Below, one piece after another: positions 1 to 64,000 of a stretch of DNA of 64,000 nt. How positions within the stretch are numbered: position 1 is the first letter of the stretch; the number at the start of each line of letters is the position of its first letter. A model generated the notes under the pieces. It saw nothing but the letters and a program-made list of their open reading frames with translations, did no database searches and had not been told where the DNA came from. The translations under genes and the position numbers were made by a program. The DNA is from Microbotryum violaceum. Lineage: Eukaryota. The stretch lies in the NCBI GenBank assembly GCA_001244265.2, contig CDLV01000016.1:434001-498000 (forward strand), read 5' to 3'.

Positions 1-87
1 GCTGGCCGATCGGCTCGCCGTGTTTTGCACTCCCGTTCCCCAACCCAACTCAGCCTCGTCGCCAAAGGCGATTTCAATCGCACAACC

Positions 88-658
88 ATGCTCCCAAGGG
101 GTACAAGGCTCTTCTCGACGGCCTCGTCTACACTCTCTGTAGCTTCGAAAGCGAGAAGGGCGATCCCGCTCTACCTTCGACCCCGAGCTTCGCAATCAGC
201 TCCTAAACCCCATCCCATCCATCCGAGCCCGTCCGAGCTACTCCCGCCCCCACCCCTCAACCAGGATGGTTCTTCGAAGCTGTTGATGAGTCCCAAGGAG
301 AAGGGCAAGAAGAGGGAGGAAGGTCTCGAGGCGCTCGGGCTCAAAAATTGGGCCGAACCGCCTTTGGTAGCACAGGCCAGGGCGAAGACGGTCAAACAGA
401 GGAACGTGTGGGAGTCTTATCTGGGTCAGTCTAACACCGAACGAGGTTTTTTTTTTTGCTGTCGACGAGCTGACGACCAGAGCCTCAGTCCTACCGCCGA
501 GAACAAGGCTCTACATCTCGCTCGGCGTATTCGTCTTTGCCTTGATCGGCCTCTACGGCGGCGATTATCTCGTACCCGAGACCGAGGTCGAACGCAACAC
601 GAGGATACGTAAAGAAGAGCTGCTACAAGCACGACAAGAGGCGGCGGCGGCGGAATAA
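88..658 (+). CDS. Small probable mitochondrial single-pass membrane protein (2 exons)
   Basis: ATG 88 (MLPRGTRLFSTASS..., Arg/Ser-rich presequence-like). Intron 425-488 (GTCAGT..CTGAC..CAG) joins NVWESYL to VLPPRTRLYISLGVFVFALIGLYGGDYLVP (hydrophobic helix). TAA 656-658. Confidence 0.65.
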
Positions 659-890
659 GGAAAAGATGGCGGTACACCACAGGTCGCCTCCGCGTGATCG
701 CCTTGAACCCACAATTTCGGCCCGGGCCAGCCCTCATCTTTGGCAATCTCATTGGCATACGAATCTCTACATGTTGTTTTCAAGTAGGGTATAGACGAGA
801 TTTATTGCATTCCAATAGAGACACGTGCATACTCATCTTGGTCTATCGAGAGGGGCGAATCGTCGGGCGAAGATTCTTATCTATTCATCT

Positions 891-2417
891 TCAAACGGGC
901 TTCTCCATCGGCGTCAGGCTCGCATAGTCGATTGATCCATCCGACGTTCTACCGAATAAACGAAGTCGTTTCAGACCGCCATCTGTGGGAGAGATCGACG
1001 CAAAGAGGAGGAGACGGGGATCAGCTTTTTCCCTCTCCGGAGGGGACGTAATCTCGGCGGTGCTCGACTGACCAGGGTATATCCTCAAGTACACATGGGT
1101 CCATCTCTTGCCTTTTTCCTTCAGTCCCCTGACGTGGTGGGCGTGAGCTCCGACATTCTGTCGATCCAACAAGCATGCCCAGCCTCGCATGTCATCCTCG
1201 ATCGAGGGAGTAATGGCTTTAGCTGTCCCGCTGTCGCCGGTTTTCGTCACTTCACACCCATAAAGTGCGACCTGGTCGGGGAAATTGCCTTTGAAATCTT
1301 TGGTGTCGATATCGCACCACTCCAAAAAGCCACCCCCTTGGCCCAGTTCAGCCACGAGCCAATCGCCTCGATCGGTATCCAAATGACCGCGAGAACGACG
1401 CGTATGCCACCCGTCTTCCCTGTCCTTTCCTCGTCCTGGCAGAAGGAGGTACGAGCCCACACCGTAATGTTCGTCCGAGGTCGAGGTGACGCGACCGCCC
1501 TGCAGGATAGAGGCGAGGTCGATCGGATCGGAGTCTGGGCCGCTTACCGACATGGGTACTATGACTTGACCTTAGGCTCGAAATCGACCGATCCCATCGT
1601 CGGGATGTTGAGTCACTTTGAGGTGCGTGAAGGGGCCCATGGGCTGGGGCAGAAGTAGAAAGTGTTGCTGCGCCGGTCCGAGCGGGGTCAGGGGCAGGAT
1701 TTGCTGCCACTGATAGGGGCTCGCCAAGGTCATGGTCTCAGCGTTCGCTCCTGCAATCTTCCGGCCGACAAAAAACATCTTATGTGCTCACTGTCATTCT
1801 TGATGAATTGGCCTGATGCGACCGTAGTGCCCCACACGTCCGTCGCTGGGCATTCATTGCCGGCGAAATGCCGAGTGCTTTCGGCACCACACGACACGCC
1901 GAGAAAGAATACATTTAGTGACACCGCGTCTTGAAGGTTCAGTAAGAGAGAAATTTTGAACGCACTCGATATCAAATCTTCTATCGTCCCTGCTGCTCCG
2001 AGTTTGACAATCGCCATGTGAACCAAGGCAAGAAGTTCGAAATCGGATCCGGGCAGAATGTAGTCCGATTCGGGATCGTCAAGCCTCGTGCCTTACCAAT
2101 CATGCCTGCGGTTATGTCGCCGACTGGTACAAGGATTCGTAAGACAAGGTTAATCAACAGCTCTTCAACGGATTCCTCAGTCCGGCTGCTAGTCCAACTC
2201 ACCTTTCCCACCCATCCATGAGAGCCCCGTTCGGCCCAAACTGGCCCGGCATATCGACCGGTGGGCCCAGCTTGATCATGTTGTGAACCTCGGCGAAGAA
2301 GTCATCGCTGAACGACTCGATCGTGGACCCTAATGCGACGCTGGACAGCTCGACGAGCGATTTGAAGTACGTCGAGGAGGGGTCCAGACGAGTCGCTGGT
2401 GCCGCTGGTGCTGCCAT
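891..2417 (-). pseudogene. DAL2: Allantoicase pseudogene
   Basis: Two allantoicase repeats ([68 protein letters not shown]). Lesions: CAT instead of CAG acceptor at 2016-2018, 1-nt deletion at about 1978 (GAA GA TTT GAT ATC), in-frame TAA at 1572-1574 in the RFRAxG motif. Confidence 0.85.
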
Positions 2418-2977
2418 GGCGGAGATGACGGAGAGGTCGAGGCGGAAGTCGTGGTTCGAGGGGGGGCTGGAGAGGAAGCTGGCGAGGGTGTAGGGCTTCA
2501 GGAAGAAGCTCAAATAGATGCCTTGCTTGGAATGAAAATTTGAAGGTTCTTCCAGAATCCGAGGTGCGAGTAGCAAGAGATAAAAGATGGTCGGACGACA
2601 AGCGGGCCCGGCTTCGGGGATAGGCACCACCGACAGCCAAGGACAGCCAACGACCTGATTTACCCCACACGACAGTTCGTGGGCGGTTGTGTGCCGTGCG
2701 CAAGTTCCGTCTCGGCATTGCTGCTCTTCGAACATTTTTCACGCCTCCTTCTGGTGGTTCTTTTCCTATGTCGAGTATCGAAAGTAGCAAGAATGAAAAT
2801 GTCCCCTCAACTATATTCCAGTGAGACGAACCCAATTTCTGGGAGCTGCTTTTGACTTTCCCTTGCCCGCGCGGCGCTGCAATCGGACTCCGAGGCTTTG
2901 CGAAAGGCTCGTTGATGTGACCAGCTCTTGATCACGTCCATCCCACCCCTCTGCACGCCCCCTGCCCGACCCAAAAG

Positions 2978-4562
2978 ATGTCAACCATCAGTCAGTTCAT
3001 ACCCGAAGCATTCAGCTCTGAAGCCTACGAATCGCTCGAAGCCGCGCAGGCCCAGTTCAACAGGGATTTGCTCGAGTTCTTCCCCGAAGTCAAGCCCCCA
3101 CCTGTCGTCGAACCAACCTCACAACTCGATAGCCACGGTCGCGTCGTCTTTGGCTGGGACGTCAGTGGACCCGCCCGAGTCGATGTCGACCCAAAGGCCC
3201 AGGAAGAGATGCAGACCATCGTCGGGTGGGCGATCGAGGCGCTACGTAATGACCAGGAGAGGTGCGACAAGGTCCGCATCCTCTCGCTCGTCGACTATGG
3301 CTGGTTTCAGGAGAAGGAGATGCAAGGCATGGCCGAGATTGTCAAGAAGAGTAAGAACCTTGAGACATTCGCCATTGTGAGTTTTTAAGTTTCCAAAGAG
3401 GCGCCTTTCGCAACATGCTGCCGTATGTTGGTGCTGATTCCCCTTTTTTGGGACACCTTGACACATCGCGACGCGTCGTCGTCACCAGACCCAAGGCGAC
3501 ACCACCCACAACGCGTCCTATAGCCACTACATCGAGCCTTTATGGGAGGCATTGAAGCAAGCACCGCTGCTCGCACAGCTGATTGCCAACAACGGACCGA
3601 TCGTCCCATACAAGTACGAAACGTTTAGCTCGTCCTTGGCCCGCCTCGAATTGGCGAACGCGCAGGTCGACGACACCGACGGCGAGTTACCTGCGGGGCT
3701 CAAGTCGTTGACGCTTGACTACATCTCGGGCTTCAACAAGGCTTGGTTCAACCCTGCGGTGTTCAAAAACCTGGAAACCTTGAGACTGCGCGACGTCAAA
3801 GCCCCTGAGATCGAGATCATCACCTCGGCGATCAAGGATTTTGTCGCGACGGCGACGAAGGGGCCCTTGACACGTCTCTCGTTAGACTTATTTTTTGATT
3901 GGTTCGGGTCGATAACACCCGCGCCCGAGCTGGTTCCGGCGATGAATGAACTCCTTTCCGTTGTTCTAGCAACTTCATTCCCTCACATCGACACGCTCGA
4001 AATGCTCTCGACCCCGACCCCTTCCTCTTCGGCCTATATCAACGACACCTCCAAAGCCGTCTTCCTTCTGCAACCCCAGACCATCAAGAACGCGCTCCAA
4101 GTCATCGAGACCCTCTCGAACCTTGGCGCTACTTATTCCCAGCTGGAAACGCTCGTCCTCTTCTTTGGTCCGGGCGACGTCCTCGTCACGGCGCGAGAAC
4201 ACGAGCCTTTGCTCGCAAAAGTGCTCGAGCTCTTGGCACCGATCAAGTCGCTCAAGAAGCTCGTGATCAACCTCGTCCCTTCGCAAGCCAAGCTGGATGC
4301 TTCGGCGGCGAAGGCTTACTTTGATGCTCTTCCGGCGTTGGAGCACGTGTCGTTCAGAGCCAAGTACGATAACGCCCACGACTGGATGGCATACAAGAAG
4401 GACGGCAAAGCCGAGGGTGTGCCTTTCTGGGAACTGATCTCGGAGGAGGACACTTTGGTAGCGAACGTTGCTGTGGCTGATGTTGCCGCCGAAGAAGCAC
4501 CGAAGACTCCTGAACCGGCCGCAGAGGACAAGACCGTGGGCAGGGCAGGAGACGAACTGTAG
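2978..4562 (+). CDS. Hypothetical protein, possibly LRR/RNI-like (2 exons)
   Basis: ORFs 2978-3388 and 3552-4562 join in frame through intron 3378-3488 (GTGAGT..CAG). Recurrent LxxLxL motifs (LKSLTL, LETLRL, LTRLSL, LKKLVI, LEHVSF). Confidence 0.7.
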
Positions 4563-4675
4563 TTGTGGAAAAGCTAGATTGGAGATTTGTGACACACAAA
4601 TTGCATTCCACCTCGTAGCATTGTACCGACGAGTTGCGACACGGGGGCGGCACTGCTTCCCTACGTCCTCACTTT

Positions 4676-6230
4676 TCATGGCTTGGACTTTTTGAACTTT
4701 TTGCCCTCACGCGAACTCGAACCCTTGTCGGCGCCTGCTTTGCGCTTCTTATCCGCTTTGCTGTTCTCCTTCGACTTCCCCTCTTCTTCGGCATCAGGTG
4801 GAAAAGCACCGACGACTTGCCTCCTGGCTTCTCGTAATACCCGCTTCTCACCGAGTCGAACGGTAATGGCCATTCTCCTTCTCGGGATGAGGTCGGTCTG
4901 GGCGAGCAACGTCTCGTCCTCCTGTGAAAGTGGCCATGGCAAATGAGCATCATTCCCGCCCTGTTAACATGTTGGCGCTCATACAGACTGACCTCTATGC
5001 TCGTCTCGTACTCCTCCATCCGCCTGTCTAAGATCGCGACCGCCCATTTCGCCGAGATCGGATCCAACCTCGGTTTCGGCGGCATATCCTTCCTCTGCAC
5101 CTTTTCAAAGTCAGCCTGGTCAAGCAGTAACGTCCGGATCGTCGAGATGAGCTCTTCAGGGAGTTCAAGGGTCTTATCGAGGACAAAGGTGTCGTCGATA
5201 CCCAGTTCGAGGAGCCATTCGGCACGGGTCGATTGCTCGTCTTCGCTAAGGTCCGACCCCTGGGGACCGCCGACGAGTTCGACGACAAGTCCCAATCCGA
5301 TCTCGACGAGGTCGGCGCCGTTCTCCTCATCGACGTGGCCGTACCTTCTCAACAGGTCCGAGTTGGGTGGGTCGGCGTAGGTGTTGAAGATCTGGGCTCC
5401 AGCCGGTATCGACGCCGTCGACATCATGTTGAGCGTCGAAGGTTCGTAAAACAGTCGAGCGTTGTCACTGCCGAATCGGGCGTTGAGGAGGTCCGCCATG
5501 GGTACCATCGCTACGTCAGCGACATCTTCTCGCTCTTCTTCTTCTTCGTCGTCTGAATCAGAGTTCTCGTCGTCGCCGTCGTGTTTCCGCTTTGGCTTGT
5601 CCTCATCCTCGTCCGCCGACTCGACGTGAAACGAGCGACTGAGTATCCAGCTTCCACACCGGTGGAACAAGTCCAGCGTGTAGTCTTCCTTGTTGCCCAA
5701 GACGCTTGCGTACTCCTCAACGAAGGGCAAGAGTTCCTCCGCATACGCCAGCTCGGCTTCCTCCTTGCCGACCTTGTCCAAGACGGCAGAGCCTTTGAGT
5801 TGTTCAAGCTCAGGATCGGACCAGAACATGAGCGAGTCGAACGAGGTAGGGAGGAGGTCAAAGTAGGGCTTCCATTTCGAGGTGCGGAGGTACTCGTACA
5901 TGAGCGAGAGGATCAGAGGCGTCCATCCCGTGAGTGTCGAGAGCGGCACTTGGGACGAGAGCGACGAGGTCGAGGTCGTGAGCAAGATGGAGCGGGGCAA
6001 CGAGAACAGCAGCGTGTCCGGCTGCAGCGAGAATGGCGAGATCAGATCTGGAACTTAAATGCGCTTATGATAATCGAGACGCGCACCTGAATGTCCTGCA
6101 GCGCCACCGCACCTCGGCCCATACCCTCGAACTGGGTCAGACCGATACTCGGGTTCACCGTCGCTCCATTCGACTTGAGCCAGTCCACAAACGCTTGCTC
6201 TTGAGGTGTACTGACTTGTCCGTTAGACAT
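4676..6230 (-). CDS. SET-domain N-lysine methyltransferase, SETD6/Rkm4/Rubisco-LSMT type
   Basis: FVDWLKSNG..GMGRGAVA, SKWKPYFDLLP, SWILSRSF, MVPMADLLNA, QIFNTYADPPNSDLLRRYGHV, and a substrate-binding C-terminal domain (RRRMAITVRLGEKRVL). Two introns. Confidence 0.9.
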
Positions 6231-7327
6231 GGCTAGACAAAACTTCGTTTGCACGTGAATATGGCCAGGCTTAGTTTGAATGAACAACGATGGCACGAGA
6301 TCCCGGTGGGGGTGCTCCGCTCATGGATCGTGGGCGCCTGCGAAATGAAGGCGCTCGCACGGACCCTGTCCTGCAGGGCGCACCGGCCCGATCTGAGAGT
6401 CATTTCCGTACTTACGACTCTGTAGCGTACCTCAGCTGAGTGGTCGCGTTCATCCGACAGCGTATTTCAGTACCCACCGGACTGAAAAGTACGATCACAT
6501 CTGGCGCGGGCCTCTGTTGATCACACGGTACCTAGGTACGGCCGTCGGCACTGTACACCCGCGCCAGTATGAGTACTGGCAACCACAGTGACCCCTCTTG
6601 GGGGTCCGGTTCGACATTCGCCACTTCTGAGAGCCGGGAAGCCCCGTTGCACTCACGTGAGTACCTGACTATCAGAGAAGCGCCGAGTATTTATCGATTC
6701 GCCCACGTCTCCATGTAGTGAAGCAAGGACGGCAGTTCATCGGCTTACAAAGCGCGGTCCGCGGATCAAAGCTTCATCAAGCACGTGATCTGACTGTGTT
6801 TGTCCGCGAAGTGCACGTGAAGATTGGGCAAAGTCATAGGCTACACCCCAAAGTCAAAGCCAAGTAAGCAGGTCAGATTTGTTGCGTATTGCGTCAGATT
6901 TTGTATTGGCTCCAAGAACACGAAGGTTAGCCCCACTCACAGGGAGAGGAACGGCTCTAGTGCTTAGTAGTGTCTTGACGCGGCACCGGTCTCGATCCGA
7001 GCCTCGGCGAGGGACAGCAGGCTCTAGCAGGCCCTTCCCAAATCGCCGAAACGCTTTCGTTTCACGCCCAATCGTGCCATTCAGGCGCGCGCACGGTGGG
7101 CTCTTCTTGATTACGCGTGCACGACGCAAAGTGGGAGGTTTATTTTTGGGACCACGGCCAGGGGACTACCACCTCGAAGGATCCCGTCATCGTCGGCAAG
7201 TCGTGCCGAATAACTAACTCTTCTTCCTTCTCCGCTCAATTCACCCCTGCCAGAAAGCCCAAAAAACAATCCTTGACTTTCGTTACAACTCATCCCGTAC
7301 GCAATCAACGTCGTGCCCCTCATCATC

Positions 7328-7732
7328 ATGCTTGGCTTCGCAGCAAGCAGCGGCTCGTCGTCGTCCCCGAGCTCATCGTCCTCGGTGCTCCGACTCAAAG
7401 TGAAGCGATCTGAACCTCTACCTACCTACTCGGGCCCCAACCAAAACCCACCTTCGTACGAGCAAGCTACGGGCAAGAAGATCTTACGATCTCCTACACC
7501 GGAAGAAGACGAACATCACCCGCGGCGTCGGTCGTCCCTTTCGCATTGGCTCGACTTGGTCGTTTCGCACTCGTCGTCGTCGTCGTCCGAATCGCAATCG
7601 AGTTCGGCTGGTCCGAGCGTTGGGGCCAGAAGAAGGCGGAGGAGGGCGGCGGCGTGTATTTGGGGACAAGCTAGAGCTAGGGATGAAGCGATGATGTCGG
7701 GTTGGACAAAGGAGATCGCACCAAGGGCTTAG
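7328..7732 (+). CDS. Small Ser-rich hypothetical protein with LPTY and PPSY motifs
   Basis: ATG 7328 follows a pyrimidine-rich leader; 134-aa ORF. No family recognised. Confidence 0.4.
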   Translation: MLGFAASSGSSSSPSSSSSVLRLKVKRSEPLPTYSGPNQNPPSYEQATGKKILRSPTPEEDEHHPRRRSSLSHWLDLVVSHSSSSSSESQSSSAGPSVGARRRRRRAAACIWGQARARDEAMMSGWTKEIAPRA

Positions 7733-8216
7733 ATGGGCCGGAGGATCGTAGCCTCGGCGGTCGTCCCGGGATGAGCTGCGCCTCGAGGGTTTGTCGATAG
7801 GCTCGCGCGGAGCCTCGCGTTGGGAGCGGACTTGTACCTAGCCGTACTACAGTATCGTCTTTAGAAGTATCTTTAACAAACCCTTGCTTGTAGCTTTTGG
7901 TATGTGCGGTCTAGTGGTGTGTGAATGCACGGCGTTCCAACGATCGGGCATGCTCGCGCGTGCGTGCCTCCGAATCTCACGTGACGAGTTCGCCGGCTTT
8001 GTGTCCGAACGCCGCTGGTGCTAATGAGCGCGGTTGGCGTTATGGGATCTGGACTCCGATTGACTCGAGAACTCTTCAGAGTGATCAGCTACGCACTAGT
8101 GCCGGTTCACTCATGGCTTAGATGCATTTGCCCTGGACGGGCGGGGGTAACATGATCTCGGACCTCCGGGGTCCCGACTGAGCCCGATTCAATGCAAACC
8201 TCGCTCCGTTCGTTCC

Positions 8217-8984
8217 TCAGGTCACTTCCGACTTTCTGCCGTCCCAAAACCCCTTCCCATAAGAGACGCAGATTTCGGACCCCTTCTCGACGCCGTTGGG
8301 ACCACTCCACACGCTCATCCTTACGCCTTGCATCGTCGTCCCATCGGCGGCTTTGCACTCCCTGGATTCGAACACGGCGTTCGGTCGGTCTAATACACCT
8401 CGATAGTCGTTGATGAAGCGCGCTTCGTTACCGGCTTTGGTGGCGTCAATCCCGATCGTTTCGTAGCGTACTAGCGAGGAAGCAGTCGTCTCGGATGAGG
8501 CGTCTTCAACGATAGGGATTCGGGCGAGACAGAGATCATAATCCGAAGTCGGATCGACGTCCTGTTCGGGATGGACGACGCCTAGATAATCGCGGATCCA
8601 TGTCCGAGGTGGGATCTTGGCATTTGCGAAAATGCCGAATTGACCTTTTGCTGGGTGGGTAGCATCGATGATGCGCTTGATGCTCAGTTGAGGTGGGGCG
8701 TTTGGGATGGGGACTTGGGGGGAGCAGTAGAGGCGACGATGGGCGGCGGAGAGGTGTCTCGAGGGAAGCGGTGCAGTGAGGAATTGCACAGTGGTGGGGA
8801 AATGACTTGGGGGTTGATGCGAGGATTTGCCTTGGCCGGGAGTGTTGGTGATCGGGCTACCAGAATTGGAATTGGTTCGACCCTGTAGGGGGACAGGAGT
8901 AAGGGTGACCGGTGATCGATCAGCTTGGCTCACACACTGGTGGACAAGGCCTACATCGAGGCAGACCTTGGATGCCGAAACCAT
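8217..8984 (-). CDS. Small SET-domain protein
   Basis: HPAKGQFGIFA, IGIDATKAGNEARFINDYRG and EICVSYGKGFW SET motifs. The 5' end may contain an in-frame intron ending at about 8884. Confidence 0.85.
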   Translation of the reverse strand: MVSASKVCLDVGLVHQCVSQADRSPVTLTPVPLQGRTNSNSGSPITNTPGQGKSSHQPPSHFPTTVQFLTAPLPSRHLSAAHRRLYCSPQVPIPNAPPQLSIKRIIDATHPAKGQFGIFANAKIPPRTWIRDYLGVVHPEQDVDPTSDYDLCLARIPIVEDASSETTASSLVRYETIGIDATKAGNEARFINDYRGVLDRPNAVFESRECKAADGTTMQGVRMSVWSGPNGVEKGSEICVSYGKGFWDGRKSEVT

Positions 8985-9201
8985 CCTGTGAATTTATGTG
9001 TGGGCCATATCCGCGCACAGTCGGGATCGCGGCAGCCACCGTCGACGGGATTCAAGGGAGGAGGCGAAGTTCTAAGTGCAGGACGGGAGGAACTGGGGTT
9101 GTCGCTGTATTTTAGTATGTTTACTAATGGGGGCCTTTACGACGAGGGGAAATCGGACGCGCGCCCGCCGCCCACGGATGGGCGCAAGCTATGAGCGCAA
9201 G

Positions 9202-9243
9202 CTAATAAGCTCAACTAAAGGGGAGAGGCGTCGAGCTTATTAG
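9202..9243. repeat. 42-bp hairpin with 14-bp terminal inverted repeats, flanked by 7-bp direct repeats
   Basis: CTAATAAGCTCAAC (9202-9215) pairs with GTCGAGCTTATTAG (9230-9243) at 13/14 positions. GCGCAAG lies at 9195-9201 and 9244-9250. Confidence 0.55.
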
Positions 9244-9799
9244 GCGCAAGTTGTTTTGTGGGAGAGCTGGTCGAGTTCGAATTCCAGTACGGTTAATCCT
9301 CGGACTCTGTTCTACCCAAACAATGAGAAAACAAAGAAGAAGACCATCGTCGGAGTCGCTGTGCAACGCGGCCTGATACGTGCACGTGAGAAAAAAACCA
9401 AGAAAGCAGACACAGCGAATCGCCACACATCCCCACTTCCTCTCCATCATCCCCATCCTCGAGTCTGACCTATCCCGCCGCATTGCCAGTTGAAGCAGCT
9501 GTTGACAGCGGGTGACCACGTTAGCAGCAGCTCGCAACTTTACGTCGAGCAGACGGAACTACTAGTAGGCAGTCACACTTGGTGTGCATAAAACTCACTT
9601 TTTGTGGACAAAGTTGTTGATTCATCATTGATACCGGTCATGACGTCTTGCACTGCCGACTGGCGGACAAGGAAACCCCCTGTAACGCCAAATCCCGAGG
9701 TGGAGGCAAAGGTGGAGGTGGATGACGTAAGCAAGAGGTGGACGGTGCGGTGAAGGCGAGGTTGGCGTTCAAGATCAAGGTCAAAAACGAGCAGCATGA

Positions 9800-10055
9800 A
9801 ATGCGGTAAATTCAAAGGTGGAGGTACAATGGGGAGGTACAATGGGGAGAAACAGACGTAGAGATGAAGGCAAAGGATGAAGTTGGAGGTGATTCGAGGT
9901 GGAAGCGAATGTGATGGTGAAGGGTGAAGACGATAATCGGATGTAGAGGTGAAGATGGTGATGGTGATGGTGAAGATGGTATGATGTGGTGGGGATGGTG
10001 TGATGTGAAGGTAGATGAAGATGAACGGGCATGTGAAGGTGAAGGCGAGAGCAGG
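9800..10055 (+). repeat. Purine-rich degenerate low-complexity tract (GATGGT/GAAGGT units)
   Basis: Repeated GATGGT/GAAGAT/GAAGGT units and a tandem GGAGGTACAATGG duplication at about 9820-9847. Confidence 0.6.
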
Positions 10056-10931
10056 GTGAGCCCAAGTCCGTCGTACGAGGTCGGGTCCGGCCGATGATGC
10101 CGCAGCTGCGAGCCGGCCACGAGCGGGACTGACCCGATACAATGATAACCAACAACCTCTCCCAAACTTTTTACCTCGCAAGACGACCAGGACTGCCGTG
10201 GGCCCCTCTTCGATCAAGAGCGAGATCGGAGGCTGGTGACGATCCGAGTCAAGACCAGAGGAGGGCAGTGCCCAAGTCAGCGACGGTGGTACATACTTGC
10301 AACAAGTGGGAGGGGTGAACTCACGGTGGCTGATGGTACACTACTGCCGACTTCCACCACCTACCGCCTCGGTGCTGCGTCGATGCGCTAGTCGGTTTCG
10401 GCCCAGTGGTGGAGGAGCCATGTGAGAGGTACTCATCAACGAAGAAGAAGGAAGGAGAGAGAGAGAGGTGAGAGGGGGGGGGGCGCTTTTATACTCGCCC
10501 TGAGGCCAGACTTGGCGCTTATCAAGCGACTCGAGGTCAAGCTCTCGCTTCATCCGTGCCAATGACGCTAGCCCGCGCCGCCACCCCTCGGCATCGCAGC
10601 TCCCTCGGCGCTGCGGTCTTCCGAAAAAGGAGACCCCTCCGTCACCCGAGGTCACCAAGTCGACGTGAGTTGTAGCAGCAACAATTGACAAAGCAGTGTT
10701 CTTGATGGTTGCAAAATGAAACTCGTATTTTAACGCATCTGCTCGTACTACTCTGGGTCCGAACGACCCATTACTCGTGTTGCCCGTCCATGGCTCGGAG
10801 TCATTTTGAGGGGTCAGAAGATCGAGCTGATGAGCCAGGAGCGCGCTCACGCGCAACCTTTTCACGTCTGACGCGACGAACATCTCGGGTACTATCCTCT
10901 CACCCCCTCATCTTTCAATCTCTCACCGACC

Positions 10932-12793
10932 ATAACGATCGCACACGCACACAAACTGCTCGACCAGGAACTCCCCACCGTTCCGGAAGCCCTTTTGGGT
11001 CAGCATCAGGATGTGCGACAGGCGTTGGTTTCGCTGGTAGGCACCGTCGATGGCGAGTCCGAACCCACCGTCGCTGCTGGTTCAACGCTCCACCCACCGA
11101 TGAACACCCTCTCTCTGCCCCTTCCCCCTCCCCCCCCACCACACACACATCCGGCTGTCTACTAGTCGTGATTCTCGACGGCTCGACGCTATTCTCCTCC
11201 GAGTGGTTCTCAGCCGCTCGGAGCGGCACCTCGCGACAAAAACAAACGCAACGGTTCGTCGGCTCAGTTCTTGCAGAGGCGGATCGCATCGTCGCGGCGA
11301 CGGCCGGACGAATCCACCTCGTGATCGTCTTCGACCACGCTTCGGCTCGTCCGGCCTTGAAGGCCCGGCGTACCCACACGTCGAGAGACAACGGGAACGG
11401 CGTCCGGCGCTCGCCCCAAGTCTCTCCCGACAATTTCCAAAGGAGAAGCTCCGACTAGCACACCGACCCCATGGCCGAATGGCTCACCGATTTCGGCGGT
11501 CAAGGCGAGCCGACCTTAGCGGGACACGTCTTCGACATGTCCTCGGAGGTCACCGTCATCATCTCGGCGCACGAAGCCGACCCCCTGATTGCGGCAAGCA
11601 CCCGAGTCGGGGTCATCGGCGGCGTACGCGTTCAAGGCGACCGTACCGCCCTCGCCAGCAAAGACTCGGACTTCTTCATGATGATCGGAAGTGAGCGTGC
11701 GAGATACCGATTAATTCCCTCCGTCAAGCATCGGGTGGTTCGAGTCATCGACCTCGAGATCCTCGAACGTCAGGGAAAGTTCCCCGGTGCGGAAGGAAGG
11801 TTCGTTGCGGGGTTGATGCTGGGATGTGACTACCTTCCAACCGGTATCGAAGGTTACGGGCCGACCAAGCTCGAAAAGTTGGATCCGTCAGTCTTTCAAC
11901 TCGCCACTTGGAGCCAAGGTTACGAACACGCCACAGCGGTCTTGCATCGAGTCGGCACTAAACTTGACGTTCGTACCATCTGCGATGCGATTACTCCCAT
12001 CCGCAACCTGTACGACTTCTATCGGTGCGACTTGGTCTCGAAGCTACCGAGCGCCCCGCGAGTCATCGAACATTCCCCCCGGGTCCTCTTCCCCGACACT
12101 TCGTTCGATGGGGGTTCGGACGAACACCTGCGTCGCCAGTCCACGCCCGCGCTGCGGCCGTTCCGTGCAACCCCGCTCCTGCAAGGGCGCCAAGGCCACG
12201 GATTCGAGCTGGGTCCCCTCCAGCCTCTCGCATTGATTCGCGATCGAAAGACACGACACGAGGCCGCGGCCGTTCGGCGACTCGAGGCCGTGCAGCCCGG
12301 GAGATGTGCGTCGACCCGCCAGATTGCGACCAAGGGCGCCGTCGGGGCGGATGGCTTTCACCTTTTGACCCCCGAGTGCCCGATCGTCGAGTTCGCATCG
12401 GAAGGCTCCAATAAGGCGAAGAAGAAGAAGATAACGACCCCAGCCCCGCCCAGGGTCAAGGCAATGTCTGCGAAACAGGGGCGGTGGGCACACGCGATCG
12501 CCTCGGGCCAATCTGCTACTACGTCTACCGGCGACTCGGACGGCTCAAAGGGCGCCGGGGCTCTGGCCCAGGTGTACAGGATGTTCACGATGTCGGGTGT
12601 ACTGGAAGATCTCGTGAGGGAGGTGGATGGTGGAGGCCCTGGCCTTGTGGAAGATTCCAAGAAGCGGCGGCGAAAGGCCAAACAGGCGAGGCGCCGGCAC
12701 AAGAAGGGTCGGAAGGCGACAAATCCGTCGACGAGCTCGGGAACGTCGCAGAAGTCGATCGAGACGGCCAGCGATGCCATGTCGATCGGTTGA
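10932..12793 (+). pseudogene. Intronless FEN1/XPG/EXO1-superfamily (PIN + H3TH) 5'-nuclease-like gene, disrupted
   Basis: Motifs in the expected order: VILDGS, VIVFD..RPALKA, AHEADPLIA, SKDSDFF, LMLGCDYLPTGIEGYGP. Basic tail KKRRRKAK. In-frame TAG at 11456-11458; probable ATG>ATA at 10932 and a frameshift near the C8 run at 11130-11137. Confidence 0.75.
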
Positions 12794-13291
12794 GCTCGAC
12801 GACCTGTCTTGCTCTTGGCTTACTCCTGGCGTACTCCCGGTGGCGCTCGTTCTCGCTTTCTTCCGCGTTCCGATCCCCTCCCTCCCCTGATGACACTCTA
12901 ATCGCACATCGAAGTTCTTTTCTGGATAGCCTCGTCGCCTCATGATTCGATCCCTAGGCACGTTTTCTTCGTCTTTTTCACGTACGCTTTGCACAAGTTA
13001 TAGGGTGCTATTCAGAACACAGATCATCACATCATCATATTGTGTGACTATTGCCTCGAGACTATAGCGCACCCCTCAGCAGGTGGGAGTAGCGAGTAGG
13101 CGGGGGAGCGGGGCAAAGAGGAGTGAAAAAGGGGGGGTTGACGCGGAGTCTGGCCGGGGAAGAGGGTTAAAGGGTTTTGGACCTGCGATCGCAGGGCACT
13201 ACTTCTTTCGAGTCAAAGTGAGAACTATCGTACGAGTTTGAGCTCTTAAGGCGATGGTTTACACTGCCTCGATACAAGGGCAGGGTGAAGA

Positions 13292-13293
<2 letters not shown>

Positions 13294-13329
<36 letters not shown>
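13294..13329. repeat. (GA)n microsatellite
   Basis: About 18 GA units. Confidence 0.95.
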
Positions 13330-13336
<7 letters not shown>

Positions 13337-14792
13337 AGAGACCAAAACCGGACTGCTAGCCATGAGAACCGTCGCCATGATGCTTCCCCGTAAGCAAAGA
13401 GTACGATGAACCCCCGCGAACCATGTACGTTTCATATCAACACCCATGAACATACCATCAAACTCCCCCTCAACCGATACATGGCCCCACAACGCTCACA
13501 TCTGATGACAAAACCCGGTCACCTGACCTTTCCAAGCGGCTTTTCCTCGAGAACTGTTCTGCTAGTTGGGCACTGCATACGATGTTGACGAATCAAGTCT
13601 CGGTACCTATCGAATTTCTGGCCGTGCGCCATAGCCACAGGGACAAGACGTGGTAACTGAGGCTCGCAGCCTGGCTACCGTTCCACGCACCCACGGGTCA
13701 CGGCACCAAGTTTTGTCATCAATGCCATCATCTTCCGCATTGAAGTCCCACTCCTTAAGCCTGAATGCACCGTTGTATTTCGCGTCGATAGAGTGATGAC
13801 TCAAATCGTCGCTCGAATGATCCCTCATGTCAAAGTCAACTCCTTCGTTCGTGTTGTCGTCCGTCTCATCAATCGTGTCACCGGGGCCGCTGCCGGCAAA
13901 TGAAGCCAAATTCCGCAGGTCACCCGCTGTCGTTCGCTGAAAAAGTTTAGCGTCGTCGGTACACCAAAGCCGAAGCTCCACGCACCCCTCCATCTGTTGT
14001 TCGCGCACGTCCCGGATGCACCGCCACAAGTAATCAAGGCTCAAGATCGATGGCGATGGAGGAGGGTTCGGTCGGCGTTTTGCACGCCGCCTCGTCAGGA
14101 TGCCGTGGATATTGTGGGATCCGGTCGCATCCGCCATTTGAGCTTGTCAAGGCCAATAGAAGTCGTAGCGGCAGCAAGTTTTGGACTTGGTCGCCTCGAC
14201 AACGATCATTTCCGGCGGCCAAGACTCGGAGAGGAGGGAGGCTAAAGATGGCTTACGGGAGGGAGATGAAGAGGAGGTGGTGTTGTACGGGCCTTCAGTT
14301 TTGCACCGCCAAGACTCGGAAAATGACAAGCAATGGTGGGATCAGTAGGGCAGGATTTGGATGGAAGACCGGGCCCGATGTGCGGATGAAGCGGTGAAGG
14401 GGAATGAAGAGAGAACAGCGGTTTGAACGACCGGGACGTTTGAGGGGAGTTTGCTTCTTGACTTCAGGTAGACCACTTTCAGGACCAATTTTCTGTTTCC
14501 ACTTGTCTCTCGCTTTTTGCGTGTTTCACGTCTCGTTCGGCATCGTCTCCAGTCTCCGACCTCAGCGTTTCGTTCTCGAACTCTGTCTCTCTCGTGTCTC
14601 TCGCAAGTCGGGTGTCTTAAAAGCTCGTAGTCATACCTTAGCCCTCATGTTATCATACCATCTTTGATTGATAACATCTTTGATTGCTAACGCCAGCAGC
14701 GTAGCCGGAGGATTTTACAAAAGCCTCGCTCTTCGGGGACAAGCCTAGAGCGGCTCCTTTTCTCATTCTCATACGTGGCAGGACCTCATCCT

Positions 14793-14816
14793 CTTCTTCT
14801 TCTTCTTCTTCTTCTT
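14793..14816. repeat. (CTT)8 microsatellite
   Basis: Direct reading. Confidence 0.9.
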
Positions 14817-14949
14817 CCCCCCCTCCTTTGGTCCCGTGGTCGCCCCGTTCTCGATGATCGTGTCGGCCGCCTTCTTCTTCCTCCTCGTGAATTTCTTACG
14901 CTTGGTCTTGGTCTGTCTTTCTTGTCTTTCCCATCTAGGGACGCAAGAT

Positions 14950-15735
14950 TAGCTTGTGGTAGTGGCAGTGCGTGTCGCAGGGAGTCCATGCTTGAAACGA
15001 TGCCGATGGGTGCATTGCGATGGAGGAAGGTTCGAAGCTTGAAAGTGGGGGTGCCACTGGCCAATGTGTGCCGAGGCCAAGGGCCGATTAGCGTAGGCGA
15101 GTAGCAAGTGCACTACTTGGCCGCTACTAGTATGTTGCCTCCGGGCGCGGGCGGTGGGGGAGGGATGGTATACCATTCTGTACCAACGGTTTCCTGGGCC
15201 AAATTTCCAAAAGCTGTCTTAACGCGTTACGATGTGCATAAAATACAATCTGTCGTTCTTGACCGATAGGCTGAAAGCAGGTGTTGTACAATGTGTAGCC
15301 GGACAAGCAGGTCAAGGTCGTGGTGCTGTTGCAGGTCACGGCGTTCGGATCGGTGCAAGGCAGGCATTGTTTGGCTGGAGGGTGCCCGAGCGGACGATAC
15401 AATCGAGATCAGTATTGAAACTATGTGACAAGATTGGGTGGTAGAGCGATGAATCGCAATGACTCACCATCCGGGCTGAGGCAAGTACCAGGAGTCTTGC
15501 TGCAGTCCACGGCTGCGCACCTGCTCAGTGGAGGTCATAGATAGGGGCTCAAAGTCAGCCCAATCGCCTGAATTGGCCCCAGTACCAAGGCTGAGCGGCA
15601 TGATAGATTCTCGCCCGCCATCTCGAGGGGCTTCGACGCGCGAAAGCCATTCTTCCCAAGCGAGCATAACGCCATCAACGCATCTGCCCCCATGCAAATC
15701 AATGCGCCGCCAAAGTGGCAGTGATTTGAAACCAA
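14950..15735 (-). pseudogene. Remnant of a cysteine-rich repeat (furin/growth-factor-receptor-like) protein gene
   Basis: Spliced reading CAAVDCSKTPGTCLSPD|AKQCLPCTDPNAVTCNSTTTLTCLSGYTLYNTC through a GTGAGT..CAG intron (about 15375-15467). In-frame TGA at 15535-15537 just upstream; no clean start found. Confidence 0.45.
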
Positions 15736-16222
15736 CGTTCTTCATGTCTTGGCCCAGCTTTTGGGTCATGCAGTACAGACCCTGCACCCATTTCCGAACA
15801 GGCGGCTTTCAGTACCGAGCGTCGCATCGCATTTTTTTTTGTGTAACTGGGCTCATAAATTACGATCCTTCGGGTTGGCTAGAATCGCTACAAAAAGAGC
15901 TAAAGAGGTAATAAGCAGATCAAGCTCGTCACGTCGGACCGTCCTGACTGATTATCCGGATCGACTCGAGCACGTCCCACTCGCTTTGATGATCTCCCTC
16001 TCTTCCTTGCTTCCGCTACACCGGCTCAGCTTCATTCACTTCTACTGGCCTCCCGTCTGGTGTAATACCTACACCGTCTCCACCGGCGCTTCTCGAAGAA
16101 AACGTTGATCGTTTCTCTCCTCTTCGACCTCTCCCGACTCGTCGCTACGGTAAAGACTGACCGACCAGCGACCACGTACGGCCACCTTCTCAATCTTCAC
16201 CTACCACGAACCCACCATCACT

Positions 16223-17970
16223 ATGTCGAGAATGAACACCCGAGCTGTGCTCGCCCTTGTACTCGTCGCATCGCTTCAAGCACTCGCTTCGCCCATCACC
16301 GGCATCACCTTCGCCGCCGGACCCGAGCAAGCCTTGGCGGTCCGTGCGCCTGCACCCGCCGCTGCAGCCACCGCGCGATCCCGTGTTCAACAACTTGGTG
16401 CAGATCGATATGTACAACTCGCCACTCTTCACACCCGCGACGATGAACATCTCTTGGAGGCCCGACTTCTCAATCACATGATGATCGAGCCAGGTTTGGC
16501 TATCCGAGCGGCTGACGAATCCGAGAGCGAGGACACCGAGGAGGCTGAGACAGATGACGAAGCCGAGGTCGAGGAGACGGTTGAGGAGGTCATCGAGCGC
16601 CGCGGCAATTCACGGGTGTTTGCTACGTCGGCTCGCTCCATTCTGGCCGGAATGAGACCGTAAGCTCATTTGATTCCAGCAGCGAAGCTACCGCAGGTTC
16701 CTTAGACTAACGTCGTGGAGTCCCCGTTGCTACTCTCTCTCAGCCCTCACGTCATTCCCAATCCGAAAGATCCTGACTTTGGCAAGCTTACGGCCACGCC
16801 CGTGCGCACAACCACCACGACTGCGTCCGCCAAGTCGACAGCGACCACAACCCCAAGAGCAACGACCGCTCCATCGACGACGATGACAACGACGACGACG
16901 ACCACCACCACCACGACGTCCACACGGGATGCTGCTGCCGCGTCGATTCCGACCGGGCTCGGTTGCTTCCCCAGCAACGTCAAGTCGATCCCGACCGGTG
17001 TGAACTACACCGCCACTGATCTCGCTTCCAGCTGGTGGTGCGCCGACTCGAGTGAATACGCCTTCATAGGCTTCTCTTATTCGGTCGATGAATGCCAGTC
17101 CCCTTCGACGTTGCTCGCCAGCTTTACGCGCATGCGCAAGCAATTCGGCGCTCGCGACGTTCGTCTCTATGGCGCGTGCGACGCGACCTGGTTCAATGAC
17201 GCTCTCGTCGATGCTGCTGCTTCGGCGAACCTCGATGTCTACCACTTGATTTGGTTCGGCTTCGATGGTGACGACCAACGGAAGAGCCGCTACAGCGCTT
17301 TTGTCAAGACGATGCGCACGAACCCCAAGGCCCCGTTCGTGTTTAAGAACGTTGCCATCGGGTCCGAGCCGCTGTACGACGGGGTACTTTCGGCTACCAA
17401 CTTGGTGACCGAGATATTCAGTATGAAGAGTAAGATGGCGCCGTATGGAACAAAGGCCACCTTCTCCGAGATGCCATACGGGCTGCAAATCAACAACGGC
17501 GCACCGTCTACCATGGCCGCGGCCGACTTCGTCGAAGGCAACGTCCTCCCCTTCTTCGACTCGCAGGCCACGGCCGGAACAAACGCCTGGGGGGTCGTTT
17601 CCTGGTCACTCAGCTACTTTGCTTCGCTTGCACCGGGAAAGATCATTCGGTAAGGTCAATTCATGCCTTCGTTGTTTGCGATCGGCCCTAGCTGAGTCAC
17701 CGTCCCGGTACTCTTTGACTGCGCAGCATGACCCAAACCGGCTGGCCGTCCGATCAGTCGGTGTGGAAGGCCAACACCCCAACGGCCGTTTCCAGCATCT
17801 CGAGCCAGGCATCCTACTACGCCTTACTCGACTCCAAGTGCTCCTGGTTCAAGGCAAACGGGGGCATCGGGTGGTTCGCGCACATCTACTCCGATGACTC
17901 ACTCCCGGGGTGGGGCTTGCTCAACAACGGCAATCTCAAGTTCCCCTTCGCGCCCAAGTCTTCGTGCTAG
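16223..17970 (+). CDS. Secreted glycoside hydrolase family 17-like protein (3 exons), nucleophile position Gln
   Basis: Signal peptide (AVLALVLVASLQALA), acidic pro-region, Thr-rich linker, and GH17 barrel motifs VRLYGACD, AIGSEPLY, NVLPFF, MTQTGWPS, GIGWFAH. Introns 16660-16743 and about 17650-17726. Confidence 0.85.
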
Positions 17971-18156
17971 AGCATTCTATTATCTGTACTGGTCGTAGTT
18001 GTTGGGTAGTGGCGTAGCCTTCGATGTATTCCAGATATCACCCAATCTGAAGGTATCGGCTTCTATTCTGGGGCTTAGAAAACTCAGATATATCCCATTT
18101 GGTCATGAAGGTGTCCCGGCAGAAAATCACGAGACTGCCTCGACTTCCGATATAAT

Positions 18157-18880
18157 TTACGTGCACGCGAAGGACGAGGCCTTGGTAGGGTCACCGTTCG
18201 TGTAGTAGCCAAATTTGGGCCAGCGGCACATGCGGCGTTCGAAGGCCACACCAAGTCGCTTGTCGCCGTTGACGTAGTTGACACCGACAAGTGAATCGGG
18301 CGCCTGGTTCTTCTCGACCCATGCGATGAGCGCGAGGATCATATCGTCCTTGGCGGTGAAGGTCGCGCTCTGAAGGTTCCCCCCAAGGGAGATGTCACTT
18401 TGGCTGGCCTGACCGAGGTTGAACGCACTGTTGCCGCCCCCGCAGTGCGACATGCCCGGGATCGCGAAAAGACGGTACGATTCGTCGACGTTGCCGAGCT
18501 TGGTCTTGACGCGATCATAGTACAGGAGCGACGAGCGCGCCGGGATGAGGCTATCGGCGAGATCAACATAGGTGATGAGCTTGCCACGACTGAGGAATTT
18601 ACTGATGTCAGGGTCGATGGCGTTCGTCTGTCCGGGGTCCATGTCGTCAGCGATCTTGAGGAGCTTCTCGAACTCGGCTTCCGAGTTGACCGTGAGGGGT
18701 TGCGGGCTCGTCTTGTTTAAGACTTGGTAGCTGGGTGATGGTCGGAGGCACTAGATCCGATCAGAGAGCGTGGAAGTACAAGGACAGGTGTAAGGTCAGG
18801 CTCACGTGAAATAATCGGGTGAAGGGCCATAGGGGACGCCGGGAGGGCCGTCGGCTCCGGCGAGGACACCAGGGTAATAA
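18157..18880 (-). pseudogene. Tannase/feruloyl esterase family gene, 3' half only
   Basis: GVPYGPSPDYF|YQVLN, GKLITYVDLADSLIP, YRLFAIPGMSHCGGG, ALIAWVEKNQAPD, RRMCRWP..GDPTKASSFAC. The upstream part, including the catalytic Ser motif, is absent and Copia sequence begins at about 18881. Confidence 0.85.
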
Positions 18881-21800
18881 GTTAACGACAATGTCACCTT
18901 CTCGTACCCGTTCTCGAACGAAATGCTCCGTCAGGCGTAGGTGCTTAGTCCGATCGTGGTACACCGGGTTCTTTGTGAGAGCTATCGCGCCTTGATTGTC
19001 GCCTTTCAGCTCGATCGGCCCACAAATCGTGATTCCCAATTCCGCGAGCAAATTTCGCAAGAACTGACACTCTCGAGACGCATGAGTAAGGCCGATGTAT
19101 TCCGCTTCCGTTGACGACGTCGCCGCTCGGCTCTGGATCCGAGAACTCCAAGAAATTGGCCCGTCAGCCAGCTTGAAGACATGCCCCATTGTAGATCGGG
19201 ATGTGTTGATGCAGGAACCCCAGTCTGAATCCGAGTATCCCACGTATCCAACCAACGAATCACGTTTCGCCTTGTAGACAATGCCGAGTTCGAGAGTTCC
19301 CTTGATGTAGCGTAGGATCTTCAGAACTGCCGCCGAATGGTCGCTGCCCGCCTTGTTCGTGAATCTTGCCAAGTACGACACCGGGTATGCAAGATCAGGC
19401 CGAGTTGCAACGACGGCGTACATCAAAGATCCAATCGCCGACCTGTACTGCGTCTGTAACAAGGGATCCGGAGTGTCGCAGGGTTTGAGCTGAAGACCCG
19501 GTTGCATTGGTAATACACTCTTGTTAGCATCCGCCATGCCGAATCTTGCAAGTACATCGAGCAAATACTGTCGCTGCGACAACGCAATCCCGCCCGCTTG
19601 ACGAATGAGCTGGACGCCAAGGATGTACTCTGCATTGCCGAGACGTTTGACTCCGTACAATCGATCCAATTCGTCGAGCACGCGATCAATTTCGGATAAG
19701 TCGGGACCGACGAACAGCAAGTCATCGACGTAAACCGCGATGTAATAATCGTCTTTGCCAAGTGTTCGATGATAGACACACTCTTCGCTCCGAAGACGAT
19801 TGTAACCAAGCTTGACGAGGGTCTTATGGATCGTCTCGTTCCATACCCGGCCGGCCTGCTTGAGACCGTAAATCGAGCGGTGCAACTTGAGACAGACATT
19901 GTCGGGCAGTCGGATTCCCTCCGGTACGCGCTTGTACAATTCCTCTTCAAGTTCGCCATGCAAATAGGCCTTGTCAATGTCCGCTTGGATGATGTGGTAA
20001 CCCCGGGCCGCCGCCAACGCGATGAGAGTACGAATCGAGACAAACTTCGCTGTCGGTGCGAACGTCTCTTTGAAGTCAATTCCCGGCCGTTTCGTGAAGC
20101 CTCGTGCAACAAGTCGAGCTTTGTACGAAGTCGGCCGACCATCCTTGTCCCGTTTCGTTCGGAAAACGAACTTGGACCCGAGAACCTTGGCGCCGGCGGG
20201 AAGCTCGTCTCGTTTCATAATCGTAAAGACTGAGTAATCATCACGCAATGACTCGAACTCATCGATTGCACCTTGCGCCCATTCGTGAGACTTGTGGTGG
20301 GCCATGGCTGCCTTCCAAGTCGTGGGATCACTAGTCGGCAAAACAAACGGACCGAGGAAGATCATCGGAAAGCCCCGTGGCCGGAGCTTCTTACGTTGTT
20401 CGGTATTCGCCGTTTGCCAGGCTCGACATCCGAAGACCCGTAAGTGATGAACGTAAGCAGGTTTCCCGGTCCATTCCCGAAATGGCACCTTGCCACCAAG
20501 GGCAGAGTGTGGGGAACGATTCTTCACATACACGTATCTAGCCACGGCTTCGGCCCAAAACATCGTGGGCAGACCGGATTCATACAGCATCGTTCGAGCT
20601 GCTTCCGAAATCGAGCGCCTGGCCCTTTCGGCGACACCGTTTTGCTCGGCGTGCTGGGGATCGTGAGTTGTCGCGACAAACCCGTGTCGTCCAACCATTG
20701 CTTGAACTCCGTCGAAAGGAACTCGCCACCGCGGTCCGAACGGACAACTTTCAAAGTGTGCCCTGACGACAGCTCGACCCGTAGTTTCCACGTTTTGAAC
20801 CTTTCAAAGGAGTCCGACTTTCGCGGCAGCGTCAACACCCACATGTACCGCGTACAATCGTCGACGATAACTAGCGCGTAGCGATGATTTGCAAGTGACA
20901 GCTCGCCGTCGAAGGACAAAAGATCGATGTGGACGAGATCGGGGGGTTTTCCGGCTCGCGATTCGGAGTTTAGGAACGGCTTGTGCGTAGCTTTGCCGGC
21001 CAGACACAATTCGCATTTCAAGTCACTGCGAGACTTCATGTTCAAACCTGTCACAGCGTCAGACTTGGACAGCTGGTGAAGGGAACGGCAGTGCAGATGA
21101 GCGAAACGTCCGTGCCAGGTGTGGAGAGGCACTGCTGTCAGAGCTGTGGCTGACGCACAATCAAGGGGTGCACTTCGAGCGCGAACCAACTTGGGGTCCA
21201 GACGGTACAACCCCGAATTGAGCTTCTGTCCCGTGAGTAGGATGTCGCCATTTCCCACCACCGTGAATCGCCCGTTTTGAATGGTGATCTTGCGACTATC
21301 ACGATCGGCTCGACGCCCGGCGAAGAGATTGGCGGGGGTACTAGGGACGAAGACGCTGTTGACCAAGTTGTACCTCTTGCCGTTCTTGTCTTCGACGCAG
21401 GCCGTGCCTACTCCCATGATGGTCTTTCCCTCACCATTGATGCCCTTTAACGAAGACGGAGCTGTCGCCTTCAGGTCGGCGAACGCGGCAGGATCATTGA
21501 TGACATGATGAGTCGCTGCCGTGTCGTAGAGGATCATTTCTCGAGAGTGCTTCTTTGGTAATTGCGTGAAGAACGCGCCAACAGAATCGATCCCCAGAAT
21601 GTCTTCAACCGAACGGAGCGCCAAATTCGCCATCGGTTCCTCGCCTTTGGTCGTCTTGCGTCGTGAAGACTTCTTCTTCTTCGGCTTGGAACAGTTTTTG
21701 TTGAAGTGGGTGTCTTCACCGCAGTTCCAGCAGGGGCCGGGTGGCTTCGGTTGGGCACCAGTCGTAGCCAACAACGCCGTCGCAGCGTTCCCAGTATCTT

Positions 21801-22340
21801 GACTCAAGTTTGCTGGAGCTCGACCCGCTGCGATCACTGTGTCGACAGTTGGTATCGCATCGACGCCTTTGGATTCGAACTGATCCAGATACGACGGTCG
21901 TCGAGCCCCCACAATTGCAATGAGGTGGCATGCAACTACTCGATCCAACGTCAAATTGTGAGCCCGTAGGTCAGTTGTGAGGCGAGTGATGGATCCGGCC
22001 CAAGGAAGATAATCGTCTTCCTGTGCTGGTGGCGGTCCGACCGAGAACAACTTTCCGACCTGCGTGATAATGCCGCGAAGGGAAGACCGACCGAGGTGCT
22101 TTCGAAGGTATTCGACCGTCTGCTCCGGCATCATGTCGTAGCACCTGACCAGAAGATGCGCCACACTTTCTGAGCAGGTTTAATGCATTGCCTTGTGTAC
22201 CGCATCATGAGCTCGATCGAGTTCATCGTCGTCCTTGCATTTAGCGGATGGGTACTGCTTGGGAAAGGAGAGCTGCCACTGACGCCTGTCGACGGTGAAG
22301 CGAACGTGGTCGAGCCATACGTCGAGGTTGTTATTTTTTC
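18881..22340 (-). mobile_element. Ty1/Copia LTR retrotransposon relic (gag-PR-IN-RT-RH), no LTRs found
   Basis: Zn knuckle CWNCGEDTHFNKNC, protease YDTAATHH, HHCC WHGRFAH..CELC, integrase VIVDD/RSDRGGEF/QNGVAER, RT YKARLVARG/SIYGLKQAG/YVDDLL, RNase H YSDSDW/SSTEAEY/DNQGAI. Stop in gag at 22180-22182, frameshift at about 20648, RNase H C-terminus truncated. Confidence 0.95.
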
Positions 22341-22844
22341 AAACTCGCAAATGCAGGGAAACGAGAAGCTTGCGAGTGGGTTAAAGGGTCTGCGTCGACG
22401 GACGTGTCGATGATTGACTGATCGCCAGACATGGTGGAGCGTCTGATTCGAGGTGGTTCAATACGTTAGAACGCTCGAATCAGAAGGAAGCTAAGAGATT
22501 GAATTCGATTGAACCCCGCGCGCGCTCGCGCTCATGTAGCCTGCAGAGTGTACTCCTCAAGTGTCAACTCAACACATTTCGGATCATCGTCGAGTTCGAT
22601 CAGGTTTCGCTCCTCGGCTCCTTCCTCGACCGGACCTCTGTTTCTGTGTGTGTGCGTGTGTGTGCCATCGTGCGTGCATCCGCCTCTAGCCGATCGACGG
22701 TCCAAAAAGCGGGGGATATTCTTAACTCTCTACGACACTACGATTATCTACAACACGTGCTCGCGCGGACGCATACAGGCACCCAGCTGACGACGAGTTG
22801 ACGCCGGCCGACACACAACGCACACACAACTCAAGCTGCGTGCC

Positions 22845-25283
22845 ATGTCGCACGGCAAGGAGAACGTTTACGACGATCGACCACCGCCGACGAAAGCCTC
22901 GTTGTTGAGATGGTGGAAGGCCTTCACTGCCAAGACGTCGTCGTCCTCGAACAACACGAACCTTCACAGATCGTCGTCGTCGGCGTCGTCGGCGGCGAAC
23001 CACAAACTGACGCGTGCTCGAGCCTCGACGGCGCCGGGCGCTGTCTCGGGCAACCCGACCCCCGTTACGAGACCGTACCAACCTCCTGGACGTGGACTGG
23101 CCAAGGGGAAATCGGGCGAAGGGAGGGTCTTTGGTGTTTCGCCCGAACAGAGCCTCAAATACGCCGCCGTGGCCATCTCGACCGTCTCTGCGTCAGTCTT
23201 ATACGTCTCATCGCCCGTCACCGCGTCCGCGGATCACCGGGAAAAGGCCAACTGACCCTCTTCACACTCGTCCTCTCCCATTCCGTAACGGAATTACAGC
23301 GATGGCAAACCTTACGTTTACGGTTATGTGCCCATCGTCGTGGCCAAATGTGGCATGATGCTCAAGGAATCAGGTTCGTCTCCCGCCCGCGGCAGCCCCG
23401 TCGTCATGACCCCATTTGCTTCCGTCTCTGTTGGCTGACCAGGTCCCGAATCTCGTCGCTCGTCGCTCGACTGACGACATGTACACATTCCGTACAGCAA
23501 CCGCGACGGAAGGCATATTTAGGGTATCTGGATCCAACAAGCGCATCAACCAGTTGCAGGAACTCTTCGATCAACCCCCGCGCTACGGCAAGGACCTCGA
23601 TTGGGCCGGTTTCACCGTCCACGATGCGGCGAGCGTACTCCGGCGATACCTCAACATGATGCCCGTGAGTGATTCGACGGATAATTGCTTTTCGGATCAA
23701 GCCATCGCGGCCAGTGAGGAAAGAGGCGGGGAATGCTGACATATTTACGTCTATTCCCGACGCGATCCACGATATAGGAACCTGTCATTCCCGCGAACCT
23801 ATATGTCGACTTTGTTCACGTCCTTCGTACGTCCGAGTGCTTCGGGAGTCTACAGAGGTGTTGACTGACTTCTCTTCGATCGGGCACGCGTCGCACTCGA
23901 ACAGAACGCCGCCTACCCGAGGAAGCCTGCATCGCCGAATACCAACGCCTCATCTCGCTCTTACCCCCGACATCACGATACCTACTCCTCTACCTGCTCG
24001 ACTTCCTCTCCTTGTTTGTGCGTTCGAGCCACCTCAATCTGATGACCGCGTCGAACCTCGCCGTCGTGTTCCAACCTGGACTCGTCTCGACGCGTCGAGA
24101 AGGAACCGGCGAAGGCGCGCTGCTCGGTTTCCCCGGTTTCTTGGATGGCAAGGTGCCGACGAACCCGACGAGCCAAACCGTAGCGAGTGGTGCGGGTGCG
24201 CAGGCGAGACAAGGCGCGGGTGAACATGGGAGGGGCAAGGAAGTGCTCGAATTCTTGATCGAGCAGCAGAGTCGGTTCATGATTGGGTTGGAACCGCCAA
24301 CGTCTTCGGCTTCGGCGGCGGCGGCGGCGACGCAGGCAGCGGCGAGTTGGAACTTGACACCGAGGACCTCATCCAACGTCGCGGGCAACAAGGCGAATAT
24401 ACAGGCTCAACCCTCGACTCCGACGCCTATGTCCGCGTCGACGCCGATGGGCGGATCGAACGTCGTTGTTGGACCGCGATCGAGCTCCAAGGGCCACAAG
24501 GACGAGGGGGACGACAACTTTGAACCCCCTTCGGCGGAGGCGCAGTTGTATCGACGTGGGAGCGAGAGGAGCGTCGAACGTCGTAGGTTGAGGAAGGCAG
24601 CGGATGGGTTGAACGCCAAAGTCAAGAGGTCAAAGACGTTGCCGGGGAGGGAGTCATCGTTGATTGATCAGCACCAGCACCACCATCGCCACCACCAACC
24701 ACAGCATTTGACGCTGGAGTCGAATAGTGGGAGAGGGACAGGAGAACAGCAGGACTCACCGATGTTGATGGTTGGGTCGGTGCCGATGAGGAAGAGCGCC
24801 AGTGGGAGTTCGAGTCAGGGAAGTCCAAGACCGTACAAGGCACCACCGCTCTTGTCATCACCACTACCAACCCAGACCCCTCCTGGAACGTCGAGTCCTT
24901 CCGCCAATGCCGATTCGAAACCACGAGGGATCTCAGCACGGAGAACACCAACCAGTCAACCCAACGTTGCGGTCCCCTTACCGAGGAAATCTTCCATGAC
25001 CGCCGCTTCGACCACAACCTTGCTTAACAACAGTCTACCGAGCGCGACGATGGTCATGCCTAGTGTCACCTCGACGCTGTCATCGACGACGGTTTTGGTG
25101 CCCCCTCCTTTGGGACCGGCGGTGTCGAGGCAGTCGTTCGAAACGATGTATACGGCGCAAAGTCAACGGAGCGATTCAATGGATGTTACAGGACCGACGG
25201 CGCCAGCAGCTGCGGCTGCTTTGCCGAGATGGATCTCGCATCATGGGGATGCGGAGACGACGGGCAGTGAGGAGGGTCGCTAG
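22845..25283 (+). CDS. Rho GTPase-activating protein, Sac7/Bag7-like (multi-exon)
   Basis: VFGVSPEQSLKYA, GYVPIVVAKCG, EGIFRVSGSNKRI (arginine finger), HDAASVLRRYL, NLMTASNLAVVFQPG; low-complexity C-terminus. Confidence 0.9.
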
Positions 25284-25534
25284 GATGGATGGGCACTTGC
25301 AGGTGTGCCTTGTGTGAAGGGGGCGCTTTCCCTCGGATATGTGGGTGGGAGTTGCTTCTGATGGGCATCAGGGCCTATGCCTCTTCGTTTTTTTCCTTTC
25401 TGCTTATATGTTGTTATCTAATCTAATCAAAGCCGATGGGCGATCGCAATCGCATTCGTTCCTTGCGGGGGACATGAGGGCTATGCGTTACAACATGAGA
25501 GGGACACACGGACTTGGATTGGTCCCTTGTACAT

Positions 25535-26606
25535 TCAAGGTTTAGGTGGTCGAGCGGCGTTTCCGGGTACGCTATCGCTTGAGACGGCGTAGACGTCCTT
25601 CTCGAATTCCATCGGTGATCGCCGAAGTAAGACTTGAGACCAGAACCTGGACGATAACAGCGCATGATCAGAGGTCCGAGACAGAATCTTTGGAAATTTA
25701 ATGAGGAACCGACTTTATGATCCCGAACCACTCCTTGTCGTTGGTCGGCATCGGGCTGGGATTCAGAGGTAGGACATGTGAATTGATCTTTTCGAACCCT
25801 TTCTTCCAATTCGGGAGCGCCAGAATGGATTCTTGCGTTTTGCGAGACACGAGCAAAACCTTGGTTGAGTTTCTCGCCGGTCTTGTAGGGAAGGAGATCA
25901 GAGGACCGGAAATGGAAATGAGGGACCCGAAGGTGATGGGGGAGGGGAAGGTGGGGTTGAAGTATTTGAGTATGAGTTCGGCGGCGCAGGTCGCGCCTTG
26001 GGAGTTGCCAAAGAAGTGCAGTTGGGCGGGGTGCCAGTTGCAGACTGTGAGGAGGTGGTCGAGGACTTGGGTTAGGACTCGGAGAGTCGAGGTCGGGTTG
26101 GGGCTCGGGATCACTGTGGGGTCATGTGGACGTGTGAGCGAGCCGACGGACGAAATTTCTTTTCTCTTTCTCCGACAAGGAGCGTATGAACTCGTCTTGA
26201 TCGTGGGGCACAGACCTTCGCCGAGTTGATCGAAGGAAGGCCACCATTGCCATGCCTCTTCTTCCAAGAGTGGGACGCGCAGGGGTGCTCGGATCGAGAG
26301 GACCGCCGTTTGAGGAAGGGACAGCGATTGGCCGAATCTGAAAAAGGGGGTGTGCGAGTCGCCTAACGCCGGTCAGGGAGAGAGCGGAAGGGAGGGTCAG
26401 CCGAGGGGCGATTGATTTGAGCGAAGTGCACGTTACTGACCTAGCCCGTGGAACAGTATGAGCAGGTTGGATTCGATCAGCTGGTCCTTGGGTCCTTTCG
26501 GGGGTGCATACGATGAGGTAACGAGGTGCGACAGTTGAGGAGCAGGGTGCGTGCGAGCCAGTCGGGGCAGGGCTGTGACGGAGATGGGAGTCGACTTGTC
26601 CGTCAT
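25535..26606 (-). CDS. Phospholipase/carboxylesterase (alpha/beta hydrolase)
   Basis: NLLILFHGLG|D, LPQTAVLSIRAP, WWPSFD and FFGNSQGA (GxSQG nucleophile elbow). Three introns; TGA 25535-25537. Confidence 0.85.
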
Positions 26607-26942
26607 CGTAGCCGGTACTTTAGAGAAAGGTGGGAGCAAATCGGGCGCTAGAGGGAGCAAGTGCGGACAGCGTACGGACAGCGTGCGAGGTGTCCAAGTG
26701 GAGGCCCATTTTGGATTAGTAAACGAGTTAAGCTCAACCAAGCCCTCCCTCTGGGAGGGGCGTCGAACTTATTATAAACGAGTGCTAGTCTGTGCTAATA
26801 TTAGTGCGATGAGCTTCGAGTGAGCCACGCGTTGCGACGCGCTGGGACGGCTCAGATCACGCGCGTTCCTGGTCATTCGACAATCAACCGCAGCACCCCG
26901 GCGCATCCTTGTCCGTCACTCTGCGCCCACACGTCACCCAGC

Positions 26943-29607
26943 ATGGCGTCCAACACCCTGTTGCATCCTACGATCGCGCACCCACCGGCGCACGTGCTGC
27001 GTCGACGGCTCAAGCGCGCCTTCAACGAATGCTCGAACCGCGCCCTGCCCGGAAGTGCCAAATGGGCCGCCGAACTGCTCAATGCGATACCGAGTTCGGC
27101 CGTTCTTTCGTCTTCAGCTTCCTCGGCGACCACTACGGGTACGGGTGGGAACCATGGTCGCAGAGGGACGTCTACCGCGGCGAGGGGAGCAGCGAACTCG
27201 GGCTTGGGTTCGACGTCGACCGCGCCTCCGAATCCGATGAGCAGTCCCGAATTGCTGTCCAGGTTCGCCACTTCGACACCCATACGCTCTCATTCCAGTC
27301 CAGTCGGCGTTGCAGGTGCTTCCAACATCAACCACACCTCATGGGCCAGTCTGGGCGGTGACCGAACCACCGCTCCAGCTGGCTCAACCTCGGCGAATCC
27401 TCTCGCCCATCGACCCCACCCCGCGAGGGACTCGCTCGGCAGCATCATGGAACTGGCCTCTTCACCGGGTGGGTATCCCCACCAGCTCGACGATCGACGG
27501 GAACATCCTTCGTCCCATTTGGAAGAAGAGCACTCCGCGATGCTCCCGGGGACAGGAAAATCCCACTTGGACCACGATCTCGACCTCGATCTTGATCCGG
27601 AACCCGAGGGCTGGGATGCGCTCGAAAGCGATCGCTACGATTTGGCTTTGGCATACGAGAGGACCCATGAACATCTTAGAGCTTCGAGTGTGCTCAATGG
27701 GTGTAGAGGGAATAGGGCCAGGTGGTTGAGAGGTTATACCAAGTACTTGGTCAGTTTTGGGGGGATGAGTAAGGTCCAAAAGATGGGAAGAGTCTGATCA
27801 TTCCGGATACGCGCCTGTTCTCCGTCCACAGGCTGGGGAGAAACGCGCACAAGAAGAATCGGGCGATCTGCTGGGCGTCAAGGACCGAGGGATTGCCAAT
27901 CCTTTTGCGCAAGAACTTTTGGCCGAGATGGCCGAGTGGGAACCGGGGACCGTCGACCATGATCCTTGGTTGTTGTACCTGTGCGTCAGCCACGCAAATG
28001 TTTCATCTCGAAGAAAACCATCCGATGGGAGCGAACTGATGTGGATTTGCGTGGATCGCCATCACAGAAAAGCGTTACTACTGCTCGCGATCCCACCCGT
28101 CTCGCCTTCGCCTTTTGGTCCGAGGGATCCGACAACCATGACCGTCACGCTCGATCACCGACTCGCCGCGATGGACCACCTCGTCCACTCGGTCAAGTTG
28201 GAACCGTACAACTGGTCCGCGTGGCTCAAGTTGGCGTCCTGTCTTGATGGGCCTGAAGAGGTTGGTACTGTCTGAAGGAAGACTCTGGTTTCGCACGGAA
28301 CCTAACTCTGCACCTCTGTTACGCCGCAGCTCGAAGCGACGTTACATTTCTTACCCACGGAGACGCCGCTCCTCTTCTTCTTCGTCCACGCGACACTGGA
28401 GATTCATGCTGCGGGCGAGAACCTCCACGAGGTTTTGAACGACCTCGACAAGATCTTTCCCGGCGCGAGTCTGATCGAAGGCATGCGGGGCTTGATTCAT
28501 TATCATGTTCGAGGTCGGTCCCCATCCTAGTCTGAGTCTATCCTCTGGGATCATCAATTGAATGGAGGTGTGCTTTCTGCAGAATTCGACGAAGCGACCG
28601 AGTACTTTACCAAACTGCAAGAATCGGACCCTTACCGCGTCGAAGACATCGACATATTCTCCAACATCCTCTACGTCTCAGAGAAAAGGGCCGAACTTGC
28701 GACGCTGGCTCAAGAATACACCAAGATGGATCGCTCCCGACCCGAGGTCTGTTGTTTGGTAGGGAATTATTATTCGCTCAGGAGGGAACACGAGAAGGCG
28801 ATTCTGTATTTCAGGAGGGCGTTGAAGTTGGATCGAGGGTATTTGAGCGCGTGGACGTTGATGGGCCATGAGTACGTCGAGATCAAAAATACGAATGCCG
28901 CGATCGCGAGTTATCGGAGGGCCGTTGGTGAGTTTTGACCTTGCGTGGTGCCATGCATCATTGGCGCCGGAGGGCGATTCTGAGCCCTATTTATGTGAAC
29001 GCAGACGTCAATCGCAAAGACTATCGAGCATGGTACGGCCTCGGACAGACATACGAACTCTTGGGCGAACCTTATTCGGCGTTGAACTATTACCAAAAAG
29101 CAACGGCGTTGCGACCGTTCGACGCGAGGATGTGGTGCGCGCTCGCGGTGTGCTATGAAAAGTTGAAGAGGTGAGCAGTCGATGGGATGGGAGGAAAGGC
29201 ATGATGTGAGATGCACCCAAAAAATTGACCAGACAATTTCATTCTTAAAACCAAGGGTCCCCGACGCGATCAAGTCGTACCAACGCGCGCTCGTCTCGTC
29301 CGAACCCGGCGAGAACGACACCGCTCTCCGCATCGGTCGTCTCTACGCTTTACAAGGCGATTCTCTCAAAGCCGCTTCGTACCATCGTCGAGCCTTAGCA
29401 GAAGGGATCAAAACTGAGGCGACCAAGAACGAGCTGAGCAAGATCAGGTTGTGGTTGGCCAAGTACGAGATCAAGCGAGGGGTGATGAAGGGCGATTTGG
29501 ACGCCGCGGAGGACCTATTGAAGGAATGCTTGGGCGTGGGAGAGGATAAGGATGAGGCCGAGTTGTTGCTCAAGGAGTTGAATGTGCTTTTACTTAGTAG
29601 AGAATGA
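26943..29607 (+). CDS. CDC23: Anaphase-promoting complex subunit 8 (Cdc23/Cut23)
   Basis: [79 protein letters not shown] motifs; multi-exon. Confidence 0.95.
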
Positions 29608-29744
29608 CGGGCGAGGGTCGGAACTGCAAGCTCGACCCAATTCCCTACCGGCATTTCGCAGCAGTCGCAATATCGACATGTATAGCAAGGTGCATAAGTG
29701 GCGGACAATACACAACGAAATGTCTGAGAACCTATTGTCAAAAA

Positions 29745-32700
29745 TCAACGTAGTTCGCTCAGAACCTCTCGACGACCACCTCGTCTCGTCTTGACGGGGG
29801 ACACGACCGCCTTGACGTCGAGTACTTCGACAACTCGGGACCGAAGCGATCGGCTAAAGATGACGGGCGAGACGACTTCCACCTCCTCTTCCTCCTTGAC
29901 TTCTTCTTCTGCCATGATTGGTGCCTCGCTTCGCTTGAAATCGCACGGCGAGGTGGAAGACGGTCTAGCATGAGCGCTAGGAGCATCCATGTCCTCGTCG
30001 TCGCTGCTGTCGTCATGAGTGAGAAACGAGCGAATGGAGGCAGGCGCGTGTTCATAAGTGTATCGTGTTGGGGGGCTGTTGACGACTTCGACCTCCCGAT
30101 CATGTTGGACATTGACGTGATCATCCTCTTCCTCCATTTGGGCCGCGTCCAGATCTTCCGACAAGTCGACTGAAAAGCTTTGTTCGTCTTCAAAAACGGC
30201 ATGTGGCTTCTCGAGTGGAACCCTTCGCACGGAAGGCGAAAGGGGTCGAGAGACGAGACACTCGGGCACGCCACCTTCTTCTTCTTCTTCTTCTTCTTCT
30301 GCTTGATCCTCGTACTCTTCACCCTGAGCATGCTCGTCAAACTCGTCCTCCGGTCCCCCTTCTTCAAGCTCTTCCTTCTCCTGCGCTTCTTCCTCGATGG
30401 GAACCGGTTGTTGAGCAAGCTCGTCCATCCTGATTTCCAAGGCACCAGGAACCCGGATTGCCATCGAGACAAAATCCTCGAACCGAGGAGGGGTGTCGAG
30501 CATAATCGAGCAGGTTTGAGCGAAAGGCTCGGGCGTGAAGGGTTCCATGGGTAGGGAGGACTTAGCGGGCGTGGTGGGTGGTGGAAGGGGGAAGGTCGGT
30601 CCTTCCTCGTCCTCATCATCTTCCGAGTCGAGGCGTTCCTCAACAATTACGTCGATCTCTGCCGTCTCTTCAGCGACTTCCTCGTTTTCCCCAAGGCCCT
30701 TTTCGTTCACTGTTACCTCGCTCCAAGCTGCCGGCACCTCGTCGGCTTCGGCCCCCTCGGCCTGAAGGGGTTCAATCTCCACCGTTGATGCGTGTTCATC
30801 AAAGTCGCAGGTGTCGTCTTTCTCGATGTTGCCTTCCGGGTCCTTCGTCTCCTCTAGGGTCAGTTCTTCTTCGACAGCCTCAACCGCTTCAACCGCATTC
30901 GGGGCATCAATCTCGTCCTCGTCTGCGGCCTTGGTCTCTTCCTCGGCATCCCCGGCAATCGCAACGAGATACTCCAATGTCTCTTCCGCTCCTTCGACAT
31001 GTTTCAAGTCGACGATCCTAATCGCATCGCTTGTCGGCTCCTCGAGGCACTCGCTCGGTTCTTCGATCTCTTGCTCCCGTTCGAGCTCGCCAGCTTCCAT
31101 CGTCACTTCCGAAACGGTAGGGGCCACCGGTATCGGCTCTGCCTCGATCGACTCTTCCGTTGCCTCCGGCGCAATGCTCAGTGCCTCTTGCGAAATCTCC
31201 ACGATAGTAGGAGTGGTCCGCTGTGCCTCCGCACAAGAGTTTGGCTCAACCGTGGCGCGTGTTGTTGGACCGCATAGGACTTGGACAGGATCCTCTGCGG
31301 CGGAGATTGCCTCAGCTTCGACCCGTGAGGTCTCCGGGGCGACCTCGACACCGACCGCGGTCGGCTCCGTTTCAGGTGCATCCATTACTGCGTGAGAAGT
31401 ATGCCCGTTTCCGTCGAGGATCCCATCGGCTTCACCTTGAGCGATTGGCATCTCGACCAGCCCGTCGAGGAGATGACTCCGAAGCACTTCATCGTCGACG
31501 GTCGGATCCTCGACGATCACGCCGCCGGCATCGACAATCTTGACCAAGCGTTCCAATTCCTGTACCTCTTCGACATTCTTAGTTGACACGGCTACCACCA
31601 CAGGCTCAGCTTTATTCGCAGGAGCCGAGACGCTCGAGCTGACAAGGGCCCTTTTCTCGATCGGTTTAACGACAGTCGAGGAAGCCGAAGGAGCTCTCGA
31701 GGATTTAGGTCGGAAAGGACCACTCGAAGCTGCGCCCCCATGTCGAGCCAAAGTCGCCGGTCGTCCGATCGGCGCAACGTTCCTCATGACTGGCGGCGGT
31801 GCGATGATAGGTGCGACCCGTCGGGCCCTTCGGACTTCGACGTTCGGCCCTTGCGATGCTGACGCGGTGTTGGGCCGGAAGGACCGAGATGCCGTTGAGG
31901 GCTTGAAGGCCCCGCTGGTCAAAGGAGGGGCGTGGGGTGTGGACGAGGAAGAGGAAGAGGGTATCGGCGCATCCATCGGAGGGCCACGCGGTATCCGACG
32001 CGTCGTGGGGTAGTCCGAAGCCGACCAAGTCGAAGCTGATGAGGACGTTGTCGACGGCAGAGCTCCACTACTGAGCGACCTCGCCGTTTCCTCTATGTGG
32101 TGTGAGATGGCGGGCGGTGGAGGACCATGCCCGACACTCTTGGCGAGGCGCATGTCCCGAGCGGTTGTCGATGTCAAAGGTCCCGTGGGCATGGGTCGGC
32201 CGCCGTACAGGCTTACTGAGAGTGGGGTCGGCCGGCTCGACGTTGTGTGGGAAGACGAAGAGCAGGCCGTCGGAGATGCAGAGGAGGAGGATGGAGCGTA
32301 AGAAGAAGTCGGCGGAATCGGGCGGTGACTAAAGGTAGAAGGTTGAGGAGCGGTGGTCGTCTTCTTGGGAGCGGAGGATCCCGAGACAGATAAGGACAGG
32401 CTCAAAGGAACTTTAGGCTTGGGGCCGGAAGGTTGACCTGTCGAGGGAGCGCCTACTGCCGTCACGTTGAGGTACTTGCGACTGATGGGAGTCATGGGTG
32501 CGGTGAATCTGACGTAGAGAAGTGGTTCTATGGTCAGCCTCCTCTCGCAAAGAAAACTTCTGAGCGGTTATTTGGTTCACTTACTGCGCAACTCGATCCG
32601 GCCACTCTCGCTTGTACACTTCCCAGCACTTTTTGATCTCGCCTCGTACTTTGGCTTCCCTGTCGGTGGCCCCGGTGCGGATGACCCACTCGATCTCTTC

Positions 32701-33472
32701 GACACGTTTGTCGAGAGCTTCCTTGGGCACAACGAGTTCTGCGGTCCCAGCTCCGAGCACCGCCGATACTGCCTCGGCGGCGGCGATTCGGAACGACGAG
32801 GATTTGCCACTTTCAAGCTTCCATTCGATGACGATGAACTTGAGAATGTCGACGAGGAGCGTGTGCCGGATGATATCGTGCAGCACCGACAACGCGCGAG
32901 AAATGTACAACTTGTTTGTTCGGCAGAAGAGCCGGAGCAGAGGGGGCAAGTAGGTCGACAAGAGAGGCTGGAATTGGCCGTGGAGGCGCGTGCACGACGA
33001 GATGAGATCCAGCGTCGAGGCGCTCAGTCGGGTGCGTTCCGTAGCGAGCTGTGAGCATTCGGCCACACAGATTGGGGGGGTCAGCATTGACATTCACTTT
33101 CCTTGGCCCAGCCTCTCGCCTCGACTCGGACTGACCGATCGAACGATGCCGTTCGATATGGCCTTGTCCTTAAACCTCCGGATGAACTCGTCGGTGAACT
33201 TGTACGCCCCACCTCGAACGACGGCCTGGAAACGCTTGACAGCGCGATCTATGTTTTCCCAAGTATGCTCCGTCTCGGATTGGGCGAGCGAGTTCTGCAA
33301 GAGAGTAAACTCGTGGTCGAGTTGAGCCAGCGAGGCGATCTGTGGGCACGAGCGAAGGCAGGTTGAGTGACGATGGCCGACTCGCACCACCCAGCGGCCC
33401 AGCCACGGGAGGATGTTCCGCGAGTCAGACCCCACTTACCGGTATCCGATCTGGCTCGGGGGCTTTGACCAT
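29745..33472 (-). CDS. CLASP N-terminal (TOG/HEAT) domain protein with long Ser/Pro-rich then acidic tail
   Basis: ETEHTWENIDRA, ERTRLSASTLDL, LLRLFCRTNKLYISRA, IRTGATDREAKVR are typical of Stu1/CLASP_N; last exon is about 2.75 kb of low-complexity coding. Confidence 0.8.
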
Positions 33473-33840
33473 GTCCGGTGTCACAGCGCTGGTATGCGTG
33501 ATGGGACGGTGGAGTGAATTGGGTGTAGCAGTAAGGGCGGGAGGAGCTGAGCGAGTCGCAACTTGCGACGCGCGCTCGGCGAGCGATGGCAGGAGAAGGC
33601 AGGAGAGGGTATAGCGTAGGCTAGGGAATTGGGAAGGCTATGGCATATATGGCAGGCCACTGGTAGGACTCTGCAGTGATCTGGCACTATCTGGCAGGCT
33701 CCGGTAAAGGGTTCCTTGCGTATACAAATTTCATCTGTCAAGTCCTTAAGCAAACTTGTCATGGCATGAGAACAAATCCTGCTCTTCAGTACGCGCGCCA
33801 AAACAAGCAGCTTGACTCACTGGTGCATGTAAAAGTTGGG

Positions 33841-33868
33841 CACTGTGCACTGTGCACTGTGCACTGTC
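33841..33868. repeat. (CACTGTG)x4 tandem repeat in divergent promoter
   Basis: CACTGTG x3 plus CACTGTC. Confidence 0.8.
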
Positions 33869-34285
33869 ACTTTCTCCCTCGCTAGTTTGTGCAGTGGCTG
33901 CAGTGGCGAATGCCTACGTACAACTGAAACACGTGACCTGGAGCCGCTAATAAATGCTTTCGAAGTATTTTGCTCTTTCCGCCCGCATCCATATTTTTTT
34001 GGAGCCAAAATGATGACGGTCATTCATTCGGCTTTCGAACATAAACATGCAGGCGGTATGCCCACCGCAAAGTGCTGCACCCTCGGCTCGGGTTCGGCGT
34101 GAGGGTTCGGCAGGTTGCGTTGCCGTCGCCGAGCGACTCGGGAGCCGTCGCCAAGCGGGCTTTTGCCGCTTCTGCTCCCCCACTCGCGCGCTGTCAACGC
34201 GTTAACGACCGAACCTCTCTCTGTCCGCGCTCCGAATTAGACCGTGAGACGTCCTCAACGCGCCACAAAAAACACAGACAGCATC

Positions 34286-35629
34286 ATGTCCAAGCCATCA
34301 TCCCTTTCACTGTCTCCATTCAGCACGCCCTCGCCCGGCTTGGCCCACATCAACCGGGTGATCGCCACCACCTCGGGCCAGGACAAGGTGTTCATGCTCT
34401 ATGCTTGTCAGTGGCCGACCCGCCTCCACAGAGAATGCCGCTCAATGCCCATCTGCTAACTGGAACCATGTTTTTTCACAGACTCGTCCCATGTGATCAT
34501 GCACCTGTTGCGCTCCAAGCGTCTTGCAACCAGATCGCGACTCGAGCTCGCCAACCGCATGGACAAGCTGCGAGACGTCATCTCAGATGCCAGAACATTG
34601 TCAGTCAATGCAACCACGACAGCTACGACGGTAATCCAGATGGAGGCTGACCACCGTATCTTCCCCTCAGATATCGTCTCTTTGGACTGTTCCCAATCAT
34701 CCAGTGGGCTCAAGCTCTGAACGATCCCGCGAAAAGGCCCGCCGATGGCCAGTTGGCGCTCATCAACAAATTGCAAGCCTGGTCCATGTTGTTCTACTAC
34801 CCTCTTGAGCACTACTGTAGGTCGTCTCTCCGCGCGCTGTTCTCTGTACGCCGCAGGCGCCCGTAGGGTCGAGCTGGCCCCACCCAGTCTCGAAGCGGTG
34901 CCCCGCATTTCGCCTTCTGGCTTGCACCGCCGCCGGAGCCTGGAGTCGCTATCGGGCAGGTTGTGATGCTGTAGAGCTGACCTCGTGCTTCATTCCGTCC
35001 CCTCTCCCTCCGTCTATCAGATTACCTAGCTGGCAAGGGTGTGTTTGATTGCCCTCCCGCAAGGATCGGCACGTAAGTCCCTCCTCAGAACGTTCCTCGG
35101 GTCGTAAGGATCCTCCGATGTCACTCTGGACAGGCGGAAAAGACGAGCTCGGTACTGAAAATCGCTCTTGTCTAATTTCCAGTATCGCGATGTGGGCATG
35201 CCGCTTCTGGGCCTCTTACGTCGTCCTCCAAGTGCTTCACATCCGACGCGAGTACCAGCTCCTAAACCAGTCGCGTCGCAAGCTCGTGAATGCGCAACGC
35301 GAGTCCCGCATCGCTGGTGGTTCGAACGAGAACAGTACGGAAGTGGAAGAAATCAAGAGGATCAAGAACAAGAGTCATGCGCTCAAGATGGACACGTTGG
35401 TCCAGATTGGATACTTGCCCTTGACGGCGCATTGGTCAGTCTCGCTCCCGCGTGGATCGAGCTGTTGCAGGCTCGGTGAATGTTGAGCACTGTACTGAAT
35501 GAAGGATCGCTCCTTTCTTCGCATAGGTCGATTCCTGGAGGCATCTTGCCGGACAATCTTTGGGTCGGCATGTTTGGCACGCTCGCCGCTGCGACAGGTC
35601 TGAAGACCTTGTGGAGGAACACGGCTTGA
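34286..35629 (+). CDS. PEX11: Peroxin-11 family protein
   Basis: TTSGQDKVFML, ISDARTL|YRLFGLFPIIQW, LQAWSMLFYYPLEH, WACRFWASYV, YLPLTAHW|S; 6 exons; TGA 35627-35629. Confidence 0.85.
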
Positions 35630-35869
35630 GAGAGGTGCGTAGGTTGACTTAGCTGTACTTGTAGCTCTTGGGGCTGCCTTCCTTCCTACTGGGATCAGGT
35701 CTTCTGTAAACGAGGCGCTTCTGTGCACGATTGTCCCGCGGCTCAACGACATTGCAAGCAGCTATAGTCCTCGACGCATCCATGGTCAGCGAAAGCTTGG
35801 GTCAAGCAGACCTGGCACAGAAAGTCATCCACTCGAACTGAATGAGCTGTACAACTTTTGGGCTATTTC

Positions 35870-36335
35870 GTGGACCCGTTCCAACCCCACCACCCGCCAA
35901 GCCTTGGTCCATTGCCGTCGATGGGGCCTCACGGTCCCTCCAACCATGCGATCACCGCTAGCAGCCATCCTCAGTTCCGACTACTCTGCGCGTTTGATTG
36001 CACGTTCTTCACACGTCGTCCCTCCTCTAGTTCTTGTCCATCACATCCCTCGTCGTCACGCCCTGCTGCTTGCCCTTGTCGATTTCTTTGCGAATCTCGT
36101 CGCGTGATTCGAACAATCGCTCTTCCGACTCGTCGGTCGCTTGTCCCGTCGTCTCCTGCCGGTAGACACGCAGTACACGCACCGGCATCAGCGTCAGCTA
36201 CCGTATTCAGTGCATGGGGAACGACCCGGAGCCAAGAGCTCTCACTTTGATCGTCTTGGTCGCGGCATCCTTGACTTGGTTGAGCGTGTCACCGATAAAG
36301 TGAAGGCGCTTGGCGATCGGCCCCTCGACTTCGGC
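35870..36335 (+). repeat. 466-bp inverted duplication, copy 1 (partner at 57051-57516)
   Basis: Reverse complement matches 57051-57516; overlapping ORF translations are identical in both copies. Confidence 0.95.
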
Positions 36336-36586
36336 CGGTTGCGACTACAACCGTGTGGCGGCAAGAGAGAGCAAAATTAATTCTGACGTAGACAGTTCAC
36401 CATGGTGGTGAGACGTACCCCTCCAATCTTTTCGGGCTCGTCCGCGGCGCGTGTAATCGACGACGTTGCGAGAGCCGAAGTGGCGCCCCAAATTCGACTC
36501 GAACTCCGCGAGGACGATAACGAAGTGACGGTGACGCCGGCAGCGCTTCGACGCAGCTGAAGGGTAAAGCGGTTCATAGACAGCAT
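36027..36586 (-). CDS. 131-aa probable mitochondrial hydrophilic (LEA-like) protein, 3 exons
   Basis: Exons 36586-36419, 36344-36246 and 36155-36027 with introns GTACGT..TAG (74 nt) and GTGAGA..CAG (90 nt), all phase 0. Reading: MLSMNRFTLQLRRSAAG...EKIGG|SQPAEVEG...ATKTIK|ETTGQA...MDKN*. Confidence 0.7.
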
Positions 36587-37857
36587 CGGATGGTCGTGAA
36601 ACAAATTGTGATCGTGTGCACAGGTTTGCCGCAACAAGTGGGTGGCTCGAAACTGGCGATTGACCGCGTGCTGGCATTGGCTGAAGCGCTAGGCTTGGAA
36701 GCGATGACGTCGATCCGCGATCGATTGCTCGCGCTCCCTGCGCGAAGGAGCATCGAGCGTCTCGTGTCGGCCAAGTAATACGACGAGCAGTCTCCGGCTG
36801 AACGGCTTTTGTGCCGATCTCTATTGATCAATATGAATAGTCAATATATAATAAATGGCTTTGATTTGGGCTTGGGGGCGATTTTCCCCACCACACGGCC
36901 CCGCGAAGAAACCGCCAGCGACCCAACTTCAAACTAACCGGCGCAGATTGCGCCGCCGCGAGCGACGCCCAAAGGGGGGGAAACAGGGGCGATTGACCGG
37001 GTGCGCGTCGTTCTTGATCACCGACAGACTCGGATTTGAGCCGAGAGAACCGACTTGAAGGCGAAGGCAGTCGTAGTCAAAAGGCCCCGCGATGCAGCCG
37101 TCGCGTAAGAAGACGTGGAAGTTTCTTGGCCGCTGCCTCACGAATCGTCCGAAGTATGATTCCTCGGAGTAAATGGTTCTCTGGGAAGGTGATGTGATGG
37201 AGGCTGAAGCCGAAACCCGCGCGGATTTCGGTCGGGATCAAAGCGACTCTTGCTCGAAAGAAGTGTTGCCACGATGTACGCGAGGGCGATTCATGGCTGA
37301 TTTCCATCGATCAAAGTTGAGGAGGTAACGACATCGGTCAACGCCGCATGTAAAAGTGTGAGGGAAAGACGAGCGGAGAGCTTATCCAAGGCCGATCTAG
37401 GGGCTCTCGCCGACTCCGAGTCGGAAGAGGCATCTGTAACCATATGAACAGGAAAAGTATGGTCCCGTTGAGAAGGGTCCGTAGTAGATATGTCGAAGAA
37501 GAATGTCTATGTAATGCCCAGCTAAGGCCTCGGCAGGTGACACTGGAAGCGTGGAAAAGGTAGGAAATGAAAAATACGGGGCCAAAGAGGGAGCTTTGAG
37601 GAGCGACACATTCAGGGCCGGAGCTGGCCATGTGGAAGGTGTAAAGCCAAATGTGGCCGTATGATAGAAGTACAGCGAATATGGCCGTACGATAGAAGTA
37701 AAGCCGCGAACAATTGAAAATCGTAGGTGGTGTCGAGCGAAAGCCCTTGTCGTCAGAGCGGCGAAAGCTAAAGTCTAGGTACTCACGAAAGGTGTCCGGA
37801 GGCTGGTAACGCTGAAACAGCACTCCTTGAGGAAACAAAAGACGGTCGAACGGGGGA

Positions 37858-37875
37858 CCCCCCCCCCCCCCCCCC
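37858..37875. repeat. C18 homopolymer (G18 on minus strand)
   Basis: Direct reading. Confidence 0.9.
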
Positions 37876-38798
37876 GACGGGGATCGCTGCTGATCTGGCC
37901 GCGTTAGACGCGATGTCAAACAACTCCAACGAGACCGTAAGCGGCGAGTCCATGTATCATACATGACCTGACGAAATATTCGGTGGATAAGAGGGCTCTA
38001 GAGGACGAGAAGAATCGCACAAGGTACTATGGGTGCCAAGAGCAAGACGAACTAGGGTGCGCCTCTCCACTGTCCAGTGAAAGTCGAGGTCCCTCGCTAT
38101 AGCGTCCGCTCCGACCAATCCGCAATGCTCTGATAACTGCCCTCTTCCTTCTCTCCGCGCGGAAGCCTGCATATCTTCCTCGTTGGGGTGCATTACGTGT
38201 TGCGGTTATGGGTGTTCTCCCCAAATAACGTGTAGCGCAACTTTGAGGAGGGTGATGAGGGTGAGAGTCCGGACCCATCATCATACATGAGCTGGTGCTT
38301 GGTGCCGAATTTTGAGTTCGCGATTGGCTCAGGGCTGGCGCTGGGGTGCTCTTGATATGACAACCGCTTGGGAGGCTCAGAGCGCCATGACCTATGTTGC
38401 TGTTGGAGTCCCGGAGCTCTGCTACCGTCATTGAGCGTGTCCCTGTGCAGTGGTCGGGCCGCAGGAGGGCAAGTCGAGGTCGCCTTGCACGAGCCGTGAC
38501 CGCTGCTGTCTAGCTTTTGTTTCTGAGCAGACGCCTGGTACCTGTTTTTACCCACGCGCGGGCAAGTTCAGTTACAGGGCAAGTTCGGATACAGAAGACC
38601 GTGCTCCCGGCGGACTCGGGCCCGAGATGAGCTCTTGACGATGATGATTTAACCTATGTAACAATCCGATAGTTACTTCAGGAAACATGCACTATGCGCT
38701 CGATACTAATGGATCGATAGCAACAATTGAGCCCCTGAGAATGACTGCCAGTATGCAGAAGAAGACAGCGCGCCGAATCCCCTAAACTGAGAAGACGC

Positions 38799-41141
38799 TC
38801 AAATCAAATAGCGGAACTCGGGATGCTTGAAGCCAAGGGCGACCTGTTCCGCCTCAGTCAGTCCTTCGAGCCGGTGATCGCGTTTTCCCTCGTCACGCTG
38901 CTTGTTCTCCCACTTGCAGTACGCGGTGATGCCAAGAGCGATCAACGCAGGCATGACAGCGGCCGCGACGTTGAGCGAGTTTCCGGGCTTGTAGCGGGGT
39001 GCATACTTGGGCAAATAGGCCCACGTCGCCACAATTGATCCTGATCAATGACACAGATAAAGTTTAGTCACCTAGTCCAATCCCATGCAGAGCCTAGAGG
39101 ACTCACCCCACGTTCCGACCGCCGGAACCAGGGCCGAAGTGATCGCGCGAGAGGTTTCGGGGGAAGCGTTGGCTACGGCCCAACTCAGGAAGACAGGACC
39201 ACAGGGCACAGCACCCGAGTACGTGATGAAGGTTGCAAAGTAGAGCACTTTATTGTTGTGGACGGTCAAGAAGAGGATGTATCCGATCGTGCTGAAGCAG
39301 CACGTGAAAGCGATCCAGATGCCGTGCTTGCGAGTGCGCTGGCAGAGCCATGAGATGAAGATGGACCAGAACGTGGCGAGGACGTAAGGGGGAACAGAGC
39401 GAAGTTGAACTGATTACCACGGTAGGAACGGATCCAATCAGTTCTCACTTCTCGAGGCCGAACGCGATGGCTTCACATGAAAGCCTGGAGCCGCAAGGGA
39501 CGTCCATTCTGGTGAATTCAAAACTCACCTTCGACGGGGGTGAATTTGCCCAGAGTACGAATGACGGTAGGCAAGAAGAGTGCGGCTCCTTGAACTTGGA
39601 TGTTGATGAAGCCATATCCGAGGCAGCAAAGCCAGGTGAGGGTGTTGCTCAGGCCATGCTTAAGCGACTTGGAGTTGGTCTTGTCCTTCTGCGCGCCTAA
39701 CTGTTCGATCGCAACGCGTTTCACAGCCAAAGCGCGCTCCGCCTCGTTCAAGAAGCGGGCCGTTTCAGGGGACGTGGGGATGAGGAAGAAGCTCATGGCT
39801 CCGACAGCAGTGGTGATGATGCCTTCGACTGTTCCGCGCGCAGTAGATCACCAAGGAATGGTGTCAGCAGCACAATCGAAGACAGGACTTGAAGCATGTG
39901 GCACTTACCCAGGAAGATGCAGCGCCATCCCTTTACAGATCCAATCGTCTGCTTGATCAAAGCACCAGCGAGTAAACCGCCAAAAGCACCGGACAGCGAG
40001 GGGCCGAGAGCTGTTCAGTGGAAGATGATAAGATTAGTCGCTCATTCGGTCGCAAGAGTATTCAATTGATCGGGAATACAAAAGTAGCTCACCAAGGAAG
40101 ATACCGATACGTAAGACGAGCTCGTGGCGACGGTAGAAGCGACCCAGGACGAAGGCGATGCCGGGAATAGCTCCACCTTCGGCCAGCCCGAGTAGAACGC
40201 GGACGGCCAAGAACTCGTGATAGTTTTTGACGAAGGCCGAGCCGATCGTGATGACACCGAACATGACGACTAAAGCCGAAAGCCACATGCCTCCAACTTT
40301 TTTGAGGGCCTACCAGTGGCGAAGAATGCGTGGGCCGTCAGCACAGATCTAGCGCGCCCCTGTCCTCGCGCGGCGCGGCGCTATTCCTCGTCCCTTCTGC
40401 CGAGCTTACCAAGTTAGAGAAAGGTTCCACCAGCACATAAGCAACGTAGAAAATCTTTTAGGTGCGACCAATGCAGCAACGGGTGCAAGGGGTCACGATC
40501 CCCGATCCGACAAACAGTGGGAAAGGAAAAGCAGGTGCGAAAGAAAAAAGGGCCCGTCAGCTCGAGGAAAGCTGACCCAAGAGCTTGAAGCAAGCCAATT
40601 CTTACCATGAGTGAAATGTTGTATTCATAACCAACGAGTTTGAGGTCCTTGGAGAGTCCAGCGACGTTCGCGTTCCCGACAGCGGATCGATCTTTTAGAG
40701 CCGCGAAAAAGCGCAGGAGGTCAGGAACCAGATGAAGATACAGCCAGAACGACCCTACTGGAGACGTACCGATGAAGTTAAGCAAGAACATGAGAGTTAC
40801 TAGGGGCAAGATCCAAAGGCTATGGTAGATTCAATGAGTGATCAGCGTCTCGCTTCGAGGGCCGCTAGATCACTGTGTCTGTCGCTGAAGGAGCTTCGAG
40901 CGGCCCCGCGCTCCGAGCTACGGCAAGCGAACCTCGCCCGCAAAGGAGGGGCCCTCATCTTTGCAGCATTTTGCCCACAGAAAAGAGAACAGTGACGAGA
41001 AAGGCAGCAGTCGATTTACTCGAGTTTCATCACAAGCTTGCGTTCGGCAGTTGCATCGATGGATGATTCGAGCTCGGCAATCTCATCGATGTGCTCCACC
41101 ACGGCCTTCTCGTCGGCGTAAGCGCCATCCATTTGAGTCAT
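38799..41141 (-). CDS. MFS transporter, anion:cation symporter family (Dal5/Tna1-like)
   Basis: ERKLVMKLD|LWILP, DRSAVGNANVAGL, RVLLGLAEGG..PG, FYRRHEL..RIGIF, GWRCIFLVEG, ENKQRD..HPEFRY. Exons join without stops. Confidence 0.9.
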
Positions 41142-42621
41142 CTTGAGTCTTGAACTGGCAGTAAATTGAAAAGGCTGAAGTTGAGAACGTTAAGCACCAA
41201 GAGTGTGGCGTGAAGATAAGGATGGACCGATGAAGGGTGAGCAGAAAGAAGAGTGGAGAGCGGGGCTCCGTTGTCAGATCGCTTCGCGCGGTTTGCTTGG
41301 CGTTCAGGACTGGCACCTCGGAATCCGCGAATGTCTCGAATCCTCTCCTTGACTTTGTTCCTCAACGAGCCGCCAAAAATAATGGCGGTTCGAGGCGCTT
41401 TGCGGAGTTGCGAGCGCGGCGTCCCCGCGCGGGACGCGGCTGTGGTGTTTTCCCGCCAAACATCAAAACTTGCTGAATCTCGTCGATCAGAACGCTGCGC
41501 CGTCCGTTCGCGGGCAAGTTTAGGCGCCGCCAGTGGCGGCCCAATAGTGGACGTGGTCAATGTGGAAAGTCTATGGTAATGTCAAATCAGAAGGTCCTGC
41601 CCCTATAAGCTACCTACCTATCTGCCTACTGTGAGCAGTAGCACTCTATACAGCTCAGGTAGGTAGATGTTTAACGGAATATTCCTCGTCTTTTCGGAAT
41701 CCGGACGCTCCGGCCTCCCCGGCGCTGGCGGCCTTCGCCTTCGCCGACGTCTTTTGCAGGTCGTTGGTCGTCGTCGGTCGCCGTCGTTCGAGTTGTGCCA
41801 TTACCTAGCCCATGGCCAACAAGAGCACGATGTACGCAAGCCAAAATCAAAAGAAACACAGACACAGTAGGAGTCAATGTCATGGTTCACCGCCCGAGCG
41901 GCATGCACTGGCAGCACTGCAGTGTCTTGGGCTCGAACTAGGTAGCCCGTGAGATCGGCGCCTGATTAAAATCGATGCAAAATTGCCACCGTTGGCGTCG
42001 CGAGCACCTGAGGTGTAGCGCACGCTCAAACCCCTCCACCCAAAGTTAGGTGTAGCGTAATGTTGACCACTCGCCGCCTACCGCGGACGGCGGTCACCTG
42101 ATGAACAGTCGAACCCGGCCATTCCTCAAACACCGCACGGTCTGAACCAGGGAATCATCGCTAGATCTCAGCCCAGCTTCAACCTTGAGCGAGATGTGGG
42201 TGCCGTGACGCCGTCCGCCGAATGAAGCCTCGGCTCGAACCCCTAAGTTGGCTCTCCCCGAATTTGTCTGCCGTGACAAGGCTTTCGCGCGTCGTTCGCT
42301 CGCGTCGGCCACCTGTTTTCCATACAGCAGTAAGGGTCGGTAATGTATGCTAATCCAGTGAAATTCATGCCAACTTCGCAACAACCTCCGAGGGGAGTGT
42401 CAGAATTCAAGGACTAGAAGAGGCGACCATGCCCTTTCCACCATTGCTGATCGAATTAGTGCAATAATACTGTAGAAAGGATTTAGGCATGCTCTCACAG
42501 TGCAGAGGACGAAACAGAGGGTAGAAACACGAAGTCTACAGACATTCTAGCACTGGGTTTTGCCACTTCTATCTCCTAGAAGTAGTTCTGGGAACTACGT
42601 ACATTCTACGTCTAAGAACGC

Positions 42622-43953
42622 CTACTGAAACTTCTTCACGCTCAACATTGTCGCGACGTCGACTTCTTCAGACCCGCTTTCGCTCGTTGTCTCCTCGGCC
42701 AACAAATCCAGCACTTGTTGACGTGTCGTCCTCAAGGACTCTTTACTGCTCGATCTCGAACCCAATCCAGCCTTTTTTTGCTCGATTACCGCCAAAACGG
42801 CATCTAGCGGGTCATCACCCTTGGCGGGGACACGAAATGAGCCGCCGACTTTGTCGGCCCAGGTGAAGTACTGGCCGTAGTTGCACGTAAAGTATATATG
42901 GTGCAGGGTGTGGTGAGCGGGTCCGTTGATATAGTGTTCGAGCGGGTGGCCACACAGCATGTCGGAGTCGTGAATGAAGATCGACCACAGATTGACGAAC
43001 GTAAAGAGCCCGATGAACATGTACTTGTGGATGGGGAACATGTAACACGCAACATGGTACGGCGCGGACTGCAGATAGCCGTCAACGGGGTGGAAAGCGT
43101 GCGACGCGAAAGGAGAAGGGACTGCGGGGGGAACAAGTTGAAGCGATTGGGGTCAGATACCATTTCGTAATTTTGGGACCAACAAAGAGACATGCAAGGA
43201 ATTGCAACTCACTGATCCACTTGTGATGAGGCTTGTGCAACCGCCTGTAAAGGAAGGGAATGTGCAACCACCGATGTATCCAGTAGATGCAGTAATCGGT
43301 GAACCACAAGAAGAATGCAGCCGAGAACGCCATGTAAGCCCACGGCTTCCATCCACCAGCGGCACCGAATGGCCCCTCTGCGATCGAGTCGTACAGTTGG
43401 GAGTAGCCTCGTACGTCGCCCAGGAACCACGGTAAGGTCAAAAGATCGAGTACCGGGAACGCCTCGAGCGAGAACATGATCTCCTTCCGAACTTGATTCT
43501 TGAGCCACCGCGGGTGAAGCTTCATTCGGTGGTCGAAAATAAAGTAGTACGAGAAGGTCGCTACCGAGAAGTAAAGCAAGAGGATGCCTGAAGTATGGAG
43601 AGGTTTCGGTCGGCACTCGGAAGCCGCGTGGAGGAAAGGAGCGACGGGAACTTACCGACATAGGTTATGCCGTACAAAGAAATGCACTGCCGCAGCACAC
43701 TGTCGCGTGGGAGCACCGAAAGCTCCGGCAAGTCTGCCACGTACTGTGTTACTGTCGAGGTGGTCACGTTCAAGGCTACCGACGAAAGAGATTCTTTGCC
43801 AAGACCGGCGAGTGGGATGTGTAAGCGCGAGTAGATCGCGTCGCCGGCGTACTCGTCAAAATCTGTCAAGGAGTGCCTGCGCAGGTTAGCGTCACGAGGC
43901 ATAGCTACGAATATACTACCGGCTATCAACTGACAATGTAGCGCAATGTCCAT
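42622..43953 (-). CDS. ERG3: C-5 sterol desaturase
   Basis: MDIAL start, SYYFIFD..HPRWLKNQ, three His boxes HRWLH, HKPHH and HTLHH, and NYGQYFTWAD. Confidence 0.95.
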
Positions 43954-45371
43954 ATTGTTACGCTACGTGATAACTGTCAGAAGGGCTTCGGTTTTCGGTG
44001 CGCTTGACTCTCGATGCGCTTGAATGAGAGGTATCGGAGAGCGACGGGGTTGTAGGTTCGAACCTGAAGGGGAGTCGGCCTCGAAGAGTCAGCGGACGTC
44101 ACGAGAAGACCAAAGGTATCGTCGAACTCGATAACGTGAATGATCCTATGCACTCGTGGCCTCGGCCTTGCCTTGCTCGCGTCGGCATGAACGAGCGTCG
44201 CACCTGGACCGCGCGCAGCTGGCAGCTCGCATCTACCTCTGGAATTGGGCCTCGGGTATCCTCGGGCACGCATCCACTACTCCGGCGCCGCATGACTTAC
44301 CTTCGATGGTATAAGGATTGGCCTGAGACCAAGAGAAGAAGAAGCAGGCAGGTTCGCCCAAAAAACAAGTCGATCGATCTTGATCACGAGTTCGTGCGCG
44401 CGCGTGATTTTGGCCGTCAAATCAACGGAGGGGAACTCTGTTGTGCGATCCACAACAGGTGTCAGTGCCGCGACGCGGGTGCACGCTTTGCCTCGCATAA
44501 CATAAACAGAGCGACGCGGTCGAACATCGGAAGAAACGATGCATCCAAGGCCGCCGCCAAAGTCACTAGTGTGACCACGCTTGGGTATCCCCAATCCGCC
44601 ATAACACGGGATCAGGTTTAGGGCCGCAAGAGGACGGGTCAGGCCACCGCGTCGCGCGGTCCGACGAGGACCACCACCGGGCGCCACAGCGGTCACCGCA
44701 TCAAAAGGAGATAGCGCAGCGGGACGGCTCCAGTCTTAGCCAGCGGAGTCGAGAGAATGACCATAGCATGTACTTACGTTCGGGTCGTTGCTTGCCGGGA
44801 GGGGCGCGGGCGAGGAGGGTACACGACGTCCGAGACGAGTGACAAGGCGTTGTTTTGCGAGATGAAGAGTGCGAGCCTCGGCAGCGCGGAGCCGATCCGT
44901 CGTCTCGCCCTCGAAAGCTGTCTCTAGCAAGGACCTCATCTCGGACTTGTTCGAGCCGGTCTGAGTGTGCGCCGCCGCATGCGCACTCAGAAGCAGCTCT
45001 TCTGGACCCGAATCTTACGTCTTCGGGCAGATCAAAATTAACGCTTCTAGCCCCTTCAAGCCTTATCATGCCATGACTCTTTGATTGCCGTCGCCGGGAT
45101 CCGCGACTCCGCGACTCCGCGGAGAAGCCGCGGGCGGGCACTAGGCGGGAGCGCACTTCTAGTGGCGTTGCTTGCCACTTCTCGACCACTCCATTCATTG
45201 GTCATCCGATCCCGACGCGAGGCGTTCTTCTTCGAGCCGGAGGTGTCGAATAATCAGATTGCGCTGACATACTGTAACGGTGAACGCCCTTGTACGCTAT
45301 ATGCTTTATGTGGACCCTGATAGAGTTCTCTCTGTCAATCAATCGGAGTTGGAGAGCTTCACCAAGCCGGC

Positions 45372-45730
<359 letters not shown>

Positions 45731-45955
45731 TGCAATCCGGGGGCCAGAATTAGTCACGGGCCGTTCGCGACTGCGATCAAAACATCCTGAATCATCTCTT
45801 CCAAAAATAGACTTCTGGGACCTATTCTTGCTCTGTGTCCTTGTTTTGTTTAGAGCTATCAAAATACTCGACCAAGCGCGCCAATTCCAAGCCACACCGG
45901 CTGTGCTACGACAACTTCAAGACGCCTTGTGCCGGCAACATACATCAACAACCCA

Positions 45956-48900
45956 CTAATCAACCATCGCCCGTTGAATGGCCTTGTACACCTTACCGTC
46001 GTCCCTCCTCCTCGTGCCGCGCGCACGCCTCCATTTGCGCTGCAACTCGCCGATCAACTTCGTTAGTCGGCTCGCACCGTATTCTTCGAACGTCCAACAT
46101 GTCGCTGTGTTGGCGATCAACAACAACAACAACTCAAGATGAAACTCGTGCGGAAGCGAGATGAGCTGCAAGAGCGCAAAGATCGGCCCCGACGTCGTGA
46201 AGAGTGTGTAGATCGAAAAGACGGTCAACGCGGCCAACGCAGCGACGAGCCATCGGTTCGAGTATAAAGGTTTGCGATAAGGAGGGCCAACGCAAAAGAT
46301 GAAGGCGACGAGGACGTATTGGAACGAACTAATCAGGAAAAGGGCTGTGTTCTCATACGAGACGATGTCGAGCTCGTCGGGGTCGATCTCGGGCGGGGTG
46401 TACCAAGATTGCGCACGGACGAAGAAAAAGGTGATGAATTGGAATACCGACGTGAGCGCGATCTGGCCGATGAGACTGGTCAGGACCTTCTTCGAGACCA
46501 ACGACGCGGTCGGTCGCTTGGGGTGGACGCGGGGGAAGGCTTCGGTGCGACCCATGGTGACGGCGATGGGCAAGATAAGGAAAAGGTCGATGTACAAGAA
46601 TTGAAAATCCCCCAAGGTGGATGCGATAGAGTAGAGCAGGGTGACCGTGGTAAACTGGATCAAAGAGTACAACGCCCTGTAGCAAAGAATAAGACGGGCA
46701 TGGTCAGCCAAGGACCGACTAGGAAGGCACGAAAGAGTCACTCACATGAACTTGAAGCAACTGAAGCTTGTGACGAGAGCCGCTCGACCCTCTTTGATGA
46801 CCTCGATGAAGCACCGAATGTCGGGTTGACGACTTGTGAACGGGGCAGCAACGCTGGCTTCAGCTTCGGACAAACTGAGCCCGACATCGGCGGCCTTGAG
46901 GGCACCACAATCGTTGGCGCCGTCGCCGCAAAACCCGACGGTGTAGCCCAAAGACTGCAAGCGTTCGACGAGCTCGTGCTTCTCGTCGGGCGACATACGC
47001 GCAAAAATGATGCCCTTGACGAGCATCCGCTGCAGCGTTTCGAGCGCCCCAAAGTCCATCATCCAGCGGAACACGTCGCCAGAGACAGCTAAGTGGTATT
47101 CACGCCGTGACCTCTCGTCGCTGTAGCCGCTGTAGCTGCTCCGATCATCGTCGGTAACGAGCGGCATTAGTGAGTAAGGGTCGAGCTTGCGCCCCTCGTC
47201 GTCAACGTCGGCCCATTCGATTGTCGATCGAGGCGTCGAGGAGTTTCCTTTTAGGAACGTCGGAAGGTAGACCCGAGCCGAGCCCGGGACCATACCACAC
47301 TCGCGCCCGACCGAGATTGCGGTTCGGACGTTGTCGCCTGTCACCATCCTCGTCGGGATGTGCGCAGCGCGCAGCGTTGCGATCGCCGGCGCCGTCCCCG
47401 GTTTGAGCTTGTTTTCGAAGACGATAATGCCCAAGAAGCGGAGGTCGGATTCGACGACCTCCCGCTTTAGCCGTTGGGCTTTGATCCATGTCAACCCAGG
47501 CATCGATTTGCCGGCGAGGGCAATGACGCGGAAACCGTGCTTGGTGTAGTAGGCCAGCATCTCCTCATAGTCGTCCGGCAGGGTGGTCTTGTCGCAGATC
47601 TCGAGCATGACCTCGGGAGCACCTTTGACGTAGACTTCGACGGAAGTCGACTTGAGCTTCTTGACGAGCACGCTCATCCTTCGCAGTGACGATACAAAGT
47701 CGAAGGTCCGCAACACGCCCAACTCGAGAAAGTGCGCATGCTTGGACCCGGCCTTGAGCGCGTCTTCGAGCTTAAATGATTCGCCTCCGGGTGGGCGTAC
47801 CACAGTCTGCACGAGCGTGGCGGCACGTTCGGGGACCTTGGATGATGCCGAACCCGGCGTAGCGGCCGCTCGAGCCGACGAGGCGTGCTTCCTGTGTTTG
47901 GCGGCCTCTGAGTTCGGGGCCTTCGTCTTCGCCGCCTCTTTGCCTTCCTCGAGCGTCCAGTTGGTGAAGTCGAACATCCTCAGGTCGAGCGGATCACCAA
48001 TGACTTCGCCATCGACAATCTTGAGCGCATGGCACGTAGCCAATGCATGCAGCAGCGGTGTCTTAGCATCGGCGGCCCCAAAGATGGGCACGTTGTCGGC
48101 GTCGTGTTCCAAGTCGGCGAACTTATTGGTCGAGCGCACAACACTTCGCACGCCAAGCACGTCGAGGCCCTCCTCCGTCAGCGTCCCCGTCTTGTCAAAG
48201 CAGACAATGTTGACCTTGCCCCCAATGTTAACTCGACTCGGCGAGATGCAAAAGATGCCAATCTTGCGAAGTCGGGAGATTGCGAATGAGGTTCCGATCG
48301 ACATTGTCGCAGGCAGAGCGGGAGGGACGACGATAGTGACGAGATCCAACGCGCGGATGACAATGACGGACCAGGAGATGCCGAGCTTGATAAAGTTGAC
48401 CGAAGACGCTATGAAACCAAGCACGGCCACCATGGCAAGCACTCCGATAAATCGAAACGAGTCGCGGTAAAAGGCGAAGCCAAAGGGTTTGGGGAAGAGC
48501 ATCGAGCGGACCAAAGCCCCTTTGGTCGTGTTGAAACCTGCGTTGCCAAGAGGAAGCACAGTGTCAGTATATCTACAATGCGGTCAAGTCCTCCCGAGGT
48601 CTTTAGTAGCTCACCCGTCCTCATGACCATTGCCAAGGCTTCGGGCTCGCCGCCCCCAATGCTGATCGGGCTCGTCTTCCGAATGCGAATGATCTTGGTA
48701 CCACTGAACACGACATGCCTCGACAGATCGGGCGAGACGTCACCGCCAGGTGCCGAGATCCACAAAATTCCAGCTGGTTCAACGGGGTACTTGGACACGG
48801 GAACCGATTCGCCGGTCAGCATCGACTCGTTGACGATCGCGTCACCCGAGAGCAAAACCAAGTCTGCGGGGAAGGTGTTGAGGGATGTCTCGGACAGGTC

Positions 48901-51318
48901 GACAATATCGCCGGGGACGAGCGCGTCCGAAACGTCCGAAGTCCCTGCGCAGTGTGGAGTCACTTACTCAGCTCGTGCGTTCGGCTGCAATGTATTGTAT
49001 CGCTCTACTCACATTGGGAATCACGGAGGACCCTGACGGGGCAGGAGAACCTCGACATTTCCCTCATTCGTTCAATGTTCTGCGGGACCATCATCGGCAC
49101 AATGAGTATAGGGTCGCATTCAATCTGCGGTCCATGGCCGTGCGTACCCCTTTGGTCTCGATCAAAGTCGAAACGATAGACGCGACACTGATGATGGCGA
49201 TCGCGAATGCGTAATAGTAATAATCGTCGACACACCACAGCGCGATCGAGAAGATCTGGAAGATGTAAAACGGGTGCAGCACCTCGTCCATCAGAAGCTG
49301 CACGATCCCCCGCGCTTTGATGTCGATCGCGTTCTGCCCAAACAGTGAATGTCGAGTGTGTGCATCTGTCGAGGACAAGCCTTTGCGGAGCGACATCGGA
49401 GTCGTCCATGTAGGGTCCTTCCATTCGCTACGAGGATACGCGGATACGCGAATACGAATTCAGTCTACATCCTTTAAAGCTCTGTGCGCATCTCCAAAAG
49501 TACTTACCGAACCATTCTAAATTCTCCTTCCGGGTGCAGCAAGAAACGGTAGTACCGATAGTCGAGGTACTGCAGCTGCGTAATCGCCGGCCCCTTGACC
49601 TTTTTGCCCTTGTGGTTCGTGGCAATCACGCTTGGCGGTTGGCCAGCAAAAGAGACCGGTACAGCCCCATTCTCACCTGCGTTCGCGGATAATCCGGCGA
49701 ACGGGATCGAGCTTGGAGTGTTCACACCCGCTTCGGTCTCAGGCGCGCCTTCGTCAACGGGCTTCGAAGAGTTGCGGGAGTGGGTCACGTCGTCACGATG
49801 CGCAGGCGGTGTGACGAGCGACGGGGGAAAAGCTGTGGAGAGGGCGAGGGGTTTCGAGAGTTGAAAGGTTTCGATGGGAAGAATCTGGGGTTCGTGGTGG
49901 AAGCACTAGAAATACACGGTAACGCGATGTCAGATGAGCTCATTGACCCCCGTCTTTCTCGAAAAGCGTTCGTAGCTTCTTCGACTCACCTCAACAACAA
50001 CATACGAAGCCTTTCTGAACTCGCCTGGCGTACCCACGCATTTCAACCAAAGTTTGGGTAGCCACCGCCCAAGTAGCCACAAGCTTCCACCGGTAAGAAT
50101 GCACCCGAGTGTCCATAACGCGACTCTCCACCTTGAAACGTGCAACCCGACCAAGCGAAGGGGTAAATCTTCATCAGGAATATAGACGCTCTGGCTGGCC
50201 TGCAATCCGCCGGCCTTGCGCCGCCGTTCGCCGTCTTCGTCGTCGGTCGAGAACTCGTCCTCGTCGTCCTCGACGTCGCTAGCGAACTCGATGCGGGACT
50301 CGCCGTAGAACGCATCGCCTCCTCCCCCCGGTAGAACCCCCAATAGTCCACCTGCTCCTCTTCGCCGCCGTGGCCCACCTTCATCCTGTGAGGACGACGT
50401 GATGGTCGAGGAAGTCGAAACTGAGTCGGAAGACCCACCATACGGGCCGTACGGGTCGTCGTTATCGTCGATGATCCGATCGCCGGCATAGTCGCTCTCG
50501 GACCGCAACGAGACGGAATCTTCTTCGAGCGAGTCGGTCGACCGTCGCCCTGCCGAGGTTGAGGCAGATTTGCGCGAGGTCGCCGACTCGAGTCGCGGCA
50601 TCGACGGCCTCCCCCTGAGGGCGTTGGATATGCCCTTAAAGAAACCGGATCGAGCGTTTTCCTCCGCGTCATCGTCCTCGTCACTGCCGGCCATGGACGC
50701 GGATCTGTTGGAGCTAAAGCTTTTCCGACTTCTCCGCCTTGACCGACTCTTGCTCTGACTGGACCTCCTTGTGGTGGGTTGAGACCCAGTATCGGTGTCA
50801 TCGCCTTGTTCTGCCTCCGTCTCTGGCTCGGTCTCGGACAGGGCGGCACTGCGAGTGCTCTTTCGCCGCCGTCTCCTCGATCGCTTGGACCTCGACGAGC
50901 GCCTCGCGATGCTCTGGCCGTCATCCTCGGTCTCGGTACCATCGCCCGGGAGCGCCGGTCGTTCGGACGATGCTTCGTCGAAAGAGGCGCGAACAAATTC
51001 CCTTGACGCGCGATCCAACTCGCTGCGACTGCGATTCCTCATCCTGAATGCGCTCATGCTGGTCGGGATCGACCTCGCGACGGGTCCCGCCCAGAGCGAT
51101 CCATCAGGGTCGTCGTAGTCGTCCTCTTGGTAGTCGCCGCGCTGCTCGGCGGTGGCGGCCTCGATTTCGGTCGGGGTCAAGGTCGGGGCCGAGGCGATCT
51201 CCTGGGAGGTGAAGAACTGGGCATCGGTCGAGAGTTCGGACGAGTAGGCGGAGGTGGTTTTGAGGATGGAAGTCGGAGCCGTCTCTTGGGGGGCAGCAGC
51301 AGCAGTGTTTGTGGTCAT
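45956..51318 (-). CDS. YPK9: P5B-type ATPase (Ypk9/ATP13A2 family)
   Basis: HPFYIFQ, ESMLTGESVPV, PPALP (P5B motif), DKTGTLT, TGDN, GDGANDCGALK, EGRAALVTSF; long acidic/Ser-rich N-terminus. Confidence 0.93.
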
Positions 51319-52090
51319 GCTGTTCGTCGTCGCCGTCGTTGTTGCACGGGCCCTGGGATCGCCGTTCTGGGTCGGGCCGGGGATCTCGGCCGCCGGCAGA
51401 GGTGCACGACGAGGTCGTGTGCGAGTTGTGCGAGTCGGAGATGACGGCTCGGAGCACGGCGACGAGGAGCGAGAAGGGAGAGGGGTCGAGAGCGGGTGTC
51501 GTTTGACTGTCGACTGGGGAGCAGTTGTGTATCGTATGTTCGGTCAGCATTGGATTCGAGTCGAGCACAAAACCCAGAACCCAAAACACAGAGCACGAGG
51601 TGACAAGGCGCGCATGATAGCCGATAGGCTGTCGACTGCTTCGCACAGAGCGACGCAATCTCGTCAAGAGATACGAGTCTGGCAAGCATGCGCGGCGCAG
51701 AGGTATAGCGAGTGAGGCCGACTGACGCTAATGTTGACTGCGATGGTTCCTGTGGGCGAGTGTGGTGTGAAACGACGGCTGTGGTGCGATGCCTGTGGCC
51801 TGGATGCGCGCTGCCGTCGGGTTCAGCGGGGATGCATTTAATTAAGCACACGGCTGCAGTGGCGAGGCCTGACGGACTTGCCGCAGCGCCTGGCGCCTGA
51901 CGTCAATCACTTCTAATCAGGGATTTGCAGCCGCGCGCCTCGGATGGGTTTGTATGATTTGGATTTGTATACTCATTAACTTACTTTTACGCAAACGCTC
52001 GCATCGCACGACCCGGCTTGACTTGCCCGGCAAGTTCTGTTCGTTCCTGTGCGCACTCAACGCTATCTTACTCCAGGGGTCCGACCAATC

Positions 52091-54885
52091 ATGGCGACTT
52101 CCGCAGGCAGCACTCACGCCAGCACGAGCACGGACACAAGCATGAATGGGAACGACTGCAGCTCGAGCTCGACCAGCTCCAGCAGCATCGTCGAACCGGC
52201 GACTCGGTCGCTCTTCTCGGTCGACGACTCGTCCAGCCCGACTTCGGCGCTGCCCTCGACCGATTCCGACGCCGAGTCCGACGTAGGATCCGACTACTCG
52301 ACCGCATCGAGCGAATACATCGCACCCCTCTCTGGCCATGCCCCGGACCCTTCGATCGACGGCTCGAGCGTCGACGGCGGTGGCCACTCGTCCGGTGCGA
52401 ACGGGGGCGGGATTCGGCCCGAGTCGGAAGCCGAGCTCGGTCCGGACGCCAAGAAGGTGAGCAGCTTCGGCAGAACCGTGGACCACTGGCCTCGAGTTTG
52501 TATTCTCGTACACGATCGCCTCGCCTCGCCTCCTGCGCCCTCGCCCCGCCGATCGGATGCCATCGCTACGTTCGAATCGCGCTCGATCGATCGCCTTCGC
52601 AATCCGACACTCCGCCATGGCTTCCGTCCACAGTCACACGACCGGCGAGCACCACGACAGGGACCATCTCGGCTCCAATGTCCACCGTTGAGGGCGCGAG
52701 ACCTGCATTCCGAGGCTGAACTGACATTCACACTGGAACCGCTGACCATCAGGATGCACTGAGGATAAAGTCGGAAGCCAATGCCCTCTTTTCGGGTACG
52801 TCACCATCCCCTCAAAGTCACCTCTCCGGCTACTCGTGAACCACGACAACCGGCAAGCTGAGTTTCGATATCCTATGCCCCGTGACAGCTTCCAAGTACC
52901 GACCATCCCTCGACCTCTACACCGCTTCCCTGAACAAGAACCCGTTCGATCCGATCGTCTGGTCCAACCGTCAGTCGGCCTCCGCCTCCTGTCGCACCTT
53001 TCGAGCCTGACACCGTTTCCCAAACATGTCACCCGTGTCTTTTTCCACAGGGGCCGCTGTCCGGCTAAAGCTTGAAGAGTATGGACTCGCCATCGCTGAT
53101 TCGACCCGAGCGATCGAACTCGATGCGAGAGCAGTCAAGGTCAGACGACATAACTCGCTCGCTCGGCAACGCGATGGTCCTCGAAGCTGATATACTCGAG
53201 AACATCGCAACACAGGCCTACTTCCGCAGAGCGATTGCGAATTTGGCCATCATGAAACCTAAGGCTGCCTTGGTCGACCTGAAAAAGGTGCATGTTCGAT
53301 AAACGATCGTTCTGTGATGCAGACGCTGACGAGCTAGACCCCATCGTTGGAAATGGCGCAGGTCATCTCACTTGATCCCCACAATGTCTCCGCCAAAGCC
53401 CAGCTCGACGCCACCCAGAAGCTCCTGCGCCGGTTGCAGTTCGAAGCCGCCATCTCGGCCAAGGACGAAGTTCTGACCTCGACCAAGATCCTCGAGCAAC
53501 TAGCTCACGGCGCTTTGCCCATCGAAGCGAGCTACGCTGGACCCCGATTACCGAACGAAGAGGAAGGCAAACCCCTCAGACCGACAAACGAATTCGTCGA
53601 CGAATTGATCGAGTGGTTCAGGAAAGGGGAGACAATCCCCAAGCGGCTGGCATGGCAGATCGTCTTGGGCGCGTACGAGAAGCTGAAGGAGGAGAAGTCG
53701 TTGGTTAAAGTGACAATTCCACAGGGAGAAACCATGAATGTGTACGGAGGCCCACTTCATCCCCAACATTTCTGTCCAAAGCGCTTGACCCATGCTGATC
53801 TGCTCGACCCTTCCATGTTCCACAGCATTGGTGACACCCACGGCCAGTTCTATGATTTCTACCACCTTCTCACCCTCACCGGTCGACCATCAGAGACACA
53901 TTCACTCTTGTTCAACGGCGACTTTGTCGATCGCGGATCATGGTCGACCGAGATTGTATTGGTCCTGTTCGCGTACAAATGTACGCCGCGTAACATGCTT
54001 CACTCTTGGGACTCGCCGCTGACCCTAACGAATGCCCTTACACTGTTTCTTCATAGGGCTCTACCCAACCAAGGTCTTTTTGAACCGAGGCAACCACGAA
54101 ACAGCGGACATGAACAAGGTGTACGGATTTGAAGGGGAAACGAAGAAGAAGTACTCCGAAATGACGTACAAGCTCTTCGAAGAGGTCTTCACCGCTCGTG
54201 AGTCAATCCCTCGATTCGAGCCTTTCCTGTGACCACAACATTGACCGGGAACTTCACCTGATTGAAGTGCCTTTGGCGACCCTCGTCTCGGCATCTTCAC
54301 CGACAAACGATACGTCGAGTGATACCTCGAAAAACCCGATCCTCTGCCAGAACAAGAAGCGCTACTTCGTCGTCCACGGCGGCCTCTTCTCGCGCGACGA
54401 CGTGACTCTTGCCAACATTGCCGCGATCGACCGCATTAGTCTGAAGCAACCGGGCCACGAAGGTTTAATGTGCGAGATGTTGTGGACCGACCCTCAGGAT
54501 TCGGCGGGGCGAGGTCCTTCGAAGCGTGGGGTCGGGATCGGCTTTGGTCCGGACGTGACGAGGAGGTGGTGCGAGTTGAACCAGGTGACTGCTGTGATGA
54601 GGAGTCATGAGGTGCGACAGGGCGGTTATTCGGTCGAGCATGATGGATTATGCATCACCGTCTTTTCGGCGCCCAACTATGTGAGTCATTCTCGTTCACG
54701 TCAGCATCACCGGCAAGACCTGATGATAACCCACCTGCACCATCCTTCAGGTCGACCAAGTCGGCAACCTCGCTGCCTTCGCGACAATTGACGAGACAGG
54801 ATCCATCAAGTACACCACCTTCAAAGAGCAACCGCACCCCGACATCAAGCCGATGGCGTATGCGGGTCAGATGGCCATGATGTGA
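52091..54885 (+). CDS. PPT1: Serine/threonine protein phosphatase 5 (TPR + PPP domain)
   Basis: TPRs (ALRIKSEANALF, WSNRAAVRLKLEEYGLAIAD, AYFRRAIANL), GDTHGQ, GDFVDRG, NRGNHE, VHGGL, FSAPNY and C-terminal HPDIKPMAY. Confidence 0.95.
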
Positions 54886-55208
54886 ATGCCTGCATGTACC
54901 AACATTGCTTACTTTGCTAATATTCTTGAGGTGGAATCACACCCTCTGTATGCAGCTGCATCAGCAAAGAACTGTTCTGATCTTCAGAGACGCGTATCCT
55001 GTCCACAGCTCTCATAGCGTTGTAAATGCGCGACATAATTTCAGCCGCGAGTCGATCGAGACTAACCGAGACATGATCGACTGTTTGTATTTCACTCTTG
55101 AGAGACCAAAAGCACGCCCTCATGTGGAAATGCGTATTGAAAACAATGAGACACGACAGGTGCAGGTAAACTCATAGCGATGCTGGTAGGCACCGGGAAG
55201 GTGCCTAA

Positions 55209-56892
55209 TCAAAAAGTGAGAACGGCACGGAAGCGGACCTTGTTCTCTGACATGCGGTCGAAACCCTCCTGGACTTGGTCGAGCGAGAACTTTTCGATCG
55301 AGGTTTTGACGCCGGCGTGTTCGGCGAACGCGATCGTCTCCTCCGAGTCTTGGGCCGTACCCGAAGGCCAGCCGACAATGCTCCTCCTCTTCTGAATCAG
55401 ATGCATCGCATTCACCGTCAAACCATCGTGAGGCACCGCCAACAGGACGAGCTGGCTGCCGACAGACAAGGCGGGGATCAACTCGGCCATGGCCTTGCCG
55501 GAAGGGGCGACGGCGATGATGACCTTGGCGCCACCAAGCTTATTGAGCTCTTCGACTTGGTCGACCTTGGACGCGTCGAGGTAGATGTCGGCTCCGAGCT
55601 CTTTCGCAAGCTGGGCCTTGCTGTCATTCTGCGATAAGGCGACCGTCTTGTAGCCTGTGGAGGAAGACCGGCAGCATCAGCCGGGCTGGTGGCAAGTGAC
55701 GAGCTTGGCTAGTAACGGCACGGTCCTTTTACGATCGTTGAACGTTTTTCTTGGAGAACTGCAGGGCAAGATGGCCGAGACCGCTGAACCCGTCGAAGAA
55801 ACGGACGAATTCTGGTCAGTGTTGTTGTCTATCGAATCCTCATGCTGCAGTATACATCGCCTTGGCCCCGAAGCAGGACTCACCCGACGCCCTGAACTGC
55901 GCAAATCTCGCCAGAAAGAATCTTCATGTGGCGAAGGGAGTTGTAGACCGTGAATAAGGCAAGGGTGAGTGCTTGGTATGCTTACTAGCAAGGTTTGTCC
56001 AGCTCGGGAGCAGACTTACCACCGGCACAGAGCAACGCCGCGGACTCAGCTGCGTCGCTATTGTCTGGGATGCGAGAATGCTTCGGTCCTCAAATTCGCG
56101 TACTCGGCGTATCCGCCATCGACCGAGATGCCGTTGATAACCTGGTTCGCGCACGTCACAAAGTCACCGCGACGGCACGACAAGCACTGGAAGGGCGCGT
56201 TCGGTGTTAAGCCCCTGAGTCATCAAATGCAAACGAGCACTTGACGTTCACGTTATGAACAGTTCGAGCTCGAAGCTCCCAACACAAGGGAGCTTTTGAA
56301 GATACAACTCACATAGCCACAATGTCTTCCGTGCCATCCACCACCGATTCGATCGCCCACTTTGAAGACTTTCTCGTCCGCGGGCACCCGATGATCTCGT
56401 GACCAGGAATTCGGGGAAGACCGGTGGGCATTGCTCGATTGACGACAATGCTGTCCGAGTGCTGTTCGGGAAGGTGGGTGGGTTAGCGAGCCATCCCCAC
56501 CCCCATCCATGATACAATACACCTGCTCCTCGCTGAGCTGAGAACATGCTAGTTGTGCAGCCAACTTGATTCCTACCGAGCAAGTGTCACCGCTGGATAA
56601 TCAGAGCCAAATCTTACACAAATGCCGCAAGCCTCGACCTTGACGACGACATGCCCGTGCTCTGGATCAGTCCTGATGGAGGGTGGATAAATGTAAGGTC
56701 ATTATCAGTCTTTAAGCGGCTATATCGAGGTCGAGCAAGGTCGATCTCGGAGAATCGGGGGTCCCGGACCAGGGGGCTGCCGGCAGCTGGCTCCTGCTCG
56801 ATCGCGACCGAACTGGACTAGGAACTCGAACTTGGTGTCAACGCTTACCAGTCCCTGTGAACAATCTCGAACTTGCCACCTTTCTCGGCAAT
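55209..56892 (-). pseudogene. Zinc-dependent alcohol dehydrogenase pseudogene
   Basis: KVEACGIC|HSD, PGHEIIG, CLSCRRGDFVTC, DGGYAEY, LLCAGV, GVGGLGHLALQF, KVRFRAVL. Frameshifts at about 56388 and 56076, donor missing at about 55745, first exon not found. Confidence 0.88.
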
Positions 56893-57050
56893 CTGCCAAA
56901 ATAGGGATGAAAGACTCCTGGGTCAGCTGAGGTCCGACTTTGGAGAAGCGAGACGCCGTGTCAGATCGGGACTCGGAGCGCATGGTGTGGTCTACGTCAC
57001 CAGCCACCAGCGGCCTCGAGCGGATCGAGTGTCAAGTGGAGGCACAACCT

Positions 57051-57516
57051 GCCGAAGTCGAGGGGCCGATCGCCAAGCGCCTTCACTTTATCGGTGACAC
57101 GCTCAACCAAGTCAAGGATGCCGCGACCAAGACGATCAAAGTGAGAGCTCTTGGCTCCGGGTCGTTCCCCATGCACTGAATACGGTAGCTGACGCTGATG
57201 CCGGTGCGTGTACTGCGTGTCTACCGGCAGGAGACGACGGGACAAGCGACCGACGAGTCGGAAGAGCGATTGTTCGAATCACGCGACGAGATTCGCAAAG
57301 AAATCGACAAGGGCAAGCAGCAGGGCGTGACGACGAGGGATGTGATGGACAAGAACTAGAGGAGGGACGACGTGTGAAGAACGTGCAATCAAACGCGCAG
57401 AGTAGTCGGAACTGAGGATGGCTGCTAGCGGTGATCGCATGGTTGGAGGGACCGTGAGGCCCCATCGACGGCAATGGACCAAGGCTTGGCGGGTGGTGGG
57501 GTTGGAACGGGTCCAC
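57051..57516 (-). repeat. 466-bp inverted duplication, copy 2 (exon 2, intron 2, exon 3 and 3'UTR of the 131-aa gene, coding on + strand here)
   Basis: Reverse complement of 35870-36335. Confidence 0.95.
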
Positions 57517-58584
57517 CGTGAAGGCTCCGAGTTGTATGAATACATTACAACATGTTCGTGGCAATTAATGCTCGATGCCCTCGTTCCCGAACAAGATAGT
57601 CTCCCGTTTGTTGACCTTAACGTCTCGAAGGGTTGTTGTTGGTCGATGCTTTCGTTTCGTGCGCCGTCTCGCTGCAGAAAGCTTCGCCGGGGCCGGACTT
57701 CTTCACCGCTGGGCCGCTTGATCAGCCTTCTTGATGCGATCGATCGTGTGTTGCGTCGGAGGTGTGGACCGCGGAAGCAGGCGCTGCTCCTCTCCCAGCA
57801 TGAGTCTCTTATAAAGCAGGATCGAGGAGCCAACGAGGAACGGCGTGGCAATGATGATGGTGCGCAGTCTAGAGATTGGCACGAGCGCACACCGCGGAGT
57901 GGCAACGGTTCGGACAGGGCGTCAAGCTCTATCAGCCGTGTCTTCTGGGAAAGTGAGTTCGAGCGGCGACGCACCGCTTCGCGTCGGCTGGCAACGGCGT
58001 AGCCTTCCCTGTCGCCATGGTCGTCGAGCGAGACGAGCGGGCCACGGGCAGGGCAACGTGTCGAGTGGGTTAGGCGGTGTGCGTGTCGATACCAGGAGGG
58101 TCCACCGGGTACGTGATGGAGCTAGAATTGGGACCAGATATGTCGCGAAAGAGCGTTTTCGTAAACGGAATAGTGGAGGACGGCAGGGGACTGAATTACG
58201 GAACAAGAAGGACCAGGAAGTGGCCGCGAGAAGCGAGGTGGGGCAGGGTGGGGCGGCGCCAGAGGCAGCCAGAGCGCCAGAGGCCTCGCAGTCCAAGTCT
58301 CTCGCAGTGGCCTCGCAGTGGCCTCGCAGGACTCTTCGCCAGGCTCGGTCTGGCAGGTCTGGCTCGTTCAGGCTCGTTCTAAGGGCGTCCTACCTGATTC
58401 AAGCGCGCGCTCGTTGACGCTCGTTGACATACGTCGTTCGCAGCCATACGCTGTCGCTAGCTGTTGCACACGCTGCTTCGCGCCGCCTCTTGCTGCTCAC
58501 TCCTCCTTGCTACTGCAGCCACTCGACCGTGCTCCGGACTGCGCTTGTGACGTTGATACTGGACCGTCCCTTCACCGGAAGCCC

Positions 58585-61500
58585 ATGACCTCTCTCGCGT
58601 CACGAGAGAGTTCCGTGCCTCACGCCGACGCCGACGCCGACCCGGACCATTGTCGCCGCAAACCTGGACCGACCCCAAGCTTTGACAGCATCTGCGACCG
58701 GTCAGCGACTGCTGTCACAATACCTTTGCTCCCCGCCTCCTATCCCAGCATCGTTCGTACGCCGCCGACCCCCACCGATGGCCCCGTTTGCTCAACTTCG
58801 GGCTTGACCGCGACCTCGTCAAGTGCCGCCCCACTTTGCCTTCCCAGTCGCGCGGCTGCGACCCCGAAATCTATTGCCCCTGGCCAGCAAACCCACATGA
58901 TGCTCTTGACTCCTACCCCACAGACACAGGTTGCATGCGATGAACTTCTTTCGACCTCACCTGAATCCATGCCGTCTCCCCTCGCGACAGCAGTCTCGTT
59001 CACCGAGTCGGGCCCGAAGACGGCCCCTGCATCAACTCCGGTGTCGGCTTCGCTCCGCAAGTTTGCCATTCGGAGGCACTCTTCTGCTTTCGTCATCCCC
59101 GCCCAACTCGCCCGCCCAGGGATGGAGATGCTCAAAGTGTCGGCCAAGAGCGCGAGGAGAGCCAAACCGAGGAACATGTGGCTCGACGTCGGCGCCGCCG
59201 GATCCGAGGATGGAGAGATGGGACTCGAGATCGGCATCGGGCTCGTGGGCGGTCAGGACGTGAGGCTATGCTGGGAGAAGAATGGGTTCGGTCTAGGTCG
59301 GCGAACCATGTCTGAGCGCCCTCTTGCTACCGGCCAAGAGATCTCCACACTCACACAAGTTTGTTTCGATCGTGTAGGCAGCAAACGAGAGGCGTCGATT
59401 TCCATTGCCAGGATCAGAGATTTAAGATTTGCGGCTCAAGGCTCGCCTTATCGCACCTCGCTGCAGATTTCGGCAGACGTCGAGCCGAGGTGGATGACTA
59501 TCATATACTCGGTCCCGCAAACCTCCCGCAACATGCTCAACTCTTCGACCGTTAGCTACAAATTGGTGCATTTTATTGCTCCGACGCGGCAAGCGCTCGA
59601 CCTGTGGAGACTCACGTTGGACAAGTTCCGCGATGGCCGGATGACCAAAGGCTTTGCTGTGGCCGACCCTATTTCTGATGCGCCGTCGCGCCCCGCCGTT
59701 GTAGAAGATTCTAACACGATTGTGCGCGAAGCCGAAGTTCATCACCTTTGCGCCAAGCTGGGAATGGGAATCGGTTCCGCCGAGATTGGCCAGGCTTTCA
59801 GGGTGAGTGATGAAGAGACCGATGCAAAGGATCCTTTAGTATTAGTGTGTGCTTGACTCGCTGATTTGAAGACGGCTCACACCAGTCTACGGCCGCCCCA
59901 CGCGACTATCTCGACTTTGCTGCGTTCCAACGCTTCGTAAAGTTGCTCAAGCGTCGCGGCGAGATTGAGAGCATCTTTGCGGGCGCAGCCGGAGCGGGTC
60001 ACCAATCCTTGTCACTCCAATCCTGGACGACTTTCATTGCCGAGGTTCAACAAGTGCGTCTGAAGTTGCCTTCGTGTTGCAAGGGCTATGCTGATCCCTC
60101 TGTTCCGTCGCTACACGCCACCAGCAACCCCTCACTCATGAAGCTATCCTGGCGTCGTATGCCAAGTACGCCGATTCGGAGACAAAGCGAATCATGATTG
60201 ACGGGTTTGCATCATACCTTATGTCCTCGGATAATGCTATCCTCAAAAATGAATCAAATCAAGACATGTCTCGCCCGCTCCCGGAATACTTCATAACTTC
60301 AAGCCACAACGTGAGTTCGTGCCCCATGGGCAGGGTCTCGAGTTAAGCGGGCCGGCTGAAGTCGCGAGTCAACATGCAATTCCGCTACCAGACCTACCTC
60401 GTCGGAAACCAAATAAAGGGACAGAGTACTGTGGAGGGCTATATCCGCGCCCTGCAGCAGGGGTGCCGATGTGTCGAGTGCAAGTCACCATCCTCACATT
60501 GTTCCAGGCATCTGTTCGCTGATAGCTGAATCGGGTTGCTTTCGACGATGTCGACGGGCAGTGGATATTTATGATGGGGATGACGGCGAGCCGGTGGTAA
60601 CACACGGCTTGACATTGACCTCCAAGATCACGCTGCGCGAAGTGCTACAGGCGATCGCACAATACGCCTTCCTTGCCTCGCCCTATCCGGTTATCTTGAG
60701 CGTGGAAGTTCATTGCGATGTGATCCAGCAGGATCGCATGGTCGAGTTGCTGGTTTCGGTTCTGGGCGATCAGCTCGTTCGGTCGAGGCTCGACGGCGCC
60801 GAGCAAGATGAAGAGCTCGAGCAATTGCCCAGCCCAGACGAGCTCAAAGGGAGATTTTTGCTTAAAGTGAGCGGCGTGCCATCAGAGCCCCTACCTCCCA
60901 CTGAAAAGTTTACACCTCGTTCCGGTATGTCGCACACAGGCCAAGAACAAATCGATATCTGCGAATAAGACGGACGGAACGCTGAGCAAAGTGACTCAGA
61001 CTGAGGACCACGCAACTTCCTCCGCCGAATCGACAAGCTCGGATTCAGACTTTGGCAGAGGTCAGTCGGCCGTATCCTTCAGTGCACCGCTGGCATCTTG
61101 GTCAGGTGTTCTTGATGATTGAATATCTTCTGGGTACCTTTTTGGTCGCAGTTTTTCGGGCTGTTCGGAGGCGCGTGGGCGGCGGGACGAATCGCTCCAT
61201 CACGCCGCCTCAACAACCCCGACCACCGCTTTCGCCGTCGTCGTCGTCGTCATCTGCCAAGTCGGGATCGAACGCATCGTTCAGCCAGGCTCCACCAGAC
61301 CGCTTATCTGCGTGCATGATCGTCGAGCCTAACGAAGTCGGGGCGCCATCGGGCAAACCAGACAAACACCAAGTCATGTCATCTGCGCTGCTTGGCTTGC
61401 TTGTCTACACCGTCGGAGTCAAAGCACGGGGATTCAACAAGAAGGAGACGTACGGTGCAACGCACGTGATCTCAATCGGCGAGAACAGCCTGCATAAAAT

Positions 61501-62573
61501 GTTCAGAGATGAGGGCGCACGGCAAGACTTCATCGCCCACAATCGAAAGCATCTTACGCGGGCATACCCTAAGGGGAGCCGCCTCAACAGTTCGAACTTT
61601 GAGCCCCATCACATGTGGGCCGCCGGCGTGCAGCTCGTCGCCTTGAACTGGCAGACTTTCGGTGAGTTGCCTACGTGACCTCGCAGCTCGATCCCGGCAT
61701 CTACATAGCTGAGAGATGCTTCCCTTACAACCAAGATACGGGCATGGAACTCAACTTGGCAATGTTCTCGCGCGCCGGACGAGTCGGCTACGTCCTCAAG
61801 CCTGAGCTCCTTCGCAAGAAAGGCGGCGAGAAGGACAAAACGGCGCTGATTCGATCCGAGAGGTACACACTGCAAGTTGAGGTAAGTTCCTGCGTGAATA
61901 GTCGGCGATGCTGCCTCGACAAACTCGAAGGCTTGAGATCGCCACCAACAACTCGATTGCCTCCCTTCCCAGGTCATCTCGGCCCAGCAACTGCCCAAGC
62001 CACGCGACGTAGACGATGTAGACAAATTCAACATCGCCCGGATTGATCCTTTCGTTGAAGTTTCGCTATACCAGCCCGGTCTCGCATCCCCTGCCAAGAA
62101 GCGTAGCAAGGTTGTTCGGTACGTGCCGCGGAACCGCGCTTGGATGTGATCCTGTGCGCTGATGCTGAGCTGGCTTCCTGGGTAGCGGGAATGCGTTCAA
62201 TCCGATCTTCAACACGCCCTTGACTTTTGAGTTCACTGCTCACCCCTCAGAGGGCATGTTGGATCTTGTCTTTCTTCGCGTCGAAGTGCTCAATGCGCGC
62301 GGCAACATCAAAGCGGCGTTCGAAGAAGGGAAAGGGGATCCGGTGGGTGCCTTCGCCATTTCACTGGGCGCGCTGCTACCTGGTAAGATCCAGCCTACTC
62401 TTGCGCCCAATGTACCTTCCCTGACGTCTGAAATTGACCGAATCACGCGTAAAGGCTACCGGCACGTCCCCTTGTACGATGCTGTTGGCGACCAGCTCCT
62501 GTTCTCCACCCTATTCCTTAAGGTCGTCCTGGACCCTCGGAGTTCGGGCATACCTGCGACTCTCGGCCCGTAG
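58585..62573 (+). CDS. PLC1: Phosphoinositide-specific phospholipase C (PH, EF, X, Y, C2)
   Basis: [91 protein letters not shown]. Confidence 0.95.
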
Positions 62574-62986
62574 ACACTTCCCTGTACTTGTTATGGCATG
62601 CTTGTTGTATGTTGCCGAGTCCCCCCGCTGCTCCCAATTGGGAATGCTTACTTTTGCGCTCGGAAGGGTCCAAAGTAGTTGTCCTTCTGTTGAGCACTAT
62701 CGCTTTCAAAGTATTGGGTAAAGTCCTGAATTGCTTGGAATGAGCTTAGAATCCACATTGCCCCGTCAAGTGTGCTCACCTTGATGGCCGGGATAGTCGC
62801 TCGTTTCAAGCACGATAACATCACCATACATTCGTCTCGTCCACATCACATCAAAAATCTGTGAATCGCAGTAATCGCCGGCGATCGAGGTGCAAGAGTT
62901 TGATCCGCGAGCCTCCACTGCAGCGTCGCGCTCGGCGGACTGGGCTCTCCTCACAACCCCACTAGTCCAATCACGGTCGTATCGTC

Positions 62987-64000
62987 ATGTCATCCGCACC
63001 TGCACCATCCAACAAGACTTCTTCTGCGGTGCCCTCGGAAAATGTACTCTCTGCCAAGGCAAGTGCTCGAAGGGGTATGAGCCGAACCTTCTGGTCGTAT
63101 CCTAATCCCATCGCTAGCCCTTGTTACTCTTCCACTGACGGATGTTCTTTTCTTGATCTCCCGACGGACCGTAACCCCTACACCGTCTTGGTCACAAATG
63201 TCTTATCACTCTTCTCAAATTGCTCACGCATCCTTTCACGATTCCGATCTCACGAATGCTGCAACCGCCCGATCCCGTCCGACGTCTTTCTCGCATCGTT
63301 GCGTCGCCTCTCGCCTCTCGCTGGACTCTGACCGGTGCATTCGAACACGCTCGCACAACAGTCGGATATCTGTGTATCGAATGCCATCGTCAAGGCTGGT
63401 ATCGGATTCGGCGCAGGTGTTGTCTGTTCGGCGATTCTGTTCCGTCGTAAGTAGCGAACAGGCATGGGAGCCGAGCCGAGCTCTGTTTGAGCGCTATCAT
63501 AGCACTTGGCGTCACGTTATGTAGACGCGGGCTGACCTAAGTCCATGACTCTTGCACGCAGGGCGACCGTGGCCCGTGTTCGTAGGGCTCGGCTTTGGTC
63601 TAGGACAAGGCTACAGCGACTGCGAGAGGGTCTTCAACCCGGCCGCCGTGCCCGGTTTCGTCATCGCCAAAGATGGCAAGCCTCAGGTTCGTGCCATGGC
63701 TACGTCACACAGGTCTCATTGAAGCTAGCACTAGACGCTCACAGCGGTATCCCTGTTTCGCTCTTCACCTCTGCCCCATCCCGCGCCTCCTCCGGCGCTG
63801 TGAACATTCACAATGATGTTACGACTTTGAAGGCTTCGCCGTACGCGAACTTCAACCCCTTCGGATCTAAGGCTTCCGATGTCAAGGACAGCGCCGAGGA
63901 CAAAGTTTCACAAGTCGTGGACAAGGTCAAGGACGCGACAAAACAAGTCGTCGGCAAGGCAGAGGCAGTGAAAGACAAGGCCGAGAACAAGCTCGGCGAC
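62987..64000 (+). CDS. MIC10: MICOS subunit Mic10 with LEA-like C-terminal extension (runs off the window)
   Basis: PSENVLSAK|SDICVSNAIVKAGIGFGAGVVCSAILFRR|RPWPVFVGLGFGLGQGYSDC (two GxGxGxG helices around the RR loop). GC-AG first intron at 63059; last exon is K/D/A/V-rich. Confidence 0.88.

Follow-up and report, generated by a model that had tools for sequence, protein, structure and literature searches.

A pseudogenised FEN1/XPG-like nuclease gene in Microbotryum violaceum, probably part of a Fanzor-carrying mobile element

The Fanzors known to us act alone, with a guide RNA that comes from just behind the gene, and homing by cutting and repair is the general proposal for TnpB and Fanzor nucleases alike. 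Among other mobile DNAs, the nuclease of AcademX transposons carries an XPG domain. Several described systems come close to the locus considered here. Fanzor1 elements without a transposase of their own include Spu-1 and its ghost loci (PMC10432273, in the portions of that source used here), and Fanzor elements that keep one end only, namely MCi-2 and CRe-1/2/3, are recorded in the cited portions of PMC3627910, which also give the signature of Fanzor1 and TnpB proteins as D-X(125-275)-[TS][TS]-C4 zinc finger-RD. AcademX is a transposon lineage with an extra nuclease (PMC10045372, as far as the cited part goes), and the FEN-like pattern consists of acidic residues after S1, S2 and S4 and before H4/H5, together with an H3TH (PMC5499597, cited part). 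No FEN1/XPG-Fanzor pairing was found in the main texts of the literature checked, to which supplements might add such loci, and the term 'XPG' is absent from the main texts of PMC3627910, PMC10711439 and PMC10530073, the supplements of which might differ.

The present locus lies in a stretch of 64,000 nucleotides of M. violaceum DNA (GenBank assembly GCA_001244265.2, contig CDLV01000016.1, positions 434,001 to 498,000, forward strand), here called the window. The gene at 10932..12793 of this window is a pseudogene that probably once encoded the 5' nuclease of a mobile element harboured by anther-smut fungi (Microbotryum), one that carries a Fanzor and has no transposase. The element is likely to be laid out as an end at 9277, an outward-pointing minus-strand RNA, a common promoter region, a one-intron nuclease gene, a Fanzor-like gene and a vague far end, a layout assembled from partial, decayed copies, with all parts intact at no single locus. 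A preliminary description of the same letters had recognized the nuclease; the element end, the suggested movement with downstream cargo and the spliced minus-strand RNA are new here.

The nuclease gene and its relatives

Four runs were examined as contigs. Three of them (X2, X3 and X12, which stem from three studies) are taken as RNA solely because splice joints are present in them; the fourth, X1, has no joints and an even depth. The gene comprises the following parts, where P0002 denotes an intact protein of M. saponariae (563 aa, 88% identity over the window's long ORF).

10932..11052, plus strand: first exon of the FEN1/XPG-like gene, with ATA in place of the start codon in the window copy (paralogue alignment and P0002)
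11053..11165, plus strand: intron of the nuclease gene; GC donor in the window copy (alignment, P0002, contigs)
11166..12793, plus strand: exon 2, with the PIN core, an H3TH-like GCDY motif and a premature TAG at 11456-11458
Tail of exon 2, plus strand: about 250 basic residues, of low confidence in the fold model
12794..13034, plus strand: probable 3' UTR; contigs reach 13008 (X3) and 13034 (X12)

The gene had initially been taken as intronless, about 620 codons long and disturbed by a frame change near a run of eight C residues; the frame change is actually the intron, and the coding length is 582 codons. Of five paralogues aligned at the intron donor, three have GTGAGT and two share GCGAGT with the window; the acceptor at 11165 is CTACTAG, and the C-rich tract between the two differs in length among paralogues by non-multiples of three. 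P0002 is joined exactly at this site, between VGAVD and VVILDG, and contigs of X3 and X12, two of the four runs, skip the 113 nt. Together, the aligned donor and acceptor, the joint in P0002 and the skipping contigs thus establish a gene with a single intron. X12 has in addition an unspliced contig that matches the window exactly throughout the intron, which suggests that splicing from the window's GC donor is inefficient or fails altogether.

The ATA at 10932 had been ascribed to a lost ATG opening MTIAHAHKLL, and rightly so, since ATG stands there in six of the seven covering paralogues (in an alignment with eight) and P0002 starts MTIAHAHKLL. The TAG at 11456 was also correctly placed, but its supposed origin from TGG gives way to CGG, the codon in all three colinear paralogues. 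By reason of these two lesions the window copy is, as judged from its sequence, a dead gene, a pseudogene. The suggestion of an internally deleted longer ORF is not supported. The intact P0002 stops at the same DAMSIG as the window ORF, so the PIN gene of this subfamily stands alone, with a distinct Fanzor-like gene behind it that the window copy has lost. The Fanzor-like C-terminus once hypothesized for the window ORF is accordingly absent from that ORF but has its counterpart in the element's partner gene.

A single frame, from 11168 to the stop at 12791-12793 and interrupted at 11456, holds the acidic motifs LDG, VFD, EAD, DSD and GCDY..GIEGYG in the order first described, with the basic clusters behind them; this frame and the alignments supply all six acidic PIN-core residues and the H2TH/H3TH aspartate. 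A profile of six pieces reached yeast Rad2 at E=2e-5, and the Atlas placed the XPG_I/XPG_N clusters at 0.92. The fold model is weak (pLDDT 45; best Z 5.8): EXO1, GEN1, XPG and FEN1 align to it at Z 5.2-5.7, and the alignment of EXO1 (Z 5.7, rmsd 5.0 over 202 residues) is weak on its own. Foldseek returned nothing for this model at E<=0.001, and a Pfam scan did not recognise the protein. Motif pattern, Rad2 match, Atlas score and structural alignments agree with the originally proposed membership of the FEN1/XPG/EXO1/GEN1 superfamily and support a PIN/FEN-like fold, for which a 5'-flap or 5'-exonuclease activity is putative. A viral origin, also raised at the outset, gained no backing beyond the poxvirus G5 cluster, an Atlas look-alike tied at 0.92 with the eukaryotic XPG clusters.

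A profile search of 1.84 billion proteins recovered 19 relatives, ten of which were looked up: nine come from four Microbotryum species and one, P0016 (1721 aa), from Rhodotorula pacifica. In P0016 a PIN domain (N-terminal, E 1.3e-8) and a Fanzor-like domain (PF07282, C-terminal, E 7.3e-5, below the Pfam cut-off) are seen fused in one predicted protein. P0016 as query in the Microbotryum genome gave PIN matches only, in two of five candidates. Word-index searches of longer proteins with the window ORF and with the ORF on contig C8 (below) gave no match, and a search with the C-terminal part of P0016 gave only P0016 itself, all of them weak negatives.

One conserved end, a Fanzor-like partner and downstream blocks

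The check for copy number proposed in the preliminary description finds the gene to be multi-copy, with 25 nuclease protein matches in its own genome at about 16 loci, in three subfamilies. DNA similarity among the copies starts abruptly at 9277: 22 of 35 non-self matches begin at 9270-9289, none of the 35 reaches further left, and the flanks are unrelated. Copy number, this sharp common end and the location of housekeeping XPG_I genes elsewhere bear out the early view of a selfish-element nuclease.

9277..9402, minus strand: conserved element terminus, a long irregular hairpin on the minus strand (match starts, flanks, folding)

On the plus strand the end begins TCGA(A/C)ATTCCAGTACGG. In many copies just the first 120-190 nt are retained, and inner parts of the element follow directly. 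The alignment of copies with their flanks, likewise proposed earlier, defined the end at 9277 but yielded no target-site duplication; nor was a TIR or a sure right end found for the element copies. In a search for an inverted partner end, the 1-mismatch pattern gave 30 matches against 29 for a control, and the exact matches were known ends. No transposase was seen among the ORFs listed for the copies, and Pfam detected no transposase domain in P0016 or the scanned pieces of L048, the copy on C8. An inverted pair at 9567-9578 and 13042-13056 had been considered as the boundary of a 3.5-kb unit. Its left arm, however, falls in intron 3 of the minus-strand RNA (9499-9598), 290 bp inward of the true end, and no other copy covers the right arm; the same 5.3 kb contains 153 inverted pairs of at least 11 nt, and the pair was rejected as ends.

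Two other candidates near copies of the end were set aside. A 2.55-kb segment in L060 and L051, tried as the element's transposase, is a separate, abundant, non-autonomous Helitron-like repeat (L060:3497-6055, which is G000 C4:2034489-2037059, and L051:6560-9107) with 80 genome matches, a hairpin, a CTGG end and presumably a Rep-like fragment. The 2-kb inverted arms in L090, tried as TIRs, are a local inverted duplication of 2.1 kb, 99-100% identical and containing a diverged element end (L090:2429-4523 / 6781-8873; G000 C4:2347-2354 kb). To the left of the element end the window carries a host SET-domain gene (8217-8993, minus strand) and a Rubisco-LSMT-like gene (4669-6054, minus strand).

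The element in the window is cut off somewhere past the probable 3' UTR (12794..13034), and the Fanzor-like gene is missing from it; beyond 12767 there is no paralogue coverage except for a 72% match at 13135-13307. On contig C3, a PIN gene of subfamily B has a second decayed gene downstream. At L048, the equivalent of 9277 to about 10860 of the window is joined directly to a Fanzor-like gene, the PIN gene being deleted. The ORF that follows the subfamily-B PIN gene is a homologue of this C8 gene (E 3.5e-17; 50% over 40 aa), so that the end is linked to the Fanzor-like gene on C8 and a PIN paralogue to the front of that gene on C3. The C8 gene presents IGIDLG, FVGEG and VDEYNTSSVC..C, then C..C..HRD, which is the RuvC/zinc-finger order, with a probable intron between the last two; P0016 presents VGVDPG ... 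EAWTTKSC..C, C..C..HRD. Both proteins follow the Fanzor1/TnpB signature quoted above. PF07282 matches the C8 gene at E=0.038, as in P0016 below the Pfam cut-off, the Atlas offers RuvC at only 0.81, and sequence searches of solved structures with P0016, the C8 piece and their alignment returned no Fanzor. Statistical support for the Fanzor identity of the partner, which is suggested by motif order and sub-threshold Pfam scores, is thin.

With its introns the partner gene extends over about 3.7 kb, and a second decayed Fanzor-like copy is found on C5. The C8 and C5 copies cease to match some 530 nt downstream of the stop, at CATCAAATG(T/A)CA, which resembles the left end read outward (GGAATGTCGA) and, because it rests on two copies, is a candidate far end; the last 129 nt before it fold no better than shuffles. 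A PF07282 match at C4:2713690 and the window segment 15282-15597 were both rejected as Fanzor remnants.

Further downstream, the window contains a block that is also present elsewhere.

16039..18750, no strand assigned: glycoside-hydrolase-like gene and tannase fragment, both also present behind this element end at two further loci on C14

The tannase fragment is PF07519 by Pfam scan, and we take the gene to be glycoside-hydrolase-like and probably secreted. The block recurs at 95-97% identity at C14:183868-186597 and 199524-201396, each time behind an element end, and the window, L045 and L046 share the common end and the block 16039-17893/18750 with three different left flanks. It is possible that 16039-18750 is element cargo. 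The common end and the downstream blocks fit one-ended movement with cargo, part of which could be mimicked by duplications on C14. L047 (C10) and L059 (C5) have another junction in common, from a PIN exon into a protein-kinase-like piece (L047:about 3700-4347, minus strand; L059:5381-5740). As an X12 contig spans this junction at depth 221, the PIN-kinase chimera seems to be transcribed. After the cut-off element, the window also holds four multi-copy repeats of other families, overlapping or adjacent to one another (13338-14480, 13704-15231, 15282-15597 and 15831-15914) and, at 18761-20803 on the minus strand, a Copia-type RT fragment (RVT_2) with an internal deletion relative to many 93-98% copies.

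A spliced minus-strand RNA at the conserved end

The region between the nuclease gene and the terminus gives rise to a minus-strand RNA (9300-10460), which has three introns, is directed outward and stops close to the terminus.

10325..10493, minus strand: RNA exon 1; 31-codon ORF from 10437, TATAAAA at 10493-10487, X3 cover, presumed start site
10233..10324, minus strand: RNA intron 1; joint in X3 only (depth 524)
10134..10232, minus strand: RNA exon 2, from contig joints
9680..10133, minus strand: RNA intron 2 of 454 nt, with purine-rich repeats on the plus strand; joint in X2, X3 and X12
9599..9679, minus strand: RNA exon 3; its ATG and 23-codon frame are lost in diverged copies
9499..9598, minus strand: RNA intron 3, GTGAGT..CAG, the joint being CT..AC on the plus strand
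9300..9498, minus strand: last RNA exon, apparently non-coding, with a presumed 3' end; joint 9498/9599 in X2, X3 and X12

The intron 3 joint has a depth of about 25,000 in X3 and X12 and of 652 in X2, and depth drops to 0.25 (X3) and 0.36 (X12) in the bin 9151-9301. Summed contig depth is 22,000-81,000 (X3) and 35,000-54,000 (X12) over the RNA exons, and about 40 (X3) and 175-500 (X12) over the nuclease, figures that only hint at very high RNA abundance because contig depth sums paralogues and is a poor measure of expression. As read from its sequence, the spliced RNA has ATG-started ORFs of just 31 and 23 codons. The shorter is broken by indels or by loss of the ATG in diverged copies, and the longer lies outside the alignment; in its aligned part the RNA apparently has no conserved ORF and would be non-coding. 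At 9599-9700 (exon 3 and the start of the next intron) blocks of sequence are kept across the 67-80% copies and the frame is not.

Competing explanations and comparison with known systems

It is an even question whether the end RNA has nothing to do with the Fanzor, being instead an lncRNA of the host or of the element, or an mRNA for a short peptide driven by the common promoter, with the end acting as a DNA signal only. In X3 and X12 the high-depth contigs fall short of the element end by 25 nt or more. Known omega RNAs sit downstream of the Fanzor ORF (PMC10432273, cited portions), and the transcribed end here is the left one; a covariance model of it found 12 matches in 41 sources, all of them left ends, and nothing at the far end or at loci of subfamilies B and C. 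An Rfam scan of the RNA gave no match beyond one at chance level, the RNAalifold consensus is weak (-3.1 kcal/mol) and has a different structure, and covariation, with 82.5% of cells paired, is not significant, its values being reached by 25/500 and 56/500 shuffles. Against an unrelated RNA, the transcript is directed towards the terminus, the best-conserved part of the element is its last 125 nt, which fold as a long hairpin whose z-score is better on the minus strand in eight of ten copies, the 23-codon ORF is not conserved, and one X2 contig extends 15 nt beyond L059's copy of the end, which agrees in length with the SpuFz1 guide (14-15 nt in the cited part of PMC10432273). A guide-RNA precursor is our leading specific guess for the end RNA, a tentative and on balance unlikely one.

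A second question concerns the mobilising machinery. The element could be a non-autonomous Helitron or Helitron2-like element in which 9277 is the rolling-circle origin end, the PIN, Fanzor and RNA genes are cargo and RepHel acts in trans, a proposal that is compatible with the preferred reading, would name its missing enzyme and in our estimate has a minor share of the probability. In its favour, the first letters of the end are TC, copies are constant at one end and variable at the other, pieces lying downstream have been captured, Helitron-like repeats are abundant in the genome (the 80 matches above), and Fanzor1-bearing Helitron2 elements keeping one end are known (PMC3627910, cited portions). 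However, of the Helitron1 hallmarks (TC after A; CTRR before T), A precedes TC in only 5 of 16 clear ends and no CTRR far end was found; on the flank examined TTTT occurs at L068 only, the far end being uncertain (two copies); no asymmetric inverted repeat was found, the end is unlike that of the local Helitron family, and the copies with listed ORFs contain no RepHel. A fragment of an AcademX DNA transposon, a lineage with a nuclease of its own and TSDs of 3-4 bp (PMC10045372, cited part), is largely refuted and retains a very slight probability: there is no DDE transposase in the copies' listed ORFs or in P0016 (Pfam), the search for an inverted partner end stayed at its control level (30 against 29), and the partner gene resembles TnpB. 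If the gene were a decayed paralogue of housekeeping FEN1, EXO1, GEN1 or XPG, it would share the fold and the catalytic residues, but PF00867, which detects housekeeping XPG_I, has six matches at five other loci and none at the element copies, Pfam is silent on the protein itself, and the gene is multi-copy, mostly broken and has its 19 relatives in 1.84 billion proteins. Copy number and range refute this origin, to which we attach practically no credence.

The preferred reading, a Fanzor-carrying element without a transposase, has its own weak points: no locus has all parts intact, the shared C14 blocks could be segmental duplications, the Fanzor call is sub-threshold with no solved-structure match and an Atlas RuvC score of 0.81, and the fold model is poor. 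In such an element the conserved end would be the sole end required in cis, for a one-ended, strand-transfer move driven by an enzyme in trans, and copies would therefore lose or swap downstream parts. The Fanzor would cut empty sites, the PIN nuclease would trim 5' flaps or resect the cut ends, and repair would then copy the element back (homing). A bolder and doubtful reading would be a eukaryotic RNA-guided element of new layout, in which a Fanzor-like nuclease has a FEN1-like 5' nuclease, as partner or fused domain, to process its cuts, the guide arises not behind the Fanzor gene but as a multi-intron, polymerase-II-type transcript that leaves a divergent promoter and runs out through the other end, and about two dozen nuclease-less copies form a highly expressed guide library. 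The window's own nuclease copy is dead. A lineage with a 5'-flap/exonuclease of its own, encoded as a fusion in Rhodotorula and by a separate gene in Microbotryum, hints at end processing as an inbuilt step through which repair could be steered. Such a pairing is relevant to the retention of Fanzors by eukaryotic transposons and to editing tools. The spliced end RNA, were it a guide, would represent a new way of making omega RNA.

Set beside described systems, the element resembles AcademX as a DNA transposon with a nuclease, there of XPG type, beside a mobilising enzyme, and differs in that no Academ transposase, TIRs or 3-4 bp TSDs were found. With non-autonomous Helitron2 elements it shares the T/TC start, a hairpin near the end, one-ended copies and capture of neighbouring DNA, but no TTTT target, asymmetric inverted repeats or RepHel were found here. 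The nuclease has the acidic pattern and the H3TH GCDY motif of FEN1, EXO1, GEN1 and XPG/Rad2 (PMC5499597, cited part), whereas it falls below Pfam thresholds, is multi-copy, has a basic tail of low confidence, is confined to Microbotryomycetes in the searches run and is paired or fused with a Fanzor-like domain. The Fanzor1 elements Spu-1, MCi-2 and CRe-1/2/3, within the portions of the sources cited, share with it the TnpB-type RuvC and zinc-finger order, introns, many one-ended copies without a Fanzor ORF and the lack of a transposase inside. In contrast to those elements, no TIR or TSD was found here, the partner gene of about 3.7 kb bears introns and has a fused relative of 1721 aa, a FEN1/XPG-like gene, not described for Fanzor1 in those portions, is present, and it is the end upstream of the genes that is conserved and transcribed, on the opposite strand, into a spliced RNA.
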